A stretch of 61,818 nt of DNA, counting the filler, from Bipalium vagum (taxonomy: Eukaryota), in assembly GCA_037834085.1 (NCBI GenBank). It is 3 parts of 3 records of this genome, joined end to end, with 100 filler letters (N's around TTAATTAATTAA, not from the genome) between each part and the next. Parts side by side here need not be neighbours in the genome. Positions count along the whole stretch, not along the records: positions 43,687 to 61,818 come from JBBMKC010039671.1; 2 more parts are not named here. The stretch is one strand, 5' to 3'. Below are positions 1 through 61,818 of this stretch, piece by piece. Within the stretch, counting starts at the first letter, position 1. Each line of letters opens with the position of its first letter. The notes under the pieces were generated by a model that was not told where the DNA came from, made no database searches, and was given only the letters and a program-made list of their open reading frames with translations. A program made the position numbers and the translations under genes.

Positions 1-48
1 ACTTGAAAGTTTTAATTAAACTTTGTTAATTTACCATTATAAAATCAA

Positions 49-77
49 GTGTCCCAATACTTTTGCACGGTAGTGTA
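49..77. mobile_element. Tc1-like terminal inverted repeat (right end) followed by TA
   Basis: gtgtcccaatacttttgcacggtagtg-TA resembles the usual Tc1-family terminus; the rest of the element is not recognisable in the window. Confidence 0.35.
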
Positions 78-915
78 AATCTTAAAATATCCTAACATTT
101 TCAAGTTTTAAAATAATGGAGTTTAATTAAAAATATTTTATTAAATTATTAAAAAAATATTGAAAAAAATCAATAAATACTATTTTTTATTAGATTCAGT
201 TTTAATAAATTACGGGAAAATGTTTCAACTGTTTTTGTTTTAATTAAATAAAAATGTGCGAAAAATAATTTAAAAATCGATTTATACTTAAATTTTAGAA
301 AACTAAATCAAATTTTATTATTAAATTTTAAAAGGTTAAAAACCTAATTAATTTAATCAAGCCACGACAATGTTTAATTTTAATATCATAAAGAATTTTG
401 TGAGAAAAAAAATTAAAAGGACTTAATTCCTATAATATTAAAAATAACCAATAAAACAATTTTCAATAAATATCATATTTAATGGACAAATATTTTTAAA
501 AAATTCTTTTTTTTGTTTATTGTTTTTTTTATTAATGAAAAATTTCAAAAAACATAAATTTGTTTGTTGAAAATAAAAAATTTGTGTTCGATGTTTTTAG
601 AAAAAGTATTTTATTTTACTCAAATTGTTTACGTCAATTTTTATTAAATTAATTAATTTAATTAATTTTAATTAAAATAGAATTTTTAGAGAAAATATTT
701 TTATCATATTTAAAATAATATAAATATTTATCTAGAACCCGTCAATAAAATATATGTTCCATAATTTTATATAAACTTTGATATTTTTGTTAATATAGAA
801 ATCTGGTCATCCATTTAAAAGACTGATCAGAGCAAAAATTAAAATTAAAAATCGAAAAATAAAGAAACAACTTAAAGATATTTGAAAATGTAATTTAAAA
901 TTATTGAAAAATTAC

Positions 916-1081
916 TTTATAATTATCCTTGTCGACAGGATCCTTAGAGTTACGAAATGATTCGATAGACTCTTCTTCAACTCCATATGTTGAACGTAAC
1001 ATCTCAGACCAAGAGACTTTCTTATTTTTATCGGAATCGTAATATGTGACATCTGTTCTTGCTCGGGCATCCAAATCTCGT
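916..1081 (-). CDS. Internal exon of CREC-family (calumenin/reticulocalbin-like) EF-hand protein, EF-hand 2
   Basis: ttttcaag acceptor and gtaat donor, phase 2 to 0. Encodes RDLDARARTDVTYYDSDKNKKVSWSEMLRSTYG...DNYK, with a 12-residue loop DSDKNKKVSWSE and the VSWxE...TYG signature of calumenin/RCN. The gene continues beyond the left edge. Confidence 0.8.
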
Positions 1082-1489
1082 CTTGAAAAGTCAAAAATAT
1101 AAACTTTAAACAACGAAAAAGAACTTTCAACGATTTTCACTAAATAAGAATACTTTCATATCATTAACCGCAGGAATTAACCATTTTTAAATATGAATTA
1201 CCAAGAACGTTATTTAAATAGCCTTGTGATCTTCAACCCTCTAGGAAGAGGTAGGTTTTCTTTAAACATTAATTTAAAAATCTGTCAAACTAATAATTAA
1301 AACAAAATCCAATTCAGAGATAATTACATTTCAACAAATGTTTTTTCAAAAACTTAAATAGCAATTTTTCATGCTCATTCTATTGTAAGTGGATCCTTAT
1401 ATTAAAAAAAGGAATTCGTTTGTTCTAATACATGTTTTAATCTTCATCATTTTTTGTTTAGGGTATTAGTTAATGTACTGTGTTATTTT

Positions 1490-1749
1490 ACATAGATAAA
1501 GAAAAAATATCACCAATGAATATTGGAGAAAATTGATTAAATCATTGCCTCGGGGCATTACTGCAGCCTTAAAGGCTAACGGACAACACACTAAATATTA
1601 AGTGGTGCTCGATAATCATTTGTATATTTATTTAATCTAAATAAATGTTTTAGTGGGAAGTTGCTGTTCAAAAAAATTGATTATAACCATTTAGTATTCC
1701 TTATTCCGAAAAAAACATGAGTGGGATCAGACTTTTGCAACAGATAGTA
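1490..1749 (+). mobile_element. Tc1 3'-end remnant inside CREC intron
   Basis: Encodes SLPRGITAALKANGQHTKY*, a Tc1 transposase C-terminus, followed by a TIR-like gtgggatcagacttttgcaacagatag-TA. Confidence 0.65.
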
Positions 1750-1789
1750 TTGTTTATGGCAGTATTCTAACTGTAAAACACGTTTGAAG

Positions 1790-2315
1790 ATGACGAACTA
1801 CTTTAGAATAATTTTTTTAATTTAAATATCACCGTCAAAATTAAAGAAAACTCTTTGAAAACTAGATACAATTCCATGGGTAACAAAATAACAACAAAAT
1901 CCTGAAAGAAAACCGTAAAAATATCAAGTTTTCAAGTAAATTCAAAATGAGTAATGGTATCATAAAATTAAAAGAATCTCTTACGTTTTTCTTACAATAT
2001 TCATCTTCCCTTTAATTTCATAGCAAGTACTTTTATTAGAAGGTTTGGATACATATTCTCTCACCTGGAAACTACAACCAGAAGCAGTGATTTCACTTAC
2101 TTTTCCCATCAAAATTAGACGATTTTTAGAATCCGAAAGTTTAGGCATTTATCGTCATTTCAATTATCAAGACAAGATTTTTCAATCTTGTAAACCATGA
2201 TAATTTTGTGTACGATACATGCAATCATCACCATAAACTTTTTGCAGTAATTCAAAATTTTTTGTAATTTTTTCCCGGTTTTAAAAGACAAATTAATATT
2301 TGCTCTTTGTTCCAT
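1790..2315 (-). mobile_element. Decayed mariner transposase 5' fragment
   Basis: MEQRANINLSFKTGK / LLQKVYGDDCMYRT fragments match the mariner N-terminal HTH; frameshifted. Confidence 0.6.
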
Positions 2316-2678
2316 TGTAAATCTACGACATAAATATGAAATGTGCCCTTTTTAAATGCAAATAGAATTCAAACCTGTTATCCGAATAAAATAAATTTTG
2401 ATGATTTTCAAAGTGAATGACGTAATTTTAAATTAATGATTAGTTTAAACAAATGAAACTTTTAATAAATGATTTAAATAAAAAGATCGATTACTTATAT
2501 AACAAACAGTGTAGGTCTTCTAAAAGGCCAGTTTATTTTTATCAAAATCAAGACAATCTTGTATATAAAAATTTCTGGATAACTTTGTACAGATCACATT
2601 TCCCACTATCGTTCAAACAATTACATCTTATCTTAGAAATGATCATACGCTCTTAGTCAAAACAATTAATAAAATTAC

Positions 2679-2811
2679 AATGAAATGGAAACAATCCAAT
2701 CGATCAGCTCTGTTTTCGTAATTTGTAAATCTTTATTGGAATCAACTTTTGGCAAAAGATCCTTCAACTTTTTCACAGAATTAGATGTCGGATCTTTGAA
2801 TGATGATTGCT
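2679..2811 (-). CDS. Exon of CREC-family EF-hand protein, EF-hand 1
   Basis: tttactcag acceptor and gtaatt donor. Encodes QSSFKDPTSNSVKKLKDLLPKVDSNKDLQITKTELIDWIVSIS, matching the KIDxDxDGxxxxxELxDWI motif. Its phase-2 end splices in frame to the 916-1081 exon. Not in the ORF track. Confidence 0.8.
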
Positions 2812-2940
2812 CTGAGTAAAATTGAAAAAGTAAAGAAAATAAAAAGAATCTTTTAAATTTGTTTTAATATTAAAAATAAATGAGGGTTTCCGTAAAAAAA
2901 TATAAATAAATAAAAAGCTTTCTCTGAAAATCCAAATAAC

Positions 2941-3025
2941 CAAATTGACTCATTCGTAACAGGGATTTTCTGTGGTGATTACTTCTGAATTTACTAAGCA
3001 AATAAATTAAAAATGGTAAATACAT
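2941..3025 (-). CDS. Candidate first exon of the CREC gene (MYLPFLIYLL..., signal-peptide-like)
   Basis: ATG at 3025, hydrophobic N-terminus, phase-1 donor (gttatt) compatible with the next exon; alternative donors and acceptors exist. Confidence 0.35.
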
Positions 3026-3330
3026 TTTCGCTGGACATTGTTTAGTTAAAGTTAAATTCATTTGGATCGCATTTCTTTAAAATAGTTAAAGTGTATAAAG
3101 AGTGCTTTTATAATATTTTGGTTTTTTAAAAATTCAAAATACAAACTGAACTGTTCCATTTGTGGAATAAAAAGTTAAAATAAAATTAAAAGATTTCTTA
3201 CAAGTTCTTAAAAAAATTAAGATTTATTATTTATAAGAATTTATAAATTTTATTTATTTATTATAAGAATTAAAGTGTTATAATAAAATATTGATTGGAA
3301 CTTTTTAAAACTGAAATAAATTTTAGAATA

Positions 3331-5337
3331 CATGCCCCTTCACACAAAAACTACTGCAAATTAAAAAAAAACAAAAACAAAAATATATTAATAAGTAAAT
3401 AAAATCTGTTATTTAATATTCACTTGTTTTAATACTCCCTCCGTCCCGAAATATGGTATACATTTTAGCGATTTTTGTTGTCCGGAAATATGGTATACAT
3501 TTGCGAAAAAATAAGAAAAAATCAAAAAATGTACATGACAAGTATATTATATTAACTTTATTTGAAACATTTTAATTAAATAATTAATTAAAAATTTTTT
3601 TCACTCGAAATTTGATTTGGCTTTATTGTACGCTTCTTTGGAACATACATATTTTTCTAGCAGTCCATCTTCGCGACGAATTTGCACTAAATTGTTTGAA
3701 TAGTCTTTAGGTTTTCTTCTGCATCTTTCTTTCTTTTTTGAAGAAACATCGGCACTTTTATTTTACCATTTTTGTATTGAGTTTGTGCTGCATGCCAAAT
3801 TCTACTAACGGTTAGCCTGATAACTCGAAACGCAGTACTAACTTCATTGATTGCACCGTGTTTTGGCTTATTCTCCTTCACTGCTGTAATAATTTTTCTA
3901 ATATACCTTGACGTTGTTCTTCGATTAATTGTTTATATTTGGAATCCATTCTTTTTAAGTTTACCAAATTTCCTTCAGAATTTTCCATATTCGTCTTGCA
4001 GCGGTATTAATTTTATTTGTCTCAAGAAACACTGATGTTTGAGCGTTAAGTTTTTAACTAAGAATGATATTGCTTACGTCAAATATTTCAGGTTATATTG
4101 TCATGAGTATTTACTATAACAATGTAATGACAGTTGCCAATTTATTTTCATAATCACGATAATCTACAATTTTTGCTAAAATGTATACCATATTTCCGGA
4201 CGGAGGGAGTATAAATTAAGCGCACATATCAATAGTAAGTAATTTTCCATAATTATTTTATCAGCCTTCACATGTCTAAGTGGCACAACTATCGATGTTT
4301 GATAAAGGCCGATTATGTGGTATGCTCGAAGCCGGACTGACAGTCCGTGGTGTTTCAGAAATAATGAAGTTATCAACCAGAACAGTCCAAAAATGGTGGT
4401 CACAATTTACAAAAGGACATTGTGAATCTGGTAAACCAAGAAACAGAAGTGCACGCCAGGATGCTCATTTATTATTAAAAATAAAAAGAAACAGATTCAA
4501 ACGAATATCACTTATTGGCAGAGAGTGGATCACAGATAATAATTTAGAATGTTCAATAGAGACAGGTAGACGCAGGGCTATAAGTGCAAGATATGAATCA
4601 CATTCTGCAGCTATGAGAATACCACTGGGTTATAAACACAGAAATAGACGTCTGAACTGGGCAAGAGAACATCTAAATTGGAATAGCAATAAATGGAAGT
4701 CGATATTATGGACAGATGAATCCAGATTTTCACTGGACGTCAATAATGATCGAATAAGAGTCAGATATCAGAAAACCAAGAGATATGTAGATTGCTTTAA
4801 AAGCAGTATGATAGGTCGGGTAGTGTAAGTGTTATGATAGAAAAGATGCAGTTATTATTAATGGTATATTAAATACTACACGTTATTTAAAGGAAATTAT
4901 CAACCAGCACATCATTCCAAATACTGAACAGCATCATCTTATGTGCAACATGACAATGTACAGTCGCATACTGCCAGAATATTGGCTGATACTTTGAGTG
5001 CCCGAAATGTATCAGTTCTTCCATGGTCTTCACGCTCACCTGATATGTCTTCCATCGAACATGCTTGGGTCAACTTGGCTTACGTATAACAACAATGTAC
5101 GAACAACCAGCAACCACAAGTGCAGAGCTCGCCATTACACTTTTAAAACAATGGGAACTTATAACCCAAGAAGATTTTCAAAATTTAATTTTAAGCATGG
5201 AAAAAAGAATCAGAGAATGAATTGATAACAGAGGAGGACACATGAGTTAATAACTTTTATTAAATTACTTTTTATGGTATAATTTTAATAGAAATTCGTT
5301 TATTTTTAATTTGTAGTACTTTTTGTGGAAAAACATA
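3331..5337 (+). mobile_element. Degenerate Tc1 (DD34E) transposon carrying a nested insertion
   Basis: ORF 4280-4828 has an HTH and WKSILWTDESRF. Downstream fragments read QHDN and LPWSSRSPDMSSIEHAW. Inverted repeats cacaaaaactactgcaaattaaa (3343-3365) and tttaatttgtagtactttttgtg (about 5305-5327). Confidence 0.85.
3435..4209 (-). mobile_element. Internally deleted plant-type (DD39D/Stowaway-like TIR) mariner, 775 bp
   Basis: 35-bp TIRs ctccctccgtcc(c/g)gaaatatggtatacattttagc with one mismatch; TA on both sides; subterminal repeat at about 3480. Interior encodes a frameshifted transposase N-terminus (EEQRQGILEKLL, KHGAINEVSTAFRVIRLTVSRIW, GRKPK) joined directly to a C-terminus. Confidence 0.85.
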
Positions 5338-6309
5338 TTATAAAAAATAATTATACTTTTTAAATTATAAAAATATTATTTATAATTGCTTATCAAAATT
5401 TTCTGAAGTGTCAATAAAACATTCAAAGTTGACCAAAATTTTCAAATCAATTTATATTTAGCGTTGAAGACGAATTTAATAAACGCAGGGCGAAAGTTTC
5501 ACTTTTTTAAAGTTTTTAAGGTCAGTTAATTTTATTAATTTTTATCTTTTATTTAACATTAAAAATTATAATAATTTTTATATATTATTTTCATTCTTTT
5601 TTAATAGAATTTAACATTACTAAATGTATTACATCGCATTTTGAAATACTTTTGAAGAGTGAAAACGGTTTTTATAAAAAAATATTGATAAGATTTTTAA
5701 GAAAATTGCTATAAGATTTCTTCTGAAATGCAAAAAATCTTTTAATAAAGATCTCTGAGAAAACCACAAATAAATTATTCCATTTTTTTTCAGAAAATTG
5801 TATTTAAACAACCTTCTAAACGAATCCATGCTTTGATGAAAACAGAAAATTATGATGAAGAAATATTTCGAAATACACTGACTTTTTAATTATCAAAATA
5901 ACAAACAATTTCAATTTTTAATGATAAAAACATTTTGTCAATAAAAAATATTTGTTATAACACAAAGTTATTGATAATCAATAAAATATCAAGAAATAAA
6001 TATAAAATGAGAAATATTTTAAAATCAATGATAAAGATGAATAAAATCAATCATCTAACTTTCATTAAAATCTGGCAGCTTTTCGATATCTGATAATACA
6101 AAATTCAAAATATAAACTAAAAGCAAAACGGAATGATATTGATATTTCATAAATCTAAAACGTATGAAAGTGTCAAATTCACCAATTGTTATAAGAAATA
6201 CCTGAAAAGATTACAATTAATAAAAATTAGCTACTTTCTCAAAAAGAATGTCAAAATATCATATTTATATAATTATAAATCATTATGATTAATTTAGGAA
6301 ATTTAAACA

Positions 6310-6990
6310 AATTGATAACCTTTCACTCTATGTATATTTTATTCCTGGAAGGCACAACTGTCTAATTCGATGTTTAAAGGATACTAAAAAATAGTGTTAG
6401 CTTATCATAAATGTGTATTTTAAAATATATTTTGAGATTGTAAAAGACATTTTACAAATTTAAAAGGGAAATAAATTTATAATAATAGGATCATGTTCGA
6501 TATATGTACTCTGAAATCGTTGTTCGTTTAATTACCAAATAAAATTTATTAAGTGCTTTAACAGAATTTAAAATTTAATAAATTGTCTGAAGATCCCTAA
6601 TTCGATTCGTAATGGAGGTAGCAGAACATTTGATGTTACAATTAAAGGTTCGAAAGTCACTTTATTTTTTCCATGTGTCCTATCTTTTTAAAGAAATCAT
6701 TTATTATTGTTAACTTGATTCGATATATCCCTGGAATTCCATAAGCATGTGAAACAAATATGTTTTATGAATCCTGTTTGATGACCCCCCCAGAATGACT
6801 ATCATCGTCCCAAACTTTCAGTTGCAAGTAATTTTGCTTGTTGACATGAAGTGCCTCTATCATTTTTGTATGATTCTCAGATATTATAAAAGTAAACGAC
6901 AAGACAACTTTTAAACTGGATGTGGAACTATTAATAAATATCCCCACTTGCTGATATCAACAGCGTAACTGAATCCATTGATCCTGATTT
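6310..6990 (-). mobile_element. Chapaev-like (CMC superfamily) transposase remnant
   Basis: Fragments GHQTGFIKHICFTCLWNSRD and EPLIVTSNVLLPPLRIELGIFRQF...VKALN resemble the GxQxGYTKxCCFLCxWDSR and PLV...LLPPLHIKLGLMKNFVKA motifs; many stops and frameshifts. Confidence 0.6.
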
Positions 6991-7299
6991 TCTTTGAAAA
7001 TATTTATCACACGTCTCACTATAAATTGATCGTCTTTATTTTACATGTTTTAGAAGCAGAAAAAATTATTACGCGTAAACTTGATGTTAATTGAAATAGG
7101 TTTTAAATTCTTTTATTTATTAAATTCGTTGAAAACTCATAAAGGAAGTAGAAATCAACTTTTTTATATTGAAATTAGTAGAGTATAAATGAAAAGACAA
7201 AATCGAAAAAGAACAAAAAATTTAAATTGAAGATTTCCATGTTTAGTTTAAAAAAATATAAAAATTAAGAATATAGATTTTACGGTCTAGGTTTTATGA

Positions 7300-7560
7300 T
7301 GGTTTTGTTTTTTCATGTTTTCACTACTCATCACTTCAGAGAACGTTCTTCCACTAACCAATACTCCATGCTTTTTTTGAGCTCGAGCAAAAATAATCCT
7401 TTTTCGACAATTTCTATTCGACATTGTCAAGATCAGAAAGATGTTAATATTCAAAATAATATTAATCAATTTTCTGACTCCAGGTATGGTTTTTTAAAAC
7501 TGGTTTGTTCGAATAAAATAACGTAGTTGGATAGAAATCTGTTTATTAACCGTATTAGCA
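7300..7560 (-). mobile_element. Tc1 transposase remnant
   Basis: KRIIFARAQ.. followed, after a frameshift, by WSIG*WKNVL*SDE, the region of the first catalytic D. Confidence 0.55.
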
Positions 7561-7944
7561 ATTGTTTTACAAGAGCGAAGCCTGCAATGATTAACTACTC
7601 TGCTTTAGTTCTGATTCTACTTTTGGGCTCTGCTCCTCGTTTGAATTCTCTGCTCCTGTTCTAATTCAATTCTGTTTTTCTTCTAGTTGTAGAAAAATCT
7701 GAGAGTTTCTTATATAGTTTCCAGTTTTCCTTCATCAATCAATCACTACTCTCAACAGGTATATATTCTCTCTTTTCTCTTGTAACACGCAGAAACCCGG
7801 AGCTTTCAATTATTCAGCTCAACCCGAACTTAGTCACCTTAGATGAATAATTAATTTTGCGCCTGCCTTCAGTAACAAACTAGCAATCTGCGTATTCCCG
7901 CGAAAGCATTTGTTATTATTTTTATCATTATGTACTTTTATTAA

Positions 7945-8188
7945 NNNNNNNNNNNNNNNNNNNNNNNNNNNNNNNNNNNNNNNNNNNNNNNNNNNNNNNN
8001 NNNNNNNNNNNNNNNNNNNNNNNNNNNNNNNNNNNNNNNNNNNNNNNNNNNNNNNNNNNNNNNNNNNNNNNNNNNNNNNNNNNNNNNNNNNNNNNNNNNN
8101 NNNNNNNNNNNNNNNNNNNNNNNNNNNNNNNNNNNNNNNNNNNNNNNNNNNNNNNNNNNNNNNNNNNNNNNNNNNNNNNNNNNNNNNN
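7945..8188. other. Assembly gap (N run)
   Basis: Uninterrupted N run flanked by low-complexity AT sequence. Confidence 0.99.
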
Positions 8189-8406
8189 AATTATTATTGT
8201 TGCATTATATTTTTATTTTATATTAATATTCTTTTAATATTATTTTTTAATATTAATATTCTTAAATATTTTTAAATATTTTTATATTAATATTCTTTAA
8301 TTTTAATTAATTTTAATATTTTTTATAATATCTTTTTTTATTATTTTTCACATTAACAATGAGTATTGTTTAAATATATAAAAATAACAAATATGATAAT
8401 AATAAG

Positions 8407-8441
<35 letters not shown>

Positions 8442-9252
8442 GCTTTTTTTTTATTTTTTACTATTATATTATACTATTTATACTATTTATTATATTTATA
8501 CTATTTTACTATTTTCTATTATATATATCATCTTTATTTTTTAATTTACAATTTACAAATTTTTTTATTTACAATATTATGTCATCTTATCAGGTCTCCC
8601 ATAAAATAAATATATAGATAATAATTATTATAATTATAATTATGATGGTAATAATCATAATAACTGTATTATTATGCTAGTATAAAAGTATTTTTAATTA
8701 AGAAAACATTGGTAATTATCAAAAAACACGGCTGGTCGACAAGCACACGAGGGATCTCTTGACATAACAAATTTGACATGTCTGGAATCCTCAGATGCCG
8801 GAACACCGTCTGATGGAATGATGATAATAAATCTGATAAGTACCGATGTTGTATGACGGAAAAAGGTACAGAAACGGACTCGTTTATTATGGTCTGAGAA
8901 TCAATTTGAAAATGATAGTAACGATTTTTCTGGTGAGATTCAATGCAAAATGGATACAAAAACGGTGACAAAGTGAAGATCGTCAGTTGGGTTTCGTTAA
9001 TAAAGTATCGTTTCGTACTAATAAACTTTCAGTTTACTAAAAAAAACAGCAAAAATATTTTCTTAAGTGATACCTATCGCATTTTCCATTTCGCAATTCC
9101 GAATCCCTCTCTCTCTCTGCCTGCACTGGGCTGGATCAACAATCGGTTGTATTCAACCCCGAAGTCTTTCTCAAGTCGATTTTCATTTTAACAGATTATT
9201 ATTTTCCATTTTGACATTTTTATATAGTTTTAATTATTTTTTTTGACAATTT

Positions 9253-9724
9253 CAACCGCAAAACTCAATTTTCATGGACAAAAGTGATATTGTATGTATG
9301 GTTGGATCAAAAAGATATTATTTATTGTGAGCTACTGAAACCAGGAAAGACCTTTGTCGGTATTCTTTATGAATACAAAGTAATGCATTTACATCAGGAA
9401 CTCACAGTAAATGACCAGAATGGACTAGCAAGCATTGGAAGCTGATATTGCTAAATGACGTCACCCGACCTCATGTTGAAAAAAATTCTGAAGGACAAGA
9501 GTTGATTGGAGAAATATTATCTCAGACTCCATACTCATCGACCATTGCTTCGTCGGAATAGACTTGTTCCGGTCCGTCAAACAAATACGATGTGTCTGAT
9601 TTGAAAGTCAAGAATTATGAAGATGTTCCAAAAATGACTAAAGAATTGGATTTTTCAATGACGTAATTCACAAATTGTCCATAGCTTATGAAAATGTTGT
9701 CATGAAAAATGGAAATTATTTATA
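9253..9724 (+). mobile_element. Mariner (DD34D) transposase 3' remnant
   Basis: KLNFHG.KVILYVWLDQKDIIYCELLKPG, LLNDVTRPHV and PYSSTIASS fragments. Confidence 0.7.
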
Positions 9725-10509
9725 AAATATTATAATCATTATTTTCGCTTTCATTTTTATTTTATATTTGTTATCGATCGATTTCTGTATACTTAACTGT
9801 TTGGATATTATTATTATATATAATTTGTTTTAATGTTGTAATTATAAATCAGTTCATATGATAAAAAAACACAATTAAATCATGACAATGGAAATAAATC
9901 GTTTTATTTTTTATGGGGAATTTTTTCCAATTTTTCTGAAAGGAAATACTTTTTTAATGTAGTCTACTTCAATATTTATTTGTTTATATAAATGGAAATT
10001 ATAATATATTTACATAGGATAAAAACGTGAAATTTTATAATTATGAAGCACAAGCCAATTTCTAAATGACTTTCACAAGTCTTGGTTTGTCGAAATAATT
10101 AATTTCCCAGAGAAAGATTTATCCTCATCTTTTGCTTATCAGTGGAGATATGAAATATATTATTATTATTAATGGAAATGTTCTGTGTTTGCTTGAGATA
10201 ATGAGCTGTATGGAAATAATATAAAATATTTACTTTATGATTAAAATATAAATGGATTTTTTCGAATTTTTTTCATGTGTTAGATTGTAGAGGAGATTGT
10301 GTGCTTATTTAAAGCTAAATAAGATTTATGTTGTTATGGAAAATAAAAAGTGTTACGATTATATTGATTGTGTAACTTTGTGCTCAGTAATTCTCTGACT
10401 ACTCGCTTAGTTATTACCGTGTTTGTGAATCAAAATAATCAATATACACACCCACAATATCCCTTAATGAATCATAATCATTGCAATAATTTTTATTTTC
10501 ACCACAAAG

Positions 10510-10915
10510 TATTGGGTCATTGCAAAAGTTTATGATACGTTTTTATATAGAGTAGATATTGAATGAATAAAGACAGATAATAACCAAAAATATTTATTAA
10601 ATAACCAGCTTAGTCAATTATATAATTCCCTTCATTTTTAATTATCTAGCAACATTTTGAATGGCTTTTTTGTAAGGTCGACGGGTTTGTTGTCGAAAAA
10701 AACATTAGGTGATTTTGATACCTTCTAATGATGTGAATTTCTTGCCTACTAAACTGATTTTTAATGATCGGAAAAGATAAAAATCTGATTTTGCGAGATC
10801 AGAAGAATAAGGAGAATGAATGAGGAGATTCCAATTTAGGTCTTTCAGTTTTATTGGGTCTGCTTTGAGGTATGCGGTTTTGCATTGTCATGATGAAACA
10901 CAATCCATTTTCAAT
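10510..10915 (-). mobile_element. Mariner 3' remnant with TIR
   Basis: VFHHDNAKPHT and YSSDLAKSDFYLFRSLK fragments; TIR-like TA-ttgggtcattgcaaaagt at the left end. Confidence 0.7.
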
Positions 10916-12999
10916 ACAAACAAAACTTGTCAGACATACAAAATCAAATCAATGTTTTAAGTCCAGATGTAATGATTGATTGTTATAAATCAATAATGAT
11001 TAAACTAATTACAGAAACGAGAAACACAAAATCAAATCCATATCTTCAATCAAAATTTAAACGACAATTAAAGTTATCAATCAAGATTCAATGTTAAAAG
11101 CAAATGGTTAAAGTAATTAAGTAAAATAAAGCAAATAATAAATAGTATTCTCACTTGAGCGATCAAAGGATCCCACAGTCGTCCGCTAGGCCAATGGATT
11201 CCCAAACTCCACTGGGTCCATTGGAAAATCCTGTTGATTCGTTATCGCGAACAGTAAATGCACATATTTGAACTTATGATAAAAAAGAATGGATAAGCAA
11301 ATATCTTCTGACGTTCCCAAGTTGTCTTTACGGACGCAAATATCTTCTAGCAAAATTACAATCAATTAAAAGAAAACTCTCTCTGTAATTGCAACTTATA
11401 AACTTATATAGAAATTTGCCGACGACCTCATATCTGTAAAAAAATAATTCTCAATTTAACATTCAGGCTCTGATTGCGGACAATTTTACTAATTTTTCTT
11501 TCTTTTAATTAATATTTTTATTATATTATATTATTATTTCAGGTCTATTCGGTTCGTGCCCTTGACGAACTCAACAAATTTAACGATATCTATCCATCAG
11601 ATATATTATGCCATACTCAAGAAATCTTATTGCACAAGAGTTTTTTTAGGTTCAAATCAAGTTTCCACTTGAGTCCTCTCTATAATTTTAAATTTTGAGG
11701 GAGAATTCCCTATAATTTGAACCATTTTTGACATTTTCTAATGTTTGAAACTTCCCCGTACTTAGTTGAAATTTTTTTGGTGACTTTTGAGATACTGCAA
11801 CCTTTTAATTTATACCTTATAATGAACAATTAACGTTTCTTATTATTCCTATGTCAACAATCACGTGCAAATTATTTTTACTTAAACAATTTATAACACT
11901 GTGAACAAACATCATTTTCAAAATTGTGCTGCTAAATAATAAAAATTGATACATTTAAACAAATTATTTTCCGTTTAAAATATTTTCGTATATTTTTATA
12001 AAAGAAATGATCCCTAAACCAATTTTTTGAAATGAATTTCAGAAAGATCCTCAAAATTTGAGGTTTGTCTGCTAAATATTACTTTTGAAGATTGTGTCTA
12101 AGAAAAAATTGTTTTAATTCTACATCAATTTTTTAATTAGTCTGAAAAGTATTAAATATTCAATATCAAAGAGTTCGATTTGATGTTTTTTCTCTTTTCA
12201 AGTAAAACATATTTCCTTTGAAAAAGAAAAAGAAAACTTTACTGAAAAAAGGGGGATTTAATTCTCTCTCGTATTATTATTGCTCAACGAGCATCAAACG
12301 CTAAGACTTCAGACTCACTTTGTAGACTGAACCTGTCTGTGGAAATTCTTAGCAGAAATTATTTCTGCGGATATTTTCGAATCATGTTGGAGAGGTAGGG
12401 AAAATTGTGAAATATAAGTCTTAGAATGTGAAATCAGTCAGGAGAAATGAAAAATTGTCAGCTTTTAACTTTTTTTACTCTATCACTATATTTTTAGTAC
12501 TGATGAATAAATTCATTTATTTATTTTTCATTGTTTAAATAATTGTTTGACTATTTCTGTGTAAGTTAAAATCCATATTATTTATTAAATATGTTTTGCT
12601 AATAATTGATTTTAAATTAAATGAAAAATAATTTGTCTGAAATCGATAAAATAAAGAGAAAATGAAAACACGGATAAATGAAGATTTTTAATATTTATTT
12701 AATTAATAGTAATATATTAATTAATTATTAATAATAAATTAATGAGTTTTTAATTGTTTTAATAAGTCGATTTTATCGAGCTTAATTGCATTAAATTCAA
12801 ATTTTAATAATGTTTTCCATTGAAATAAGAGTGAAAATTGTGTTACAAATCATGAAGATGGAATCGATCATATTAGTCAGAAGGCATTTAGAACACTTGA
12901 TATGAAAATGGCTACATACAGTAAGGACAATGAGAACGATTTTTGCAAAATTTTAAGAGTTTTGAAGTTTGTGTAATCTTTAGAAGTTTGGAAGACCAT

Positions 13000-13390
13000 C
13001 AAATAAAGATGAAAAAATATGCGAAATAAGTCAGGTTTATGAAGATTCATTTGAGACATATCTAAGAAGTACTTCTAAGCAAGTTGTATGCAATTGTAAA
13101 GCTGTTCGCAAAGTATTACTAAAAGATGTTCAACTTTATCCATAAGTTACATGACAAAGATTATGCTGAAAAAAATGCAATGTGCGAAAACCTACGTAAT
13201 GAAATCGGTAATAATCCATCTAGTCTTCAAAACTTGATTTTCACTGATTAGTCAACTTTTCCTTAAATGGATAAGTTAATAAGTACAACTGCCGAATTTT
13301 GTGTATTTTACCTCCTAAATAAATTATATCAGTCTAAAAGTTAATGCTTGAGGGGTCTCTCAATTTCTTTTGTTTATGATCCCTTTTTCC
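13000..13390 (+). mobile_element. DD41D/rosa-like Tc1-mariner remnant
   Basis: LIFTD*STF / LNG*VNKYNCRI resembles the FSDEAHFxLNGxVNKQNCRIW motif. Confidence 0.5.
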
Positions 13391-13443
13391 CATTTTGTAA
13401 GTAAATATTTTCATAAGATGTTATTAACCTAAAATATGAGATA

Positions 13444-13760
13444 CAGCGCGTTCCATAACTACCCGTGGAAAGTGAACTTAAGTATTTCTTAAGCAGATTG
13501 AGATATTTAACTGCTTGCTTAATAAAATTAAAGACAAATCTTTTAATTTTTATTTCATATAAAAATATTTACAACAATTGTTCGAAATGACCACCATTAA
13601 CTGATTTATATAAATTCATCCTTTTCACAATATATTAAAATACGCTATTCAAAGTTTCTGTAGTAACACTTTTTATTTCTTCGGTGATCTTATTCTTTAA
13701 ATGGCCCCATAAATAGAAGTCAAGAGGAGTTAAATCTGGTGAACGTGGACCCAATGTGTC
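13444..13760 (-). mobile_element. DD41D-like transposon 3' end
   Basis: PRSPDLTPLDFYLWGHLK and NGGHFEQLL* fragments; TIR-like TA-cagcgcgttccataactacccg. Confidence 0.65.
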
Positions 13761-14845
13761 CAAATATGATTGGTGTTAAATATAAAACAATGATGACGGA
13801 ATTACTTTTTGATTGATTTTGCTGTGTGCGTATTATCTGATTATTATCATTAAAACTTTTGAACATGTTTTCAAAGACCAATCATTTTAATTGGTATACT
13901 AAAGTTATAATTCCATTTTCAAAATTTTATTTTTATATTATTTTTATTTTTAAGCAAAAATCAAATTAACTGACTAGGTTTATTTCAATAGCTTAAAATT
14001 AGAGTTCCGTAATTGTTTATTAATAAATGGAATATTTATTATAGAATAAATATCTTTTTTTAAATTAACAAATAAAAAAGTTTTAAATAATAATAATTAT
14101 TATTATTAAATAGATATTAAATGATTAATTAAAAAAATTAATTTAACTCATAAAAATCGATAATTTTTCATTATAAAGTCAGACCTGGTATATTGGAAAA
14201 GGTGTTATGAGTAAGGCAACATACTTCCCTATATTTGGAATTGACGAGTAAATATTTGCTCACAAATAGTTGAAACCTGACGATTTTTGCGAGCATTCGA
14301 GCTGTGTCTTCAAGAGTAAAAATAAAAGAAATCAAAATAGTGAATATTAATTTGTAGCATATTTCGGGTATTGAAACCGACTTGAGAAATTATTTATATT
14401 ATAAAAGGTTACGAGAATATTTTAACTTTAGTTTGCTTTTTATGAAAATAATGTCAATATTTTTTATTTCATTTAATTTACGGAATATGGTGCTTATCAG
14501 TTTATCTGGTGCAATATGGTAATGGTGCAATATCAGATTAAGGTGCACCTAGTGTATCGTGTAAATGGTTGTAATAAATCTAAGAAAAAGTTAGAATAAG
14601 ATGGATATCCTCCATGGATGTTATTTTGTTGATTGGTATAGATATAGAAATGTTATGTAATATTTTGAACATGAGTATGGAAAAAAAATTAAAAATATCA
14701 CCATTATATGATATATATAAAACATTCACAACTTGGAGAAAAGGAAAACATGAATTTGAAAGACCAAAGTAACTAAAGAAAGAAAATTTAGCCAAAACGT
14801 TTTTATATAAAATTATAACAATTACCTAAAAAATAAAACAAGAAA

Positions 14846-15036
14846 TTATTTTTATTTCATTTCTTTTTTTTCATTTATTTTTATTTCATTTCTTTTATTT
14901 CATTTATTTTTATTTCATTTCTTTTTTTTTCATTTCTTTTTATTTCATTTCTTTTATTTCATTTCTTTTTATTTCATTTATTTTTATTTTTTTTTATTTT
15001 ATTTATTTTTATTTCATTTATTTTTATTTTATTTTT
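14846..15036. repeat. Degenerate tandem repeat, about 15-16-bp unit TTTTTATTTCATTT(C/A)
   Basis: About a dozen directly visible imperfect copies. Confidence 0.85.
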
Positions 15037-16943
15037 AAAATCATTAATTCAAATATTTACAATGTAAACAAAGTACGAAGATTATATTCATTAATAAAAG
15101 TAATTTCAATGAAGAATTTATATTATCTCATTGACAGTCTGAACTTTTTCTTTCAAAATATATAACAATGTTTTTATCTTGTGATAATGGTATTATTTTA
15201 TATCTTTAGATAAGAAGATGTGTAACAGGAGTGAATCTCACATGAACCACAGCGTAAGATAAGACCAGGTGCTAGATCCTTAAAACATCGTTTCATAATT
15301 AAAAAAATTATAATGTTCAATTCTCCTCCAGAGTAGTCCCACTTTGCTTATTGTCATCAATTTTTGACTTCATATCAATTCTAATATTCCTACAAAAACC
15401 CAAAAACACTTTCCATGGGAAAACTTATTTACCGTAAAATCTCCCGATTGAATATAGTTTTCATATCATTTGTAGCCTGGCGTCGACTCAGAACTGCGGA
15501 ACTGTGTAATATGCGAGGCTATTAGGAAGACTTAAATGCAATTATATCATCAGAATATTAATTAAAAAATCTGACACTTAATTATTTTTTCAGGAAAATA
15601 ACTGATAATTACTGTTATAAAAACATTAAATTGTTTATTTGGTATCAGAGTTTTTCTTCTAAAATATTTTTTTTAATTAGAAAAATTTATTTTTATTTTA
15701 TGAAAAGAAATTTTTCAAAATAAATATTTTTTTCTATATTTTTTTAATATGAATTTTCATTAATAATTAAATTATTTTTTAACTTTAAAAAAATGATAAA
15801 AACGTCAATCTATTACTATCAAAAATCAATAGTCTCTGCGAAACCCAATTTGATGGATAAATATGTATTTTCTTACAAAAAAAATTTAAAAATCCTTTTT
15901 TTATTAATTAAATAACGATCGTTTACATTTATACAATTTATACCTCAATTCTTCGACTTTCACTCGCTCTACAACTGGCTAAGTCAGTCAATGACCAATA
16001 ATCGATGTATAATCTAAAGTAAAATAATTATATTACAATTTTAAATATTATATGTCAACCTACGCTTGGCAATAGTTCAGCTAAACAAAATTAATTATTC
16101 AAAGATTTAGTACACTTTAAAATTGCAAAGCTATTGAAGTGACATTTAATTGACAATTAATAAAAATTGTCCAATAAATATTCAGTGAAAATATTTTTAT
16201 AATTCTATTAATTGCTTTATTTTAGAATTATATATGTATACATCTGATATTTCTTAAAATTAAGTTACCTTTATCAAGACTGAATATTAAAACAACAAAA
16301 TTCAGCAGAGTGAATTAGTAAAAACATAAAGATAGATGATTAGATATCTTCAATACAATATGTGTGTTTATTTATAAAGGTGAATTAATAAAAGGAATTA
16401 TTCGTGCAGTATGATCGTCAATATCCGACTAGAAACAGATATAAACTCATGTTCTCAAATATTAGGCAGGTAAACTTTATTACGAAAAATAAAACAAATG
16501 AAAATGCTGTATTTATCTGTCATTTATTTTAAGATTTAATATATCTCTACTTTAATATATTAATTTTAATGTTCTAAAATTGTTTTTAATAAATCCATTT
16601 CTAAATAATAAAAATAACAAAGGGCACACGGTGTGAACTAAGTCAGTTCGAATGAAGTCGCATATTTAGCCTAATAGAAGGCTGATCTATCTCAAACTGA
16701 TGTGTCACATAGAATGTGAAATTCTAGGAAGGTCAATGCACTCCATAGCCAGAGATTTGAATATGTCTGATGGAACAGTCCGTACAGTTATCCATGAAGA
16801 AGGATGTTTTTGGAAAAATTGAAATGATTAGAACTGTGTTTTGTATTAAAAATAAAAATTGATTTTTGTTAAAATATAAAATTTCTTTGTAAATTGTTAT
16901 TTTCGAAATTTTCCCAATTTACCTCACGCACCCTGTATGTTTG

Positions 16944-17019
16944 AATTATGGGGAAATAGGTCGAGTTAACAGAAGGTCTGAACCTTCATACTCTATGTGA
17001 CCTATATTTCCCCATAATT
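16944..17019. repeat. Short foldback / mini-MITE hairpin
   Basis: aattatggggaaataggtc pairs with gacctatatttccccataatt (2-nt indel), with an inner gaagg/ccttc stem. Related sequence occurs at about 17240. Confidence 0.55.
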
Positions 17020-18368
17020 TTAAACTCAACGAATTATTTTAAAGTCATTATTAACAAAAATCATTATTTTTATAATGTAATCTTGTTTTAGTATACAGAA
17101 AGTCATTACATAATAATAAAATATGTTTAGGTTAATTATTAATACTTATCAAGCTTCAAAGTTTTCCGTCATATAGAGCATTTTATTTATGCTATTGTTT
17201 TTGTATTTTAGCAGAGAATTAAATGCTTCCCAAACATGTTGAATTATGGTAAAAATTGATTTGAGTTAAAGAAATGTATATTTTAAACGTGCTTGGAAAT
17301 TTTTGAATTCTCAATCTCAATGTCAGCCTCCATAACTCTTAGAAACCCTAAGCCAACGGTGGTCACATTTAACTATAGTTTTGGATTATCATGTCTAAAG
17401 TAATATGAGTGAGGTTTTCTGTATATTTCATAATCTGATGGTCAACAGTTGTAAATTCTGAACCTAATGAACGGTGATTCAAGAACTCATTTTTCAACAG
17501 TCAAGCACTAATTTCTTATTATGAGCATCTTTCTTAAATAAAATAATGTCTTTATCCCTCAAACTTTGTTTTCTGAATTTACAAATACCAAGCACTGTCA
17601 ACAGCTTCTTAGAAAAACACCCAATAAAAGATTTTAGTTCTACAGCATACAGTCATCTTATGGATAACAAAGCTTTGAAGAGACTCCCAACAATAGCTAA
17701 ACAAGGGTTTGGAAGCAAGTAAAAAAGAAATCTTGATTCATTGTGATTATACTTGAAAGCATGAGGATAAAGTTGTAATTGTTATCGATTTTGTCATTCG
17801 ATCAATAAACACATTTAAAACGCAACGGTTCTTTTTCAATTCGTTGACCTTCATCAAGGAAATTATATATTTTTTTTGGACGTCAATAGCAGCAATTACC
17901 ACAAGTTATATGGTCATCCAAGTGAAAGGGTGCATCTAAAAATACTAAGGTCATAAAATGAAAGTGAACTGTCTTCAATTATTGGAAGTTTACCAATTGC
18001 ATGTTTGTTTGTATCATTTTATATTGTTTCGAGATTCTTTGTTTTTTTATCTTCCTACTGGAATTTTAGATATATTCCCATATCGATGTGATGAATGCCA
18101 CTATCTTGTAAACGGCTCTTCCAAGCTAAAAGCCATCTTTAATTGTTGTTGATTGATAATACTTATGAACACTTTGCAAAATTTTCTTTTCTGTTACATT
18201 GAAAGTACCATTTTTTGTGAACTGTCATTTGATGGTGACATTCATCTTGAATCTGAGTGAATTTTTTTGTGAGCTATTTTGATATGCCAATTCATAGCAG
18301 ACCGAAAATATCATCAACCAGCATTAATAGTAACGTTTCGAAAAATGATAATAAATTTATTTGAAATA

Positions 18369-19924
18369 TTAGGTGTACAAATAAGTTTTACAGCGATTCT
18401 TTGAAAAGTTTCAACATTTATCATAAAAAATATGATGCAGTTAATCTTCTAAATATTCACTGTTGTTGTCAATCACCTTATGTATTTTTAGGTAAAGAAT
18501 GAAAAAATAAAGGTTTTCATTCTTTGAATTGATGAAATCATCAGCCCATTTTTACTGGATAGTTAAAGCATGCATATAGAAATAATAATTATTTCGATTG
18601 TGTATGAACTACTTGAACTTCACAAGTGAGAAATTGTTTGAATGGATTCCAATATCTTAAATATGATTTTGTTTAAGCTAGTATTCGTTTACAATTTTGG
18701 AACCCAGCGAGACACAATTTTTGAAGGCCAATTCATCAATTGTTGAATGAATACTTCCGACGGCTTCAGGCAATTGATCACTTTTATACTTCGGTTATCA
18801 AAGATTATATATAACAAGTTCAGAATTTGAATCCTTAATATTGGTGAATGGTCTTCAGTTTTTGGGCTTGTCTAAAATATTGGAATTTTCCTTTTATAAT
18901 CGATTTATCTATCTTCTAACGTTCCTGATATCAATTGTCTCATTATATATAGGGTGTTTATTATGTATGTTAATATATTACTACTTTATATTAATACTTT
19001 TTTTTAAATTACAAGGTTAAAAATAAAGGTATTAATAATTTGTTTATATGGATAATCCATTTAGTTAATTTTAAAATAAAATGGCTTTGCGCTTTTCGAT
19101 AAAGAAGAAAGAATTCAAATTGCTGTATGGAACTCCAAATTTTATAATTTTGAAGGTATTAGAAAAAGAAGTTTATCATTCCACCACCAAGTAGGCAAAC
19201 AATTAAAAAAATAGTGGAAAAGTTTAAGGAAACTGGAACTGTGCATGACCAAGTAAAATCCGGCCGAATTCGTTCCATATTAACAACGAAAAAAATTCAG
19301 AGTAAAAAAAATTGTTGAAGAATCTAGCAATTTGTCAGTTTGGCAGGGTGCTAGAAAACTTCACATGACTGTAAGCAGTTATTACAAGGCAATTAATGAA
19401 GCAGGCTTTCATTCATTGAGATCAGCGATGACGACTTTGACCGAAGAATGGAATTTTGTCAGACAATATTGGTACAATTCCAAAATGACTCTTCCTTGGT
19501 CAACAAGATAATATGATCAGACAAGAGTTGTTAAACAAAATGTATACAGAGACAGACCTCATACAATCGCTGAGCTCAAAGATAAAATCAGTCATTTTTG
19601 TAATGAAGTAGATACTGGAATGTGCCACGAGCATGTCTAAATGTATTGTCTCGATTAAGCCATTGCCAGTTATCAACGGGCGTCAAATGATATAATTACA
19701 TATTGTATTTGTTTTTAAATATATGTTATTCAAATAAAAAAGTATTACCTACGTTATATCTTTATTGTTTGTTAAAATATTTAAAATGAATGCTAACATA
19801 CATAATAAACACCCTGTATATATATGTCGTAGCTCCTGATAAATTTTCAGTTTTTTTTCACCACATTGAAACAAAACCGTATCTTGCACGTTTATTTAAG
19901 TTTCGTGCTTATTTCATGAGCCAT
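18369..19924 (-). mobile_element. Decayed mariner element split by a nested insertion
   Basis: TIR TA-ttaggtgtacaaataagtttt at 18369. N-terminal transposase fragments (IRFCF, NETIDIRNVRR) continue across the 18950-19816 insert. Confidence 0.55.
18950..19816 (+). mobile_element. Internally deleted Tc1/mariner-superfamily element (DD41D-like) with TIRs
   Basis: TIRs (c/t)agggtgtttattatgtatgtta and taacatacataataaacaccctg, TA flanks. Degenerate transposase fragments from 19081 (KFKETGTVHDQVKSGR, DDDFDRRMEFC, RPHTIAELK). Confidence 0.75.
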
Positions 19925-20890
19925 AATTTTTAAAGTAATATATTTAAACAAAAATAGCAATCATTTTCTAATATAAAAATACTTTATGTTTGTAGGTGAA
20001 CAGGTCTTTATTTATGGACATCAGTAGTTTTCGAATATTTGCAAGCAGGTAAGACTTTTTCAGCAGACTCAATAACTGATTTTAGAGTCATAAAGTTGTT
20101 GATAGGTAACTGCGACATTTTCTATATTGACTGAAATATTAAAACTATGAAATAATCATAAAACAAGGCATAATAACCGAACATGTCACAACTGAGAATA
20201 TGTTGCTCTGACGATCATTAATTCGAACCACTTGAAAAATGTTGACCCAGGATCTCTTATATTTTTAATTGCTTATCTTTCATGGAAATCGATTCAACTT
20301 TCCTTTCTATCATCCAAGGTATATCAATTTAAAACAAATTAATACAATGATCGTTTGAAACCTGTCTGTCGAGTCTCTCTAATACCTTCAAAATCCAATA
20401 CTGTTTTCAATTTCTATTTTCTCCTGCCTGTCTCAGATTTCAATGGGGAACAATGAAATCTAAAGCTTTAACATTGAAGATGTACATAATAAAGTCGATT
20501 GAGAGAGTAATCTCCCTAACATTGTTTCTCAAGAGCTTAACGAGTTCAGTTATCTGTAATGACTTTAATTTTATTTACAGAATTTGAGCATTTAAACAAA
20601 TATTTCAGCTAAAACATCAATTTTTAGCAGCAGTGATTAAAATGAATTAATTCTATAATTACAGATTGCTACTAATTGCTGTAATAACAGTGTGGAAGTC
20701 TGTCAGGAGCTTGTAACTATAATTAAAAGGGATGAATCCTGAGACAGATATTGAATGTAATTTTCTAATTATACTAATTTGTAGAAAAATTATTCAAGTA
20801 TTAAATAATACGATAAAATGTTGAAAAATACTGAAAAATTTTCAATTATATAGAATATTAAATAATTTCTGCAGTTTATATATTTTATAT

Positions 20891-21079
20891 NNNNNNNNNN
20901 NNNNNNNNNNNNNNNNNNNNNNNNNNNNNNNNNNNNNNNNNNNNNNNNNNNNNNNNNNNNNNNNNNNNNNNNNNNNNNNNNNNNNNNNNNNNNNNNNNNN
21001 NNNNNNNNNNNNNNNNNNNNNNNNNNNNNNNNNNNNNNNNNNNNNNNNNNNNNNNNNNNNNNNNNNNNNNNNNNNNNNN
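20891..21079. other. Assembly gap (N run)
   Basis: Uninterrupted N run. Confidence 0.99.
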
Positions 21080-21532
21080 GCGATTTCAACAGCCGTTAAA
21101 TAATAAATCTTTTTAATGATGATTTTAATTAAATTGTTTTAATTCAGTTAATTTCGATGAATTTTTATCAATGGAAATTGTTTTGGAAATGAAAAATATT
21201 TCGTAAAATTATTATTTAAACAATTCCAGTTATTAAATGAGTACAAAATAATATTTTGAATATTATTTTGAAATTTTTAATTACGGTGTTGTATCAAAAG
21301 TGTCCGAAGTTTTGATTGTTTAATTTTCTTTTATCAAAATAATTATTTTTTAATAACAATTCTTAAAAAATTTATTTAATTTTGGATATAATGGTGAATA
21401 TTAATATGAAGGTGGATATATTTAGTAACTCCTAAGATATATGAACTTTCCTTTAATAACAACAGCCCACATATTACTCTATTAATGGAAATTTTTTGGA
21501 TTTTAACCAATCCAGTGATTAGGAATTTGAAA

Positions 21533-22731
21533 ATCAGGAGTATAAATATCTTGGTTTTCGTGTTCAATTTGCAATTAGATTCGACTTAACAAGTTTAACC
21601 GGTAATAAAAAAGATAAATAAATTACGCTTTTGCTATTTTATAAATCGATCTCTTTTGAGTCAAGCAAATTAAATAATTACTACTTAACGGATTCAGTGC
21701 AAATACTCTGCAATACATTCTTTTTATTATGTTCTCTATTTTACGTATTTTGTTCTCTTTGGAAATCAATTCTGCTTTCTTTGGAAGACAAAGATAAGTC
21801 TGGAAGGCCAAAAGAGTTGGAGAATTATCAAATTATGAACCTTCTGGAAAAAAAACAGATCAATTTGTGTTAAACAAATCGCTTCTGAGCTAAATATAAG
21901 CGAGCCCATAAGAAACCGACTGAAAGCATTAGGTTAACTTGTAAACTCGACAAATGGGTTCCCCACCAACTAGCAGAAAAAAACAAATTGGATCTCATTG
22001 AAATTTTTCAAGACTTCTCGGAAGAAATTGAAGTGATCCGTTTCTCGAAGGGTTAGTCACTTGCGATGAAAAGTGGATCTATCATAACAACATAACCAGA
22101 CGAAGATCAGAGTCATTGAAAAGAGTGCCTCCGCAAAAAAATGAAAAACGAAACCTTACACGAAACAAGGTTCTTTTATGCATTTAGTGGGATTCTCGTG
22201 GAATTATTTATCAGGAGTTTCTCAAATCCGTGGAAACCATTAATTCTAATGTCTATTGTGACATGCTAAGAAGAGTTCATGCCGTTATGAAGGGAAACCG
22301 GAGCAGTTTGATAAACCGGAAGCAAGCGATTTTCCACCAACATAATGCCAAGCCTCACAAATCAATGAGTTATTCAGGTTATTCAGGAATTGAACTTGAC
22401 TCTAATGGAACATTCTCCATATACTCCTGATATCACCCCAACCGATTTTTATTTGTTCCGGGTATTACAGAATCACTTGATGGGTAAAAATTTTAAGAGT
22501 TCCGAAGGTATAAAGAATGATGTACTTTTTTTCTTTCATTCAAAAGATCGAGATTTCTTTAATACTGGGATCAATAAACTTCTAAAAGGTTGGGAGGCAG
22601 TAATAGAAAAAGATGGAGAATATCTGTATGATTAATTGTTTAATAATTTTTTATGATTAATAAATTAAATTTAACTTCAGTCTTAGTTTAGTTTTGAATT
22701 AATAAACCAAATAACTTAGTTCATTACCTGA
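21533..22731 (+). mobile_element. Near full-length, inactivated mariner (DD34D) element
   Basis: WVPHQL, VTCDEKW, HQHNAKPH, YTPDITPTDFYLF and VIEKDGEY motifs across frameshifts; imperfect TIRs atcagg...ttggttt and aaaccaa...cctgata. Confidence 0.9.
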
Positions 22732-23307
22732 TATTTAATTTTGATATTTTCATTCTGCAATAATTAACAAAAGTAGTTTTTTTAAAACACCTTGTATCTA
22801 ATTTTAAATATTGCCGTCAATTTTGTTTAAGCTATTTTTTTCTTTTTTTTTCCTTTTCTCCAAGTATGGTTAAATAATTCTATTGTGTAATATATATATA
22901 TATATATATATATTATTAATTGTATTAAGATTTATTACACAAATATATTAATATAAAGTACACATGCATCGTTTTATTTACTTATTATATTAAATATTAT
23001 TATATGTAAAGATAATTTGTTTCTGGTAGACACTGAATAATTTACGATCCATTGATGATATACTAAAGTTTAACTTATTCGCCTTTCACTAAATTCAATG
23101 CTTCAAGAAATCAATACATCACCATGACAGAAACGTCACAGACGACGGAATTAAATTAATAATCAATTTTCAAATAATTAATTTATATAATCTATTGGAA
23201 AAACACTACTATCCCTTGGAAAAAAAGTAATACACAAACAAACACATTTATTTCAAATTAGTTATGACACTGCGTTAATTTCCTGACACGCCCTCTTTTC
23301 CGTTATT

Positions 23308-26300
23308 TCAATCCTTGGCACCCTTCTTTCTGAAAATAAATTTAATCGATAAAAACGTCAAAATGAAAGAGTATAAAATCGCCAACAGTGCTGCCGGTAT
23401 AATCGAATTCTTGCCACTGAGAGGAACACAGAATCTGTTTTCGCTTTTCATCTTGCTCTGCATCTTGTTGACCCTTTTCATCTCCGAATCACCGATGGAG
23501 CTCGTGATCTTTGATTGTTCCTGGAGTTTTTTGAAGCGCTTTTCCGATTTGATTTTTCCCGATGTTTTACCATGGAAACGGTGACTCAACGACCGGAACG
23601 CTTCTTTCGGAGGCTGTGGCCGACCGAATTCATCGTGGTAATCCAGCTTGATGTCGGGCACGAAGTCCGACTTGTCCTGGAACGCAGTTTCCGGAACGGT
23701 GCGCCGTTCGCGTCGCGGACATTTCTGATCGATGTCATCATAACGAATTTTTTCCTCCTGGAAATTCTGAGCTCGGAGCATTTGATTTTTCGGATTAGTT
23801 ATGAGCTAAACGAAAAATATGATTCCTTAATCAATCCACCCATCTCCTTTGTTAAAACGTTAAACCATTAATCGCTTACCGATGCCGTCTTGTGCTCGTC
23901 CAGGTAACCCTTGTTCTTGGCCAACATCAAAGTGGTGAATATTCCTGAATTGATTTGGACCTCGTCGCCCAGAATTCCATCTGTCAACTTCAGCTTTTTC
24001 TTCGTCTGAGGCACCGGCACTGGAGCATCTCTGAAGTTCCGTTTCTTTTTCATTGGCTGCGGTGGCAAAGAAAGGATCTTCTCTTCTGGTTGCCATCCAC
24101 TGCTTTGGACTGTGATAAATAATAATGATCAATTTTTATTTCAAAATCCCAAACATAAATAATCAATAATTATTAAAATATCAATTATAAAAATATCTGA
24201 AAGAAATAAATAAAGCCAATATTAAATTGATTAAATAACTATTACAGATAAAGGTAAAATTTTTAAGAAAAAGCAAAAGGACAATAAAAATAAAAAATCA
24301 AAATCAAAATATTTTTAATATTTCCATTGCTTTATAAAATTTTATTTATATAATAAATTTTATTATATAAATGAAATTATTGAAAAACAGGAACATTACA
24401 TAATTTAAAAAACATTTTAAAAATTCAATAAGAAAATATATAAATTTAGATAATTATTAATATAAAATAAAAAACACTAAACAATTAAGATATACTAAGA
24501 TATTATATTAAATAAACTAAAGGTTTTTTTTTTAAAAATAATAAAACTAATGAGAAAATATTTAAAAATTGAAAAAAGATCGATATTAAAATGTGATTAT
24601 TAAAAAAAAGTTAAAATTCATTATAAATCATTAAGAAATCAATAAAACGACAGTGGTTTGCGTAATAAAAACGTTAAAAAAATTGAAATAAAAATTACTC
24701 GGTTCTTCTTCTTCTTTCACCTCTTCTTTCTTCGGAGGCGCCGTTGGTAATGGTCTAGCAATAGGTTCCTCTTTGATCTGAGCCGCGATTTCGGCGTCGT
24801 TTTTCCGTTTTGATTGCAAAATTCCATAAATTGATTTTGTGTATTCTTCAGTTTTTGTCAGAATGATCTTTCTACCATCGACCGCTGATGACGTCGTCGG
24901 TTCCGTTTTAACGTCCTCCATTGGACTGGACACGTCAATAACGGTGACGGTGCCAGACCCGTGATCAGGTGCTTTCGGCTTCGCTTTCTTCATCAAAGAC
25001 AATTGACGTTTCAGTTCCATGTTGACCACAGAGGATTCCAAATCGGCCATTACTAATGTCGGTCGATAACTGTCCTCATCGTCATCGTCGTCATCATCAC
25101 CAACACCGTTGGAAACGGTCGATGTTCCGGCTCGTTTAACGGATCTCTCGCGTTTTGTCTGGGTTTTCCTGCTAACCTCTTCTTCTGCCAACTCACCCTC
25201 TTCCGTTTTCGGTTTCACGGGCTCCTTCTTTTCTACCTCTTCCAGCTTCCCGATCGCGACCGGCTTGGCCGCGTTAGTACGGGTACCGCGTGCTTTTCGC
25301 TTCCGCATTTTTATTTTGTTGTTCATTTCTTCGGCAGTGAAATAATCGCTGGCCACTTTCACTTCATCACTGTACGAAAATCTCGTCTGAAATATATATT
25401 TAAATGAAAATAATGAATAAATAATGACTAAAGCCGATGGAACACGAAGATTTGGTTGAATCGGTAAAAAAATAAATTATTATTGACTTTTCAATTTAAA
25501 ATCAATAAATATATAATTAATTTTACTAATCATTTGGAGAATCAATAAAACTTAAGAAATATTTTAAAAAGAAAATCTAGAACTTTAAATAATGATTATT
25601 TTTACATTAATACTTTAAAAATTATTATAGAAAATATTTAATTAATCATTTATTTGACATTTAAATTGAAAAACGATAAAAATTAAAAAACATCCATCAT
25701 TATTGATTTTTAATAATTTCTTTAAAAAAATTTAAGAAAATTGAGATTCAAATTATTGAGGTGCCTCACTTTTCCGCTATAGAAACTTTCTCGTAGTTCC
25801 TGTTCCGCTTTTTCCTGGCCCATGTCGTACCGCCCTTTGGAGTCCAAAACAAATCGATTTTTCTTTACTCCATCTATCGATTCGTCATATTTTGCCAATA
25901 TATTTGTCTTCATCAGAGATAGGGGATCATCCTCGTCGTCTGAATCGATATATGCACTGTACGCTGTCATTTTGCGGTTACGGACGTTCCGTTCGGCCTT
26001 TTCATAATCAACCAGGTTAACATTGACCAAAACGTCACCATTTTCTTCGCCCAAAACATCTGCAAACAAAAAAATGTATATTTACTTAGATCGATAAAAG
26101 ACTCAAGTTAAAAGAAAAGTTGAAAGATCGATAGTTAAGAATTTTGATTTTTATCAGATATCAAAAAATGGTTACTTGAATCTTTTAATGTTAAAATTGT
26201 CGGTCCTGTCATTTCAAATCGGCTTGCTTTGTGTTCGATTGGAATGCCACATAAGTCTTTCGAACGATAACTGGGCAAGTCGTAAGATTCAACTTCCATT

Positions 26301-26846
26301 TGTTCATTGTTATCACTCGATTCATTGCCTTCCTCTTCTTTCTTCCGTTGTGATTCAATCTCAATTCTTTTGGCTTCAACTTTCTTCAAAAAATCCATTG
26401 TTGATTCCTTCTCATACTGAGACAAAGGCATTTCATTTGCCAACATTTCGTTTATCTCACGATTTTCTTTGTGACGTTTTAGTTTTTCTTCGAGCTTCTC
26501 TTTTGACTTGATGTCGCCAATATTCTTGGCAGGAGCATGAACAAAGTCATTTGCTTTAGGAGCTTCTGAAATCGTTTGTCAAGTTGAAAATGATTACCAA
26601 CTACAATTCATATTACCGGATATATTTTGATCTGATGTGTCACTGTTATTTAGTTCCAAAGGTTTCAAACCAAGCTGTAAACGAACTTTGCTAAAAACCA
26701 AAAATAAAAGCAACATTGAAAATATCCTATACTTTATTACTTTGTTTCTTCAATACTCAAAGAGGTTCCATCTCCTATTGGAATATAATTTCAATTAAAT
26801 ATTAAAATAATTATTTCTTACGAAAATCAGGATCTGAATTGGACAT
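23308..26846 (-). CDS. SART1: U4/U6.U5 tri-snRNP-associated protein 1 (SART1/Snu66), 9 predicted exons
   Basis: Predicted exons 26822-26846, 26741-26774, 26617-26690, 26176-26565, 25770-26059, 24699-25386, 23880-24109, 23387-23805 and 23308-23329, all GT-AG and frame-consistent. Motifs: HIND LSIEETNKVRLQLGLKPL, TILTLKD..VL, DVLVNVNL, ILAKYDE, VASDYFTAEEM, DEFGR..PKEAFRSLSHRFHGK.SGK.K.EKR. Confidence 0.93.
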
Positions 26847-27294
26847 TATTTAAATAGAAATATAGGTTTAAAATGTTGTCATTAATATTATTATTAAAAC
26901 AATATTATTAAACTGTTGTTGAAAACATTTTTAGATTTTAAATAATTTGTCTCATTTGTACACAAATTGTATAATTAATTAATTCTGTTTTATTTTTTTC
27001 GTATTCATTCATATTTTCCTATATATTGAGATATAGATTTGTAATTTTTAAACCTTTAATTTTATATTGTATTTATCTCTTAACATGTCAGAAAATTATT
27101 TTATCAATATTATTGAAGTTGTCCTTTATTTGTGCGTATTTTTTCAAGTACAATGTTTGCGTGTGAAACGAAATGATGTTAAACTTTCTTACTTATTATT
27201 AAAATTTAATTTGTAAATAAATTTCAGAGGTTCTTTTTCATTTTTTTATTTTGATTAAAGTAATTGATAAAATCGAAGACATGAGAAGAATTTA

Positions 27295-27868
27295 TCAGGT
27301 TGTCAGGAAATGTATTGCTGTCCTTTAAGGAGCATTTTAGTCTTTTGCTTTTTGCAGAATGCCAAAATGAAATATAGTGGTGGAAATTTTTTTCTGATAC
27401 TAACTAAAAAAAATTTATTTCATAACATAAATATTAACTAATATCAAATCCTTGGAACTCAACCAAACAGTAATCAATACCTTCCATTGGTGCACATTGG
27501 GTTTCGGAAAGGGTTTAGGGGCCTCATGTCGATCAAACCACTGCGCAGTACGACGGCGATTGTCGTACATGATCCATTTCTCATCACATGTCACAATGCG
27601 ATCGTGGAAAGGATCAGTTTTGTTGCGTAAAAGAACTGCGGATGACACCTCAAAACGACATAATTTTGCTTTTCGGTTAAATTGTGCGGAATCCATTTCT
27701 CCAATTTTTTTGACTTTCCTATTTGGCGAAGACGTTTCGAAACAGTCATAGCTGAAACGCCTACCTTACGGCTAATTTCTCGAACAGTGGCACGTGGATC
27801 ACTCTCAACCAGTGCTTTCAAATCGTCATTGGAGATGGAAGATCTTCGCCCACGACCATCTTTATCTT
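27295..27868 (-). mobile_element. Mariner transposase remnant truncated by gap
   Basis: GRGRRSS, LKALVESDPRATVREIS, KWIPHNL, RIVTCDEKW and KVLITVW motifs; TIR-like TA-tcaggttgtcagg. Confidence 0.85.
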
Positions 27869-27968
27869 NNNNNNNNNNNNNNNNNNNNNNNNNNNNNNNN
27901 NNNNNNNNNNNNTTAATTAATTAANNNNNNNNNNNNNNNNNNNNNNNNNNNNNNNNNNNNNNNNNNNN
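27869..27968. other. Artificial scaffold linker N44-TTAATTAATTAA-N44
   Basis: Exactly 100 bp; the 12-mer puts stops in all six frames; identical structure at 43587-43686. Confidence 0.95.
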
Positions 27969-28040
27969 TTATTATTATTATTATTATTATTACTATTTAT
28001 ATTATTTTTTTGTTTTACTTATTAAAAAGCAAATTCCTAC

Positions 28041-30743
28041 TTTTGATGTTTCAGATTTGGTTTCTTGTATATTATAATTTGTTGGATTGAAATGCACATT
28101 AGGTGTACCATACCACAAATTATTGACAGGGGAGTACATAACATCTGACCATCTATTATCATTTCCATAGATTTTTTCCACATTTTGTCCCATTCCAATT
28201 TCAGAATGATTATATTCTCCTCTTTCATTTTGCAACTTAACGGACCTTCGTTTCACAAACATAAGAAATATAAATAAACCCAACAGAACAACTCCTCCCA
28301 TAGTTACCATTGCAATTACAATCACAATTCGAAACTGATCATCAGTAAAGTTCATGCCCGCTCGGAAAGCCGATCTGGAAGAAACGAAGAGTCTTATTTT
28401 TATTTCAGTAGATAAATTTGGTTCACCATTATCATTGGCAACCAGTTTAATTACATAATTTCCTTCTCCAATTCTGTGACGGGTTCTTATTTCTCCGCTT
28501 TGTGAATCAATATAAACAAAATCATTACCTTCGGTTACATGATATGTAATATTTGCATTTTGTAAAGAATCTAAATCAATTGACTGCGCAATGATTATTC
28601 TTTGGTCTGGTGCTAGAACACTTGATGTATTTATATTAGAAGAATCGGGAGTAGGATGAACCCATTTAGGAGAGTTGTCATTCATGTCCAGAACCCTTAA
28701 AGTGATGGCCTCAATTGTAGTGAGTTTCGGCTTACCTTGATCACAGATCATGATGAAAAGCGTATATAGTTCTATATATTCTCTATCCAGAGACTTGTGT
28801 AAGGAAATATTGCCCGTATTTTCATCAATAGAAAAAATATTCGTAAAATTGTTACTGATATCACCAGACTGGACAAAAGAGAGAGATTTACCTATTATTT
28901 TTTGAATGTAAAATTTAACAGTTCCGTTTTCACCTAAATCCTCATCTTTTGCTTGTAACTGTGTAAGTAATTTTGGAAGCTTGCTTTCATTTTCCATCAC
29001 TTCCAATCTTGGAGGATTGACAATAGAAGGCGCATTATCGTTTATGTCCGTTATTGTAATAATGACTGTAGCCGAAGCAGTTTTTATTCTAGGTTCACCT
29101 GGATCAACTGCAAGAACAATAATTTCAATTTTATCCTTTTGTTCTCTATCTAAGCCTTTTGCGGTACGTAAATACCCCAGTACAGGATCTATTATAAAGT
29201 ATGCTTCTGATTTTGGAGCGATCTCATATATTAGTTGAGCCGTTATATCCTCATCTGTAGCTTGCAGTTGAAGCAGAATTACACCGTTTGTGGTATTCTC
29301 GGATATTTCAACAAAGTACTGTGACTTTTTGAATTTTGGTGAATATTCATTTATGTCTTGGATTTTAACTGTGATCTCTTCTTCGGTTGTTAATTTTGGG
29401 ATCCCTCTGTCAGAACAGAACATTCTTACTTGGAAATGGCTTTCTACTTCTCTATCGAACACTCTTTTCGGTTGTAATGTATATATATCACGACCTTTAA
29501 CAGTTTGAGAGTTTGATAGTTTAAAGCTGTCGGCTCCTACGGTCAAATTACAGTCAACTTCAGCGTTAATACCAATGTCACCATCCGACACCCAAATGAT
29601 TGCAAAATGCGACATGGATGTTTGATTTTCTTTCACATTGAATTCCTTTTTATTGGGATCCAGTGAATTAATATTGATTATTGGTCTTTGGTTATTTACA
29701 TCTTTTAAGTGAACATAGACAATTGTGTATCCTACTTTTGGCACATTCCCACCATCCGAAGCTTCAATGTTCAATGAAAAATCTTGAGCGATATTCTTGC
29801 AATTGAGTATTCTTTGTAACTTAATTTCTCCGGTATAAGTACTGATATAAAAGTATGATAATACAGATGGGTCTTGAACCTGACCAAAACGGTATCGTAC
29901 CTGGCCAAACAGTCCCGAATCCAAATCGACCGCTGTTACGTTGGCAACCACTTCACCAACCATGGTATTTTCCATTATTGTTACTACATATTCCTTTTGC
30001 AAAAAGACAGGATAATTGTCATTTATATCTAAAACGGAAATGGCCAAAGTTTGATTACCACATAACGGTGGAGATCCACAGTCGCACGCTATTAATGTGG
30101 TTTTGTAATTTATTTGAGTTTCATAATCAAGAGCACTTGTGACATTAAGGTAAAGAAGACTTGCAAATGTTATATTAAAAGTATCGTTAAATCCATGCAT
30201 GAAATATGTACAGACATTGTTTGGTTCAACGTCAGGGTCGGATGCTGTTCTCAATGATATTCGATAGCCTATCTGAACGGCTTCACTGATCTGCACTTGG
30301 TAATAAGATTCTGCAAATTTCGGTTGGTGATCATTAACATCTTGAATGGTTATGATAACGTTAATCCAATGATCGGGCTGTACGCAAACGGTCAGTTCAA
30401 TTTGACAGCGATCCAAAGCTGTGAAACTGGTGGGACATATTTGTTCTCTGTCAATTCTTTGAGCAATAAACAATTTTCCAGTACTTTCTTCCAGAGAAAA
30501 GTATTTCAACAATTTCCCATCATCATAAAGCTTAAATGTTGATTGGGGTTGGATCTTAATCATATTGGTATCGAGATTTAAGTTGCCAATAAAATTTCCA
30601 ATTTCCGTTTCCTCTTTGACAGCGTAAAGAATATTTCTTATGACATCATTGCCAAGCAAACGTTTACATTGACTTTGCATTAAGAAAACAATTATTATCA
30701 AAACTATCCAACAGTTCCAAGAAACGGTCTTTTTCAGATTCAT
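28041..30743 (-). CDS. Protocadherin (7 EC repeats, delta-type-like), large first coding exon
   Basis: Signal peptide, seven cadherin repeats (DxNDxxP, LDYE/LDRE and AxDxG motifs; EC1 DREQIC...C), TM IVIVIAMVTMGGVVLLGLFIFLMFV, then KRR. Probable phase-0 donor SETSK|gtagga at 28041; unspliced, the ORF runs to a stop at 28002. Confidence 0.93.
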
Positions 30744-33700
30744 TTTTCCGATTTAAATTAATAATTTTTAACACCTTTGTGTAGCATAATAGGAGAAATT
30801 GAACAATAAAATTTACAATCATTTCCCATATATAATCTCGATGGGAGCCAATGGAATCGTTCCTCTTTCTTTATTGAATCAAGGATTTGACAGAAACTTT
30901 TTCATTGAAATTGGATAAGAATCATTTCTTTCTGCAATGATATTTTGGTTCTTCGGATTTCCAGGTCCCTATAATGGTCTAGATACCAGTGGAGAAAAGA
31001 TTCCGTCTTCTGTGGTTCTGTCAATAAAAATTGAGGCATTCATTCAATAGTAAAATGAGAGATTTGCGTCTCTGATTGATCCGTCTTCTTGAAGAGTGTG
31101 ATAGAAACGATGAAGATCCAAAATTAATTTCTTTTTTACTTCATTTTTTTATTTTATTTTAAAAAATCTCTAAATATAAAATAATATTTATAAATATAAT
31201 GTTTTGTCAATCTAAAATGTGACTGACATTAAAAGAAAAGAAAGATAAGAAAAAGTATTTTTGTAACATCAGATTTCTTGGAGAAATTAAACTTATAAAT
31301 TTTTTATTATTGTAAAATTTTAAATAATAAAGTAAAACTGGTTCAAGGAGATTATTTTCCAGAAAATATAAATAAGAAAAAAGAGAGAAAGAATTATAGA
31401 AGAAAAAGTGTTTAATGAAGAAATCAAATAGTCTCTTACCTGAAAAGATGGGCTTATTAAATTGTATAGATGATTTTTAAGAAATCTGACGCATTTAGAT
31501 TAACCCCATTATATTTTTCCAATAGCAATAGAACCTACAATTTTTGAAATATTTGATTTTAAGTCAAATTTATTCCAATACTTTTCTCTGGTAATATGGT
31601 GTCAAGTTTTGCTTCTAAGTTATAGAGTAAATGTAATTTTCAATTTTTAAAAAACTCTGGTGTAAAAGAATGACACGTGACTGACAGGCCCACTGATTGG
31701 AAAATTTTCTTAAATCATATTTTTATTGATAATTAATTTGTTTGATGAATTGGACAAAAATTGCAATGCGTTTTCTGCAAAATAGAAAAATCGAAGATGA
31801 TCAATGGCACAGTCTTTTAGTCTTCTGGATCTATGTTGTATAGCTGCCAAAATAATGTGAAAAGAATTATTTCCCGATTAAAATACCGCCAAAAGTAATT
31901 TAAGTCTGAGGAAAAATTAGGCATTTGTCTAATATCTGCGTTGCGCAATTTATGAAAATATTACAAATAGATCTGCTAAAATGGATCTTGATAACCAGTT
32001 TGTTGAAAATAATGCGAAAGCGGTGGCAGCATTGTCCATCATTAAAAGATTGACCCTCTAAACAAATTTTCGACACTTGTGGAAAAAAAAACCTGCAGTG
32101 AACATTCGGAGAAAGTTGTAATAAGCGAAAATTGAAAAGATAAAGTTTTACCTAAATTTACTTTTCTTTATAAAGATATTTATATTTTATGATTAGCACA
32201 ATAAATGACCCAAACAATATACATAAATGTGACTGAGTCAAAAACTTTTTATTTTACCTAACATATTTATATATTCTTTTACTTGAGAATTTAACGACTT
32301 AAAGTGTCAAGGTAGGTGTAAGGGAAGCATGGAAAATGTGATTTATGTCTTTATTAATATTTATATTTTTGCAATGATATCTATACTGAAATAGAATTTT
32401 TTCTTTGTATGTATAGGACCTATAGAGAAGCTCTAAACTATGTGCATCACAAAGTTATCTTTTCTCGGTATATAAGCCGATATATGAATTATAAGAGAAA
32501 TAAGTAATTAGAAAATATAGTTTGTGTGACCTATTTTATCTCCCGGTATGTAAGCCGATTTAGGAATAATACGAGAAATAAGTTACCTTATACATATTTA
32601 TATGAAAATATAAATTATAGGAATTATATTTATTGTACAGCTACACACTTGACTTTATACATATTTTGTTGTAATTAAATTCGATGAACATTTTAAAAAT
32701 TTGAACAGAAACATTACCCATATCAATTAAGAATCATAATTATTATGGCTACTATTATTGTTAGTGCAGTCGTTATTGTTGATGCTATCGTCTGTTGTTG
32801 TTATTACTATTACTTTTATATTTTATATCATGCATAAACCCTTATTACTAAACATTAACTCTTATTATCTTTATATTTCTGATTGTATTGTGTATAAATC
32901 TTTCTTCTCTTTCCGTTATTCTTTCTCTCTTCTCCGATGCCTTCTCTCATGTAATAAACATTCAAGACATACCAGACGATCGGAAACTGCACATCAAATA
33001 AATACAATGAAAATCAATAACTGCACCTAAATTATATTAATAAGTACATATTTCGATCAAATTAGTACTTGTTTTCATGAGAACTTTACATCTTCAAACA
33101 GCATTTGGTTTCGAGAAGAAATCGTCTTCAGAATATATCTACCTCTCAATCCATTTTTGACATCTTACCTTTTTTTGTTGAAAGGTCCCATGCTGCGTTG
33201 ATTAAGAGATTACAATGACTTGGTAATATGTCTTGCGGATTTAGAGATTGAGGTATGATTACCTAATTTTTGGATATTTTAAAAGAATGAAAATTATACT
33301 ATGGATCAGCTAATCAGGTTGATTAAAGACAAATTTGATTTTCAAATTTCGAGAACACATGTTATTCTTAAGATTTAAAATATTTAAATAAAATTCGTTG
33401 TTAACAAAAAAAGTGATAATTTCCTTTTCAAATATATTGTAAAGACTTTTTATTGCATTATATCTGACCATTAACCATCTTTCAGCTAGCAATCCATATT
33501 CCTCGAATAAAACTCCTATTTTGAAGTGATAACTGTCGTAATGCACTTTCAATCCTCTCCTCTACCTTACGTGATAAGTTACTCAAAATGTGCTACAGAG
33601 ACCAGAAACGAGTGAAAATAAGTAATTTCTGCAGAATGATATTTTTTGCTAGCTAGTACTGGGCATGTCTCTATGACTTTTAAACAAGACAATTAAGCAA

Positions 33701-34824
33701 ATTAAATACCAGCAAAAATTAACTCAACAAGAAGATTAACAAAGTACTCAGTTTTCGTACTTATAACATCCGCCATCAACGAAGAAACCTGATTTTGTAA
33801 TCTATTCATTTTAATCTTGATTTTTTTTCACCGAGCTTAACAAATACTTTAACAATTCAATTATCAAATAACATTAAGTAAATTGCCTTTTTGGCCGAAA
33901 AAAAAACTTTGAAAAATTGGAAAGAATAACTAGTTCTTGATATCTAATTATCACAGATTATTACATAAGAATTGAACAAACCCAATGCTCCAAATACACG
34001 AAAAATTATACAAGTTTATTTATATTTATTTGTATTGGTGTATTTTACTAGGAAAAACATCCAGTATTTACCAAGCTTAAAGTAACTGATACTACCAGTA
34101 AATCCTGAATTATGTAACCCTTATCAAATCTTTTTATAAGTAATATTTCATAAACATTTAAATATAGAAATAATTTATTTTTCTTTACTGAACTTCTATC
34201 TACCAATGGATTGGCTAGGGTAAAATTCTCTTTTGTGGGAAATAAAATCTCATTTTTAAGAGGACCAATATTTTTAAATTTCGAATATCTCATAACAATT
34301 TTGACTAAGCTTGAGAAAATTTTGGATCATGTTTTTTAGACCGAAATAACTATCAAGTCTCTTTTTTGATCTGTTTGTTACATCAAATCTTTTTTTTTGG
34401 CCGATATATTTTTTTTCGTGTTGATAATAAAGAAATGAATATTAAATTATTAATAATAAACAGTATAGTGATGTGTGTTCCATCCGATGCAATTATGTTT
34501 TTAGGAGAAAACAATCTCTTATTCCTATCATGTAGTTAATCATAATATTATTATATTAATCAGAATATTAATGTTTTTGATAAATGTGATGATTGTGGCA
34601 CAATATTCAAGGAATGCACATCAGAAAGAAACACTGATTGTGTTTCATGACGGTTCTACACGAAAAACTGCATAAATTACAATAAATATCTTTCTATTAG
34701 AAGAAAAACCTTTTTTGAGAAATTCAAAATACATCTAAATAAATGTGTCTATTAAAAAAAAGCAACACTTTGTTTAACAAAACACTTTTTGACCGTCTTC
34801 GTCGGAATATTTGATATTTCCACT

Positions 34825-35280
34825 TTATATATGTTTTTCTTTGACATCATTGCGTATATTCTTATTCTTATTATTCCTATTTTTGTTATTACATTTACTC
34901 TTATTCTTATTTCTATCTTTATTATTTTTAATATTATTATTTTTATTAATTTTACTTAGTGAAGATTGACCCGTATTGCTTGAATCTTGATTATTTAAAG
35001 TTAAATTAGGTTGTTTCTGATTAAAACTGCTGTCCCTCCTGAGTGGGGGGTCGACAATTTTAGCTGCAGAAGCATAGCTCATTTTAATTTGGTTTTTGGG
35101 GCTTGATCCCGGAAAACTAGTTTTTATGATCGGAATACCGTTAGGTTTCAATCTTTGATTCAAAGAATATGTGTCGATATTATTTAATTGAGGAAAAGGG
35201 GGAGATGGAAAGTTAGGGTTGAAGAAAGGTATCACATTTATGAGCCTGGGAAGATCACAAAAGTCAGTTACTGAAGACAC
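34825..35280 (-). mobile_element. Possible decayed retroelement ORF1/gag-like fragment
   Basis: Low-complexity ORF with SYASAAK, a motif common in non-LTR ORF1 proteins, plus an N/K-rich tail; no RT motifs recognised downstream. Confidence 0.25.
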
Positions 35281-36699
35281 GAGCGTTTCAATATCTGTCG
35301 TTATTAATTTCTATGCAGAAATGAGGAAAAATGTGAGATTTTTTCTTGAAAATTATGTTCAAATAAAACTAAAAGTTTTAATAAAGTCTACAAAGACATT
35401 TCAGTTATTATAATACGAATTTATAATTTCTAGTCAAACACATTTTTGTAAAACTGCAACCTTGTTTATTTTTAACCCGTGGAGTCATTGTGTTGAATTT
35501 GTGATAGTTAACAGAGCTAGTCTAACTCTTACATCATTAACCAAACACTCATTTTGACAAGAGACATCTAAATCCTACATAAGAATTAAGTTTTACCAGG
35601 TAGCTTTTTTCCTCAAAAAATGAGGAAAAAAATATTTTTAATATTGTTAATATTGCAAAAATTTTAGTTAATTATTTATTTTTTTGTCAATATGTGATTA
35701 TTAATGTTATAGGCTCAAAATCTAACAAGGATGATTAGTCGTTAACTATCATTTGTTCAAGTTTAGGTGTCAAGTGAGTGTGAGGCTTAAGAGCACATTG
35801 GTTTTTTTTCTTATTTAGCTTGATTTTCTTTATTGTTTTAGCGCTTTTGATACCCACAACGATGGTACACAGAGTTGTCTGCTACCTGTTTGACTTAATT
35901 GTAAACTCAGGTCTTTATATTTCGTATAATTTTTTCTGGCTTCTTAAAATTTATTTTTATATATGATTCTTTTGTATCAAACAAATAAATTTTTATTACT
36001 GATATCTCTTACAAGTAATTCTAGAAGATTTTTTTAATTTCTATAGGTTTTAGATCTTTCTATATTTAATGTAAATCTTTTAAGAATCTGTCGAAAATGT
36101 CAATGATTCTTTTCACAGATTCCTTTAATAATTACTTACACTTATTGGATTTAGATGAGTTCCACTTTGTCGTAATCTATTATTGATAGTTTTATTGCCA
36201 AAATTCTCATTTGACACTTCAAGTTTGCTAATTAACTTTTACATTTTCGGTCTTCCTTAACAAATATAATAAAAGATACTGATTGGCTGTCATGAACTTT
36301 TTGAGTTTTCATATTAACCAATTAATTTATACATTGCAGATTAAATTATTTGAAGAAAATAATTTATACATCTATGCTACTTGTAGAAGGGCTCGTTTAT
36401 ATATTATTGAGGAATATTTCTGTCCCAATCCATTCTAGTAAAGTTAAATGCGATCATTTTGAAAATAATTGAATTTTCTTTATCTGTGTTGATTCTCGTA
36501 CAAAAATATATACCACATTCAACACTTTCTTTTGTACTCAAGTATAAATTTATAAATACTAAGGGTATGCAAAATTCACATCACCGATGTACATGTAGAA
36601 GTAAGTCAATATTGATTATTTTTATAGCATTAATTTGATAATTAACTTTGTAAGGATTAAATTTTAATTAATATTAAATAAAAATGCATTACCAATTTA

Positions 36700-37862
36700 T
36701 ATGCAGAAATTACAATAGAATTACATAAAATGCATATACGCAAATGCATGGTTTTTTGTTTAATCAGATCAAAACATCAGCCGAAGCAACTGGAATTATT
36801 TGCAATACATATGGTGATGGAGCAGTAGTCGTTTCGACCTTTCAAAATCCGTGATTTTGATTTGGATGATAAAGAACGCCATATGCGACCATAAGAGATG
36901 AGTTAGGATGACTTGTGTGAGATAAATTGAAAATTAGTCTGAGGATGTAGCTCAGCGGTCAGAGCAGTCCATGCGCATGTGAAGGTCCCGGGTTAGAATT
37001 TTCAACTAACAACTTGGAAGCACTTTTTGAAAGAGAACTCAATCGATTGTAGAATTGGCAGGAAGGTTACATGTTAATCAGAGCATCATAATCAGTTTGG
37101 AAAAATTCATAAAGGAAAATGAGTTCATCATGACTTATCCGAAGACATAACCAGCCGACTCACCAATTGTCTTTCGCTTCTCAACAAACAAAGGTCTTTC
37201 TTGCATCAAATTGTGATCAGAGACGAAAAGTTAATATATATAATATTATTCAAATTCCAATCGCAAAGGATCATGCTTAAATCCTAGAGAACCAAGCACA
37301 TCACAGCCGAAACGAAATATTCATAGTCAGAAAGCTCTTCTTTGTATCTGGTGGGACATGCACGGAGTTCTTTATTATGAACTGTTAAAACTATCAGAAA
37401 CTGTTACTGCGGGATTTTACAGACGCCAATTGAAGTAGTTTGAAGAAAAATTAATTGAAAAACAGTCATATTAAACGACCAAACAGAACAATGTAATTAT
37501 TCTGCAGCACAATACCAGATTCGTGTTGAATTAAGAACCCGTGAAATATTGATGGAATTAAAATGGAAAGTTCTATTACATTCGGCTTATTCTCCAGATG
37601 TCGCCCCGTCAGATTTTCACCTGTTTCGTTCCATGCAGCACAGTGTTGGATACACGATTCTGGAATATTGAAGAGGTACGAAAATTCATCGACAACTTCA
37701 TTCAATCCAAGAACAAAGACTTTTTTAATCGGGGTATCCATCTTTACCTGAAAGATGGGGAAAATGCAAATAATGACGGAAAATATTTTGAATGAAAATA
37801 CTGTGTATATTAATAAAAATTATTTGTCTTAAGACTATTTGAATTTATGCATACCCATAATA
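36700..37862 (+). mobile_element. Inactivated mariner (DD34D) element hosting a 96-bp insertion
   Basis: MHIRKCM, NTYGDGAV, IVIRDEK, KALLCIWWDMHGVLYYELLK, AYSPDVAPSDFHLFRSMQH and NDGKYFE* motifs; TIR-like end at about 37841-37862. Confidence 0.9.
36916..37011 (+). mobile_element. 96-bp TG...CA insertion with tRNA-derived core (candidate TRIM solo LTR)
   Basis: Flanked by ACTTG duplication (36911-15 and 37012-16); ends TGTGAG...CTAACA. A-box TAGCTCAGCGG (36948-58), D-stem GCTC/GAGC, degenerate B-box GGTTAGAATT (36991-37000). Removing it restores the host mariner reading DDLEAL. Confidence 0.7.
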
Positions 37863-39959
37863 CTTAGATCTCATAAATTTTTTAAAAACTGATGCATGTT
37901 CATGCGCATATGACCAGGAAGAAATTCCTTAAATAAATGATCGTCAGACATATTTTCAAATATATCTTAAATACCCTAAATTGCTTGGTGCATAATTTCC
38001 AGTTGAAATAAACCAATTATTTTCAAGTCCTAAAGATAATAATTGTATATCTTTGTGTATTAGTACAATTAAAGTTTAGGATCATTCTGTGATTTGTAAA
38101 AGAAATTATCGGCTTAAAAAAGATTTTTTTTCGACTTTGATCTTATAAATAAATGAAAAATAAAAAATAAAACCATTTCTCACCAGAACATAAAAATCAA
38201 TTTCATTTTTTCAATAAATAATCGAAAATAATGTTCATTTATCAAAGATGGTCTCTATTTTGAAAAAATTGAGAAAATTATTAAAAAAAAATTATTATCT
38301 TAAAATTTGATACCTTTATATTTTAATGTAATGTTGTCTAGCATTTTCTTTTTTAACGATAGAAACTCGTCATTTAACGTAATTAGACTTTCCTAATTGC
38401 AACACCACGATGTACAATGATTATAAGCTCATCGTCCTAGGACATTCCTATGTTGAAGATTTCCATGTCAAATTACTACACAAATTCACTGACAATGTCG
38501 TAATTGTAATGAACTTCATTTTCTTATGAGTTGACGTAGAAAAAAAATAATGAAGAGACATTTATTGTACGGAAAGAAATATCGAGCCTCGAATTTCAGT
38601 TTATATACGTTTTTATCAGATATCATTTTAATTACTCAAAATTTAATCTGAAAAGGTTGTCACTCTTGTCCACTGTAAAATAAGCCTTAAAGTGACTTAA
38701 CGAAATGATTTAGATGTTCGACAGTGAAAATGTAATTGATAATAATCTTAATTCCATTAGACTGAAAATACAAATCAACGATTAATTATCAATATTTGTT
38801 CTCTTCATTAAAACAAACTTTTGCTTTAAATTGTCAATTTTAAAGTGTATTTTTCAGAAATTACTGTCAGAAATATTTCAAAAATAAAATATAAATTCTG
38901 AATATGCTCATATTGTTCTGGGTTATATTAAATGATAAAAATAAATTAATTAATTATATACTGTTAAATTATTTATATTTATTTACTGGTTAAAAGATTT
39001 AATATTTTTCCATTAATTTCGACAGAAAGAACATTGACTCAAATATTGATGAAAATGTGGTTATGGTGAAACAACTACTGTACGAAGATATCACGTTTTC
39101 CATCAGAAGAATTTCTGTTCTTACTAATCTCGATTTTTAATAATGTTTTAACTACTACTTCCGAAGTCTCCACAATACTGTTGACTGCATCATTTCAAAC
39201 CACTGAATTATTATTTATACCCTAAATAAAGATGAATCAATATAATTTCGACTTTATTTATTTTTCTATATTAAGCTATGAAATGCTACTCAATCATAAA
39301 ATATACAAAATATTTTATTTAAAAATAAAGCACAAAAATTTGCCAGAGAACAAATCCAATTTTAACTAACACTCATTTTGGCTTCTTTCATCCGTAGTTG
39401 ATAGTCTAAGTTTACATAAGTTGTCTGATCCGCCCACGTTTTGATGAATAAAGTTTTCGCAATTATTTTTTGAAAGCCTGATTTTTATTGTTTACCTTAT
39501 AGATCTTGTCCGATTTCTTTGTCCCCCCCACTTGATTATCGTTTATGGTTTGATCTTCATTCTGGGGTTTTTCAATGTCGGTTGTATATGGAATATATAT
39601 TTTAAATATTTAAAATTAATGTAAAGTTAATTGGTTTCTCAGGAGATTTGCATGTTAAGATCTTAATATTGTGGTATTTAAATCCAAAACTATCTTGTAC
39701 TTATCTTATTTCATAAATATTTAATCTAAGAGATAACTTTTTGCATTGTATCTTATGATAAGGTTAATTTACAAAAGAAATTAGCAAGAAACTCACATTA
39801 AGTAAATTAAACACAAAATTCAAAGAAAATATTGTCGCGTATTAATTAATTTTTAATTTCTTAATTTAATTAAATTTATGCATTTCCGATATCTAAATGA
39901 ACTTTGGTAGTTAAACTAATTTACGATTTACTTGATTTTTGAAAATCTTAATTTCACTA

Positions 39960-39963
<4 letters not shown>

Positions 39964-40020
<57 letters not shown>
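39964..40020. repeat. (TTA)n microsatellite
   Basis: About 19 perfect trinucleotide units. Confidence 0.95.
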
Positions 40021-40021
<1 letters not shown>

Positions 40022-41308
40022 TCCTATTGAATTTTAGTTAATAATTTCATTAAATATTATTAATTGTACTTTTTTCAATTTTAATTTGTTAAAAATAAGT
40101 TTCAGCAGTATGCAGAGTGCTCGTACAGTTTAATTTCCCGTTTAAATTATTTAATATTTTTGCAGCTTAATTTTCGTCACAAAATTCATGATGACATTCA
40201 ATATACAGCTTTCACCGCGGTAGATGGTGTACTCCTTGTTTTAGTAAAGTCATTAAAAATGGGTCGACTCAAATTTCAAAGAAGTTTGTCTATAATATTA
40301 TTGTTGTCCCGCTCCTGGATTATATTACAAGTCTTATTTTCCTATAGCTTGGATAACAATTTTTGTTCAATTATAATTTTTTATTTTGCAAATTGAAATA
40401 ATTTGAAAATTAATTAAATATAATTTTAATGTAAAATATGAAAAACAGTTTCATCATCGATGACATTTTCAGTCGTTCTGAAACATTTTCTTTCATTTTT
40501 TACAAAAGAGAAAATTGTTCTTAATAAAATTATTTGAAAGAAAATGAATAAATAAGAAAGATTAAAATTGGTGTTTCTTTATTGTTAAAAGTAGTTCAAT
40601 TTATTCATAAATGCATTTTGTTTGAATAAGGAATTGTGGATGGTGATAACCGGTTCATTGAGTATTAAACTTTATAATTCCGATGAATTAAACTGAGTTA
40701 TTATGTAAATAATTGGAAAAAGTTTCCTTATTTAATATTTCCTAATTTTCTTTTATTGATTAGAAAAATACTTGTAAAATATTTATTTCTTCGTGATTCC
40801 TTGGAGTAATGCCGCATCATAATATAATTAATAATACTGGAGAATACTTAGATTCCAAATAAATTGTCGTTTGATATTAATAATGCTAGATTGTGTAAAG
40901 CCTATCAATATTTTTGTACATTTAAAACATGGCTTGAAAAATAAATAAATTTCTTAACATTTTGAAATTTATTTTAAAAAGAAAACTGACAGCAACTGGC
41001 GTGAATGAGAAAAATAATTATTTTTAGCCTGAAAAAAACTTTCTGACAATATGTCAAAATGTGCGGCATACAAAGTTACAATGTTAAACATCTTTCCCAT
41101 CAATCATTAAAAACATATATGTATAGTGCAAATTTCATTTCATCGATTTTCTTTTGTTTTAACGAAAAACATTGTTTGTTCCATAAATATATACTTTTGT
41201 TTAAAATTAATAAAATTATTCGTTTAATTTTTGAAAATGAAAATTCTCATTATTTTATTTACTAATACAAAGTCTGTTGTGATCCAATTGTAGGTACAAT
41301 GTTGAAGT

Positions 41309-41620
41309 GGTTAAGGTCCTAAAAATTGTGGAGCTAATATAAACTGGGTGATAGGACTTAACGTGTGAAGGCTGCTATTACTTGCGTGTTTAATTAAAAG
41401 GACTAAAATAACTATTTTAAATAAATAAAGTGTTATTCAATTGTTATAAACAAAGGTAGTTACAAATTACTGATTATCGTCCTTGATAAGAATTCTTCTT
41501 TTTAATTGCATTTTTGTTTTTATTTAGGTTAAAGAATCATCTCGCTCTTAGACTCAGAGGTCCTCAGGGAAGGAAAACAAATTGTCTCACCACCCTACTT
41601 AGTGTGTGAGTTAAGAACAA
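41309..41620. mobile_element. LTR-like repeat related to the element starting at 61584
   Basis: Shares ordered blocks gttaag(g/a)tcctaa, taatata, tgaagg(c/t)tgct, cgtgtt and ttaattaaa with 61584-61690; no clear TSD. Confidence 0.4.
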
Positions 41621-43586
41621 AAAATAAAAAGTATTAAGAAATATGAAAAATAAAAAAATATTTGATTCTCAAGTTCTAACTTGAGCCTTTCATTAGTTAG
41701 TTAATTCGGCCAAACATTTTTTTGGTTTCAAAACAAGTTTGTTCCAATGATAAAAAATTTAAATCAATAATTTTATTTATTAATGAAGTCAACTTTATTT
41801 TGGCTTCAAAAAGTTTTTTAATTGATAAAAAATACATATACATAGATCAAACCTACGGGTCTGCTGGTTAACTTGTGGTTTTTCTGTATGATTGAAGTCT
41901 GTCATTAATTTCCCGTTTTAATTTGTTTTTGTAAAAATTTCCTGATAATTATTTTTTCTAGTGCTTGTAATCTGGTCTTCGAAAATATCTACTGGTTCTG
42001 GTAACCTTTCTTGTTTTTGTAATTATTATTTTTGTGTGTCTTCCCGATTTTTTTAATTTTAATTTTAAGTTTTTTAAAAAATTATTATTTTTACTAATTT
42101 TATATTCTTTACCAATTTTTCTATTTTTAGTAATTCCTGTTCTCTATCTATATTATTTCTACTTATTTTTCTATTTTTACAGTTCTATTTTATAATTTTT
42201 AAATATTTAGCATTTTCTTATTTTTTATAATAATATGTTAATTTCAGAATAAATATAATACATTTAATAAATTAGATAAAGTAAATACTTTTAATAAAAT
42301 ATTATTTACATTTGATAATTAAAATTTTCTTTTTAATTAATTTATATATTTTATTTAATTATTTAATTTATCTTATCAAGGACGATTTGACATCATAACC
42401 AAAAGAATTACACAGGTATGACAAAAAATATTTTCTTGCACTCCAAATAATTTTCCACTTTCAGAATTGTCATACTTAAATTAATATATATGTCAAATAT
42501 ATATATCAGATATATCTGGTAAGTCTGATTTATGAATTTTACAGCTTTAAAAGTCAAAATAGTTAGCTTTATGTTTGAAAGACGGTTTCTGGATAATACA
42601 GAAATAACATGTATCATATTCGTGACTTGAGTAGGTAGTCCAGATTACAGGACAACGAAATGAAAACCTTGTTTAGCGATATAAATTCCTGTAACATGCT
42701 GCGCAAAGAAATGATGGCTTGAATTCCTTGTCGAGATGATAACAACTACTCGAAATAGTTCCAATAGATTTCTCGTAATACCTTACTGGATTTAAGCTTC
42801 AACTCATAAATAAATTGCACACATATAACAAAATTTGTCTGGATATATTTCATGTCCATTTCTGTCCATTATCAAAAAAAATTAAAAATACGCTTGTTTT
42901 TAATTAAAATAGCTCGATAAAAAGAGGATTTATGTAATTTTATTTGAAAGGTGTAATTTTATTTCAAATGTCAATAACTTTAAAACTATGCGACAGAATT
43001 TTTAAAAATTGGATTTGTACATTACTTAACATAATCGATTAAATACTGTTAAAATCGAGTGCAAATTTCTTGTTATATCAGTGTTTTTTATAAAATAAAA
43101 GTCAATTTTACATCATAACACAAGACGGATATGCTAATCACGGGCAGTTTTCACGAAAGCACCATAAAGAAATCACAGTCCTTTCCAATGCCACAAATAA
43201 AATCAAATTATACCCTTTATCCTTACTTATTAGAAACTTATAATTGAAAGAGACCGTATTTTAGTATTAAAATCTATACTGCAAGTGGTATGATGAACCA
43301 TATATTACGAAATGTGGTTTTATAACTCTAACTTTACGTGGGGTTAATGAAAAAAATGGTACAGTTTCATTTGTACAACTATTTTCTCCAAATTTTAATC
43401 TGAAAAATATATTAATGACAATTTTCTATTTAAATAACAAAAATCATTTTTCTACAAAAATACTAATCTCGTTAATTTATGTTTAAACGCATCAATTTCT
43501 ATAATACATGGTGACCAGAAATAACCCGTCCTTAAAGTTTCAGTCATTTTACATAGAAACTAACATTTATTATAACAATTTTTATA

Positions 43587-43686
43587 NNNNNNNNNNNNNN
43601 NNNNNNNNNNNNNNNNNNNNNNNNNNNNNNTTAATTAATTAANNNNNNNNNNNNNNNNNNNNNNNNNNNNNNNNNNNNNNNNNNNN
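43587..43686. other. Artificial scaffold linker N44-TTAATTAATTAA-N44
   Basis: Same 100-bp structure as 27869-27968. Confidence 0.95.
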
Positions 43687-44082
43687 TATTTGGAATAAGC
43701 TTTTTAACTTTATGTTTTTAAGTACTTTAAACTCTGTGCACTTTTTTATGCATCACCCGTTATATATATATATATTATTATATTATATATATTTGTATAT
43801 TACATAAAAGCTATTAAAGTTTTACAAAATTCCCGTTTTTTATTTATAGGATACTATTACGTTTTATAAATAGGTATTATTTTCATATAAAAAATGTAGA
43901 AATTATGAGAATTATATGTCAAATATATTAATTAATGCACACTGCAGCTAAAATAAGCAATGGTTCGTAGAAATGAAAAGAAACAGTGAGATGCACACAA
44001 CACTTTAACTTTAATTTAAGGTGAACAAAAAAATTACATAAAAATATTAATAGTTAGATGTGAGCTAAAATACCTTATTTAC

Positions 44083-45947
44083 CTGATTCATACTCAATGT
44101 CTGTGATCTTATTTAAGTCAAAATCCGAATTGTGTTCATGGAAATCTATATAGAAAAGAGTCAGAATTGATTTTTTGTGAATTTTTAGCAGCAGCAAATT
44201 TTAAAATGTGAGGTTAAAACTAAAAATTATCTAGCTTTTGAGAAGCTTTAATAGAACCTGTAGAACTCCAACGGAAAATGTTTAAAGAAGTATTATCCAT
44301 TGTCACGTCTGTAATTTCAGCGTTATCCATTATAACGTTATCAGCTTCAGAATCTGTTTTATGATTTATTGTTAAATATTTTTTAATTAAAAAAAATTCA
44401 AGTACTTATAATGAAATATTTAAAAAATAATATTAATATTAATATAATATTTACATTAGCAAGCTTATTTGAAATTTATATATACCTGAAGGAATTTCAA
44501 TATCGGTAATTATATTTATATCTTTGGAATATTGACTACTGACATCTGATAAAAATATTTTATTTTATATTTATATTTTAAAATAATAGCGCAGCAGCAA
44601 ATGATTACCAAATTTAGTTTAATATTAATTATAATAAATTGAATTACTAAAGATTGATAAAACCTAAATTCAAACGTTGAAAACTAAAAAAGACTAGCAT
44701 TTTTAACACAATGATTTTAGAAATAGTGAAAAAAGAATTGAAATTTACCAAAAATTTTCAATGATGTTTCTACAATGTTAATAATCTAATAACAATCATA
44801 TTATTTTTATTGACAAACAAATAAATAATTTTACTTTAATTATTGAATTATAATAAAACAATGATTTTTCAAAAAATATTTTAGATGTCAACTATTCAAT
44901 ATATCTGATTTAAACAAAGTTTCAGTGGTTATATTTTTTGCTATTTTTGAATTGAAAAGACTCGTGAGAAATTTAATGTATTTTTAAATTGGTTTCATAT
45001 TCCTATAAAATGTTAATGCGTAGCAGCAAAAAACTATCATCTCAATTGTGTAATTCAAGAAATTATCATGTTAACATTAGCTAAGTAAATATTAACTAGC
45101 TAAAACAAAATTGTTATTCTTACAAGGTAAAGAGACGTTATTTATAGAAGAAATATCCGCCGTAGCTTCTGAAATATCAGCGTGATCCACTGCATTGTCA
45201 GTGTCAGCATCAATGCTATCATCAACTTAATTGTGAAAAAATCGATTTTCAAATATTAAAAGATAAAATAAGGCCAAAATGGTCTTGAAAGAAACTTATT
45301 TTACCTGTAGGAAAATCGTTATCAGTGATTATAGTACAATCGATATCGAAATTAGAATTTCGGTTTTTGAACTCTGTAAATTAGATATCGATTATAAAAC
45401 TTAAAGTTCAAGAAATTCTTAGCATTAGCCACATTAAGTTTTAAAATCAGTTAAGAGAAAAAACAAATAGACCTTTATCTTTAAAATGAAGAATATTGAT
45501 GGACGGAATATCTGTCGATATTTCAGATATATCATTAGTATTATTATCAGGATCACGTTCTTCATCTTGATATTTAAAAATTTTTTTTAAATGCAAAATC
45601 TTTAGCTTATTGAAAAGGTTTATTTATTTATATACCTGATTTGTATTCAATATCAATAATTATGTTTGAATCAAGATCCATGCTCTGCTGATCACGTTTT
45701 GTGATACCTAATTTTGAAAAATAATGTTATTTAGACAACTTTCAAATATTAGCAGGAGCAGCATCAGTAACAGAAATATTGATTGCAGCAGTCGCATTAA
45801 TAGACTTATACACAAAAACAGTTTTACGAAATGCATTATTTGAGCGAGTGAATTTTAAACTTTAAAAAGTGATGAACCTGGTAATTTAAATGAACGGTGT
45901 TTTACAGGAGATCTATCTGCGGAAAATCCAGTAATCTCCGAAATATC

Positions 45948-45982
<35 letters not shown>

Positions 45983-46377
45983 CATAGTTTAAAATCTTAT
46001 TACTGATTTAAAATAATTTAAATAATAATAATAAAATCAATGAAAAACAAATAAAAGTCAATGTACCTCTTGAATCAATGGACTGAGAAGACATTGTAGA
46101 ATGTTTATCTGAAAATAATGACCCATTGATTAAAAATAATTTTTGTTAAGTCTATAACTTGGGACACCTTTCATATATTCCAGCTCTTTCCAAATGTCAT
46201 CATTTGAAGTGGAAAGTCGATAATCTTGGTCAGTTGGAATGGTCAGTTGACTTTTTTCTGTTGATTGAAAAGTAATTTTCTCATTAAAAATTTTTATTAA
46301 TTTACTTTTTCTATCTATCGATTCCGTAGCATATCCAATATCAATATCAGGTCTAGTAATCACTTTTTGAGAAATTT
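44083..46377 (-). CDS. ANK: Ankyrin linker region: array of 11 symmetric phase-1 mini-exons
   Basis: Predicted exons 46306-46377 (72 nt), 46168-46257 (90; alternative donor gives 99), 46067-46108 (42), 45878-45946 (69), 45636-45707 (72), 45473-45565 (93), 45305-45373 (69), 45124-45225 (102), 44486-44545 (60), 44258-44353 (96), 44083-44145 (63). All are AG/GT-bounded, multiples of 3, stop-free in the frame set by the SDSEDEG exon, and acidic S/T/D/I-rich. Confidence 0.7.
44187..45795 (-). promoter_or_regulatory. Intronic UGC/YGCY clusters (candidate MBNL-type splicing elements)
   Basis: Plus-strand agcagcagca 44187-96, agcgcagcagca 44588-99, gcgtagcagca 45018-28, agcattagc 45421-29, agcaggagcagca 45751-63 and tgcagcagtcgca 45784-96, in otherwise extremely AT-rich introns. 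Confidence 0.5.
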
Positions 46378-46493
46378 CTATCGAAAAAATAAGAAAAATA
46401 TAAAGGCACAACATTTATCATTGGACAACATAAGAAATGAAGAGAAGAAAAGAAAAAAATGATCGGATGGTTTTCTGTTCAGAATTAATTTAC

Positions 46494-49400
46494 CTCCTTC
46501 GTCTTCACTATCAGACACAGCATGTTCTCCCATATTTTCCGGTTTTTCCAAAATAATTATCTCTTCAGTTTCTTCTTCTTCAATTTCCCAACTTATAACT
46601 TCCGTAGTGACCTTTCGTAAAACTTCAAAAATATTCAAATAATGCTGTTTTCGAGCAATGTGAGCAGCAGTCCATCCTTGCTATAAAAACCATAAATATT
46701 TCACATTTAACAATAAAAGTCCATTATAGCTTATTGCAAACAAAACTCATACATTATTCTTAATATTGGGATTGGCACTATTCTCAAGAAGCAGATTGAC
46801 CAATTGCAAGTGACCTTGTTGAGCAGCCAAATGTAAAGGAGTAAATCCGAGTTGAGTTTTCCTATTTATTTCCTCTTGAGTCATTAGACTAATCAAATAT
46901 TTTGCCATGTTCACTTGTCCAAAATGTGCAGCCGTGTGTAAAGGAGTATACTCGGCAGTAGTTGTTGGTAATATATCGGCTTTTTCTGCTACCAAAATTT
47001 TAGCAACACCAACACGATCTTCTTGAGCAGCCAGGTGCATGGAAGTCAATCCGTTCTGAAGTAAATATCGAATTTTATTTTTTAAAATTATTTTACCATA
47101 TTTTTTGACCATTATAAAATCCTTTAGCATAAAAATTTTAATGAAAATATATATCTATACAGGGTGTTCCATTTGAATCCGAACTCCACAAAACATTATT
47201 TGTATAGAACCTGTATTTTAAAGGTAAACTAATGTTTTCAATTGTTCATGATCATTTTCCTATGCTATATGTTATCGTTTAGAAAAATTGTAAATTGATG
47301 TGATCAAGTAATATTGATTTTATTAATAATTTTGCACCTAAACTTTTCGAAGTATTTCAACACTACATTATGTAAATTAAAATATTTACTAATCTAACAT
47401 GAAATATTATAGAAAGAAATACAATCTAAAATTTCATTAAAAATTACATTTTTGTAAATAAATTTAGACTCTTATCTGATATTCCATAACATTTAATTCT
47501 TTTTACAGATAATTGATCTGTAATTAATTAATCCAATTAAAATCGAAACCTCAATATAAAGAAAAGACCTCTTATCATCTATTGGTCTCCGAATTCAGAA
47601 TCTTAATTAAGAAAAATATTATTAAATACACTGTACAATTTATAATAATTTTGACATTTTCATAAATAAAGTGCAATAAAATTCATTTTATTTCGAATAT
47701 GTTAAGCTGTAACAATATCGGACTACGAATAGTATATTTTAAAATACTAATTTTTATCAGTGTCAATATTTTCAAACTATTATATTCGGTTTGTTTTTTA
47801 TACAATTATTAATAATTAATTATTAATTATTATAATTAAAATTCATTTCAGAATATCAGAAGAATTATATAACATTTATTTATAAAAAAAAACGGAAAAA
47901 TTGAAAATGATATATAGAGAAAATGACTACATAGGAATATTTTTTTTCTTTATTAGCAGAAAAAATATTGATTAATATTTTAATATTAAAAATAAAAGAA
48001 TCAATATTTAAAAACTGATCGTTTTAAAGTTTCAAGCCATGTGTGTTATTTGAGTTGTGATGTGAGTTAGTTTGACTTTCTGTTAGTTCCGAGATTATTG
48101 ACATTACTAATCATAAACAGATATCGATCACATAGAATCATCGTAAAATTAAACAAAAAATAATGATTATCAAACCAATTTAATCGCTTCCTATAATTTG
48201 GTTGTAATATATAAAAGCTTTAAAAATCCATGATCATTTTATGTTCATACAGATGAAAAAATATAATTGATAACTAACTTCAATTAAAATACACGACCAA
48301 AAGCAAAAATGAAAATTTAAAATTATAAATATATATTACTTTAGCTTTGTGATTGACATTCGCTTTATTTTGCAATAATAACGAAACCATATCTGAGTGG
48401 CCTTCTTGGCTCGCCAGTTGTAACGGAGAGAAACCGTTTCGTGATTCAGCATTACTGTCAGCATCGGCATCCAAGAGCATTGCTGCCAAATTTTGATTAT
48501 TCTTTTTGGCAGCGATGTGCAACGGGGTATAACCGTTTTTGGCCTAAATATTTCATACAATTCAATAATCCTGCCATAATAATAACATTATGTAAACTAA
48601 AAAATTGATTTAATTTTGAATAAGAAACCTATCGTTTCATAAACCTGATAAAAGAACGTTTTAATACAACAAAATAATAAAAAAAAAATTTCTTTTAAAT
48701 GATATACAAAATCAAATTGAAATTATTTTCACATTCCTTAATTTCACATTTCATGTACTCCAATCCTTTACCATGGAAAAATTAAGTAAACAGGGAATTT
48801 CCAAAGAATAATAATGATCAAAATATTGATTTGTCTGATAACACAAACGAAAGTGATTCAAAGCCGACGTATACATTGATATGCACAATAAATCTAAGAC
48901 AACAAATATCATTTATTTAATCCATCCACTGTCAACGACTATCATATTATTTTGATATGGTTTTAATATTTTCATTCTCATATCTGAAGCACTTTTGAAG
49001 TTTTCAATATTGAAGACAACGTGAGTTGATAATTGTTATAAATATTATGAAACTATATAACAATAATAAACAGAGTTCTAATAACATTATGGAATTTAAA
49101 AGTTAGTCACTATTTTAAAGAATATCGATTTATTGTAATTAGCACAAATAAAATATCAAATTCATGAATAAATAAATATAAATAATATTTTATTTATATT
49201 CATAAATTTTCATTTACTAAAAACTTTTCAATTTATTGACACTACTGTTACAAATTTATTATTTTATTATTTATTATATATTAGTTACACAGTAAAAAAA
49301 CCATAAAACGTGATAAATGAATATTTTCACTTTAATCAGGTGAAAAGATAACAATCTCTATCAAAATTTCTTCTTAAACTTATTGAATAGAATTAATCTC

Positions 49401-52400
49401 TGATTTGATTGGTAATATCGAAGCAAAGTCAATATTTTTAAAAAACTTAAGAAACTTTATTTTATAAAAAATTTCAAAATCGAAATTCTAAATAATTAAG
49501 GTTTCTCTCGCTTAAATTTAGTAAACCCCGAGTTTATTTATAATTTTGTCATAGTAACGGTGTTTTTTGGTTAACAATAAATCATAAAAATGAAATATGC
49601 ACTTAAATTTCTTTATTATAATTCAAGACCGATATTCATAAATAATAAAAAACATTTTTAATAACTATAATAATAATCGTTGAAATTTTCATTAAAAATT
49701 TTGTTGATTATGTTTTAAAAATTATTTCTACTTATTTAAAGTGGTTTAGTTACCTTGCATTTTGGATCTGCTTTATTTTCCAAAAGTAATTTGGCTACCT
49801 TTTCATGATTATAATGAGTTGCCACATGTAAAGGAGTCAGTCCATTTTTCCCAGTAGCATTCGGATTAGCATTATTTTTTAATAGTGACTTAGCTGCACC
49901 AACCTTGTCATACTTTGCAGCAATGTGCAAAGGCGTAAATCCTCTCTAAAAACAAAAAAAATAATAAATACTTTCAAATGCCGTAACAATATTTACCTTT
50001 GTTTCTGCTTCTATTTTGGCTCCATTTTCTAACAATAAGCTGATTGCTTCATTTCGACCTTCTTTGGCAGCTACATGCAATGCCGTATAATTATCTCGTG
50101 TTGCAACATTCGGGTCAGCCCCAACTTGTAAGAACAATGTAATCAGTTCCAAATTGCCTATTTTTGTAGCAACATGTAATGGCGTTTGGTTTTCCTGAAA
50201 TACCATTGAGGACTTATACTTGCATGTTTTGAAAGTTTATGTAATGAATAAAATTGTTTTAGTTTAATATTTCAACCTTTTTTGATAATTTAAGATTTCA
50301 CAGGATTTAGAAAATGTAAAAATTATCTACCTTTTTTCTCAAAAACATGAAATTATATAAATTAATTTATGAAAACTCTAGTTTTGAAAATGAAGTATTT
50401 TCATTTTTTTAATGAGAAAATTGTTTCTCTCAACAATTAGCAGGAAATTTAATATTAAAAATATCCAATTACATTACATTATTGGTTTAAAAATAATGAG
50501 CTTTTTGTTTTTTATGTTAAAAAATTTATTTCATTTAAAAACTGATTACTAAATTCTTTCTTATTAAATAAATATTTATTCTATATTAATAGATATGTTA
50601 AAACAAATTAATTTCAAATTTTTTTGAATACTGTTTTTAATAATTCAAAGTGTTTTTTTCAAAATCTTAGGATATGAATATATAAGATTTATGATAATTC
50701 AATAATAGTATTTATGAAAAGAAGAAAATGATCAAAATTAGTATTAAAACCATCACCTAACAGGTATTTTTTGACTAATTTTCACTAATATAGAAATGTA
50801 ATAATGTATTTCTATTTTATGTCTAATATATAAAAATTATATTAAAACTGAAATTTTATTATTGAAATCTGAATTTCATAAATTTAATGTACTAAAAAAT
50901 TTGTTAAATAAAGATTATATATTATTATATATTATAAAGATTATATCGAAACCAAAGTTAATATGGCCTTCCATTAATTAAATTATATTATCATGTTATG
51001 TGAAATAATTAAAAATATTACATACTAATTACAGATAGTTCATAACAATTTAATATTTGTTCTAAAAAGGTAAATATTTTGTGAATTTGTTGCAAATAAA
51101 GAAAAATTATTAAAATAAAATGTGAAAATTGGTAATATTCAGTAACAAGAAAAATTCAAATGCAACAAGCAGAACCAAACCAGAAAATCAATAGTCATAT
51201 ATCTGTTGCACGTATCTCTCAATTAAATAAATGTCAAATTGGTTTATTGCATCACTTGAATTTCAAAAACATGTTTTTATGGAATTTATTAATCAAAATA
51301 TAATAATAAACAATATTATTTTTAGAGTCTCCGATGTGTTTGGTTGAACTTTTACATTCTACAGAATAGATGAGAAACTTAAAGATTGTTTTAGATTAGT
51401 AAATAACACAAAAAGGATTATTAAGATATATGTGATAAATCAGACTAAACACTCGGCATATCTGTAATTATATAATCGCGACACCCAATGAGGTAATATC
51501 TTTATCCCAAAATCATTTTACGACACATAATTATTATGTAAGCAGAAAATAGTTAAAATAAAATATGGATTAAATGTATGTGATCATATTTTAATGTTAT
51601 ATTTATTTGTCATTTTAAATTAACAATTATTATTGCTCATTAGCATTATAATAAATAGATACACAATTACACTCGCATATATTTTGAGAAAATAATAATT
51701 TGTATTTCAAATAAAAATGAAAATTTATTTATAAATAAATTTAATTGATCAATAATTTATGTAAATGATAAAAACAAGCTTCATTTAATATCTTCTAGAA
51801 ATTAAGGCCCTGATTTTTAATATATTTATATATAATAAAATAATAGTTTTCTGAATTTTTAAATTTTCTCTAATTTCATGAAATCGTTTTTTAGGTAGAC
51901 AGTTTTATACATAAATTGATTAAACATATAAATCAATACAATTCAAAAATATAACTATTGATTATAATTATATTTGACTTTAACAAAATTTTTAAAATAT
52001 AATAGAAAATACAATGAAGATAACAAGTCTTTTATCAAAATATTGTTTTAATAATTATTATTTTATATAGTATATTCAAAAATATTTTAACGAACATTAG
52101 TGAAAATACACAAGTTCATCATATATATATTTACAAGAATTCCATGAGAAATTTTAATTTACCAATATATTAATGAGATTTTAACATCCAAAGAAGTAAC
52201 AAAATTATTTTAACTAAAATAAATCCTGTTTCTGTTTATAAGAGGACTTAAAAATTACACAAAATGTTCTTATCCTCAATTTATAAGAAAAGTAACATGA
52301 ATTTTATTTTTTTAACATAAAGTAATCAAGTTAAAAAGCTGGACCAATTTGATATATTTCATTTATATTTTCGCAAATTTTCTTTTATCCGATGATGAAA

Positions 52401-55400
52401 ATATAAGTAATATGTAATCAAAATTACTCGTGCTTTAGCGTTTGGTAGAGCTCCACTTTTCAATAAAAGTTTCACAGTTTCTGTTTGATTATTTCTCGTT
52501 GCTAAATGTAAAGCAGTTTCACCTCTCATTGTTCCTTGCTCAATATTTGCTCCTTTTTGCAAAAGCATGTTTACCGCTTCTTTAGATCCAATAAAAGCCG
52601 ATACGTGCAATGGCGTCAAGCCGGTCTGAAATGAAAAATCCATTATATTATACTAATTAAGAACAATAAATCAGACAATTTTCAAATATTTTTTAGAAGT
52701 TTTATTTGAAATAAAATAAAAATTCATTTCGAAATATTAAATTTCATCACTTTTTCATAAATCAACAGTATAATTTGTAAATGCATTAATGAAAAAACGA
52801 TGACATTTTCCCAGTTGAATTAGAAACACAATCATTTATTTTATAAAAATATGCAATTTTTCAAAACTAAATATTTATCAATAATGGATTTTAGTTGACA
52901 CATGAGTGTAAATCGAATCAACAAATAATTATTTAATTAATGTAAAGTAGACGAATATTTAACAAATAATATATAAAATAAACATTTATTGTAATGAAAG
53001 AAACATTATTAAATTAATATTATTATATACAATACTTCATTATAATATTGATGAATATTATTTAGACAAAAAAACTAAAATTAAGTTTTCTGTACCAATA
53101 ATTAAAAATACCCACATTGAATAATTATCTTAACAGAAGCTAAGCTCTCATCAAAACTAAACTTTTAGATTTAATAAATAAAAAATATACGACATTATAG
53201 AAACTTTAAAAATAAAATTTAGAAAAAAATAAAAATTAAAAAAAATTGCAAAATTGAATATCTGTACTTCTATTACTTGAATATACAATGTATCAATAAC
53301 AATATTTTTATTATTACACAGTTTGTATTATTAATATTAAAATTCTGAAAAAAATATTTAAACACTGAATTATTATTAAATTCACGTATCAAAAGTAACA
53401 ATATTATATTATCTATTATTAATAACAGGAAATCAATGAGATTGTTATAATTAAAACACTTCAACAATATTTAAATATTAAAAAAATATATGTACATAAA
53501 TATACAATAAATACTGAATATTGGTTCATTATGATTCAATGACTTAAAGTTAAATGAATTGATTATAATTCTTGTCAACAGACTTAATAAGAAAATATAA
53601 CAAGAAACTAAAATCAAAATTAATTTTAGAAAATTATAAAATGAAATCGAAAGTCAAATTTTCAGTTTTCTTAGAAATAACTTTCTAATGAGAAGGCCAT
53701 CCTATAAAAAAGCATTCTTATAATAAATTAAAACAGATCCAAATAAAATGACATTTCATAAATATAATTTTATTTTGTATCCTGTGGCTACAAAGACTAG
53801 AAACAATGTCAAAGATAGTGAAGAGTCCATTATAACTACTGTATTGGTATGTATGTGCTTACATCAGGAAACAGTTATCCGAGATGTCTTCTATTAAAAC
53901 AATAGAACCCATAGAATAAAGAAATGCAAAGTAATAGCATCAGCTATCTGAAATCTGATATTTTTTGTATTAAAAGAGTTTTTATTAATTATTTTACATT
54001 TTATTATCCGAAAATTTTTATTAGGACATTTGTCCATAAAACAAGTAAAATATTTTAAATAATCTACAAATTTCTTACTTAACTAAATATTAAATAAAAG
54101 TTAGGAAAATCCATAATAAATTAACTATTTTGAATGAAAAAAAAACTAAATTTCATTAGACTTTATATCCATAAACTGAATTTTCTAATTTTTGTTTTAC
54201 TCATATTTTCAATATTAATATATTTCTGGTGGTCTGAGAGTAGAAATAACCAAAACCATTTATTATTTAAGATTCCAATTGTAATAGTAATAAGTTTTAA
54301 AATTTATACAAATTCTTGATTCAAGAAATGCATTCTTTTTACTTTATTAGTTGAACAAGGATTTTTAAAAATTTTTTTCGACACATTAATATAAAAGAAA
54401 ATACATAATTTTGGCAATTAAGTATATTTAGAATGATCTCAATTTATATGTAAAAATTAATTACAAACTATCAATGTTTATTCTTAAATGATGAAAAATC
54501 GAAAATTTTTGCATAAAATAAAAAAGAATAAACTCCATTGAATTTTAATATATTCACTGTCAAGGTATTCCAAAAATCATTGAAGAGTATCAAAATCTAA
54601 ATTCTTAATGTTACAAAGGCTATTTGAAATCCTCTACATTAAAAGGTAAAAATAAACAGAAATTCCAAAAATTATTTTTGGTGACAGGAAATATAAAGTA
54701 ATTAGATGTCAAATCAGGAATATTAAAAGAATATGTCAAATAGTTGATTGATTTTTCATGAGTTACTTTTTCATGAGAATTCTATTAAACTATTCTTTTA
54801 AAATATATGAATTACAACATGACCAAATTTTGCTACTAAAAAAAACAATTTTTTATAATAATTTCACATTAATCATTTCACAGATCCAAATAATTAAATA
54901 CTTTATCAATATTGATAAGGTCATAGATATTTTTTATGACCTTTTTGAGTACTGAGGTTACAGAAATCGTATTTTTTATTAAATCTTACGCTATGAAGTA
55001 TTCACAAATTTTACTTAAACGGCCATGTATAATGGAATTCATTAAGGCTCGGGAACACACAATTTAGTGTGAATTTCATTGTATGTAGTTCGACGATCTC
55101 CTAAAATATTTCTGCGAATGATAACATTTTCACCAATAAAAAATCGATGATAAAAAGATATCACATTTGAGCTCATCAATTAATCAATAAATTGTAGTTT
55201 TCAATGGTGCTTTATCACAACCAATTTTTAACAATTCAGACATTGTTTTTGTCTTGACCAAGTTTGAAATATAATTAGTCAAAATTTTTTCTTTGTTATA
55301 TTTATTTTTTGTGCTTTCTGTCTTTCTTAAATTGAATAGATTATTTTAAAAAACATGTATATGAAAAATTGTCTTTGTATGGCCATCATATATTTACTAG

Positions 55401-58400
55401 ATAAACGATTTTTGTGATAGATCATGTTTTCATAACCATTTCCTTAAGAAATTTTGAGCGATACGATTTTTTTGTTTGAAATATAGTATGAAAATCAATT
55501 TATTAATATTATTTTCCAAGAACTAATAATAATAATAACTAATTTATATTGCCATAATATTCAACTCATTAATCACATTAAAATAAATAAATTAGATTAC
55601 CTCTGTCGTTGCTTCAATGGAAGCGCCATATTTTAACAATAATTCAACAATTTTAATTTTGTATTTCTTGCAAGCAATATGCAGTGGAGTGAAACCATTC
55701 TAAATAATTAAAATCATGATCAAAAGATTTTTTTTGACACTAAAATATAATAAAAACACAATAGATACCAGAGCTCTAGCATTTGGATCACACCGCCTAT
55801 CCAATAAAATTCTGGCAACCTTCTCATTTCCATAATGGGCTGTTACATGCAATGGTGTAAGAAAATCCTGTTTAAATGAAAATTATTTTTTCATTAATAA
55901 TACATTGAATAATTAATCTGGTACCGTTGTCGTTTCGTTGATATTGGCTCGCTTTAGGAGTAATATACGGGCAGTATCCTCATAATCCCCTTGAGCAGCC
56001 ATGTGCAATGATGTCAATCCATTCTATAAAAAAAATCAATATATATGAAAATCAAAGATTTCTAAAAAATGATTGATAAATCCAAAAAAGAAATCTTGTA
56101 AAGTTTTCGAATAAATGTCTCCCAATAGTGATTACTTTTTATTTATTTAGGACAACACATAGTGGACATTTTAATTATCAAAATAAGAATATCATTATTA
56201 CTAATCCACCTCGTTCAATTATTTATTATTTTTATATTAGATTGGTTCCAAAAAAAAGTATTTTTAATTAGTTTAAAATTTAAGGTCAAAAACTACAATT
56301 TCTTTCCACGAACATCGTTGTCAATTATGCTACCATTGGTCATTCATTACAAAATCCAATATGTTTATACTCAATGTTTAAAAAATGACTAAAAATATAC
56401 TCATTTTCATATATATAATCAATATTTCTAAATTCACCCTGGTTTTAGCCATGACATCCGCTCCATTATCAATTAGTTTTTCACATAGCTGAGCATGACC
56501 AGATCTGGCAGAACAATGAAGAGGAGTCAATCCATCACGTGTTCGACATGATACCAATGCTCCGGATTCAACAAGCAACTGAGCCATACCTGATCGTCCC
56601 CATTTTGCTGCAACATGTAATGGAGTAATGTTGTTCTGAAAAGAATAAAGTTTTTATTGTTATAAACGTTGAAAAGTAGCACTGACCTTTGCCTGAAAAT
56701 TTACATCTGCTTTATGTTCAATCAATAATTGAGCAGATCTCTCATTTCCATAATGAGCCGCAATATGGAGCGGTGTAAAACCACTCTGAATAAATTGATT
56801 TTTATATTTAGAAACTTCACAAAAATCTTACTGATGACTGTTGGTTAACATCTACTTCAGTACTGTTCAAAAGAAGGTTTACTGCGTTAACGTCGTTTTT
56901 CTTTACTGCTATATGTAATGCTGGAAGTCGCTGTTTACTATGATTATCGTTTTCTAATAATAAGGCCACAACCCGTTGATGTCCTTGTTGTAGAGCAACA
57001 GCCAATGGCGTAAATCCATCCTGATTTAAAATTTAGTAAATATACAAATGAAAGAATATTTCTTATAATATAATAAAGTATTGTAATTTAATATCGATTT
57101 TTTAGTGAGAAAGAGCATTTATTTTTTATCTAAAGATAATTACTAATAATATTATTTTTCTAATAGTATATAATTAATTAAATACGAAATATCAATCTTA
57201 TACATTAAAGGAGTTATGTTTTAAAAATTAAATAATTATTTTTAATTCTTTAAAAATCTAGTCGATTATTTAATACGTAAATGGACTTTTGTCACTTTTA
57301 ATGATCACAAAATCATCTTTTTAGTAATATGTTTAAGTGTCTCACTTTGAATTATATTTAAAATTACTAAAAAAAAATCATGTAGGTAAATTGATATATG
57401 ATGATTAATATTAGTATTTATTTTTATAAAGGTGATTAAAAATGTTCAATAAAAATGACATCAAACAACCAGCAAATTTAATTATATGATAAAAATAAAG
57501 GTTGAAGACAATAAAATCAATAATTCCACATCTAACTAATACACAACTTCAAAGCGACACCAAATAAAAAATTGTTCATAAAATTATTGATTTTAATTGA
57601 GTGCAAGTCTATTAGAAAAATCATAACGTAAGTATAAGCACAATAAAATTCAATACTGAACACAGTACAAAAAATAATATTTTGAAAATATAATTGAATA
57701 ATTAAAAATATACGTATCTGAAAACTAGACAAGCATTAACTATAAAAATTAATATTAGATTATTTCTTGTTTAACGAAAAGTTAACGACTTAGATGAATG
57801 AGTTTCAAGTTATTCAATATTAAACCGATGTGAATTTTATTTAACAATAATTAATAATAACTTCTCTTAAAGAATTTTAAATCGATTTTTTTTACTGTTC
57901 TCAAATCTATGTTCAAAATATTGAATTTTAATTTGTTATAAATTTCGTTTCTTGCCAGTGATTTACATTGATTTAACAAATTTTATAAGAATTTATGATT
58001 GTGTATGTACGGAGAAACGAAAACTATTTCATTATATATATATATATATATCACGGAGAGCGTGACATAGACTTGCTTTTTCTTTTTAACTGATGTATTT
58101 TTAATCAAATAACTTTATACAAATCTTTTAAGATAGAATAAACTGAATCAAAATACAAACGGAAAATTGATAACATATTTGAATAAAGTTCTAGCTAATA
58201 AATCTTTATGTTTAAAATATTATAAGGAAAAATTTTTGACCAATATACTCAAAATTTAAACATCTGATTAACAAGGATAACTGGATTTCAGAAAAAATTC
58301 TAATATTTGCCTAGATTGTTGACATTTTCACTTGATATAGATTTTCTAAAATTCATTTCTTGAAAGTACCACATACTTTTAATAATTATTGTCTTTCTTT

Positions 58401-60466
58401 GTATCAAGTTAATAATGACTGTTTCAAAAACATTAAAAGCGATTTTCCAAATTAACGATAAATTATTCTCTTTTTATCTATTTCCAAACTTATCAGACCA
58501 TAAAATCTTTTAAATAAATTTTCCAGTAACCATTTATCATCTATTAATAATATTGTGACCAATAAAAAATAATGTTGGATAACATTGGTATTTTAGACAT
58601 GTATAATTATGTTGATAAAAACTTGACTTATTTGTAGTTCGTCAACTTCTATCAAACCGTGGTAAAACTTAAAAATTTCACAAATATACTTGAAATGCTA
58701 ACTAGATAATTTATATTTCAACTGTAATTCAATATTTTAAAAAAGATATATTTCAAGTAGCAAATCTTGCTAAATTATTGAAAAAGAAATAAAATTGATC
58801 AATAGTAACAAAGTATAGTTGCACAGGTGCAATAAAAAAGCTACAAAATTAATCAATTGAAAAGAGATTTTCAAAGGCCACAATAAAATTATGATAAAGA
58901 CAACCTAAATACAGTTTCCTTTCCAATACTAATTCTAGACCTAAGATTAAAAAAAAGAAAACAAGATATTTTTATAATAACCAATCAAAATGTTCTCCAG
59001 TTATATGACAAAATATCATTTTTTATATTATTCTATATATTTACTCTATTAATGTTGACAAAAACTCTTGAGCACGTATGTCTTTATGCGATAAAATTAC
59101 AAATATTAATCCTCCAAAGATATTTGTATTACAAATTATTTCGAAATAAAAATCTAAATCCATAGAAAAATTATATAAAAACTATATTGATTATTGTTTG
59201 CCTAATAAATTTATTTAAATTACCTCGGTTGTTATAGTTGGATCAGCTCCATTATTGATTAAGAACGTTACAACATCAAAATGATTTTCTTGAGCTGCCA
59301 TATAGAGAGGTGTAAATCCATTCTATAAAACACGATAAAGTGAAATTTTAAAAAAATTATCCAGGTTTCAGAAAATCAATAAAAAATCTTTTGTAAACCA
59401 GTTAATTACAAAAATCAATTTAAAAATCTAAAACAATACTAACCGTAGATTGAAGATTAACATTTGCATTTTTTTCCACAAGAAGCTTAACGATTTCAAA
59501 TTTTCCAGCCAAACTGGCAATGTGCAATGCTGAATTTCCTTTCTTTGTTGTTGCATCAATGCGTGGTTCACGTTTAATTAGTTCCTTAACAACATCAACA
59601 TGGCCCTCTTTAGCTGCTAAATGCAAGGCACTGAGACCAATCTAAAAATAATAAAAATCGATAATGTTGATAAATCAATGTTGAAATGTTTCTTTTTATA
59701 GAAAATTATTATTTATTACAAGATAATATTTTTGATTTCAGCAGTTCTTTAAAAATTATTGACAGACACCATAAAAGCTTTATTTATTAAAGAGGATTTG
59801 AAATGATATGTAAATAACAAATTGAAAATATTAATTTACACTTGATTTTCCATTATTTTGATTAATAAAAACATGCACATTGTCTGTTAGATTTATATAC
59901 CAGGAAAGCAAATGGTAAATGTAGACGTATGGAAATATTTTCACTTGGAACAGACTAGGAACATTGTGCAATAGAAGACATGCATTTATAAGGACGAAGC
60001 GCAATGAATTACTCAGAAGAGAAAAATATTGATATTTTCAGTTAGTCTCTGGGAAATATTGAACAAAATTCACTAAATTAAAGTTATGAAATACTGGAAA
60101 CATTAATTCTAATAAAACATCATTCTGAAAGATTTAAACGAAATTATCAACAGAAAAATTGTTTTTAGTTTTCTGTAAGAGTTCAAGAACACAAAAATGT
60201 TACAATCTTAACAATTAAACATTTACTATAAAAAACAAAAATAATTCTTAACGTATTGGAAGGTAAAATATATGATAGTAGATTAATGTCAAAATGTTAT
60301 AAATTAATAATTGTTAATAACAACCATAGATAAAAAATAGATTAAGGAAAATAATTTAGCTTACATCATTGCACGTATTTATATCGGTCCCGGTTTCCAG
60401 AAAGTCAATTATTTTTGCTAAATTTCCTGCTCTAGCAGCTCGTAGAAAGCTATGATTCGATTCGCT
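46494..60466 (-). CDS. ANK: Ankyrin (ANK2/unc-44-like) membrane-binding domain: 24 ANK repeats, 15 exons; 5' exon and ZU5/death domain not found
   Basis: Predicted exons 60365-60466, 59444-59641, 59224-59322, 56832-57020, 56687-56785, 56438-56635, 55925-56023, 55769-55867, 55601-55699, 52428-52625, 49997-50194, 49754-49945, 48340-48543, 46753-47055 and 46494-46680, mostly 99/198-nt phase-0 units. Diagnostic canonical-ankyrin peptides [46 protein letters not shown] and PENM...SDSEDEG. Confidence 0.95.
54990..55150 (-). mobile_element. Short mariner remnant in ankyrin intron
   Basis: [25 protein letters not shown] resembles the second HTH of mariner transposase. Confidence 0.35.
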
Positions 60467-61520
60467 CTAAATATTTTTAAAACTGAAATTATTACCAGCT
60501 TAACTGATGTACATTTTAAATAAAGCTGACATTAAAACTTAACTAAATAGAACTTAATTATATAACAGATAATCATGATTAAATAAAATTAAACATACAT
60601 TTTCACTATTGGATTTTGTCATTGTTGATAACTAAAATCTTCAAATGATAGTAAATATATATCTGATAAATTAAAACTAAAGAAAAATCATTGATTAATT
60701 GACTAAATATAAACAAAGACTTTCACTAAATATTATCAAAAATAATCTCTTTCTAATTACTGAAAATTGAACTATCTATTTTTCCTTATAAAATCTTAAA
60801 TTTATAAAGAAATTTATTTTTACAGATATTAGTTATTTTAAAAGAATTCATCATCAATACATGTATATAAAACTCAACAATAAAAATAAGATATATGCTA
60901 ATTGAAAAATTTGAAAGAAAGGTTAGACTTCAAACAACTTTTGTGAATGATTAAATATATCTTTACATAATGAATTATATTTAATAAATAAATTCCGTAA
61001 ACTATTTCCTAGGCAGTTAAGGACCATTATTGTCACCATAAATTTCATGTTTAAAGTCTAAAATTTTCTGTATTACCTTATTTTAATTTATATATCACTC
61101 GTTGATCAATCCCCTTAATTCGCATGTATCTCATGTACCTCCGTGTCATTGATTTGATTTCCACTCTTTGAACTCCAAATTCTCTTATGTGTGGTGTTAT
61201 TATTCTCTTTATCTTTGCTAATACCATCAAAATAACGACTATTCTGTTACTTGACTTAATAGATTCATAATTTTATCTTTATTTTTTCTGGTGTTCTTAA
61301 AAATACCTATTCAATGTCTTAGAAATTTACATCAGCAAATTATATGAAGCAATCTATATCAATAAAAATATTTCCATTTTTAATGGACATAGAATTAAAT
61401 ACTTTAATAGGCTATTTATTGCATATTTATGGATAAGTAGAGTCGCAACCACTTCAACAGTGAAAATCACCAATTCCAGTTTAGAGAACATTTATGATTT
61501 CAAAAAATTATTATGATCTT

Positions 61521-61580
61521 ATTGGAGGAAAAGATATCATCATTGAAATCGATGAGACAAAACTAGCTAAACGAAAGTAT
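61521..61580 (+). mobile_element. Merlin/IS1016-family transposase remnant
   Basis: IGGKDIIIEIDETKLAKRKY matches the Merlin GG...VEIDE(S/T)...KRKY motif; interrupted at 61584. Confidence 0.7.
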
Positions 61581-61583
61581 CTA

Positions 61584-61818
61584 TGTTAAGATCCTAAGAG
61601 GGTGGTTAAAGTGCTGTTAATATACGGAGCTTGAGTTTAGCTTAGGTCTCAACGGTTGAAGGTTGCTTAAGGACGTGTTCGGTTAATTAAATAAACTGAG
61701 AAAACGAATTAGGTTTAATACTTTTATTGAGATCGAATTAAAATTTATTATTACAAATGAGTGATAACAATTCTGACCGAATGTGATTTTATTAATTAAG
61801 ATTATTATTTATAAAAAT
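61584..61818. mobile_element. LTR-like element inserted in the Merlin remnant, running off the window
   Basis: Begins TGTTAAG exactly where the Merlin similarity stops; related copy at about 41310. Confidence 0.45.

Follow-up and report, generated by a model that had tools for sequence, protein, structure and literature searches.

A 96-bp insertion in a dead mariner transposase gene: a deleted copy of a high-copy tRNA-bearing repeat, likely the solo LTR of a Helenus-like TRIM

Introduction

In the stretch of DNA analysed here (61,818 nucleotides, filler included; hereafter the window), the transposase gene of a mariner element is interrupted by a short segment with TG...CA ends. This raises the question of what kind of mobile element the segment represents. 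The first-pass annotation had proposed a miniature solo LTR with a Pol III promoter, from a very small family of TRIMs bearing tRNA-like sequence.

Such elements have a precedent in Helenus (TRIMp3), which comprises TRIMs with tRNA-like LTRs of 104-323 bp; solo LTRs are common, about 2-20 LTRs being present per internal part, and in the fungal examples the tRNA-like part is followed by a T-rich stretch between TG...CA ends (Kojima, 2024; PMC10886601). In the available part of that description, TSDs measure 5 bp in fungi and in the one plant, and 4 bp in every animal family for which a value is given, two others being n.d. The choice of Helenus as the appropriate comparison and the 4-bp TSDs that the first-pass annotation had given for animal copies both agree with this source. 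No flatworm appears in Table 1 or in the supplement of the Helenus paper, and flatworm terms have no matches in the supplement as available (PMC10886601). A flatworm TRIM is known from taeniid cestodes: ta-TRIM, as far as the accessible text goes, has TSDs of 5 bp in Taenia (eight of eight) and of 4 bp in Echinococcus (PMC4558846). Further literature for comparison, likewise available in part, concerns planarian tRNAs (PMC7962491) and TRIMs of sugar beet (PMC13570524). A literature search, outside whose scope lay most subscription papers, Repbase and Dfam, yielded no description of the family treated here.

Results

The insert lies between two copies of ACTTG (Table 1), which at offset 101 form a direct repeat of exactly 5 bp that allows no extension; the coordinates and this repeat agree with the earlier statement of a 96-bp copy with TG...CA ends and a 5-bp TSD. 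The end signature alone is weak evidence and not beyond chance: TG...CA plus a 5-bp repeat at a length of 96 bp occurs at 2 of 60,650 window positions, including the insert itself, and lengths of 80-120 bp give 25 matches in the window. It is because of the transposase alignment and the read data that the insertion is accepted as real. The left flank translates as ...DKERHMRP*EMS*DDL and the right flank as LEALF.... Across the site, P0128, the closest of four intact transposases found (72% to the query piece; it reads KERSGRPQEMKSDNLEALL), has EMKSDNLEALL and aligns with the mariner flanks in a gapless manner. In this protein alignment the flanks thus abut with one common Leu codon, leaving exactly 101 bp extra. 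The protein alignment was used for the empty site because none of the joints in contigs placed on 36700-37250 showed the empty mariner site directly. The insertion of 96 bp and an extra ACTTG into a dead mariner transposase gene is real, and the exact insertion into a mariner ORF with ACTTG duplicated, as first described, is borne out.

The sole further 96-bp TG...CA segment with a 5-bp repeat in the window is located at 10953-11048 on the minus strand. An A-box-like motif without a B box is found nearby at 11193 (minus strand); neither has similarity to the element, and both are taken as chance.

A search for sequencing runs listed five, none of them an RNA run. Contigs of four, X1-X4, were placed on 36700-37250, that is on element and mariner together, at 80% likeness; the fifth run, X5, had a small share. 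X1 (2,661 contigs) accounts for 0.81 of the words sampled; as the window itself may come from this run, it is not independent support. Summed X1 depth, which gives an order of magnitude and not a copy number, is 2-3 x 10^5 over the element versus about 30-1,550 over the mariner flanks, and the eight single X1 contigs listed have depths of 15-30. The element is probably present in thousands of copies in X1. At least 283 X1 contigs leave the element into unrelated flanks at 36916, at least 47 at 36915 and at least 50 at 36918 (agreement 0.43-0.44), the 47 that extend by one base being about what is expected for a chance G. Among the loose-end rows listed (24 rows; 361 further rows) this sets a floor of at least 380 junction contigs, and a single-copy sequence is not what we are dealing with: the element is a dispersed high-copy repeat with a sharp common 5' boundary. 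The TG...CA ends are present in the window copy, and the 5' boundary is alike in at least 283 contigs. At the 3' end two other single-locus contigs align to 37012, and the last letter of the loose-end majority line, reached by few contigs, conflicts with the penultimate C of the window.

A second element start in the same orientation was seen in 2 of the 2,661 X1 contigs (joint 36983 -> 36916). Neither PBS, PPT, internal region nor a clear two-LTR copy was seen in the contigs placed on 36700-37250, and no second copy of the element is present inside the window. In the two runs from organism B (X2 and X3) the mariner is covered and the element is uncovered at 80% likeness, the missing cover being no evidence of absence. 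A short degenerate motif had no matches in metagenome contigs and none in viral contigs. As regards the mariner itself, contigs from organisms B and C (X2-X4) match its family at roughly 85-90% likeness, and one mariner family is thus common to three organisms.

The anatomy of the window copy largely follows the first description. The ends are near-inverted, the terminal bases being inverted-complementary at 3 of 3, 5 of 6 and 8 of 12 positions; no perfect inner inverted repeat is longer than the 9-bp pair at 36927-36935 / 36997-37005; an A-box-like and a B-box-like motif start at 36948 and 36991, 43 nt apart; and the 3' end carries neither a poly-A tail nor a simple repeat. A run of four T is located at 36999-37002, and the GC content is 44% in the element versus 27% in the window.

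What the first-pass annotation had read as a tRNA-like gene with its 3' T-stem and acceptor strand replaced turns out differently. Seventy-one X1 contigs run on past 36999 with 19 letters that are absent here and then rejoin the last bases of the window copy (agreement 0.79). By eye, these 19 letters supply the 3' strand of the T-stem, then the acceptor strand and finally the first bases of the 3' arm. Since other copies carry both strands, their loss is a 19-bp internal deletion in this one copy, and the family unit measures about 115 bp with a complete tRNA-like body. The length of 96 bp is consequently damage specific to this copy and not the size of the family. Intact B box, T-stem and acceptor strand are present in other copies (by eye, X1 contigs). 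In the family, 36927-36939 can be paired by eye with the 13 bases behind the acceptor strand, with one G-U, so that the stem is extended across the T run. The window copy departs from the majority sequence of the family at 36940, 36942 and 36969 and seems one base short near 36983, and its B box has lost the invariant C. With the B box damaged, this copy probably has no working Pol III promoter, contrary to what had been suggested, and judged by its sequence it is probably silent.

The origin of the core was also considered. ARAGORN reports no tRNA gene in the window, and a comparison of 36400-37500 with Rfam at E<=1 yields no tRNA; the sole Rfam match is a chance snoRNA outside the element (E 0.4). 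Without a call from either program, the tRNA-Ala label depends on inspection for a set of features, namely the 5' end, the G3-U70 pair and CGC at the anticodon position, which we take to be those of tRNA-Ala. Of the earlier claim of a tRNA-Ala-like core, the A- and B-box-like motifs stand, and the Ala label is by eye. A functional dispersed tRNA gene is ruled out for the window copy, the acceptor strand being missing and the B box damaged; for the family as a whole such a function is doubtful, given that the anticodon arm of the tRNA-like core appears by eye to pair poorly.

A related family occurs in organism C, represented by X4, where summed depth over the element core reaches 2.5 x 10^6. 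The features of this family were read from separate, unphased majority lines. Loose ends in X4, among them 81 contigs before 36928 in the rows listed, show by eye identical first six bases and nearly the same 5' arm, with a leader that is longer by about 12 nt; the spacer between the first six bases and the arm differs between the X1 and the X4 family. The acceptor stem carries a two-sided change from G4-C69 to T4-A69 and keeps G3-U70.

Table 1. Coordinates of the inserted element, its parts and its host in the window
Feature	Position	Strand	Remarks
Dead mariner (host), imperfect TIRs of about 30 bp, transposase gene full of stops and frameshifts	36553..37866	+	
Left TSD copy, ACTTG	36911..36915	+	Lies in mariner codons D-D-L
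TG...CA insert of 96 bp, likely a solo LTR; lacks an internal piece of the family unit (about 115 bp)	36916..37011	+	
Leader upstream of the tRNA-like part, predicted U3	36916..36940	+	283 listed contigs start at 36916, flank agreement 0.43
5' arm of the inverted pair extending the acceptor stem	36927..36939	+	13 bp in the family, 9 bp paired here; family pairing by eye
tRNA-like core, probably from tRNA-Ala by eye	36941..36999	+	A-box-like motif 36948-36958; damaged B-box-like motif 36991-36999
Remnant of the 3' arm, four-T run (possible Pol III terminator) and terminal CA; predicted U5	36997..37011	+	
Site of the 19-bp deletion (3' T-stem strand, acceptor strand, start of 3' arm)	36999..37000	+	Bounded by 3-bp microhomology
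Right TSD copy, 5 bp	37012..37016	+	Direct repeat and transposase alignment

The genes of the window bear on the identity of the host. An intronless protocadherin gene of about 900 aa (28002-30752, minus strand) has one close relative (79%) in the protein collection. After this relative, the best named BLASTP matches by score are from Cichlidogyrus and Schistosoma. In a quick tree of 26 rows hand-picked from 120 listed matches, plus the query, the protein groups with Cichlidogyrus and Schistosoma (SH-aLRT 100) on long branches. Judged by these sequence affinities, the host of the element is a probable flatworm.

Further features of the window are noted for completeness. A second decayed mariner transposase (27415-27920, minus strand) adjoins the protocadherin gene and spans an assembly gap. 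Exons of a SART1 (U4/U6.U5 tri-snRNP) gene are present at 23300-26600 and several ankyrin-repeat exons, by eye of an ankyrin gene, at 46100-56700, all on the minus strand. Neither a search with the SART1 exons nor one in the ESM Atlas gave a placement of the host. An open frame of 161 aa with a low-complexity tail (34825-35310, minus strand) resembles by eye a fragment of a retroelement ORF1. A pair of 41-bp inverted repeats (3429-3469 / 4175-4215, 95%) directly precedes a Tc1-like transposase fragment at 4280-4828, and the region 3429-4828 is possibly a MITE or Tc1 remnant.

Discussion

An insertion with its target duplication, a multi-copy family with a fixed 5' end, a deletion particular to one copy and a related family in a second organism form the observed basis on which any reading of this locus is built. 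The family starts at a fixed point about 25 nt upstream of the 5' end of the tRNA-like part. Pol III initiates close to the tRNA end, and the leader, which a SINE transcript would lack, could not be regained by target-primed reverse transcription; the U3 region of an LTR is restored during LTR replication. The fixed leader must therefore derive either from an RNA with two copies of the unit or from mobilisation at the DNA level. An enzyme of the integrase type is indicated by the combination of TG...CA ends, a duplication of 5 bp and terminal bases that are conserved. The 96-bp insert, which has lost part of a high-copy repeat unit of about 115 bp, is in our view likely the solo LTR of a Helenus-like tRNA-bearing TRIM with a predicted Pol III promoter, and we prefer this reading because it is the simplest known arrangement with all these features.

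The parent element would have consisted of two such LTRs flanking a short spacer with PBS and PPT. Transcribed by Pol III, it would yield an RNA that begins at the tRNA start of the 5' LTR and ends at the T run of the 3' LTR, with the leader serving as U3, the tRNA-like part as R and the last 12-15 nt as U5. An autonomous LTR retrotransposon, with Gypsy or BEL as candidates, may reverse-transcribe this RNA and integrate the product with a 5-bp stagger, and recombination between the LTRs would then reduce the parent to a single LTR. The copy described here subsequently lost 19 bp by microhomology deletion and has probably fallen silent.

The X4 family fits this proposal in that the first six bases and a near-identical arm are kept by eye while the spacer differs, as expected for an integrase attachment end. 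The two X1 contigs that go back to the element start are compatible with two-LTR copies; chance neighbours or tandem copies would look alike. Several points run counter to a TRIM. No PBS or PPT came to light in the contigs placed on 36700-37250, and at the 3' end the loose-end majority line conflicts with the penultimate C of the window. The majority flank before 36916 is not purine-tract-like, a weak objection because internal regions common to many copies would be collapsed into a small number of contigs. A single site provides the TSD length, and animal Helenus elements with an entry all have 4 bp. Finally, inverted arms of such length suit a MITE better than an LTR.

Among known systems, the element shares with Helenus its non-coding nature, the TG...CA ends (both seen in the window copy), the tRNA-like sequence with A and B boxes, a short TSD (5 bp, one site) and many lone copies, and the unit of about 115 bp falls inside the Helenus LTR range; it is thus not unusually small, and the earlier idea of a very small LTR has to be given up (PMC10886601). 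In contrast to animal Helenus, the TSD at our single site is 5 bp instead of 4 bp, a length within the 4-6 bp expected of Helenus (TRIMp3) at large, and the available part of the Helenus paper describes no acceptor stem lengthened by a 13-bp inverted pair (PMC10886601). Helenus also has a two-LTR form with PBS and PPT, whereas the present element is known from single-LTR-like units, the likeness being one of layout. By analogy, the functional layout appears Helenus-like, and the element is a candidate member of Helenus. Ajax and Cassandra likewise carry a small-RNA promoter within the LTR, and Ajax is an animal TRIM with 5-bp TSDs; as far as the source is available, however, their LTRs contain 5S rRNA sequence and not tRNA (PMC10886601). 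The flatworm ta-TRIM resembles the element in its many solo LTRs and, in Taenia, its 5-bp TSDs, but no tRNA-like LTR or Pol III promoter appears in the accessible text, in which the term 'polymerase III' has no occurrences (PMC4558846).

Movement as DNA would require a different history, in which a MITE mobilised by an integrase-like transposase of the Ginger2/TDD type had captured a tRNA gene as its core. This would also account for the fixed leader. The family unit is nearly a hairpin, with 5 of 6 terminal bases and a 13-bp subterminal pair inverted; the junction contigs are dominated by lone copies, and MITEs typically reach very high copy numbers. Ginger2/TDD elements share the TGT...ACA termini, those of Ginger (TGTNR) being as in Gypsy, and TDD-4/5 have 5-bp TSDs (PMC2836005). 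On the other hand, in the part of that source at hand, they possess a transposase gene, no tRNA core and long TIRs, published lengths being 40-297 bp for Ginger and 45 bp or more for autonomous Ginger2/TDD families versus 5 of 6 and 8 of 12 terminal bases plus subterminal 13-bp arms here, and metazoan Ginger has 4-bp TSDs and targets CCGG or RTATAY, neither of which ACTTG fits (PMC2836005). The inverted arms of our element, moreover, lie inward of the termini, and how far inward is not the same in organism A as in organism C. The A and B boxes kept in two organisms would go unexplained by DNA mobilisation, and no tRNA-like Pol III MITE family emerged from the literature search, as judged by title or abstract start. 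We regard a captured tRNA gene in a MITE as unlikely.

A bolder proposal, which we hold to be decidedly unlikely, is that a lineage of Pol III mini-retroelements arose independently in flatworms, with thousands of copies in at least two species, and that its 13-bp arms act as an LTR-selective termination switch. In the 5' LTR, the transcript would start from the tRNA without the upstream arm and continue past the four T; on reaching the 3' LTR, Pol III would also copy the upstream arm, and the stem, now extended up to the T run, would bring it to a halt. In its boldest form, the 115-bp unit would replicate from dimers without any internal region. Considered apart from the switch, it is quite improbable that the solo form itself is mobile as a single-unit retroelement lacking an internal region, with head-to-tail dimers or circles of the 115-bp unit providing the U3-R-U5 template. 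The dominance of lone copies and the two same-orientation joints, which could be tandem dimers, speak for it, and several Helenus families are known only as LTRs with the internal part given as n.d., tandem arrays being reported for LTR-11_DR (PMC10886601, as available). Ordinary LTR-LTR recombination, however, accounts for lone copies with TSDs (PMC10886601). There is no known priming site for a single-unit route, and no dimer sequence was seen in the contigs placed on 36700-37250.

A short tRNA-derived SINE is highly improbable, as the first-pass annotation had also held. The great number of copies would suit it, as would the tRNA-like core with its A and B boxes, and the end signature arises by chance at the frequency given above. 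SINE2 elements, however, begin at the tRNA start, whereas the common 5' boundary here is placed about 25 nt upstream of it and a second organism retains its first six bases; the 3' end of the window copy has no tail or simple repeat, and TSDs made by LINEs are usually longer and variable.

Returning to the solo LTR of a tRNA-bearing TRIM, the element is on this reading a real, high-copy representative of a known kind in a host phylum that is probably new to that kind, and a new mechanism class is not indicated on present evidence. Its variant features compared with animal Helenus are the 5-bp TSD, observed at one site, and the extended stem. If the reading holds, a probable flatworm lineage would be added to a class described only in 2024, with an integrase signature of 5 bp that differs from the animal families and a copy number that is seemingly high for the class, and predictions of tRNA-Ala genes in the genome would be inflated. 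The extended stem offers a testable idea on a problem common to these elements, namely how Pol III can pass the T run in the first LTR and yet stop at the same run in the second.

What the first reader, a model, noticed from the sequence alone, without database searches (positions are those of the whole stretch)
44187..45795. UGC/YGCY clusters at a fixed 40-46 nt upstream of every A-type mini-exon
Seen in sequence: transcript-sense UGCUGCUGC-like clusters lie about 40 nt (exon 44083-44145), 41 nt (44486-44545), 46 nt (45305-45373, weak) and 42 nt (45636-45707) upstream of the acceptors, in introns otherwise almost devoid of G/C. No comparable clusters were noticed in the ANK-repeat introns. 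Established: YGCY is the Muscleblind/MBNL motif, upstream binding generally represses inclusion, and MBNL versus CELF control of stem-cell splicing has been reported in planarians. Inference: the regulatory element was duplicated with the exon pair and kept by selection, giving a coordinated splicing switch.
Basis: partly seen in the sequence, partly recalled or inferred. Interest (0 to 1): 0.7.

Follow-up and report, generated by a model that had tools for sequence, protein, structure and literature searches.

The report
Splicing element copied with ankyrin mini-exons
In a flatworm ankyrin gene, a short UGC-repeat signal sits 40-46 bases before each of four duplicated mini-exons (and before a fifth, dead copy), and it likely is a binding site for a Muscleblind-type splicing regulator that would set how long the protein's linker is, a known kind of control in a newly seen setting.

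Summary
On the minus strand, a flatworm ankyrin has 11 symmetric phase-1 mini-exons after its ANK repeats, including tandem A/B copies. A (UGC)n-GCUA element ends 42, 46, 41 and 40 nt before A1-A4. A1, A3 and A4 carry 3 YGCY each; A2 carries one. None of 11,103 21-nt windows in ANK-repeat introns has two YGCY. Flanking intron sequence between the copies is at chance identity, so retention by selection is likely. New here: a fifth, dead A copy (44905-44972, both splice sites lost) keeps a shortened element. This shows co-duplication but weakens the selection argument. MBNL is the best single reader (about 0.4; analogue: the UGC cluster of Tpm1 exon 3). It is not shown: no RNA, ortholog DNA or genome was available, and the planarian map text reports MBNL motifs in exons and downstream introns, not upstream. 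Rivals: a distal branch point (UGCUAA in 3 of 4), eMIC/SRRM, a relic, or pairing to one site behind A4 (post-hoc p about 0.02).

The parts
45750..45763 (-). UGC element before A1 (UGCUGCUCCUGCUA), 42 nt from the exon
45785..45802 (-). second UGC cluster in the L4-A1 intron; candidate 5' arm of a long-range duplex
45420..45430 (-). weak element before A2 (GGCUAAUGCUA), one YGCY, 46 nt from the exon
45018..45028 (-). shortened element (UGCUGCUACGC) before the dead A copy X
44587..44599 (-). UGC element before A3 (UGCUGCUGCGCUA), 41 nt from the exon
44186..44196 (-). UGC element before A4 (UGCUGCUGCUA), 40 nt from the exon
45636..45707 (-). predicted exon A1, 72 nt, phase 1-1
45473..45565 (-). 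predicted exon B1, 93 nt
45305..45373 (-). predicted exon A2, 69 nt
45124..45225 (-). predicted exon B2, 102 nt
44905..44972 (-). X: dead A-type copy, 68 nt, no AG before it and no GT after it
   Evidence: PWM of A-exon ends ranks it 5th of 61,009 positions, score 19.1 vs next 7.9
44486..44545 (-). predicted exon A3, 60 nt
44258..44353 (-). predicted exon B3, 96 nt
44083..44145 (-). predicted exon A4, 63 nt
45878..45946 (-). predicted exon L4, 69 nt, a diverged B-type copy
   Evidence: B-exon profile hit E 0.011
46067..46377 (-). predicted linker exons L1 (46377-46306), L2 (46257-46168, NDDIW..LEYM motif shared with fluke ankyrins) and L3 (46108-46067)
43931..43950 (-). G/C island in the intron after A4, complementary to the upstream clusters (candidate docking site, weak)
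43991..44003 (-). UGU-rich stretch (GUGUUGUGUGCAU) about 80 nt after A4, candidate CELF/BRULI site; GTGTTGTG occurs once in the window
   Evidence: motif assignment from PMC4978528 passage (UGU) and recall
46494..60466 (-). host gene: ANK-repeat exons K1-K15 of a canonical ankyrin; ZU5/UPA exons are not in the window

Best explanation
The UGC cluster is an intronic element copied together with each A-type ankyrin mini-exon, and it likely is a binding site for a Muscleblind (MBNL)-family protein that would repress that exon by covering its predicted distal branch point. Shown: the element, its fixed spacing to the acceptor, its absence from ANK-repeat introns, five copies (one dead), and chance-level identity of the flanking intron. 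Also inferred is the outcome: MBNL-rich (differentiated) cells would skip A exons or A/B blocks, and MBNL-poor (stem) cells would include them. That would change the length of an acidic, low-complexity linker (up to 555 nt, about 185 aa) between the membrane-binding ANK repeats and the ZU5 domain.
For: Element statistics. Spacing to the acceptor is 40-48 nt in all five copies, whereas the distance from the upstream donor ranges 53-318 nt, so it is tied to the 3' splice site. Ungapped identity among the 6 live pairs: 0.34/0.41/0.38/0.32 in four intron segments vs 0.34/0.37/0.38/0.32 expected from composition; element 0.53 vs 0.26, with 4 of 17 columns fixed by the anchor. Exons look coding: 11 of 11 are 3n and open in the phase-1 frame vs 44 of 803 random AG..GT segments (boundaries chosen by eye); codon-position identity of A-exon ends is 0.80/0.69/0.44. 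MBNL1 prefers multiple YGCY, UGCU above all; a 3-YGCY site 35-79 nt upstream of MBNL1 exon 7 binds at 11 nM; upstream sites go with repression (PMC2853123 passages). UGC clusters flanking Tpm1 exon 3 bind MBNL, which represses it (PMC3643581 passages). Planarian MBNL-1 has conserved specificity, top 6-mer GCUUGC (PMC4978528 passage); that 6-mer occurs once in the linker introns, just after A3. S. mediterranea ankyrin-like genes have blocks of small 3n exons that are more included in stem cells (supplement rows). Mouse Ank3 E35a is repressed by Mbnl2, with sites in its upstream intron (PMC13046794 passages).
Against: No transcript, binding or ortholog evidence. The planarian RNA map as described in text places MBNL motifs downstream (enhanced exons) or in the exon (repressed exons), not upstream (the figure was not seen). 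A2 has only one YGCY. The dead copy X keeps two YGCY although it has no exon to regulate. UGC is also the SRRM/eMIC motif, and UGCUAA is a good branch point, so the motif does not identify the protein. The stem-cell-regulated exons of S. mediterranea comp1432 lie after the death domain, not in this linker; the position of the three-exon block on Contig10809 is not given. The conservation test was ungapped and on AT-rich sequence, and short triplet runs can renew themselves by slippage.
Confidence: 0.42

Rival explanations
1. The conserved core is a strong distal branch point (UGCUAA) read by SF1/U2, and the extra UGC triplets are an accessory or slippage extension; the long branch-to-AG distance makes the exon weak or regulatable without MBNL.
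For: With a simple U2-match score (weights my own, consensus recalled), TGCTAAT at -42 in A1 ties for the highest score among 26 introns, TGCTAAG at -46 is best in A2, and TGCTAAA at -40 is second in A4. The fixed spacing to the AG is what a branch point would show. No AG lies between element and acceptor in A3 and A4 (exclusion zones 101 and 74 nt).
Against: A3 has GCUAU, no CURAY match. A2 has an AG at about -27 between element and acceptor. A4 has a better proximal candidate (TTCTGAC, -16). Long AG-free zones are general in this gene (18-66 nt in ANK introns). A branch point does not explain three UGC repeats.
Confidence: 0.18
2. The elements are selector arms that pair competitively with one docking site in the intron after A4 (43931-43950), looping out everything from that A exon to A4 and giving a nested ladder of linker lengths.
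For: That site is the best shared partner of the four live elements within 46680-43690: -14.1, -11.5, -15.5, -15.7 kcal/mol; dead X is weakest at -8.9. It pairs with the second cluster before A1 at -19.9, the best of 66 linker intron pairs. 5 of 1000 pair shuffles, 11 of 500 family-wise shuffles and 6 of 390 real control chunks reach that. Duplication of one stem arm with an exon is a proposed origin of such systems (PMC6071210 passages).
Against: Found post hoc. 10 unrelated sites elsewhere in the window reach the summed-energy cut-off used. The helix is not in the MFE fold of the 2,091-nt stretch. Duplexes are short, G/C islands in AT-rich DNA pair preferentially anyway, and no compensatory changes can be checked. 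Local folds have z from -1.8 to +1.3.
Confidence: 0.12
3. The UGC cluster is an SRRM/eMIC-type enhancer that promotes neuronal inclusion of short exons.
For: UGC between branch point and AG is the SRRM3/4 signature, with strong but distant branch points (bioRxiv 2024.09.17.613571 Introduction and passages; fly data bioRxiv 2021.02.24.432780 passages). Alternative branch-point candidates lie just 5' of the cluster in A1 (-57) and A3 (-60).
Against: A exons are 60-72 nt; microexons are 3-27 nt and the fly eMIC median is 31 nt. The UGCs start 45-56 nt from the AG, not close to it. No UCUC-rich tract is evident by eye. Whether flatworms have an eMIC domain could not be found.
Confidence: 0.1
4. 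The element is a functionless relic: a short (UGC)n run present in the ancestral unit and carried along by duplication.
For: The dead copy X keeps both a shortened element and 0.60 identity at the exon end (live pairs 0.64), so decay is not complete. A2's copy has largely eroded.
Against: Other intron positions have decayed to chance among live copies while the element persists in register. TGCTGC is absent from 11.4 kb of ANK introns.
Confidence: 0.1
5. MBNL binds the cluster but acts as a downstream enhancer of the preceding B exon, as in the planarian RNA map.
For: MBNL motifs are enriched downstream of enhanced exons in planarians. Four of five elements follow a B-type exon, and the element after live B2 persists although the A copy behind it is dead.
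Against: Distance from the upstream donor varies 53-318 nt while distance to the acceptor is 40-48 nt. A3's strong element has no live B exon in front of it.
Confidence: 0.08

Closest known systems
UGC clusters (U/URE and D/Dugc elements) flanking rat Tpm1 exon 3, bound by MBNL1 (PMC3643581, passages)
   Same: Cluster of UGC triplets in the intron upstream of a short exon, near the 3' splice-site region; repression by MBNL proposed here, shown there.
   Different: There, clusters lie on both sides with PTB tracts and the exon is one of a mutually exclusive pair. Here one cluster precedes each of several tandem symmetric exons, overlaps a branch-point-like UGCUAA, and has no matching downstream cluster.
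YGCY sites upstream of MBNL-repressed exons, e.g. MBNL1 exon 7 site at 35-79 nt (PMC2853123, passages)
   Same: Three YGCY, U-rich context, similar distance.
   Different: Binding measured there; here sequence only, in a flatworm.
MBNL/CELF stem-cell splicing programme of Schmidtea mediterranea, including ankyrin exon blocks (PMC4978528, passages and supplement files 2-4 in part)
   Same: Flatworm ankyrin-like genes with co-regulated blocks of small 3n exons; conserved MBNL specificity.
   Different: The reported motif positions are exonic or downstream; the mapped regulated exons of comp1432 lie after the death domain; no A/B repeat is reported in what was seen.
Mouse Ank3 microexon E35a (PMC13046794, passages)
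   Same: Ankyrin exon controlled through its upstream intron by Mbnl2 (repressing) and nSR100 (activating).
   Different: A single microexon elsewhere in the gene, not a duplicated array in the ANK-ZU5 linker.
Docking-site/selector systems with a downstream docking site (14-3-3zeta, Mhc, Dscam 4/9/17; PMC6071210, passages)
   Same: Tandem duplicated exons each with a similar intronic element, and one complementary site after the last copy.
   Different: Complementarity here is short, marginal and unvalidated; the geometry would give nested truncation rather than one-of-n choice.

Membership tests
MBNL-repressed cassette exon | Two or more YGCY (preferably UGCU) clustered in pyrimidine-rich context | tested here: met
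   3 YGCY in A1, A3, A4; 2 in X; only 1 in A2, so met in 3 of 4 live copies
MBNL-repressed cassette exon | Cluster in the upstream intron near the 3' splice site | tested here: met
   ends 40-46 nt before the exon; fits the mammalian rule, not stated for planarians
MBNL-repressed cassette exon | Exon is alternatively spliced | not testable with these tools
   no RNA holder listed
MBNL-repressed cassette exon | MBNL binding and PSI change on MBNL loss | not testable with these tools
   needs CLIP, RNAi or a minigene
MBNL-repressed cassette exon | Element conserved in orthologous introns | tested here: inconclusive
   no orthologous locus found; conserved among paralogous copies over chance-level flanks
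SRRM3/4 / eMIC-dependent microexon | Exon of 3-27 nt | tested here: not met
   60-72 nt vs definition
SRRM3/4 / eMIC-dependent microexon | UGC close to the AG, between branch point and AG | tested here: inconclusive
   UGC starts at -45 to -56; branch point unmapped
SRRM3/4 / eMIC-dependent microexon | eMIC-bearing Srrm gene in the organism | not testable with these tools
   no genome held; literature searches gave no flatworm statement
Distal branch point | CURAY-type match with no AG before the acceptor | tested here: inconclusive
   CUAA in A1, A2, A4, absent in A3; AG-free to the acceptor in A3 and A4 only
Docking-site/selector cluster | One site complementary to an element at every variable exon | tested here: inconclusive
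   candidate 43931-43950; family-wise 11 of 500 shuffles; 10 control sites reach the cut-off
Docking-site/selector cluster | Conservation with compensatory changes | not testable with these tools
   no orthologous DNA
Canonical ankyrin (ANK-ZU5-UPA-death) | ANK-repeat array orthologous to animal ankyrins, followed by the acidic SDxE linker start | tested here: met
   groups with fluke and tapeworm ankyrins at 99/95
Canonical ankyrin (ANK-ZU5-UPA-death) | ZU5-UPA exons downstream | tested here: inconclusive
   not in the window; the contig ends at a gap about 400 nt after A4

The most novel reading that the evidence does not exclude
A telescoping linker: tandem duplication of a [B exon - UGC arm - A exon] unit produced five selector arms that compete for one docking site behind the last exon. 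Each pairing loops out a nested block and yields a graded series of ankyrin linker lengths, and MBNL binding to the same UGC arms would switch the pairing by cell type. This would be docking-site splicing that sets repeat number rather than a one-of-n choice, in a flatworm.
Probability: 0.12. Interest if true: 0.72.

Novelty: new member of a known kind. Interest (0 to 1): 0.36.

Why it matters
If the MBNL reading is right, this is a compact natural experiment in how a splicing-regulatory site spreads by exon duplication: strong (A1, A3, A4), eroded (A2) and orphaned (X) copies lie side by side within 1.7 kb, giving graded predictions for inclusion levels. The affected region matters in vertebrate ankyrins, where the ANK-ZU5 linker autoinhibits membrane binding and its inhibitory segments are reported as always retained (PMC3663501 abstract and one section; PMC5779224 passages). 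A spliceable, expanded linker would be a different solution. The regulatory principle itself is known, so this does not change the field unless the pairing model holds.

Tried and rejected
No whole genome is held for this window, so no genome-wide motif map and no search for mbnl, bruli or srrm genes. No RNA holder listed. Laying the one listed run's contigs on 43900-45930 gave only short partial matches, no spanning record and nothing usable. Two metagenome scans found no related locus: 0 of 330 and 0 of 125 candidate stretches confirmed. ZU5/UPA exons: none in the window by tblastn or profile. A/B peptide profiles found nothing among the 269 proteins fetched (best independent E 1.2), so the repeat seems lineage-specific within that limited set. 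My first reading of X as an 87-nt exon from 45002 was dropped: it has in-frame stops, and the A-copy reading fits far better; a poison-exon use of that acceptor is not excluded. A conserved local hairpin around the element was rejected: z -1.1, -1.8, 0.5, 0.8, 1.3 on 60 shuffles each. A coding explanation was rejected: no ORF of 55 aa or more on the plus strand covers the elements, and the one minus-strand ORF across A3's element is out of frame with the exon. A docking site upstream of the array was not found. The original eMIC paper is not held. Searches for prior description returned no paper on this flatworm ankyrin array or element. The library lacks most subscription journals; bioRxiv supplements and the figures of PMC4978528 could not be seen and may bear on motif positions.

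Full report
Setting. The region lies in a minus-strand canonical ankyrin gene: 15 ANK-part exons from 60466 to 46494, with exons K2-K14 in phase 0 and K15 ending in phase 1 after SDSEDEG. Its best database matches are full-length ankyrins. In a 26-row tree the joined ANK exons group with Schistosoma, Anoplocephala and three unnamed ankyrins (99/95), inside a 13-row clade (100/100) holding all named flatworm rows; no named free-living flatworm was in the set. The organism is therefore a flatworm; earlier scan notes call it planarian or flatworm-like, which I tested only to phylum level. ZU5/UPA exons are not in the window: the contig ends at a gap about 400 nt after the last mini-exon, and no genome is held.

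Exon array. After K15 come 11 predicted exons of 42-102 nt, all multiples of three and open in the phase-1 frame; 44 of 803 random AG..GT segments of that size pass the same test, though my boundaries were picked by eye. L2 carries NDDIW..LEYM, shared with fluke ankyrins. The S. mediterranea ankyrin comp1432 has introns at 803.1, 827.1 and 857.0, matching L1 and roughly L2 in length; its sequence was cut in the supplement and not compared. A1-A4 are homologous, as are B1-B3 and, weakly, L4. A/B exons total 555 nt and encode a peptide that is 23% D/E and 20% S/T. No RNA was available, so splicing is predicted.

Observation. The element ends 42, 46, 41 and 40 nt before A1-A4. A1, A3 and A4 have three YGCY in -60..-40, A2 one. 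The total of 10 was never reached in 20,000 dinucleotide shuffles (mean 0.85), and 0 of 11,103 ANK-intron windows hold two YGCY. Against 27 other acceptors (14 ANK, 7 linker, 6 from a neighbouring gene, picked by eye) the looser criterion gives 4 of 4 vs 1 of 27. Because the copies are paralogues these are not independent events. The claim of G/C-free introns holds only for the stretch between element and AG; overall the linker introns are richer in GCU than ANK introns.

A dead fifth copy. A fifth element at 45018-45028 at first looked out of register. A matrix built from the four A-exon ends ranks 44905 fifth of 61,009 minus-strand positions (19.1; next 7.9; leave-one-out scores of live exons 22.4-32.5). 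The copy, 44972-44905, sits between B2 and A3 where the alternation predicts an A, lacks the acceptor AG and donor GT, and is 68 nt. Its element lies 123 nt from the exon end, against 113-127 in live copies. This shows that the element travelled with the duplicated unit. It also shows that a shortened element can persist without a usable exon.

Selection. Ungapped identity among live copies is at composition level in four intron segments and raised in the element (0.53 vs 0.26, partly forced by the anchor) and in exon ends (0.64; codon positions 0.80/0.69/0.44). Retention by selection is the likely reading, but orthologous introns, the proper test, could not be found.

What reads it. Spacing to the acceptor is 40-48 nt in five copies and to the upstream donor 53-318 nt, tying the element to the 3' splice site. 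MBNL fits the sequence best: multiple UGCU in U-rich context, a measured 11 nM site with three YGCY at 35-79 nt upstream of an exon, and upstream-equals-repression in mammals (PMC2853123 passages; PMC13044900 passages). The nearest described element is the UGC cluster upstream of Tpm1 exon 3 (PMC3643581 passages). Planarian MBNL-1 has conserved specificity, but the text places enriched motifs in repressed exons and downstream of enhanced ones (PMC4978528 passages). Its supplement lists ankyrin-like exon blocks of 48-411 nt more included in stem cells, with the mapped ones after the death domain. A GCUUGC after A3 and a UGU-rich run after A4 are compatible with MBNL/CELF control but are single occurrences. 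Vertebrate precedents for ankyrin exons under these factors exist (Ank3 E35a; Ank2 exon 21 and CELF, PMC3577904 passages).

Rivals. The element ends in UGCUAA in A1, A2 and A4, among the best branch-point matches in 26 introns, but A3 lacks it. The eMIC/SRRM model fails on exon length and probably on distance; C. elegans lacks eMIC (bioRxiv 2026.09.14.751627 passages), and I found no statement for flatworms. A G/C island after A4 is the best shared pairing partner of the elements and forms a -19.9 kcal/mol duplex with the second cluster before A1. 11 of 500 family-wise shuffles and 6 of 390 real chunks do as well, 10 unrelated sites reach the summed-energy cut-off, and the helix is absent from the global MFE. 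It is a lead, not a result.

Verdict. A real, non-random intronic element co-duplicated with ankyrin linker mini-exons; most likely an MBNL-type site at or over a distal branch point (0.42), of a known kind. Interest 0.36; 0.72 if the docking-site ladder (probability about 0.12) proves true.

Noticed in passing
window 27869-27968 and 43587-43686: Gaps have the form N44 - 12-nt stop-rich spacer - N44, apparently an artificial contig joiner, so order and distance across them are uncertain.
   Followed up: no
window 28005-30752 (-): Single long exon of a protocadherin (about 890 aa); an unnamed protein is 79% identical (P0122), named matches 33% or less.
   Followed up: partly
window 23300-26780 (-): Multi-exon gene resembling the spliceosomal protein SART1/Snu66 (name recalled, not searched), with markedly higher GC than the ankyrin exons.
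   Followed up: no
window 46258-46305 (-): The 48-nt intron between L1 and L2 is in frame and stop-free, so retention would keep the reading frame (ORF 46133-46414).
   Followed up: no
window 45947-45990 (-): The acceptor of L4 is preceded by a pure (TA)n run instead of a pyrimidine tract.
   Followed up: no
window 43950-43835 (-): Tandem AG/CAG acceptors followed by an early stop and an AATAAA about 100 nt later could be an alternative last exon giving a ZU5-less ankyrin; it overlaps the candidate docking site.
   Followed up: no
window 45002 (-): A good acceptor lies 23-26 nt after the orphaned element of X; its use would bring an in-frame stop (possible poison exon).
   Followed up: partly
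proteins P0255 and P0256: Two unnamed near-identical ankyrin fragments, resembling the tapeworm row P0051, differ by presence of the linker segment with the IW..MEYL motif, suggesting alternative splicing of this linker in other flatworms.
   Followed up: no
window 3690-5220, 10700-10890, 21770-22630, 27418-27920, 37244-37670: Several Tc1/mariner-like transposase fragments (recognised from recall in the six-frame listing; not searched).
   Followed up: no

Follow-up and report, generated by a model that had tools for sequence, protein, structure and literature searches.

The window (the whole stretch of DNA analysed, 61,818 nt from Bipalium vagum) carries an ankyrin gene on its minus strand, with the exons of the membrane-binding domain followed on the 3′ side by a run of very short open segments. 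The two features that anchor the gene are:

46747..60466 (-), exons of the membrane-binding domain, from the N-terminal exon through the ANK repeats to the penultimate ANK exon, by Pfam and tblastn
46494..46680 (-), E0, last ANK-repeat exon with an acidic AI-c-like tail, phase-1 donor G|GTAAAT

All of the exon open reading frames tested are matched by Pfam Ank families, and a colinear tblastn chain to residues 18-841 of a Macrostomum ankyrin (P0031) covers the whole 24-repeat domain. Thirty relatives were found; every named one is a flatworm protein, and the majority of those named are ankyrins. Residues 2-58 of E0 align to residues 365-419 of the ankyrin-2 chain 5y4f_A (E 0.0048), and in the solved structure 5y4f this match corresponds to R24 plus the AI-c segment (as defined in PMC5779224) of human ankyrin-B. 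Judged by sequence, the gene is a canonical ankyrin of the ANK1-3/UNC-44 type, by virtue of its 24-repeat domain and AI-c-like tail. The alignment of E0 also places the exons discussed below after ANK repeat 24, the position given to them in a preliminary description of this DNA.

Rebuilding the exon chain 3′ of the last ANK exon yields eleven open segments, E1-E11, on the minus strand between 46377 and 44083, with the reading frame fixed by the phase-1 donor of E0. All have AG immediately before and GT immediately after, all are phase 1-1, and their lengths, 42-102 nt, are multiples of 3; the introns between them measure 59-578 nt. The array has at least 11 exons: the contig stops 396 nt past E11, and the ZU5 exon would sit past the contig edge, 3′ of the array. 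The segments, with a microsatellite that touches one of them, are:

46306..46377 (-), E1, 72 nt, ancestral linker exon, by the chain and conservation in locus L001
46168..46257 (-), E2, 90 nt, with the NDDIW..EYM linker motif, by the chain and the flatworm ankyrin motif
46067..46108 (-), E3, 42 nt, Ser-rich and unique, by the chain
45943..45986 (no strand), (AT)22 microsatellite that abuts and overlaps the E4 acceptor
45878..45946 (-), E4, 69 nt, B-type, weakest of the eleven, by the chain and B-family similarity
45636..45707 (-), E5, 72 nt, A-type, by the chain and repeat family D1
45473..45565 (-), E6, 93 nt, B-type, by the chain and B-family similarity
45305..45373 (-), E7, 69 nt, A-type, by the chain and the repeat family
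45124..45225 (-), E8, 102 nt, B-type, by the chain and B-family similarity
44486..44545 (-), E9, 60 nt, A-type, by the chain and the repeat family
44258..44353 (-), E10, 96 nt, B-type, by the chain and B-family similarity
44083..44145 (-), E11, 63 nt, A-type, final exon on the contig, by the chain and the repeat family

The mini-exon array reported in the preliminary description is thus recovered, and its outer coordinates coincide exactly with the start of E1 and the end of E11. Nine of the eleven exons are missing from the ORF track, as was also stated there; at the default 60-aa cut-off the track lists only an open reading frame that spans E1 and E2. With nine of eleven coding exons invisible to ORF-based annotation in an AT-rich genome, gene models may be expected to truncate or misjoin disordered regions.

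Splice sites vary in quality along the chain. E3 has a good acceptor and a good donor (PWM 8.2). The acceptor of E4 lies inside the (AT)22 microsatellite, and its donor GTTCAT is poor and is equalled in score by an out-of-frame GTAAAA donor within the exon. PWM donor scores are 3.8-5.4 in B-type and 6.8-9.0 in A-type exons, with a median of 6.1 in ANK exons. The donors of the constitutive ANK exons span 2.6-10, and those of the B-type exons fall within that range, so the "weak sites" are a mild hint only.

The DNA at this locus is 24% GC, and open segments of this form are common by chance. In 9.9 kb of control introns from the same gene there are 57 phase-1 segments bounded by AG and GT, i.e., 5.75 per kb. 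Thus the case for the mini-exons rests on composition, periodicity, duplication and conservation. GC content is 0.327 in the exons vs 0.202 in the intervening introns. At codon positions 1, 2 and 3 it is 0.40, 0.34 and 0.245 in the mini-exons, which is the order seen in the ANK exons (0.54, 0.36 and 0.26), and 0.18, 0.22 and 0.245 in the chance segments. The mini-exons exceed the 57 chance segments in GC (p 8e-6) and in codon score (p 3e-5), the highest codon score among the eleven being that of E8 (0.74). Scores are slightly below zero for E3, E5, E7 and E9; E3 has a GC content of 0.33, yet a codon score of just -0.26. The acidic fraction is 0.19 in the mini-exons and 0.04 in the chance segments, and across E4-E11 there are 48 D/E against 15 K/R in 208 residues; the description of the linker module as acidic is therefore accurate. 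Open reading frames in the introns showed no Pfam family at or near the curated cut-off.

E4-E11 belong to two alternating families, and here too the preliminary description was right. The 3′ ends of the A-type exons, with their donors, form one four-copy repeat family (D1) in a repeat search. Peptide alignments scored against shuffled sequences give z values of 3.9-7.2 for A-A pairs and 2.5-6.0 for B-B pairs, well above the 0.4 for A-B. Alignment of the exons with their introns, which had been proposed as a check on duplication, shows homology among the A units that reaches the upstream intronic element and the donor. The unit alignment contains five units of 330-410 nt, a diverged repeat that was not detected by TRF. 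Conservation among the A units peaks in the 3′ half of the exon (0.64-0.71), at the donor (0.76) and at the intronic GCUGCUAA element (0.57-0.72), and is near 0.3 in the remaining intron. Pooled pN/pS between paralogues is 0.57 for A and 0.69 for B, from protein-guided alignments of very short sequences in which pS is near saturation. One further A-type copy has decayed:

44905..44940 (-), decayed A-type exon, by a weak nhmmer match, the unit alignment and translation

Its phase 1 is still open, the ancestral CAG|GT donor is now CAG|AT, and its GC content is 0.21. E4-E11 are accordingly read as the products of about five tandem copies of a unit in which a B exon is followed by an intron, the UGCUGCUGC-branch-site element and then an A exon. 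An origin of the A exon from the conserved acidic Trp motif that immediately precedes ZU5 in other ankyrins was considered and rejected, as A and B profiles gave no meaningful match in 14 long relatives.

The UGCUGCUGC element of this unit, with its degenerate and orphan copies, is found at the following positions:

45752..45766 (-), UGCUGCUGC element, three overlapping one-mismatch matches, ~45 nt upstream of E5
45418..45432 (-), degenerate UGCUGCUGC element upstream of E7, GCUAA core retained, repeat family D9
45020..45028 (-), orphan UGCUGCUGC element in the 578-nt E8-E9 intron
44591..44599 (-), UGCUGCUGC element, 46 nt upstream of E9
44188..44196 (-), UGCUGCUGC element, 43 nt upstream of E11, then a CUAA core that resembles a branch site

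Six matches to UGCUGCUGC are present vs 0.63 expected; all are on the gene strand and within linker introns, and the element occurs at no other exon of the gene. Four upstream introns were folded, and in those of E11, E9 and E5 the element is predicted to be unpaired. A role in docking/selector pairing or in a local hairpin was rejected, since the gene strand holds no complement of UGCUGCUGC (all six matches have the same orientation) and the introns fold no more stably than shuffled sequences. Exons regulated by MBNL have at least two YGCY motifs nearby (PMC3643581); E5, E9 and E11 show this sequence feature, each with three UGCU motifs that overlap one another at a distance of 43-46 nt on the upstream side. 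The UGC/CUG clusters through which MBNL represses Tpm1 exon 3 likewise consist of overlapping UGCU (YGCY) motifs adjoining a GCUAA-type branch site upstream of the regulated exon (PMC3643581, PMC2853123), and the likeness to the array is one of sequence.

Conservation between species is seen only for E0-E2, and E3-E11 have no orthologue in any collection searched. In a related species (locus L001), E0 is 100% identical in protein and 87% identical in DNA, all changes being synonymous. E1 is kept there with intact AG and GT, a 3-nt in-frame indel and 73% nt identity, and the introns have diverged. The NDDIW..EYM motif of E2 is common to Dicrocoelium and Paragonimus ankyrins, with a looser form in cestode ankyrins; E2 matched none of the solved structures, and that its motif could correspond to vertebrate AI-b is a conjecture. 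Profiles of the A and B exons found nothing in the 14 long relatives, about ten of which are canonical flatworm ankyrins. No orthologue of the array came from word searches that used the frames surrounding E10, E1+E2 and E8, or from an E0-based scan of JGI metagenome contigs. Three more distant loci, L002 (41% GC), L003 and L004, have long introns with no recognisable A or B exons. The A/B module thus appears to be lineage-specific, as had been suggested, with neither the profiles nor the word searches (E10, E8) finding it elsewhere.

A tapeworm provides a comparison at the same junction. Two Mesocestoides corti proteins matched by E0, A0A5K3G1I2 and A0A5K3FYR6 (models P0016 and P0017), differ only by 58 in-frame residues, which begin at the donor equivalent to that of E0. 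In these gene models the junction residue shifts as expected of a phase-1 symmetric cassette. The tapeworm cassette is the ancestral, E1/E2-like part with the conserved motif, whereas the array described here consists of duplicated A and B exons. Regulated inclusion is hinted at indirectly by the UGC cluster conserved in the introns, by B donors of somewhat lower strength and by the tapeworm cassette models.

Taken as a whole, these data are probably best explained by a duplicated ankyrin linker array of at least eleven exons. The disordered linker between ANK repeat 24 and ZU5 would be built from at least 11 short phase-1/phase-1 exons, of which E1 and E2 are the ancestral linker exons and E3 is unique. 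E4-E11 go back to a 330-410-nt unit that was duplicated in tandem about five times, followed by birth and death, in which one A exon decayed and one B exon changed past recognition. E4-E11 would add ~208 acidic residues rich in Asp, Ile and Ser (then Thr and Asn) to the stretch that leads from the membrane-binding solenoid to the spectrin-binding module. The exon anatomy, the coding signature, the duplication and the conservation of E1 and E2 are demonstrated by the sequence data, and inclusion in mRNA is inferred. E1 and E2 are almost certainly spliced into mRNA. Splicing is very likely for the A and B families taken together, and for E3 and E4 it is somewhat favoured. That at least some of the exons are cassettes, whose inclusion sets the length and charge of the linker, is a reading toward which we lean slightly; in that case the conserved UGC-rich element upstream of each A exon would serve as a silencer or branch-site module under regulation.

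The chief alternative is that all eleven exons are constitutive, that the array is simply the encoding of an expanded disordered linker and that phase 1-1 is a by-product; this is possible, though we think it rather unlikely. Exon duplication requires symmetric phase, and in-frame tandem duplication necessarily yields symmetric exons. In a phase-1 context the symmetry is thus no evidence of skipping, and the uniform phase 1-1, which is real, does not serve as the pointer to skipping for which it was taken in the preliminary description. That A donors equal or beat the ANK donors, with the B donors inside the constitutive range, also suits constitutive inclusion; against this, the B donors score consistently below the A donors. 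A linker of ~276 residues, as obtained with every exon included, is not abnormal beside those of about 110 to >400 residues in other flatworm ankyrins. The UGC-rich element is harder to accommodate: it is conserved like the coding core, which is unusual for plain constitutive introns, and is confined to the linker exons of this gene. The tapeworm orthologue also argues for skipping, as only one of its two models contains the phase-1 cassette at this junction. With respect to other animals, it had been taken as established that the linker is auto-inhibitory and alternatively spliced. The second part is established only loosely for this portion of the protein, as the auto-inhibitory segments of the vertebrate linker, AI-b and AI-c, are reported to be present in all documented isoforms (PMC5779224), which again favours constitutive exons.

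It is improbable that some or all of E3-E11 are unexpressed, i.e., relics or chance segments in one long intron, with E2 or E3 joined to an exon past the contig. Such a reading draws on the frequency of chance segments, the visibly dead A-type copy, the disrupted acceptor and competing out-of-frame donor of E4, and the lack of an orthologue for E3-E11; in addition, the sole public sequencing run with the locus is DNA-like. However, GC, codon-position periodicity and acidic content set the eleven apart from chance segments, and paralogue pN/pS is below 1. All eight A and B copies retain an open frame, AG and GT, in contrast to the dead copy with its low GC and lost donor. Mutually exclusive use of the copies, by which each transcript would take a single A and a single B exon in the manner of classic clusters of tandem-duplicated exons, is very improbable: the copies are tandem duplicates of similar size and identical phase, with a conserved element upstream of each A exon, but A and B are interleaved and not clustered by type, lengths that are all multiples of three leave exclusivity unenforced, and UGCUGCUGC is without a same-strand docking complement in upstream introns of ordinary folding.

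Returning to the duplicated array, a stronger version of the cassette reading is that the A/B units are independently regulated by a muscleblind-type factor at the UGCUGCUGC/branch-site element, that the repeated acidic-hydrophobic A and B motifs occupy the ANK-repeat groove as multiple pseudo-ligands and that exon number grades auto-inhibition. We regard this as a speculative and doubtful extension; if true, A-exon inclusion set by muscleblind would yield many linker isoforms. Ankyrin linkers control the open or closed state of the membrane-binding groove, and frame-neutral exon units that can be duplicated would offer a lineage a simple genetic means of adjusting the length and charge of the linker and possibly its auto-inhibition. 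The array would further serve as a compact natural model for the joint origin of new cassette exons and their regulatory elements.

The closest counterpart in position is the linker of vertebrate ankyrin-B and ankyrin-G, which belongs to the same protein family and to whose AI-c the E0 tail aligns. In these proteins the linker turns back onto the ANK groove, where it auto-inhibits the binding of targets (PMC5779224, PMC3663501). The ankyrin-B linker is described as a single divergent exon with its segments in all isoforms, in contrast to the multi-exon array, and repeats resembling A or B were detected in none of the other ankyrins examined.

The PEVK region of titin is likewise a charged, disordered spacer; its numerous exons are short, repetitive, tandemly duplicated and easily missed by gene finders, and their differential splicing sets the length of the segment (PMC6469411). 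However, PEVK has ~100 exons vs 8-11 here, where two types alternate in a two-exon unit, and it is a Pro-Glu-Val-Lys muscle spring, unlike the acidic, Ile/Ser-rich segment of an ankyrin adaptor.

The schistosome MEGs, also flatworm genes, share symmetric runs of short exons whose skipping is frame-neutral (bioRxiv 10.1101/2023.06.21.545858, PMC4350168). They encode small secreted proteins whose coding regions consist almost completely of 3-81-bp exons with long introns between them (10.1101/2023.06.21.545858), whereas the exons described here are 42-102 nt long, the introns 59-578 nt, and the array forms one segment of a large cytoskeletal adaptor. On all these counts the array lies outside the MEG family.

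The piece at positions 43687-61818 (JBBMKC010039671.1; GC 24%, zero N) carries a canonical ankyrin gene on its minus strand. All exon ORFs tested match Pfam Ank families, and a tblastn search with residues 18-841 of the Macrostomum ankyrin P0031 gives a colinear chain from 60463 down to 46474. Thus the entire 24-repeat domain lies within this piece. The last ANK-repeat exon, E0, aligns with repeat 24 of human ankyrin-2 and with the fold-back segment AI-c (chain 5y4f_A; AI-c, the acidic auto-inhibitory segment, as defined in PMC5779224). The following features are referred to in the text.

46680-46494, minus strand: E0, last ANK exon, with a phase-1 donor at its end
45943-45986: (AT)22 microsatellite, overlapping the acceptor of E4
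45020-45028, minus strand: orphan UGCUGCU element in the E8-E9 intron, before a decayed A exon
44940-44905, minus strand: decayed A-type exon of the third unit, open in phase 1, donor CAG/AT, GC 0.21

An E0 search gave 30 matches, and every named protein is from a flatworm: Dicrocoelium, Paragonimus, Opisthorchis, Calicophoron, Schistosoma, Heterobilharzia, Spirometra, Schistocephalus, Mesocestoides, Protopolystoma and Macrostomum. A flatworm is thus the most likely source of the gene. In neodermatan flatworms the E0-like region occurs in three or more sequence types (P0003/P0009; P0010/P0022/P0008; P0019/P0024/P0025), which suggests that these worms have several ankyrin paralogues. The type nearest to the gene described here is that of Dicrocoelium/Paragonimus and the cestodes. 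A TA-rich low-complexity stretch at 43757-43807 was kept out of the later searches.

Downstream of E0, eleven segments (E1-E11) were delimited on the minus strand within 46377-44083, each with AG before and GT after, and each open in the frame passed on by the preceding phase-1 donor. Their lengths are, in order, 72, 90, 42, 69, 72, 93, 69, 102, 60, 96 and 63 nt. The eleven exons and outer coordinates of the preliminary description are thereby borne out, as is its remark that nine exons are missing from the ORF track, where at default ORF length the sole listed ORF spans E1 and E2. As a chance control, 42-120 nt stretches open in phase 1 and with AG..GT borders were collected from 9.9 kb of introns of the same gene; 57 were found, or 5.75 per kb, and thus the splice and phase pattern by itself is not beyond chance. 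The composition of the eleven exons does differ from that of the control segments: GC is 0.32 vs 0.21 (p 8e-6), a log-odds codon score, with the ANK exons as training set, is raised (p 3e-5), and the acidic fraction is 0.19 vs 0.04. GC at codon positions 1/2/3 is 0.40/0.34/0.245 in the mini-exons, the same ordering as in the ANK exons (0.54/0.36/0.26), and 0.18/0.22/0.245 in the intron controls; the introns separating the mini-exons have a GC of 0.202 vs 0.327 in the mini-exons themselves. Joined, E1-E11 encode ~276 residues (net charge -35; local statistics), Asp, Ile and Ser ranking highest, followed by Thr and Asn. The 208 residues of E4-E11 include 48 D/E and 15 K/R.

The array is a real tandem duplication of a two-exon unit that enlarges the disordered linker, with an intronic element co-duplicated. 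In a repeat search the 3′ halves and donors of E5, E7, E9 and E11 (A exons) form one four-copy family, and alignment of these exons with their flanks extends the homology to an intronic element ~45 nt upstream of each. A central core is common to the B exons (E4, E6, E8 and E10). Peptide similarity is significant within the A and B families and not significant between them. Five consecutive stretches of 331-413 nt align to one plan, i.e., B exon, intron, UGCUGCUGC element and A exon, the B exon being unrecognisable in the alignment of the fourth unit. The exon chain, coordinates and A/B duplication first described are all confirmed. In the decayed A exon of the third unit, the ancestral donor CAG/GT has become CAG/AT and GC is now at intron level. 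This decayed twelfth exon lies inside the 578-nt E8-E9 intron; with a weak alternative donor at 44892 it would still be a 48-nt, phase 1-1 exon. Pooled paralogue pN/pS is 0.57 in the A family and 0.69 in the B family (pS 0.6-0.7); these values, from short, protein-guided alignments, are consistent with selection on the encoded peptides.

A search for UGCUGCUGC across the piece, with one mismatch allowed, found six occurrences vs 0.63 expected, all six on the gene strand and in linker introns. Upstream of E11, E9 and E5 the distance to the exon is 43-46 nt, the orphan copy precedes the decayed exon, and a degenerate copy is retained at E7. Across the A units the element, with an invariant GCUA core, has a conservation of 0.57-0.72, level with the coding core and donor, and the rest of the intron is at ~0.3, near the random level. 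Predicted folds, unremarkable in themselves, leave most of the element unpaired. It reads as a putative distal branch site following three overlapping YGCY motifs. A branch site and YGCY arrangement is known at muscleblind-repressed exons, e.g., Tpm1 exon 3 (PMC3643581, PMC2853123), and the layout here may be likened to it by resemblance.

Donors were scored with a PWM from fifteen ANK-exon donors, leave-one-out (median 6.1, range 2.6-10). On this scale the A-type donors reach 6.8-9.0, against 3.8-5.4 for the B-type; the poorer donors are thus those of the B exons, yet they fall inside the constitutive range. The status of E4 as an exon is doubtful, because its acceptor is inside (AT)22 and its in-frame donor is equalled in score by an out-of-frame donor within the exon. 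The (AT)22 seems to stand in place of the acidic 5′ half present in other B-type exons.

The E0 search also matched P0001, a 90-residue ORF on L001, a 733-nt ENA metagenome contig (ERZ27257134, k141_653513, positions 1-733). The organism behind L001 is closely related to the source organism and has low coverage in this assembly, which is environmental or host-associated. Sample ERZ27256860, of nearby accession, holds another ankyrin fragment (P0004) that is more distant. E0 is 87% identical to L001 in DNA and 100% in protein, and the introns are mostly unalignable. E1 is kept in L001, which stops 42 nt past it, with AG and GT retained, a 3-nt in-frame indel and 73% nt identity. The E2 motif NDDIW..EYM recurs at the same linker position in trematode ankyrins and, more loosely, in cestode ones. 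Thus E1 and E2 are, by sequence comparison, ancestral linker exons. No orthologue of E3-E11 was found in the collections searched, and A and B peptide profiles had zero matches in the other ankyrins examined; the A/B module thus appears lineage-specific within the scope of these searches.

In design the array most resembles the titin PEVK region (PMC6469411); by position, and possibly by function, its nearest counterpart is the vertebrate ankyrin-B/G auto-inhibitory linker (PMC5779224, PMC3663501). Identity with schistosome MEG genes was rejected. The array is a variant, with a co-duplicated intronic element, of a known exon-duplication design.

The preliminary description also proposed combinatorial splicing. 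Duplication in a phase-1 context forces symmetric phase, and the symmetry is thus not evidence for skipping. Indirect pointers to regulated inclusion are the conservation of the UGC-rich element, the difference in donor strength between A and B exons, and a precedent in a related gene of Mesocestoides corti. It is slightly more likely than not that E3-E11 include cassette exons; their free combinatorial use is rather unlikely. In M. corti, two ankyrin models are identical but for a 58-residue segment right after the E0-equivalent donor, and their junction residues differ in the way expected of a phase-1 symmetric cassette. The 58-residue cassette includes the conserved linker motif. The two models (P0016 and P0017; UniRef A0A5K3FYR6 and A0A5K3G1I2) carry the source's label "WASH complex subunit 2" and are actually ankyrin linker fragments.
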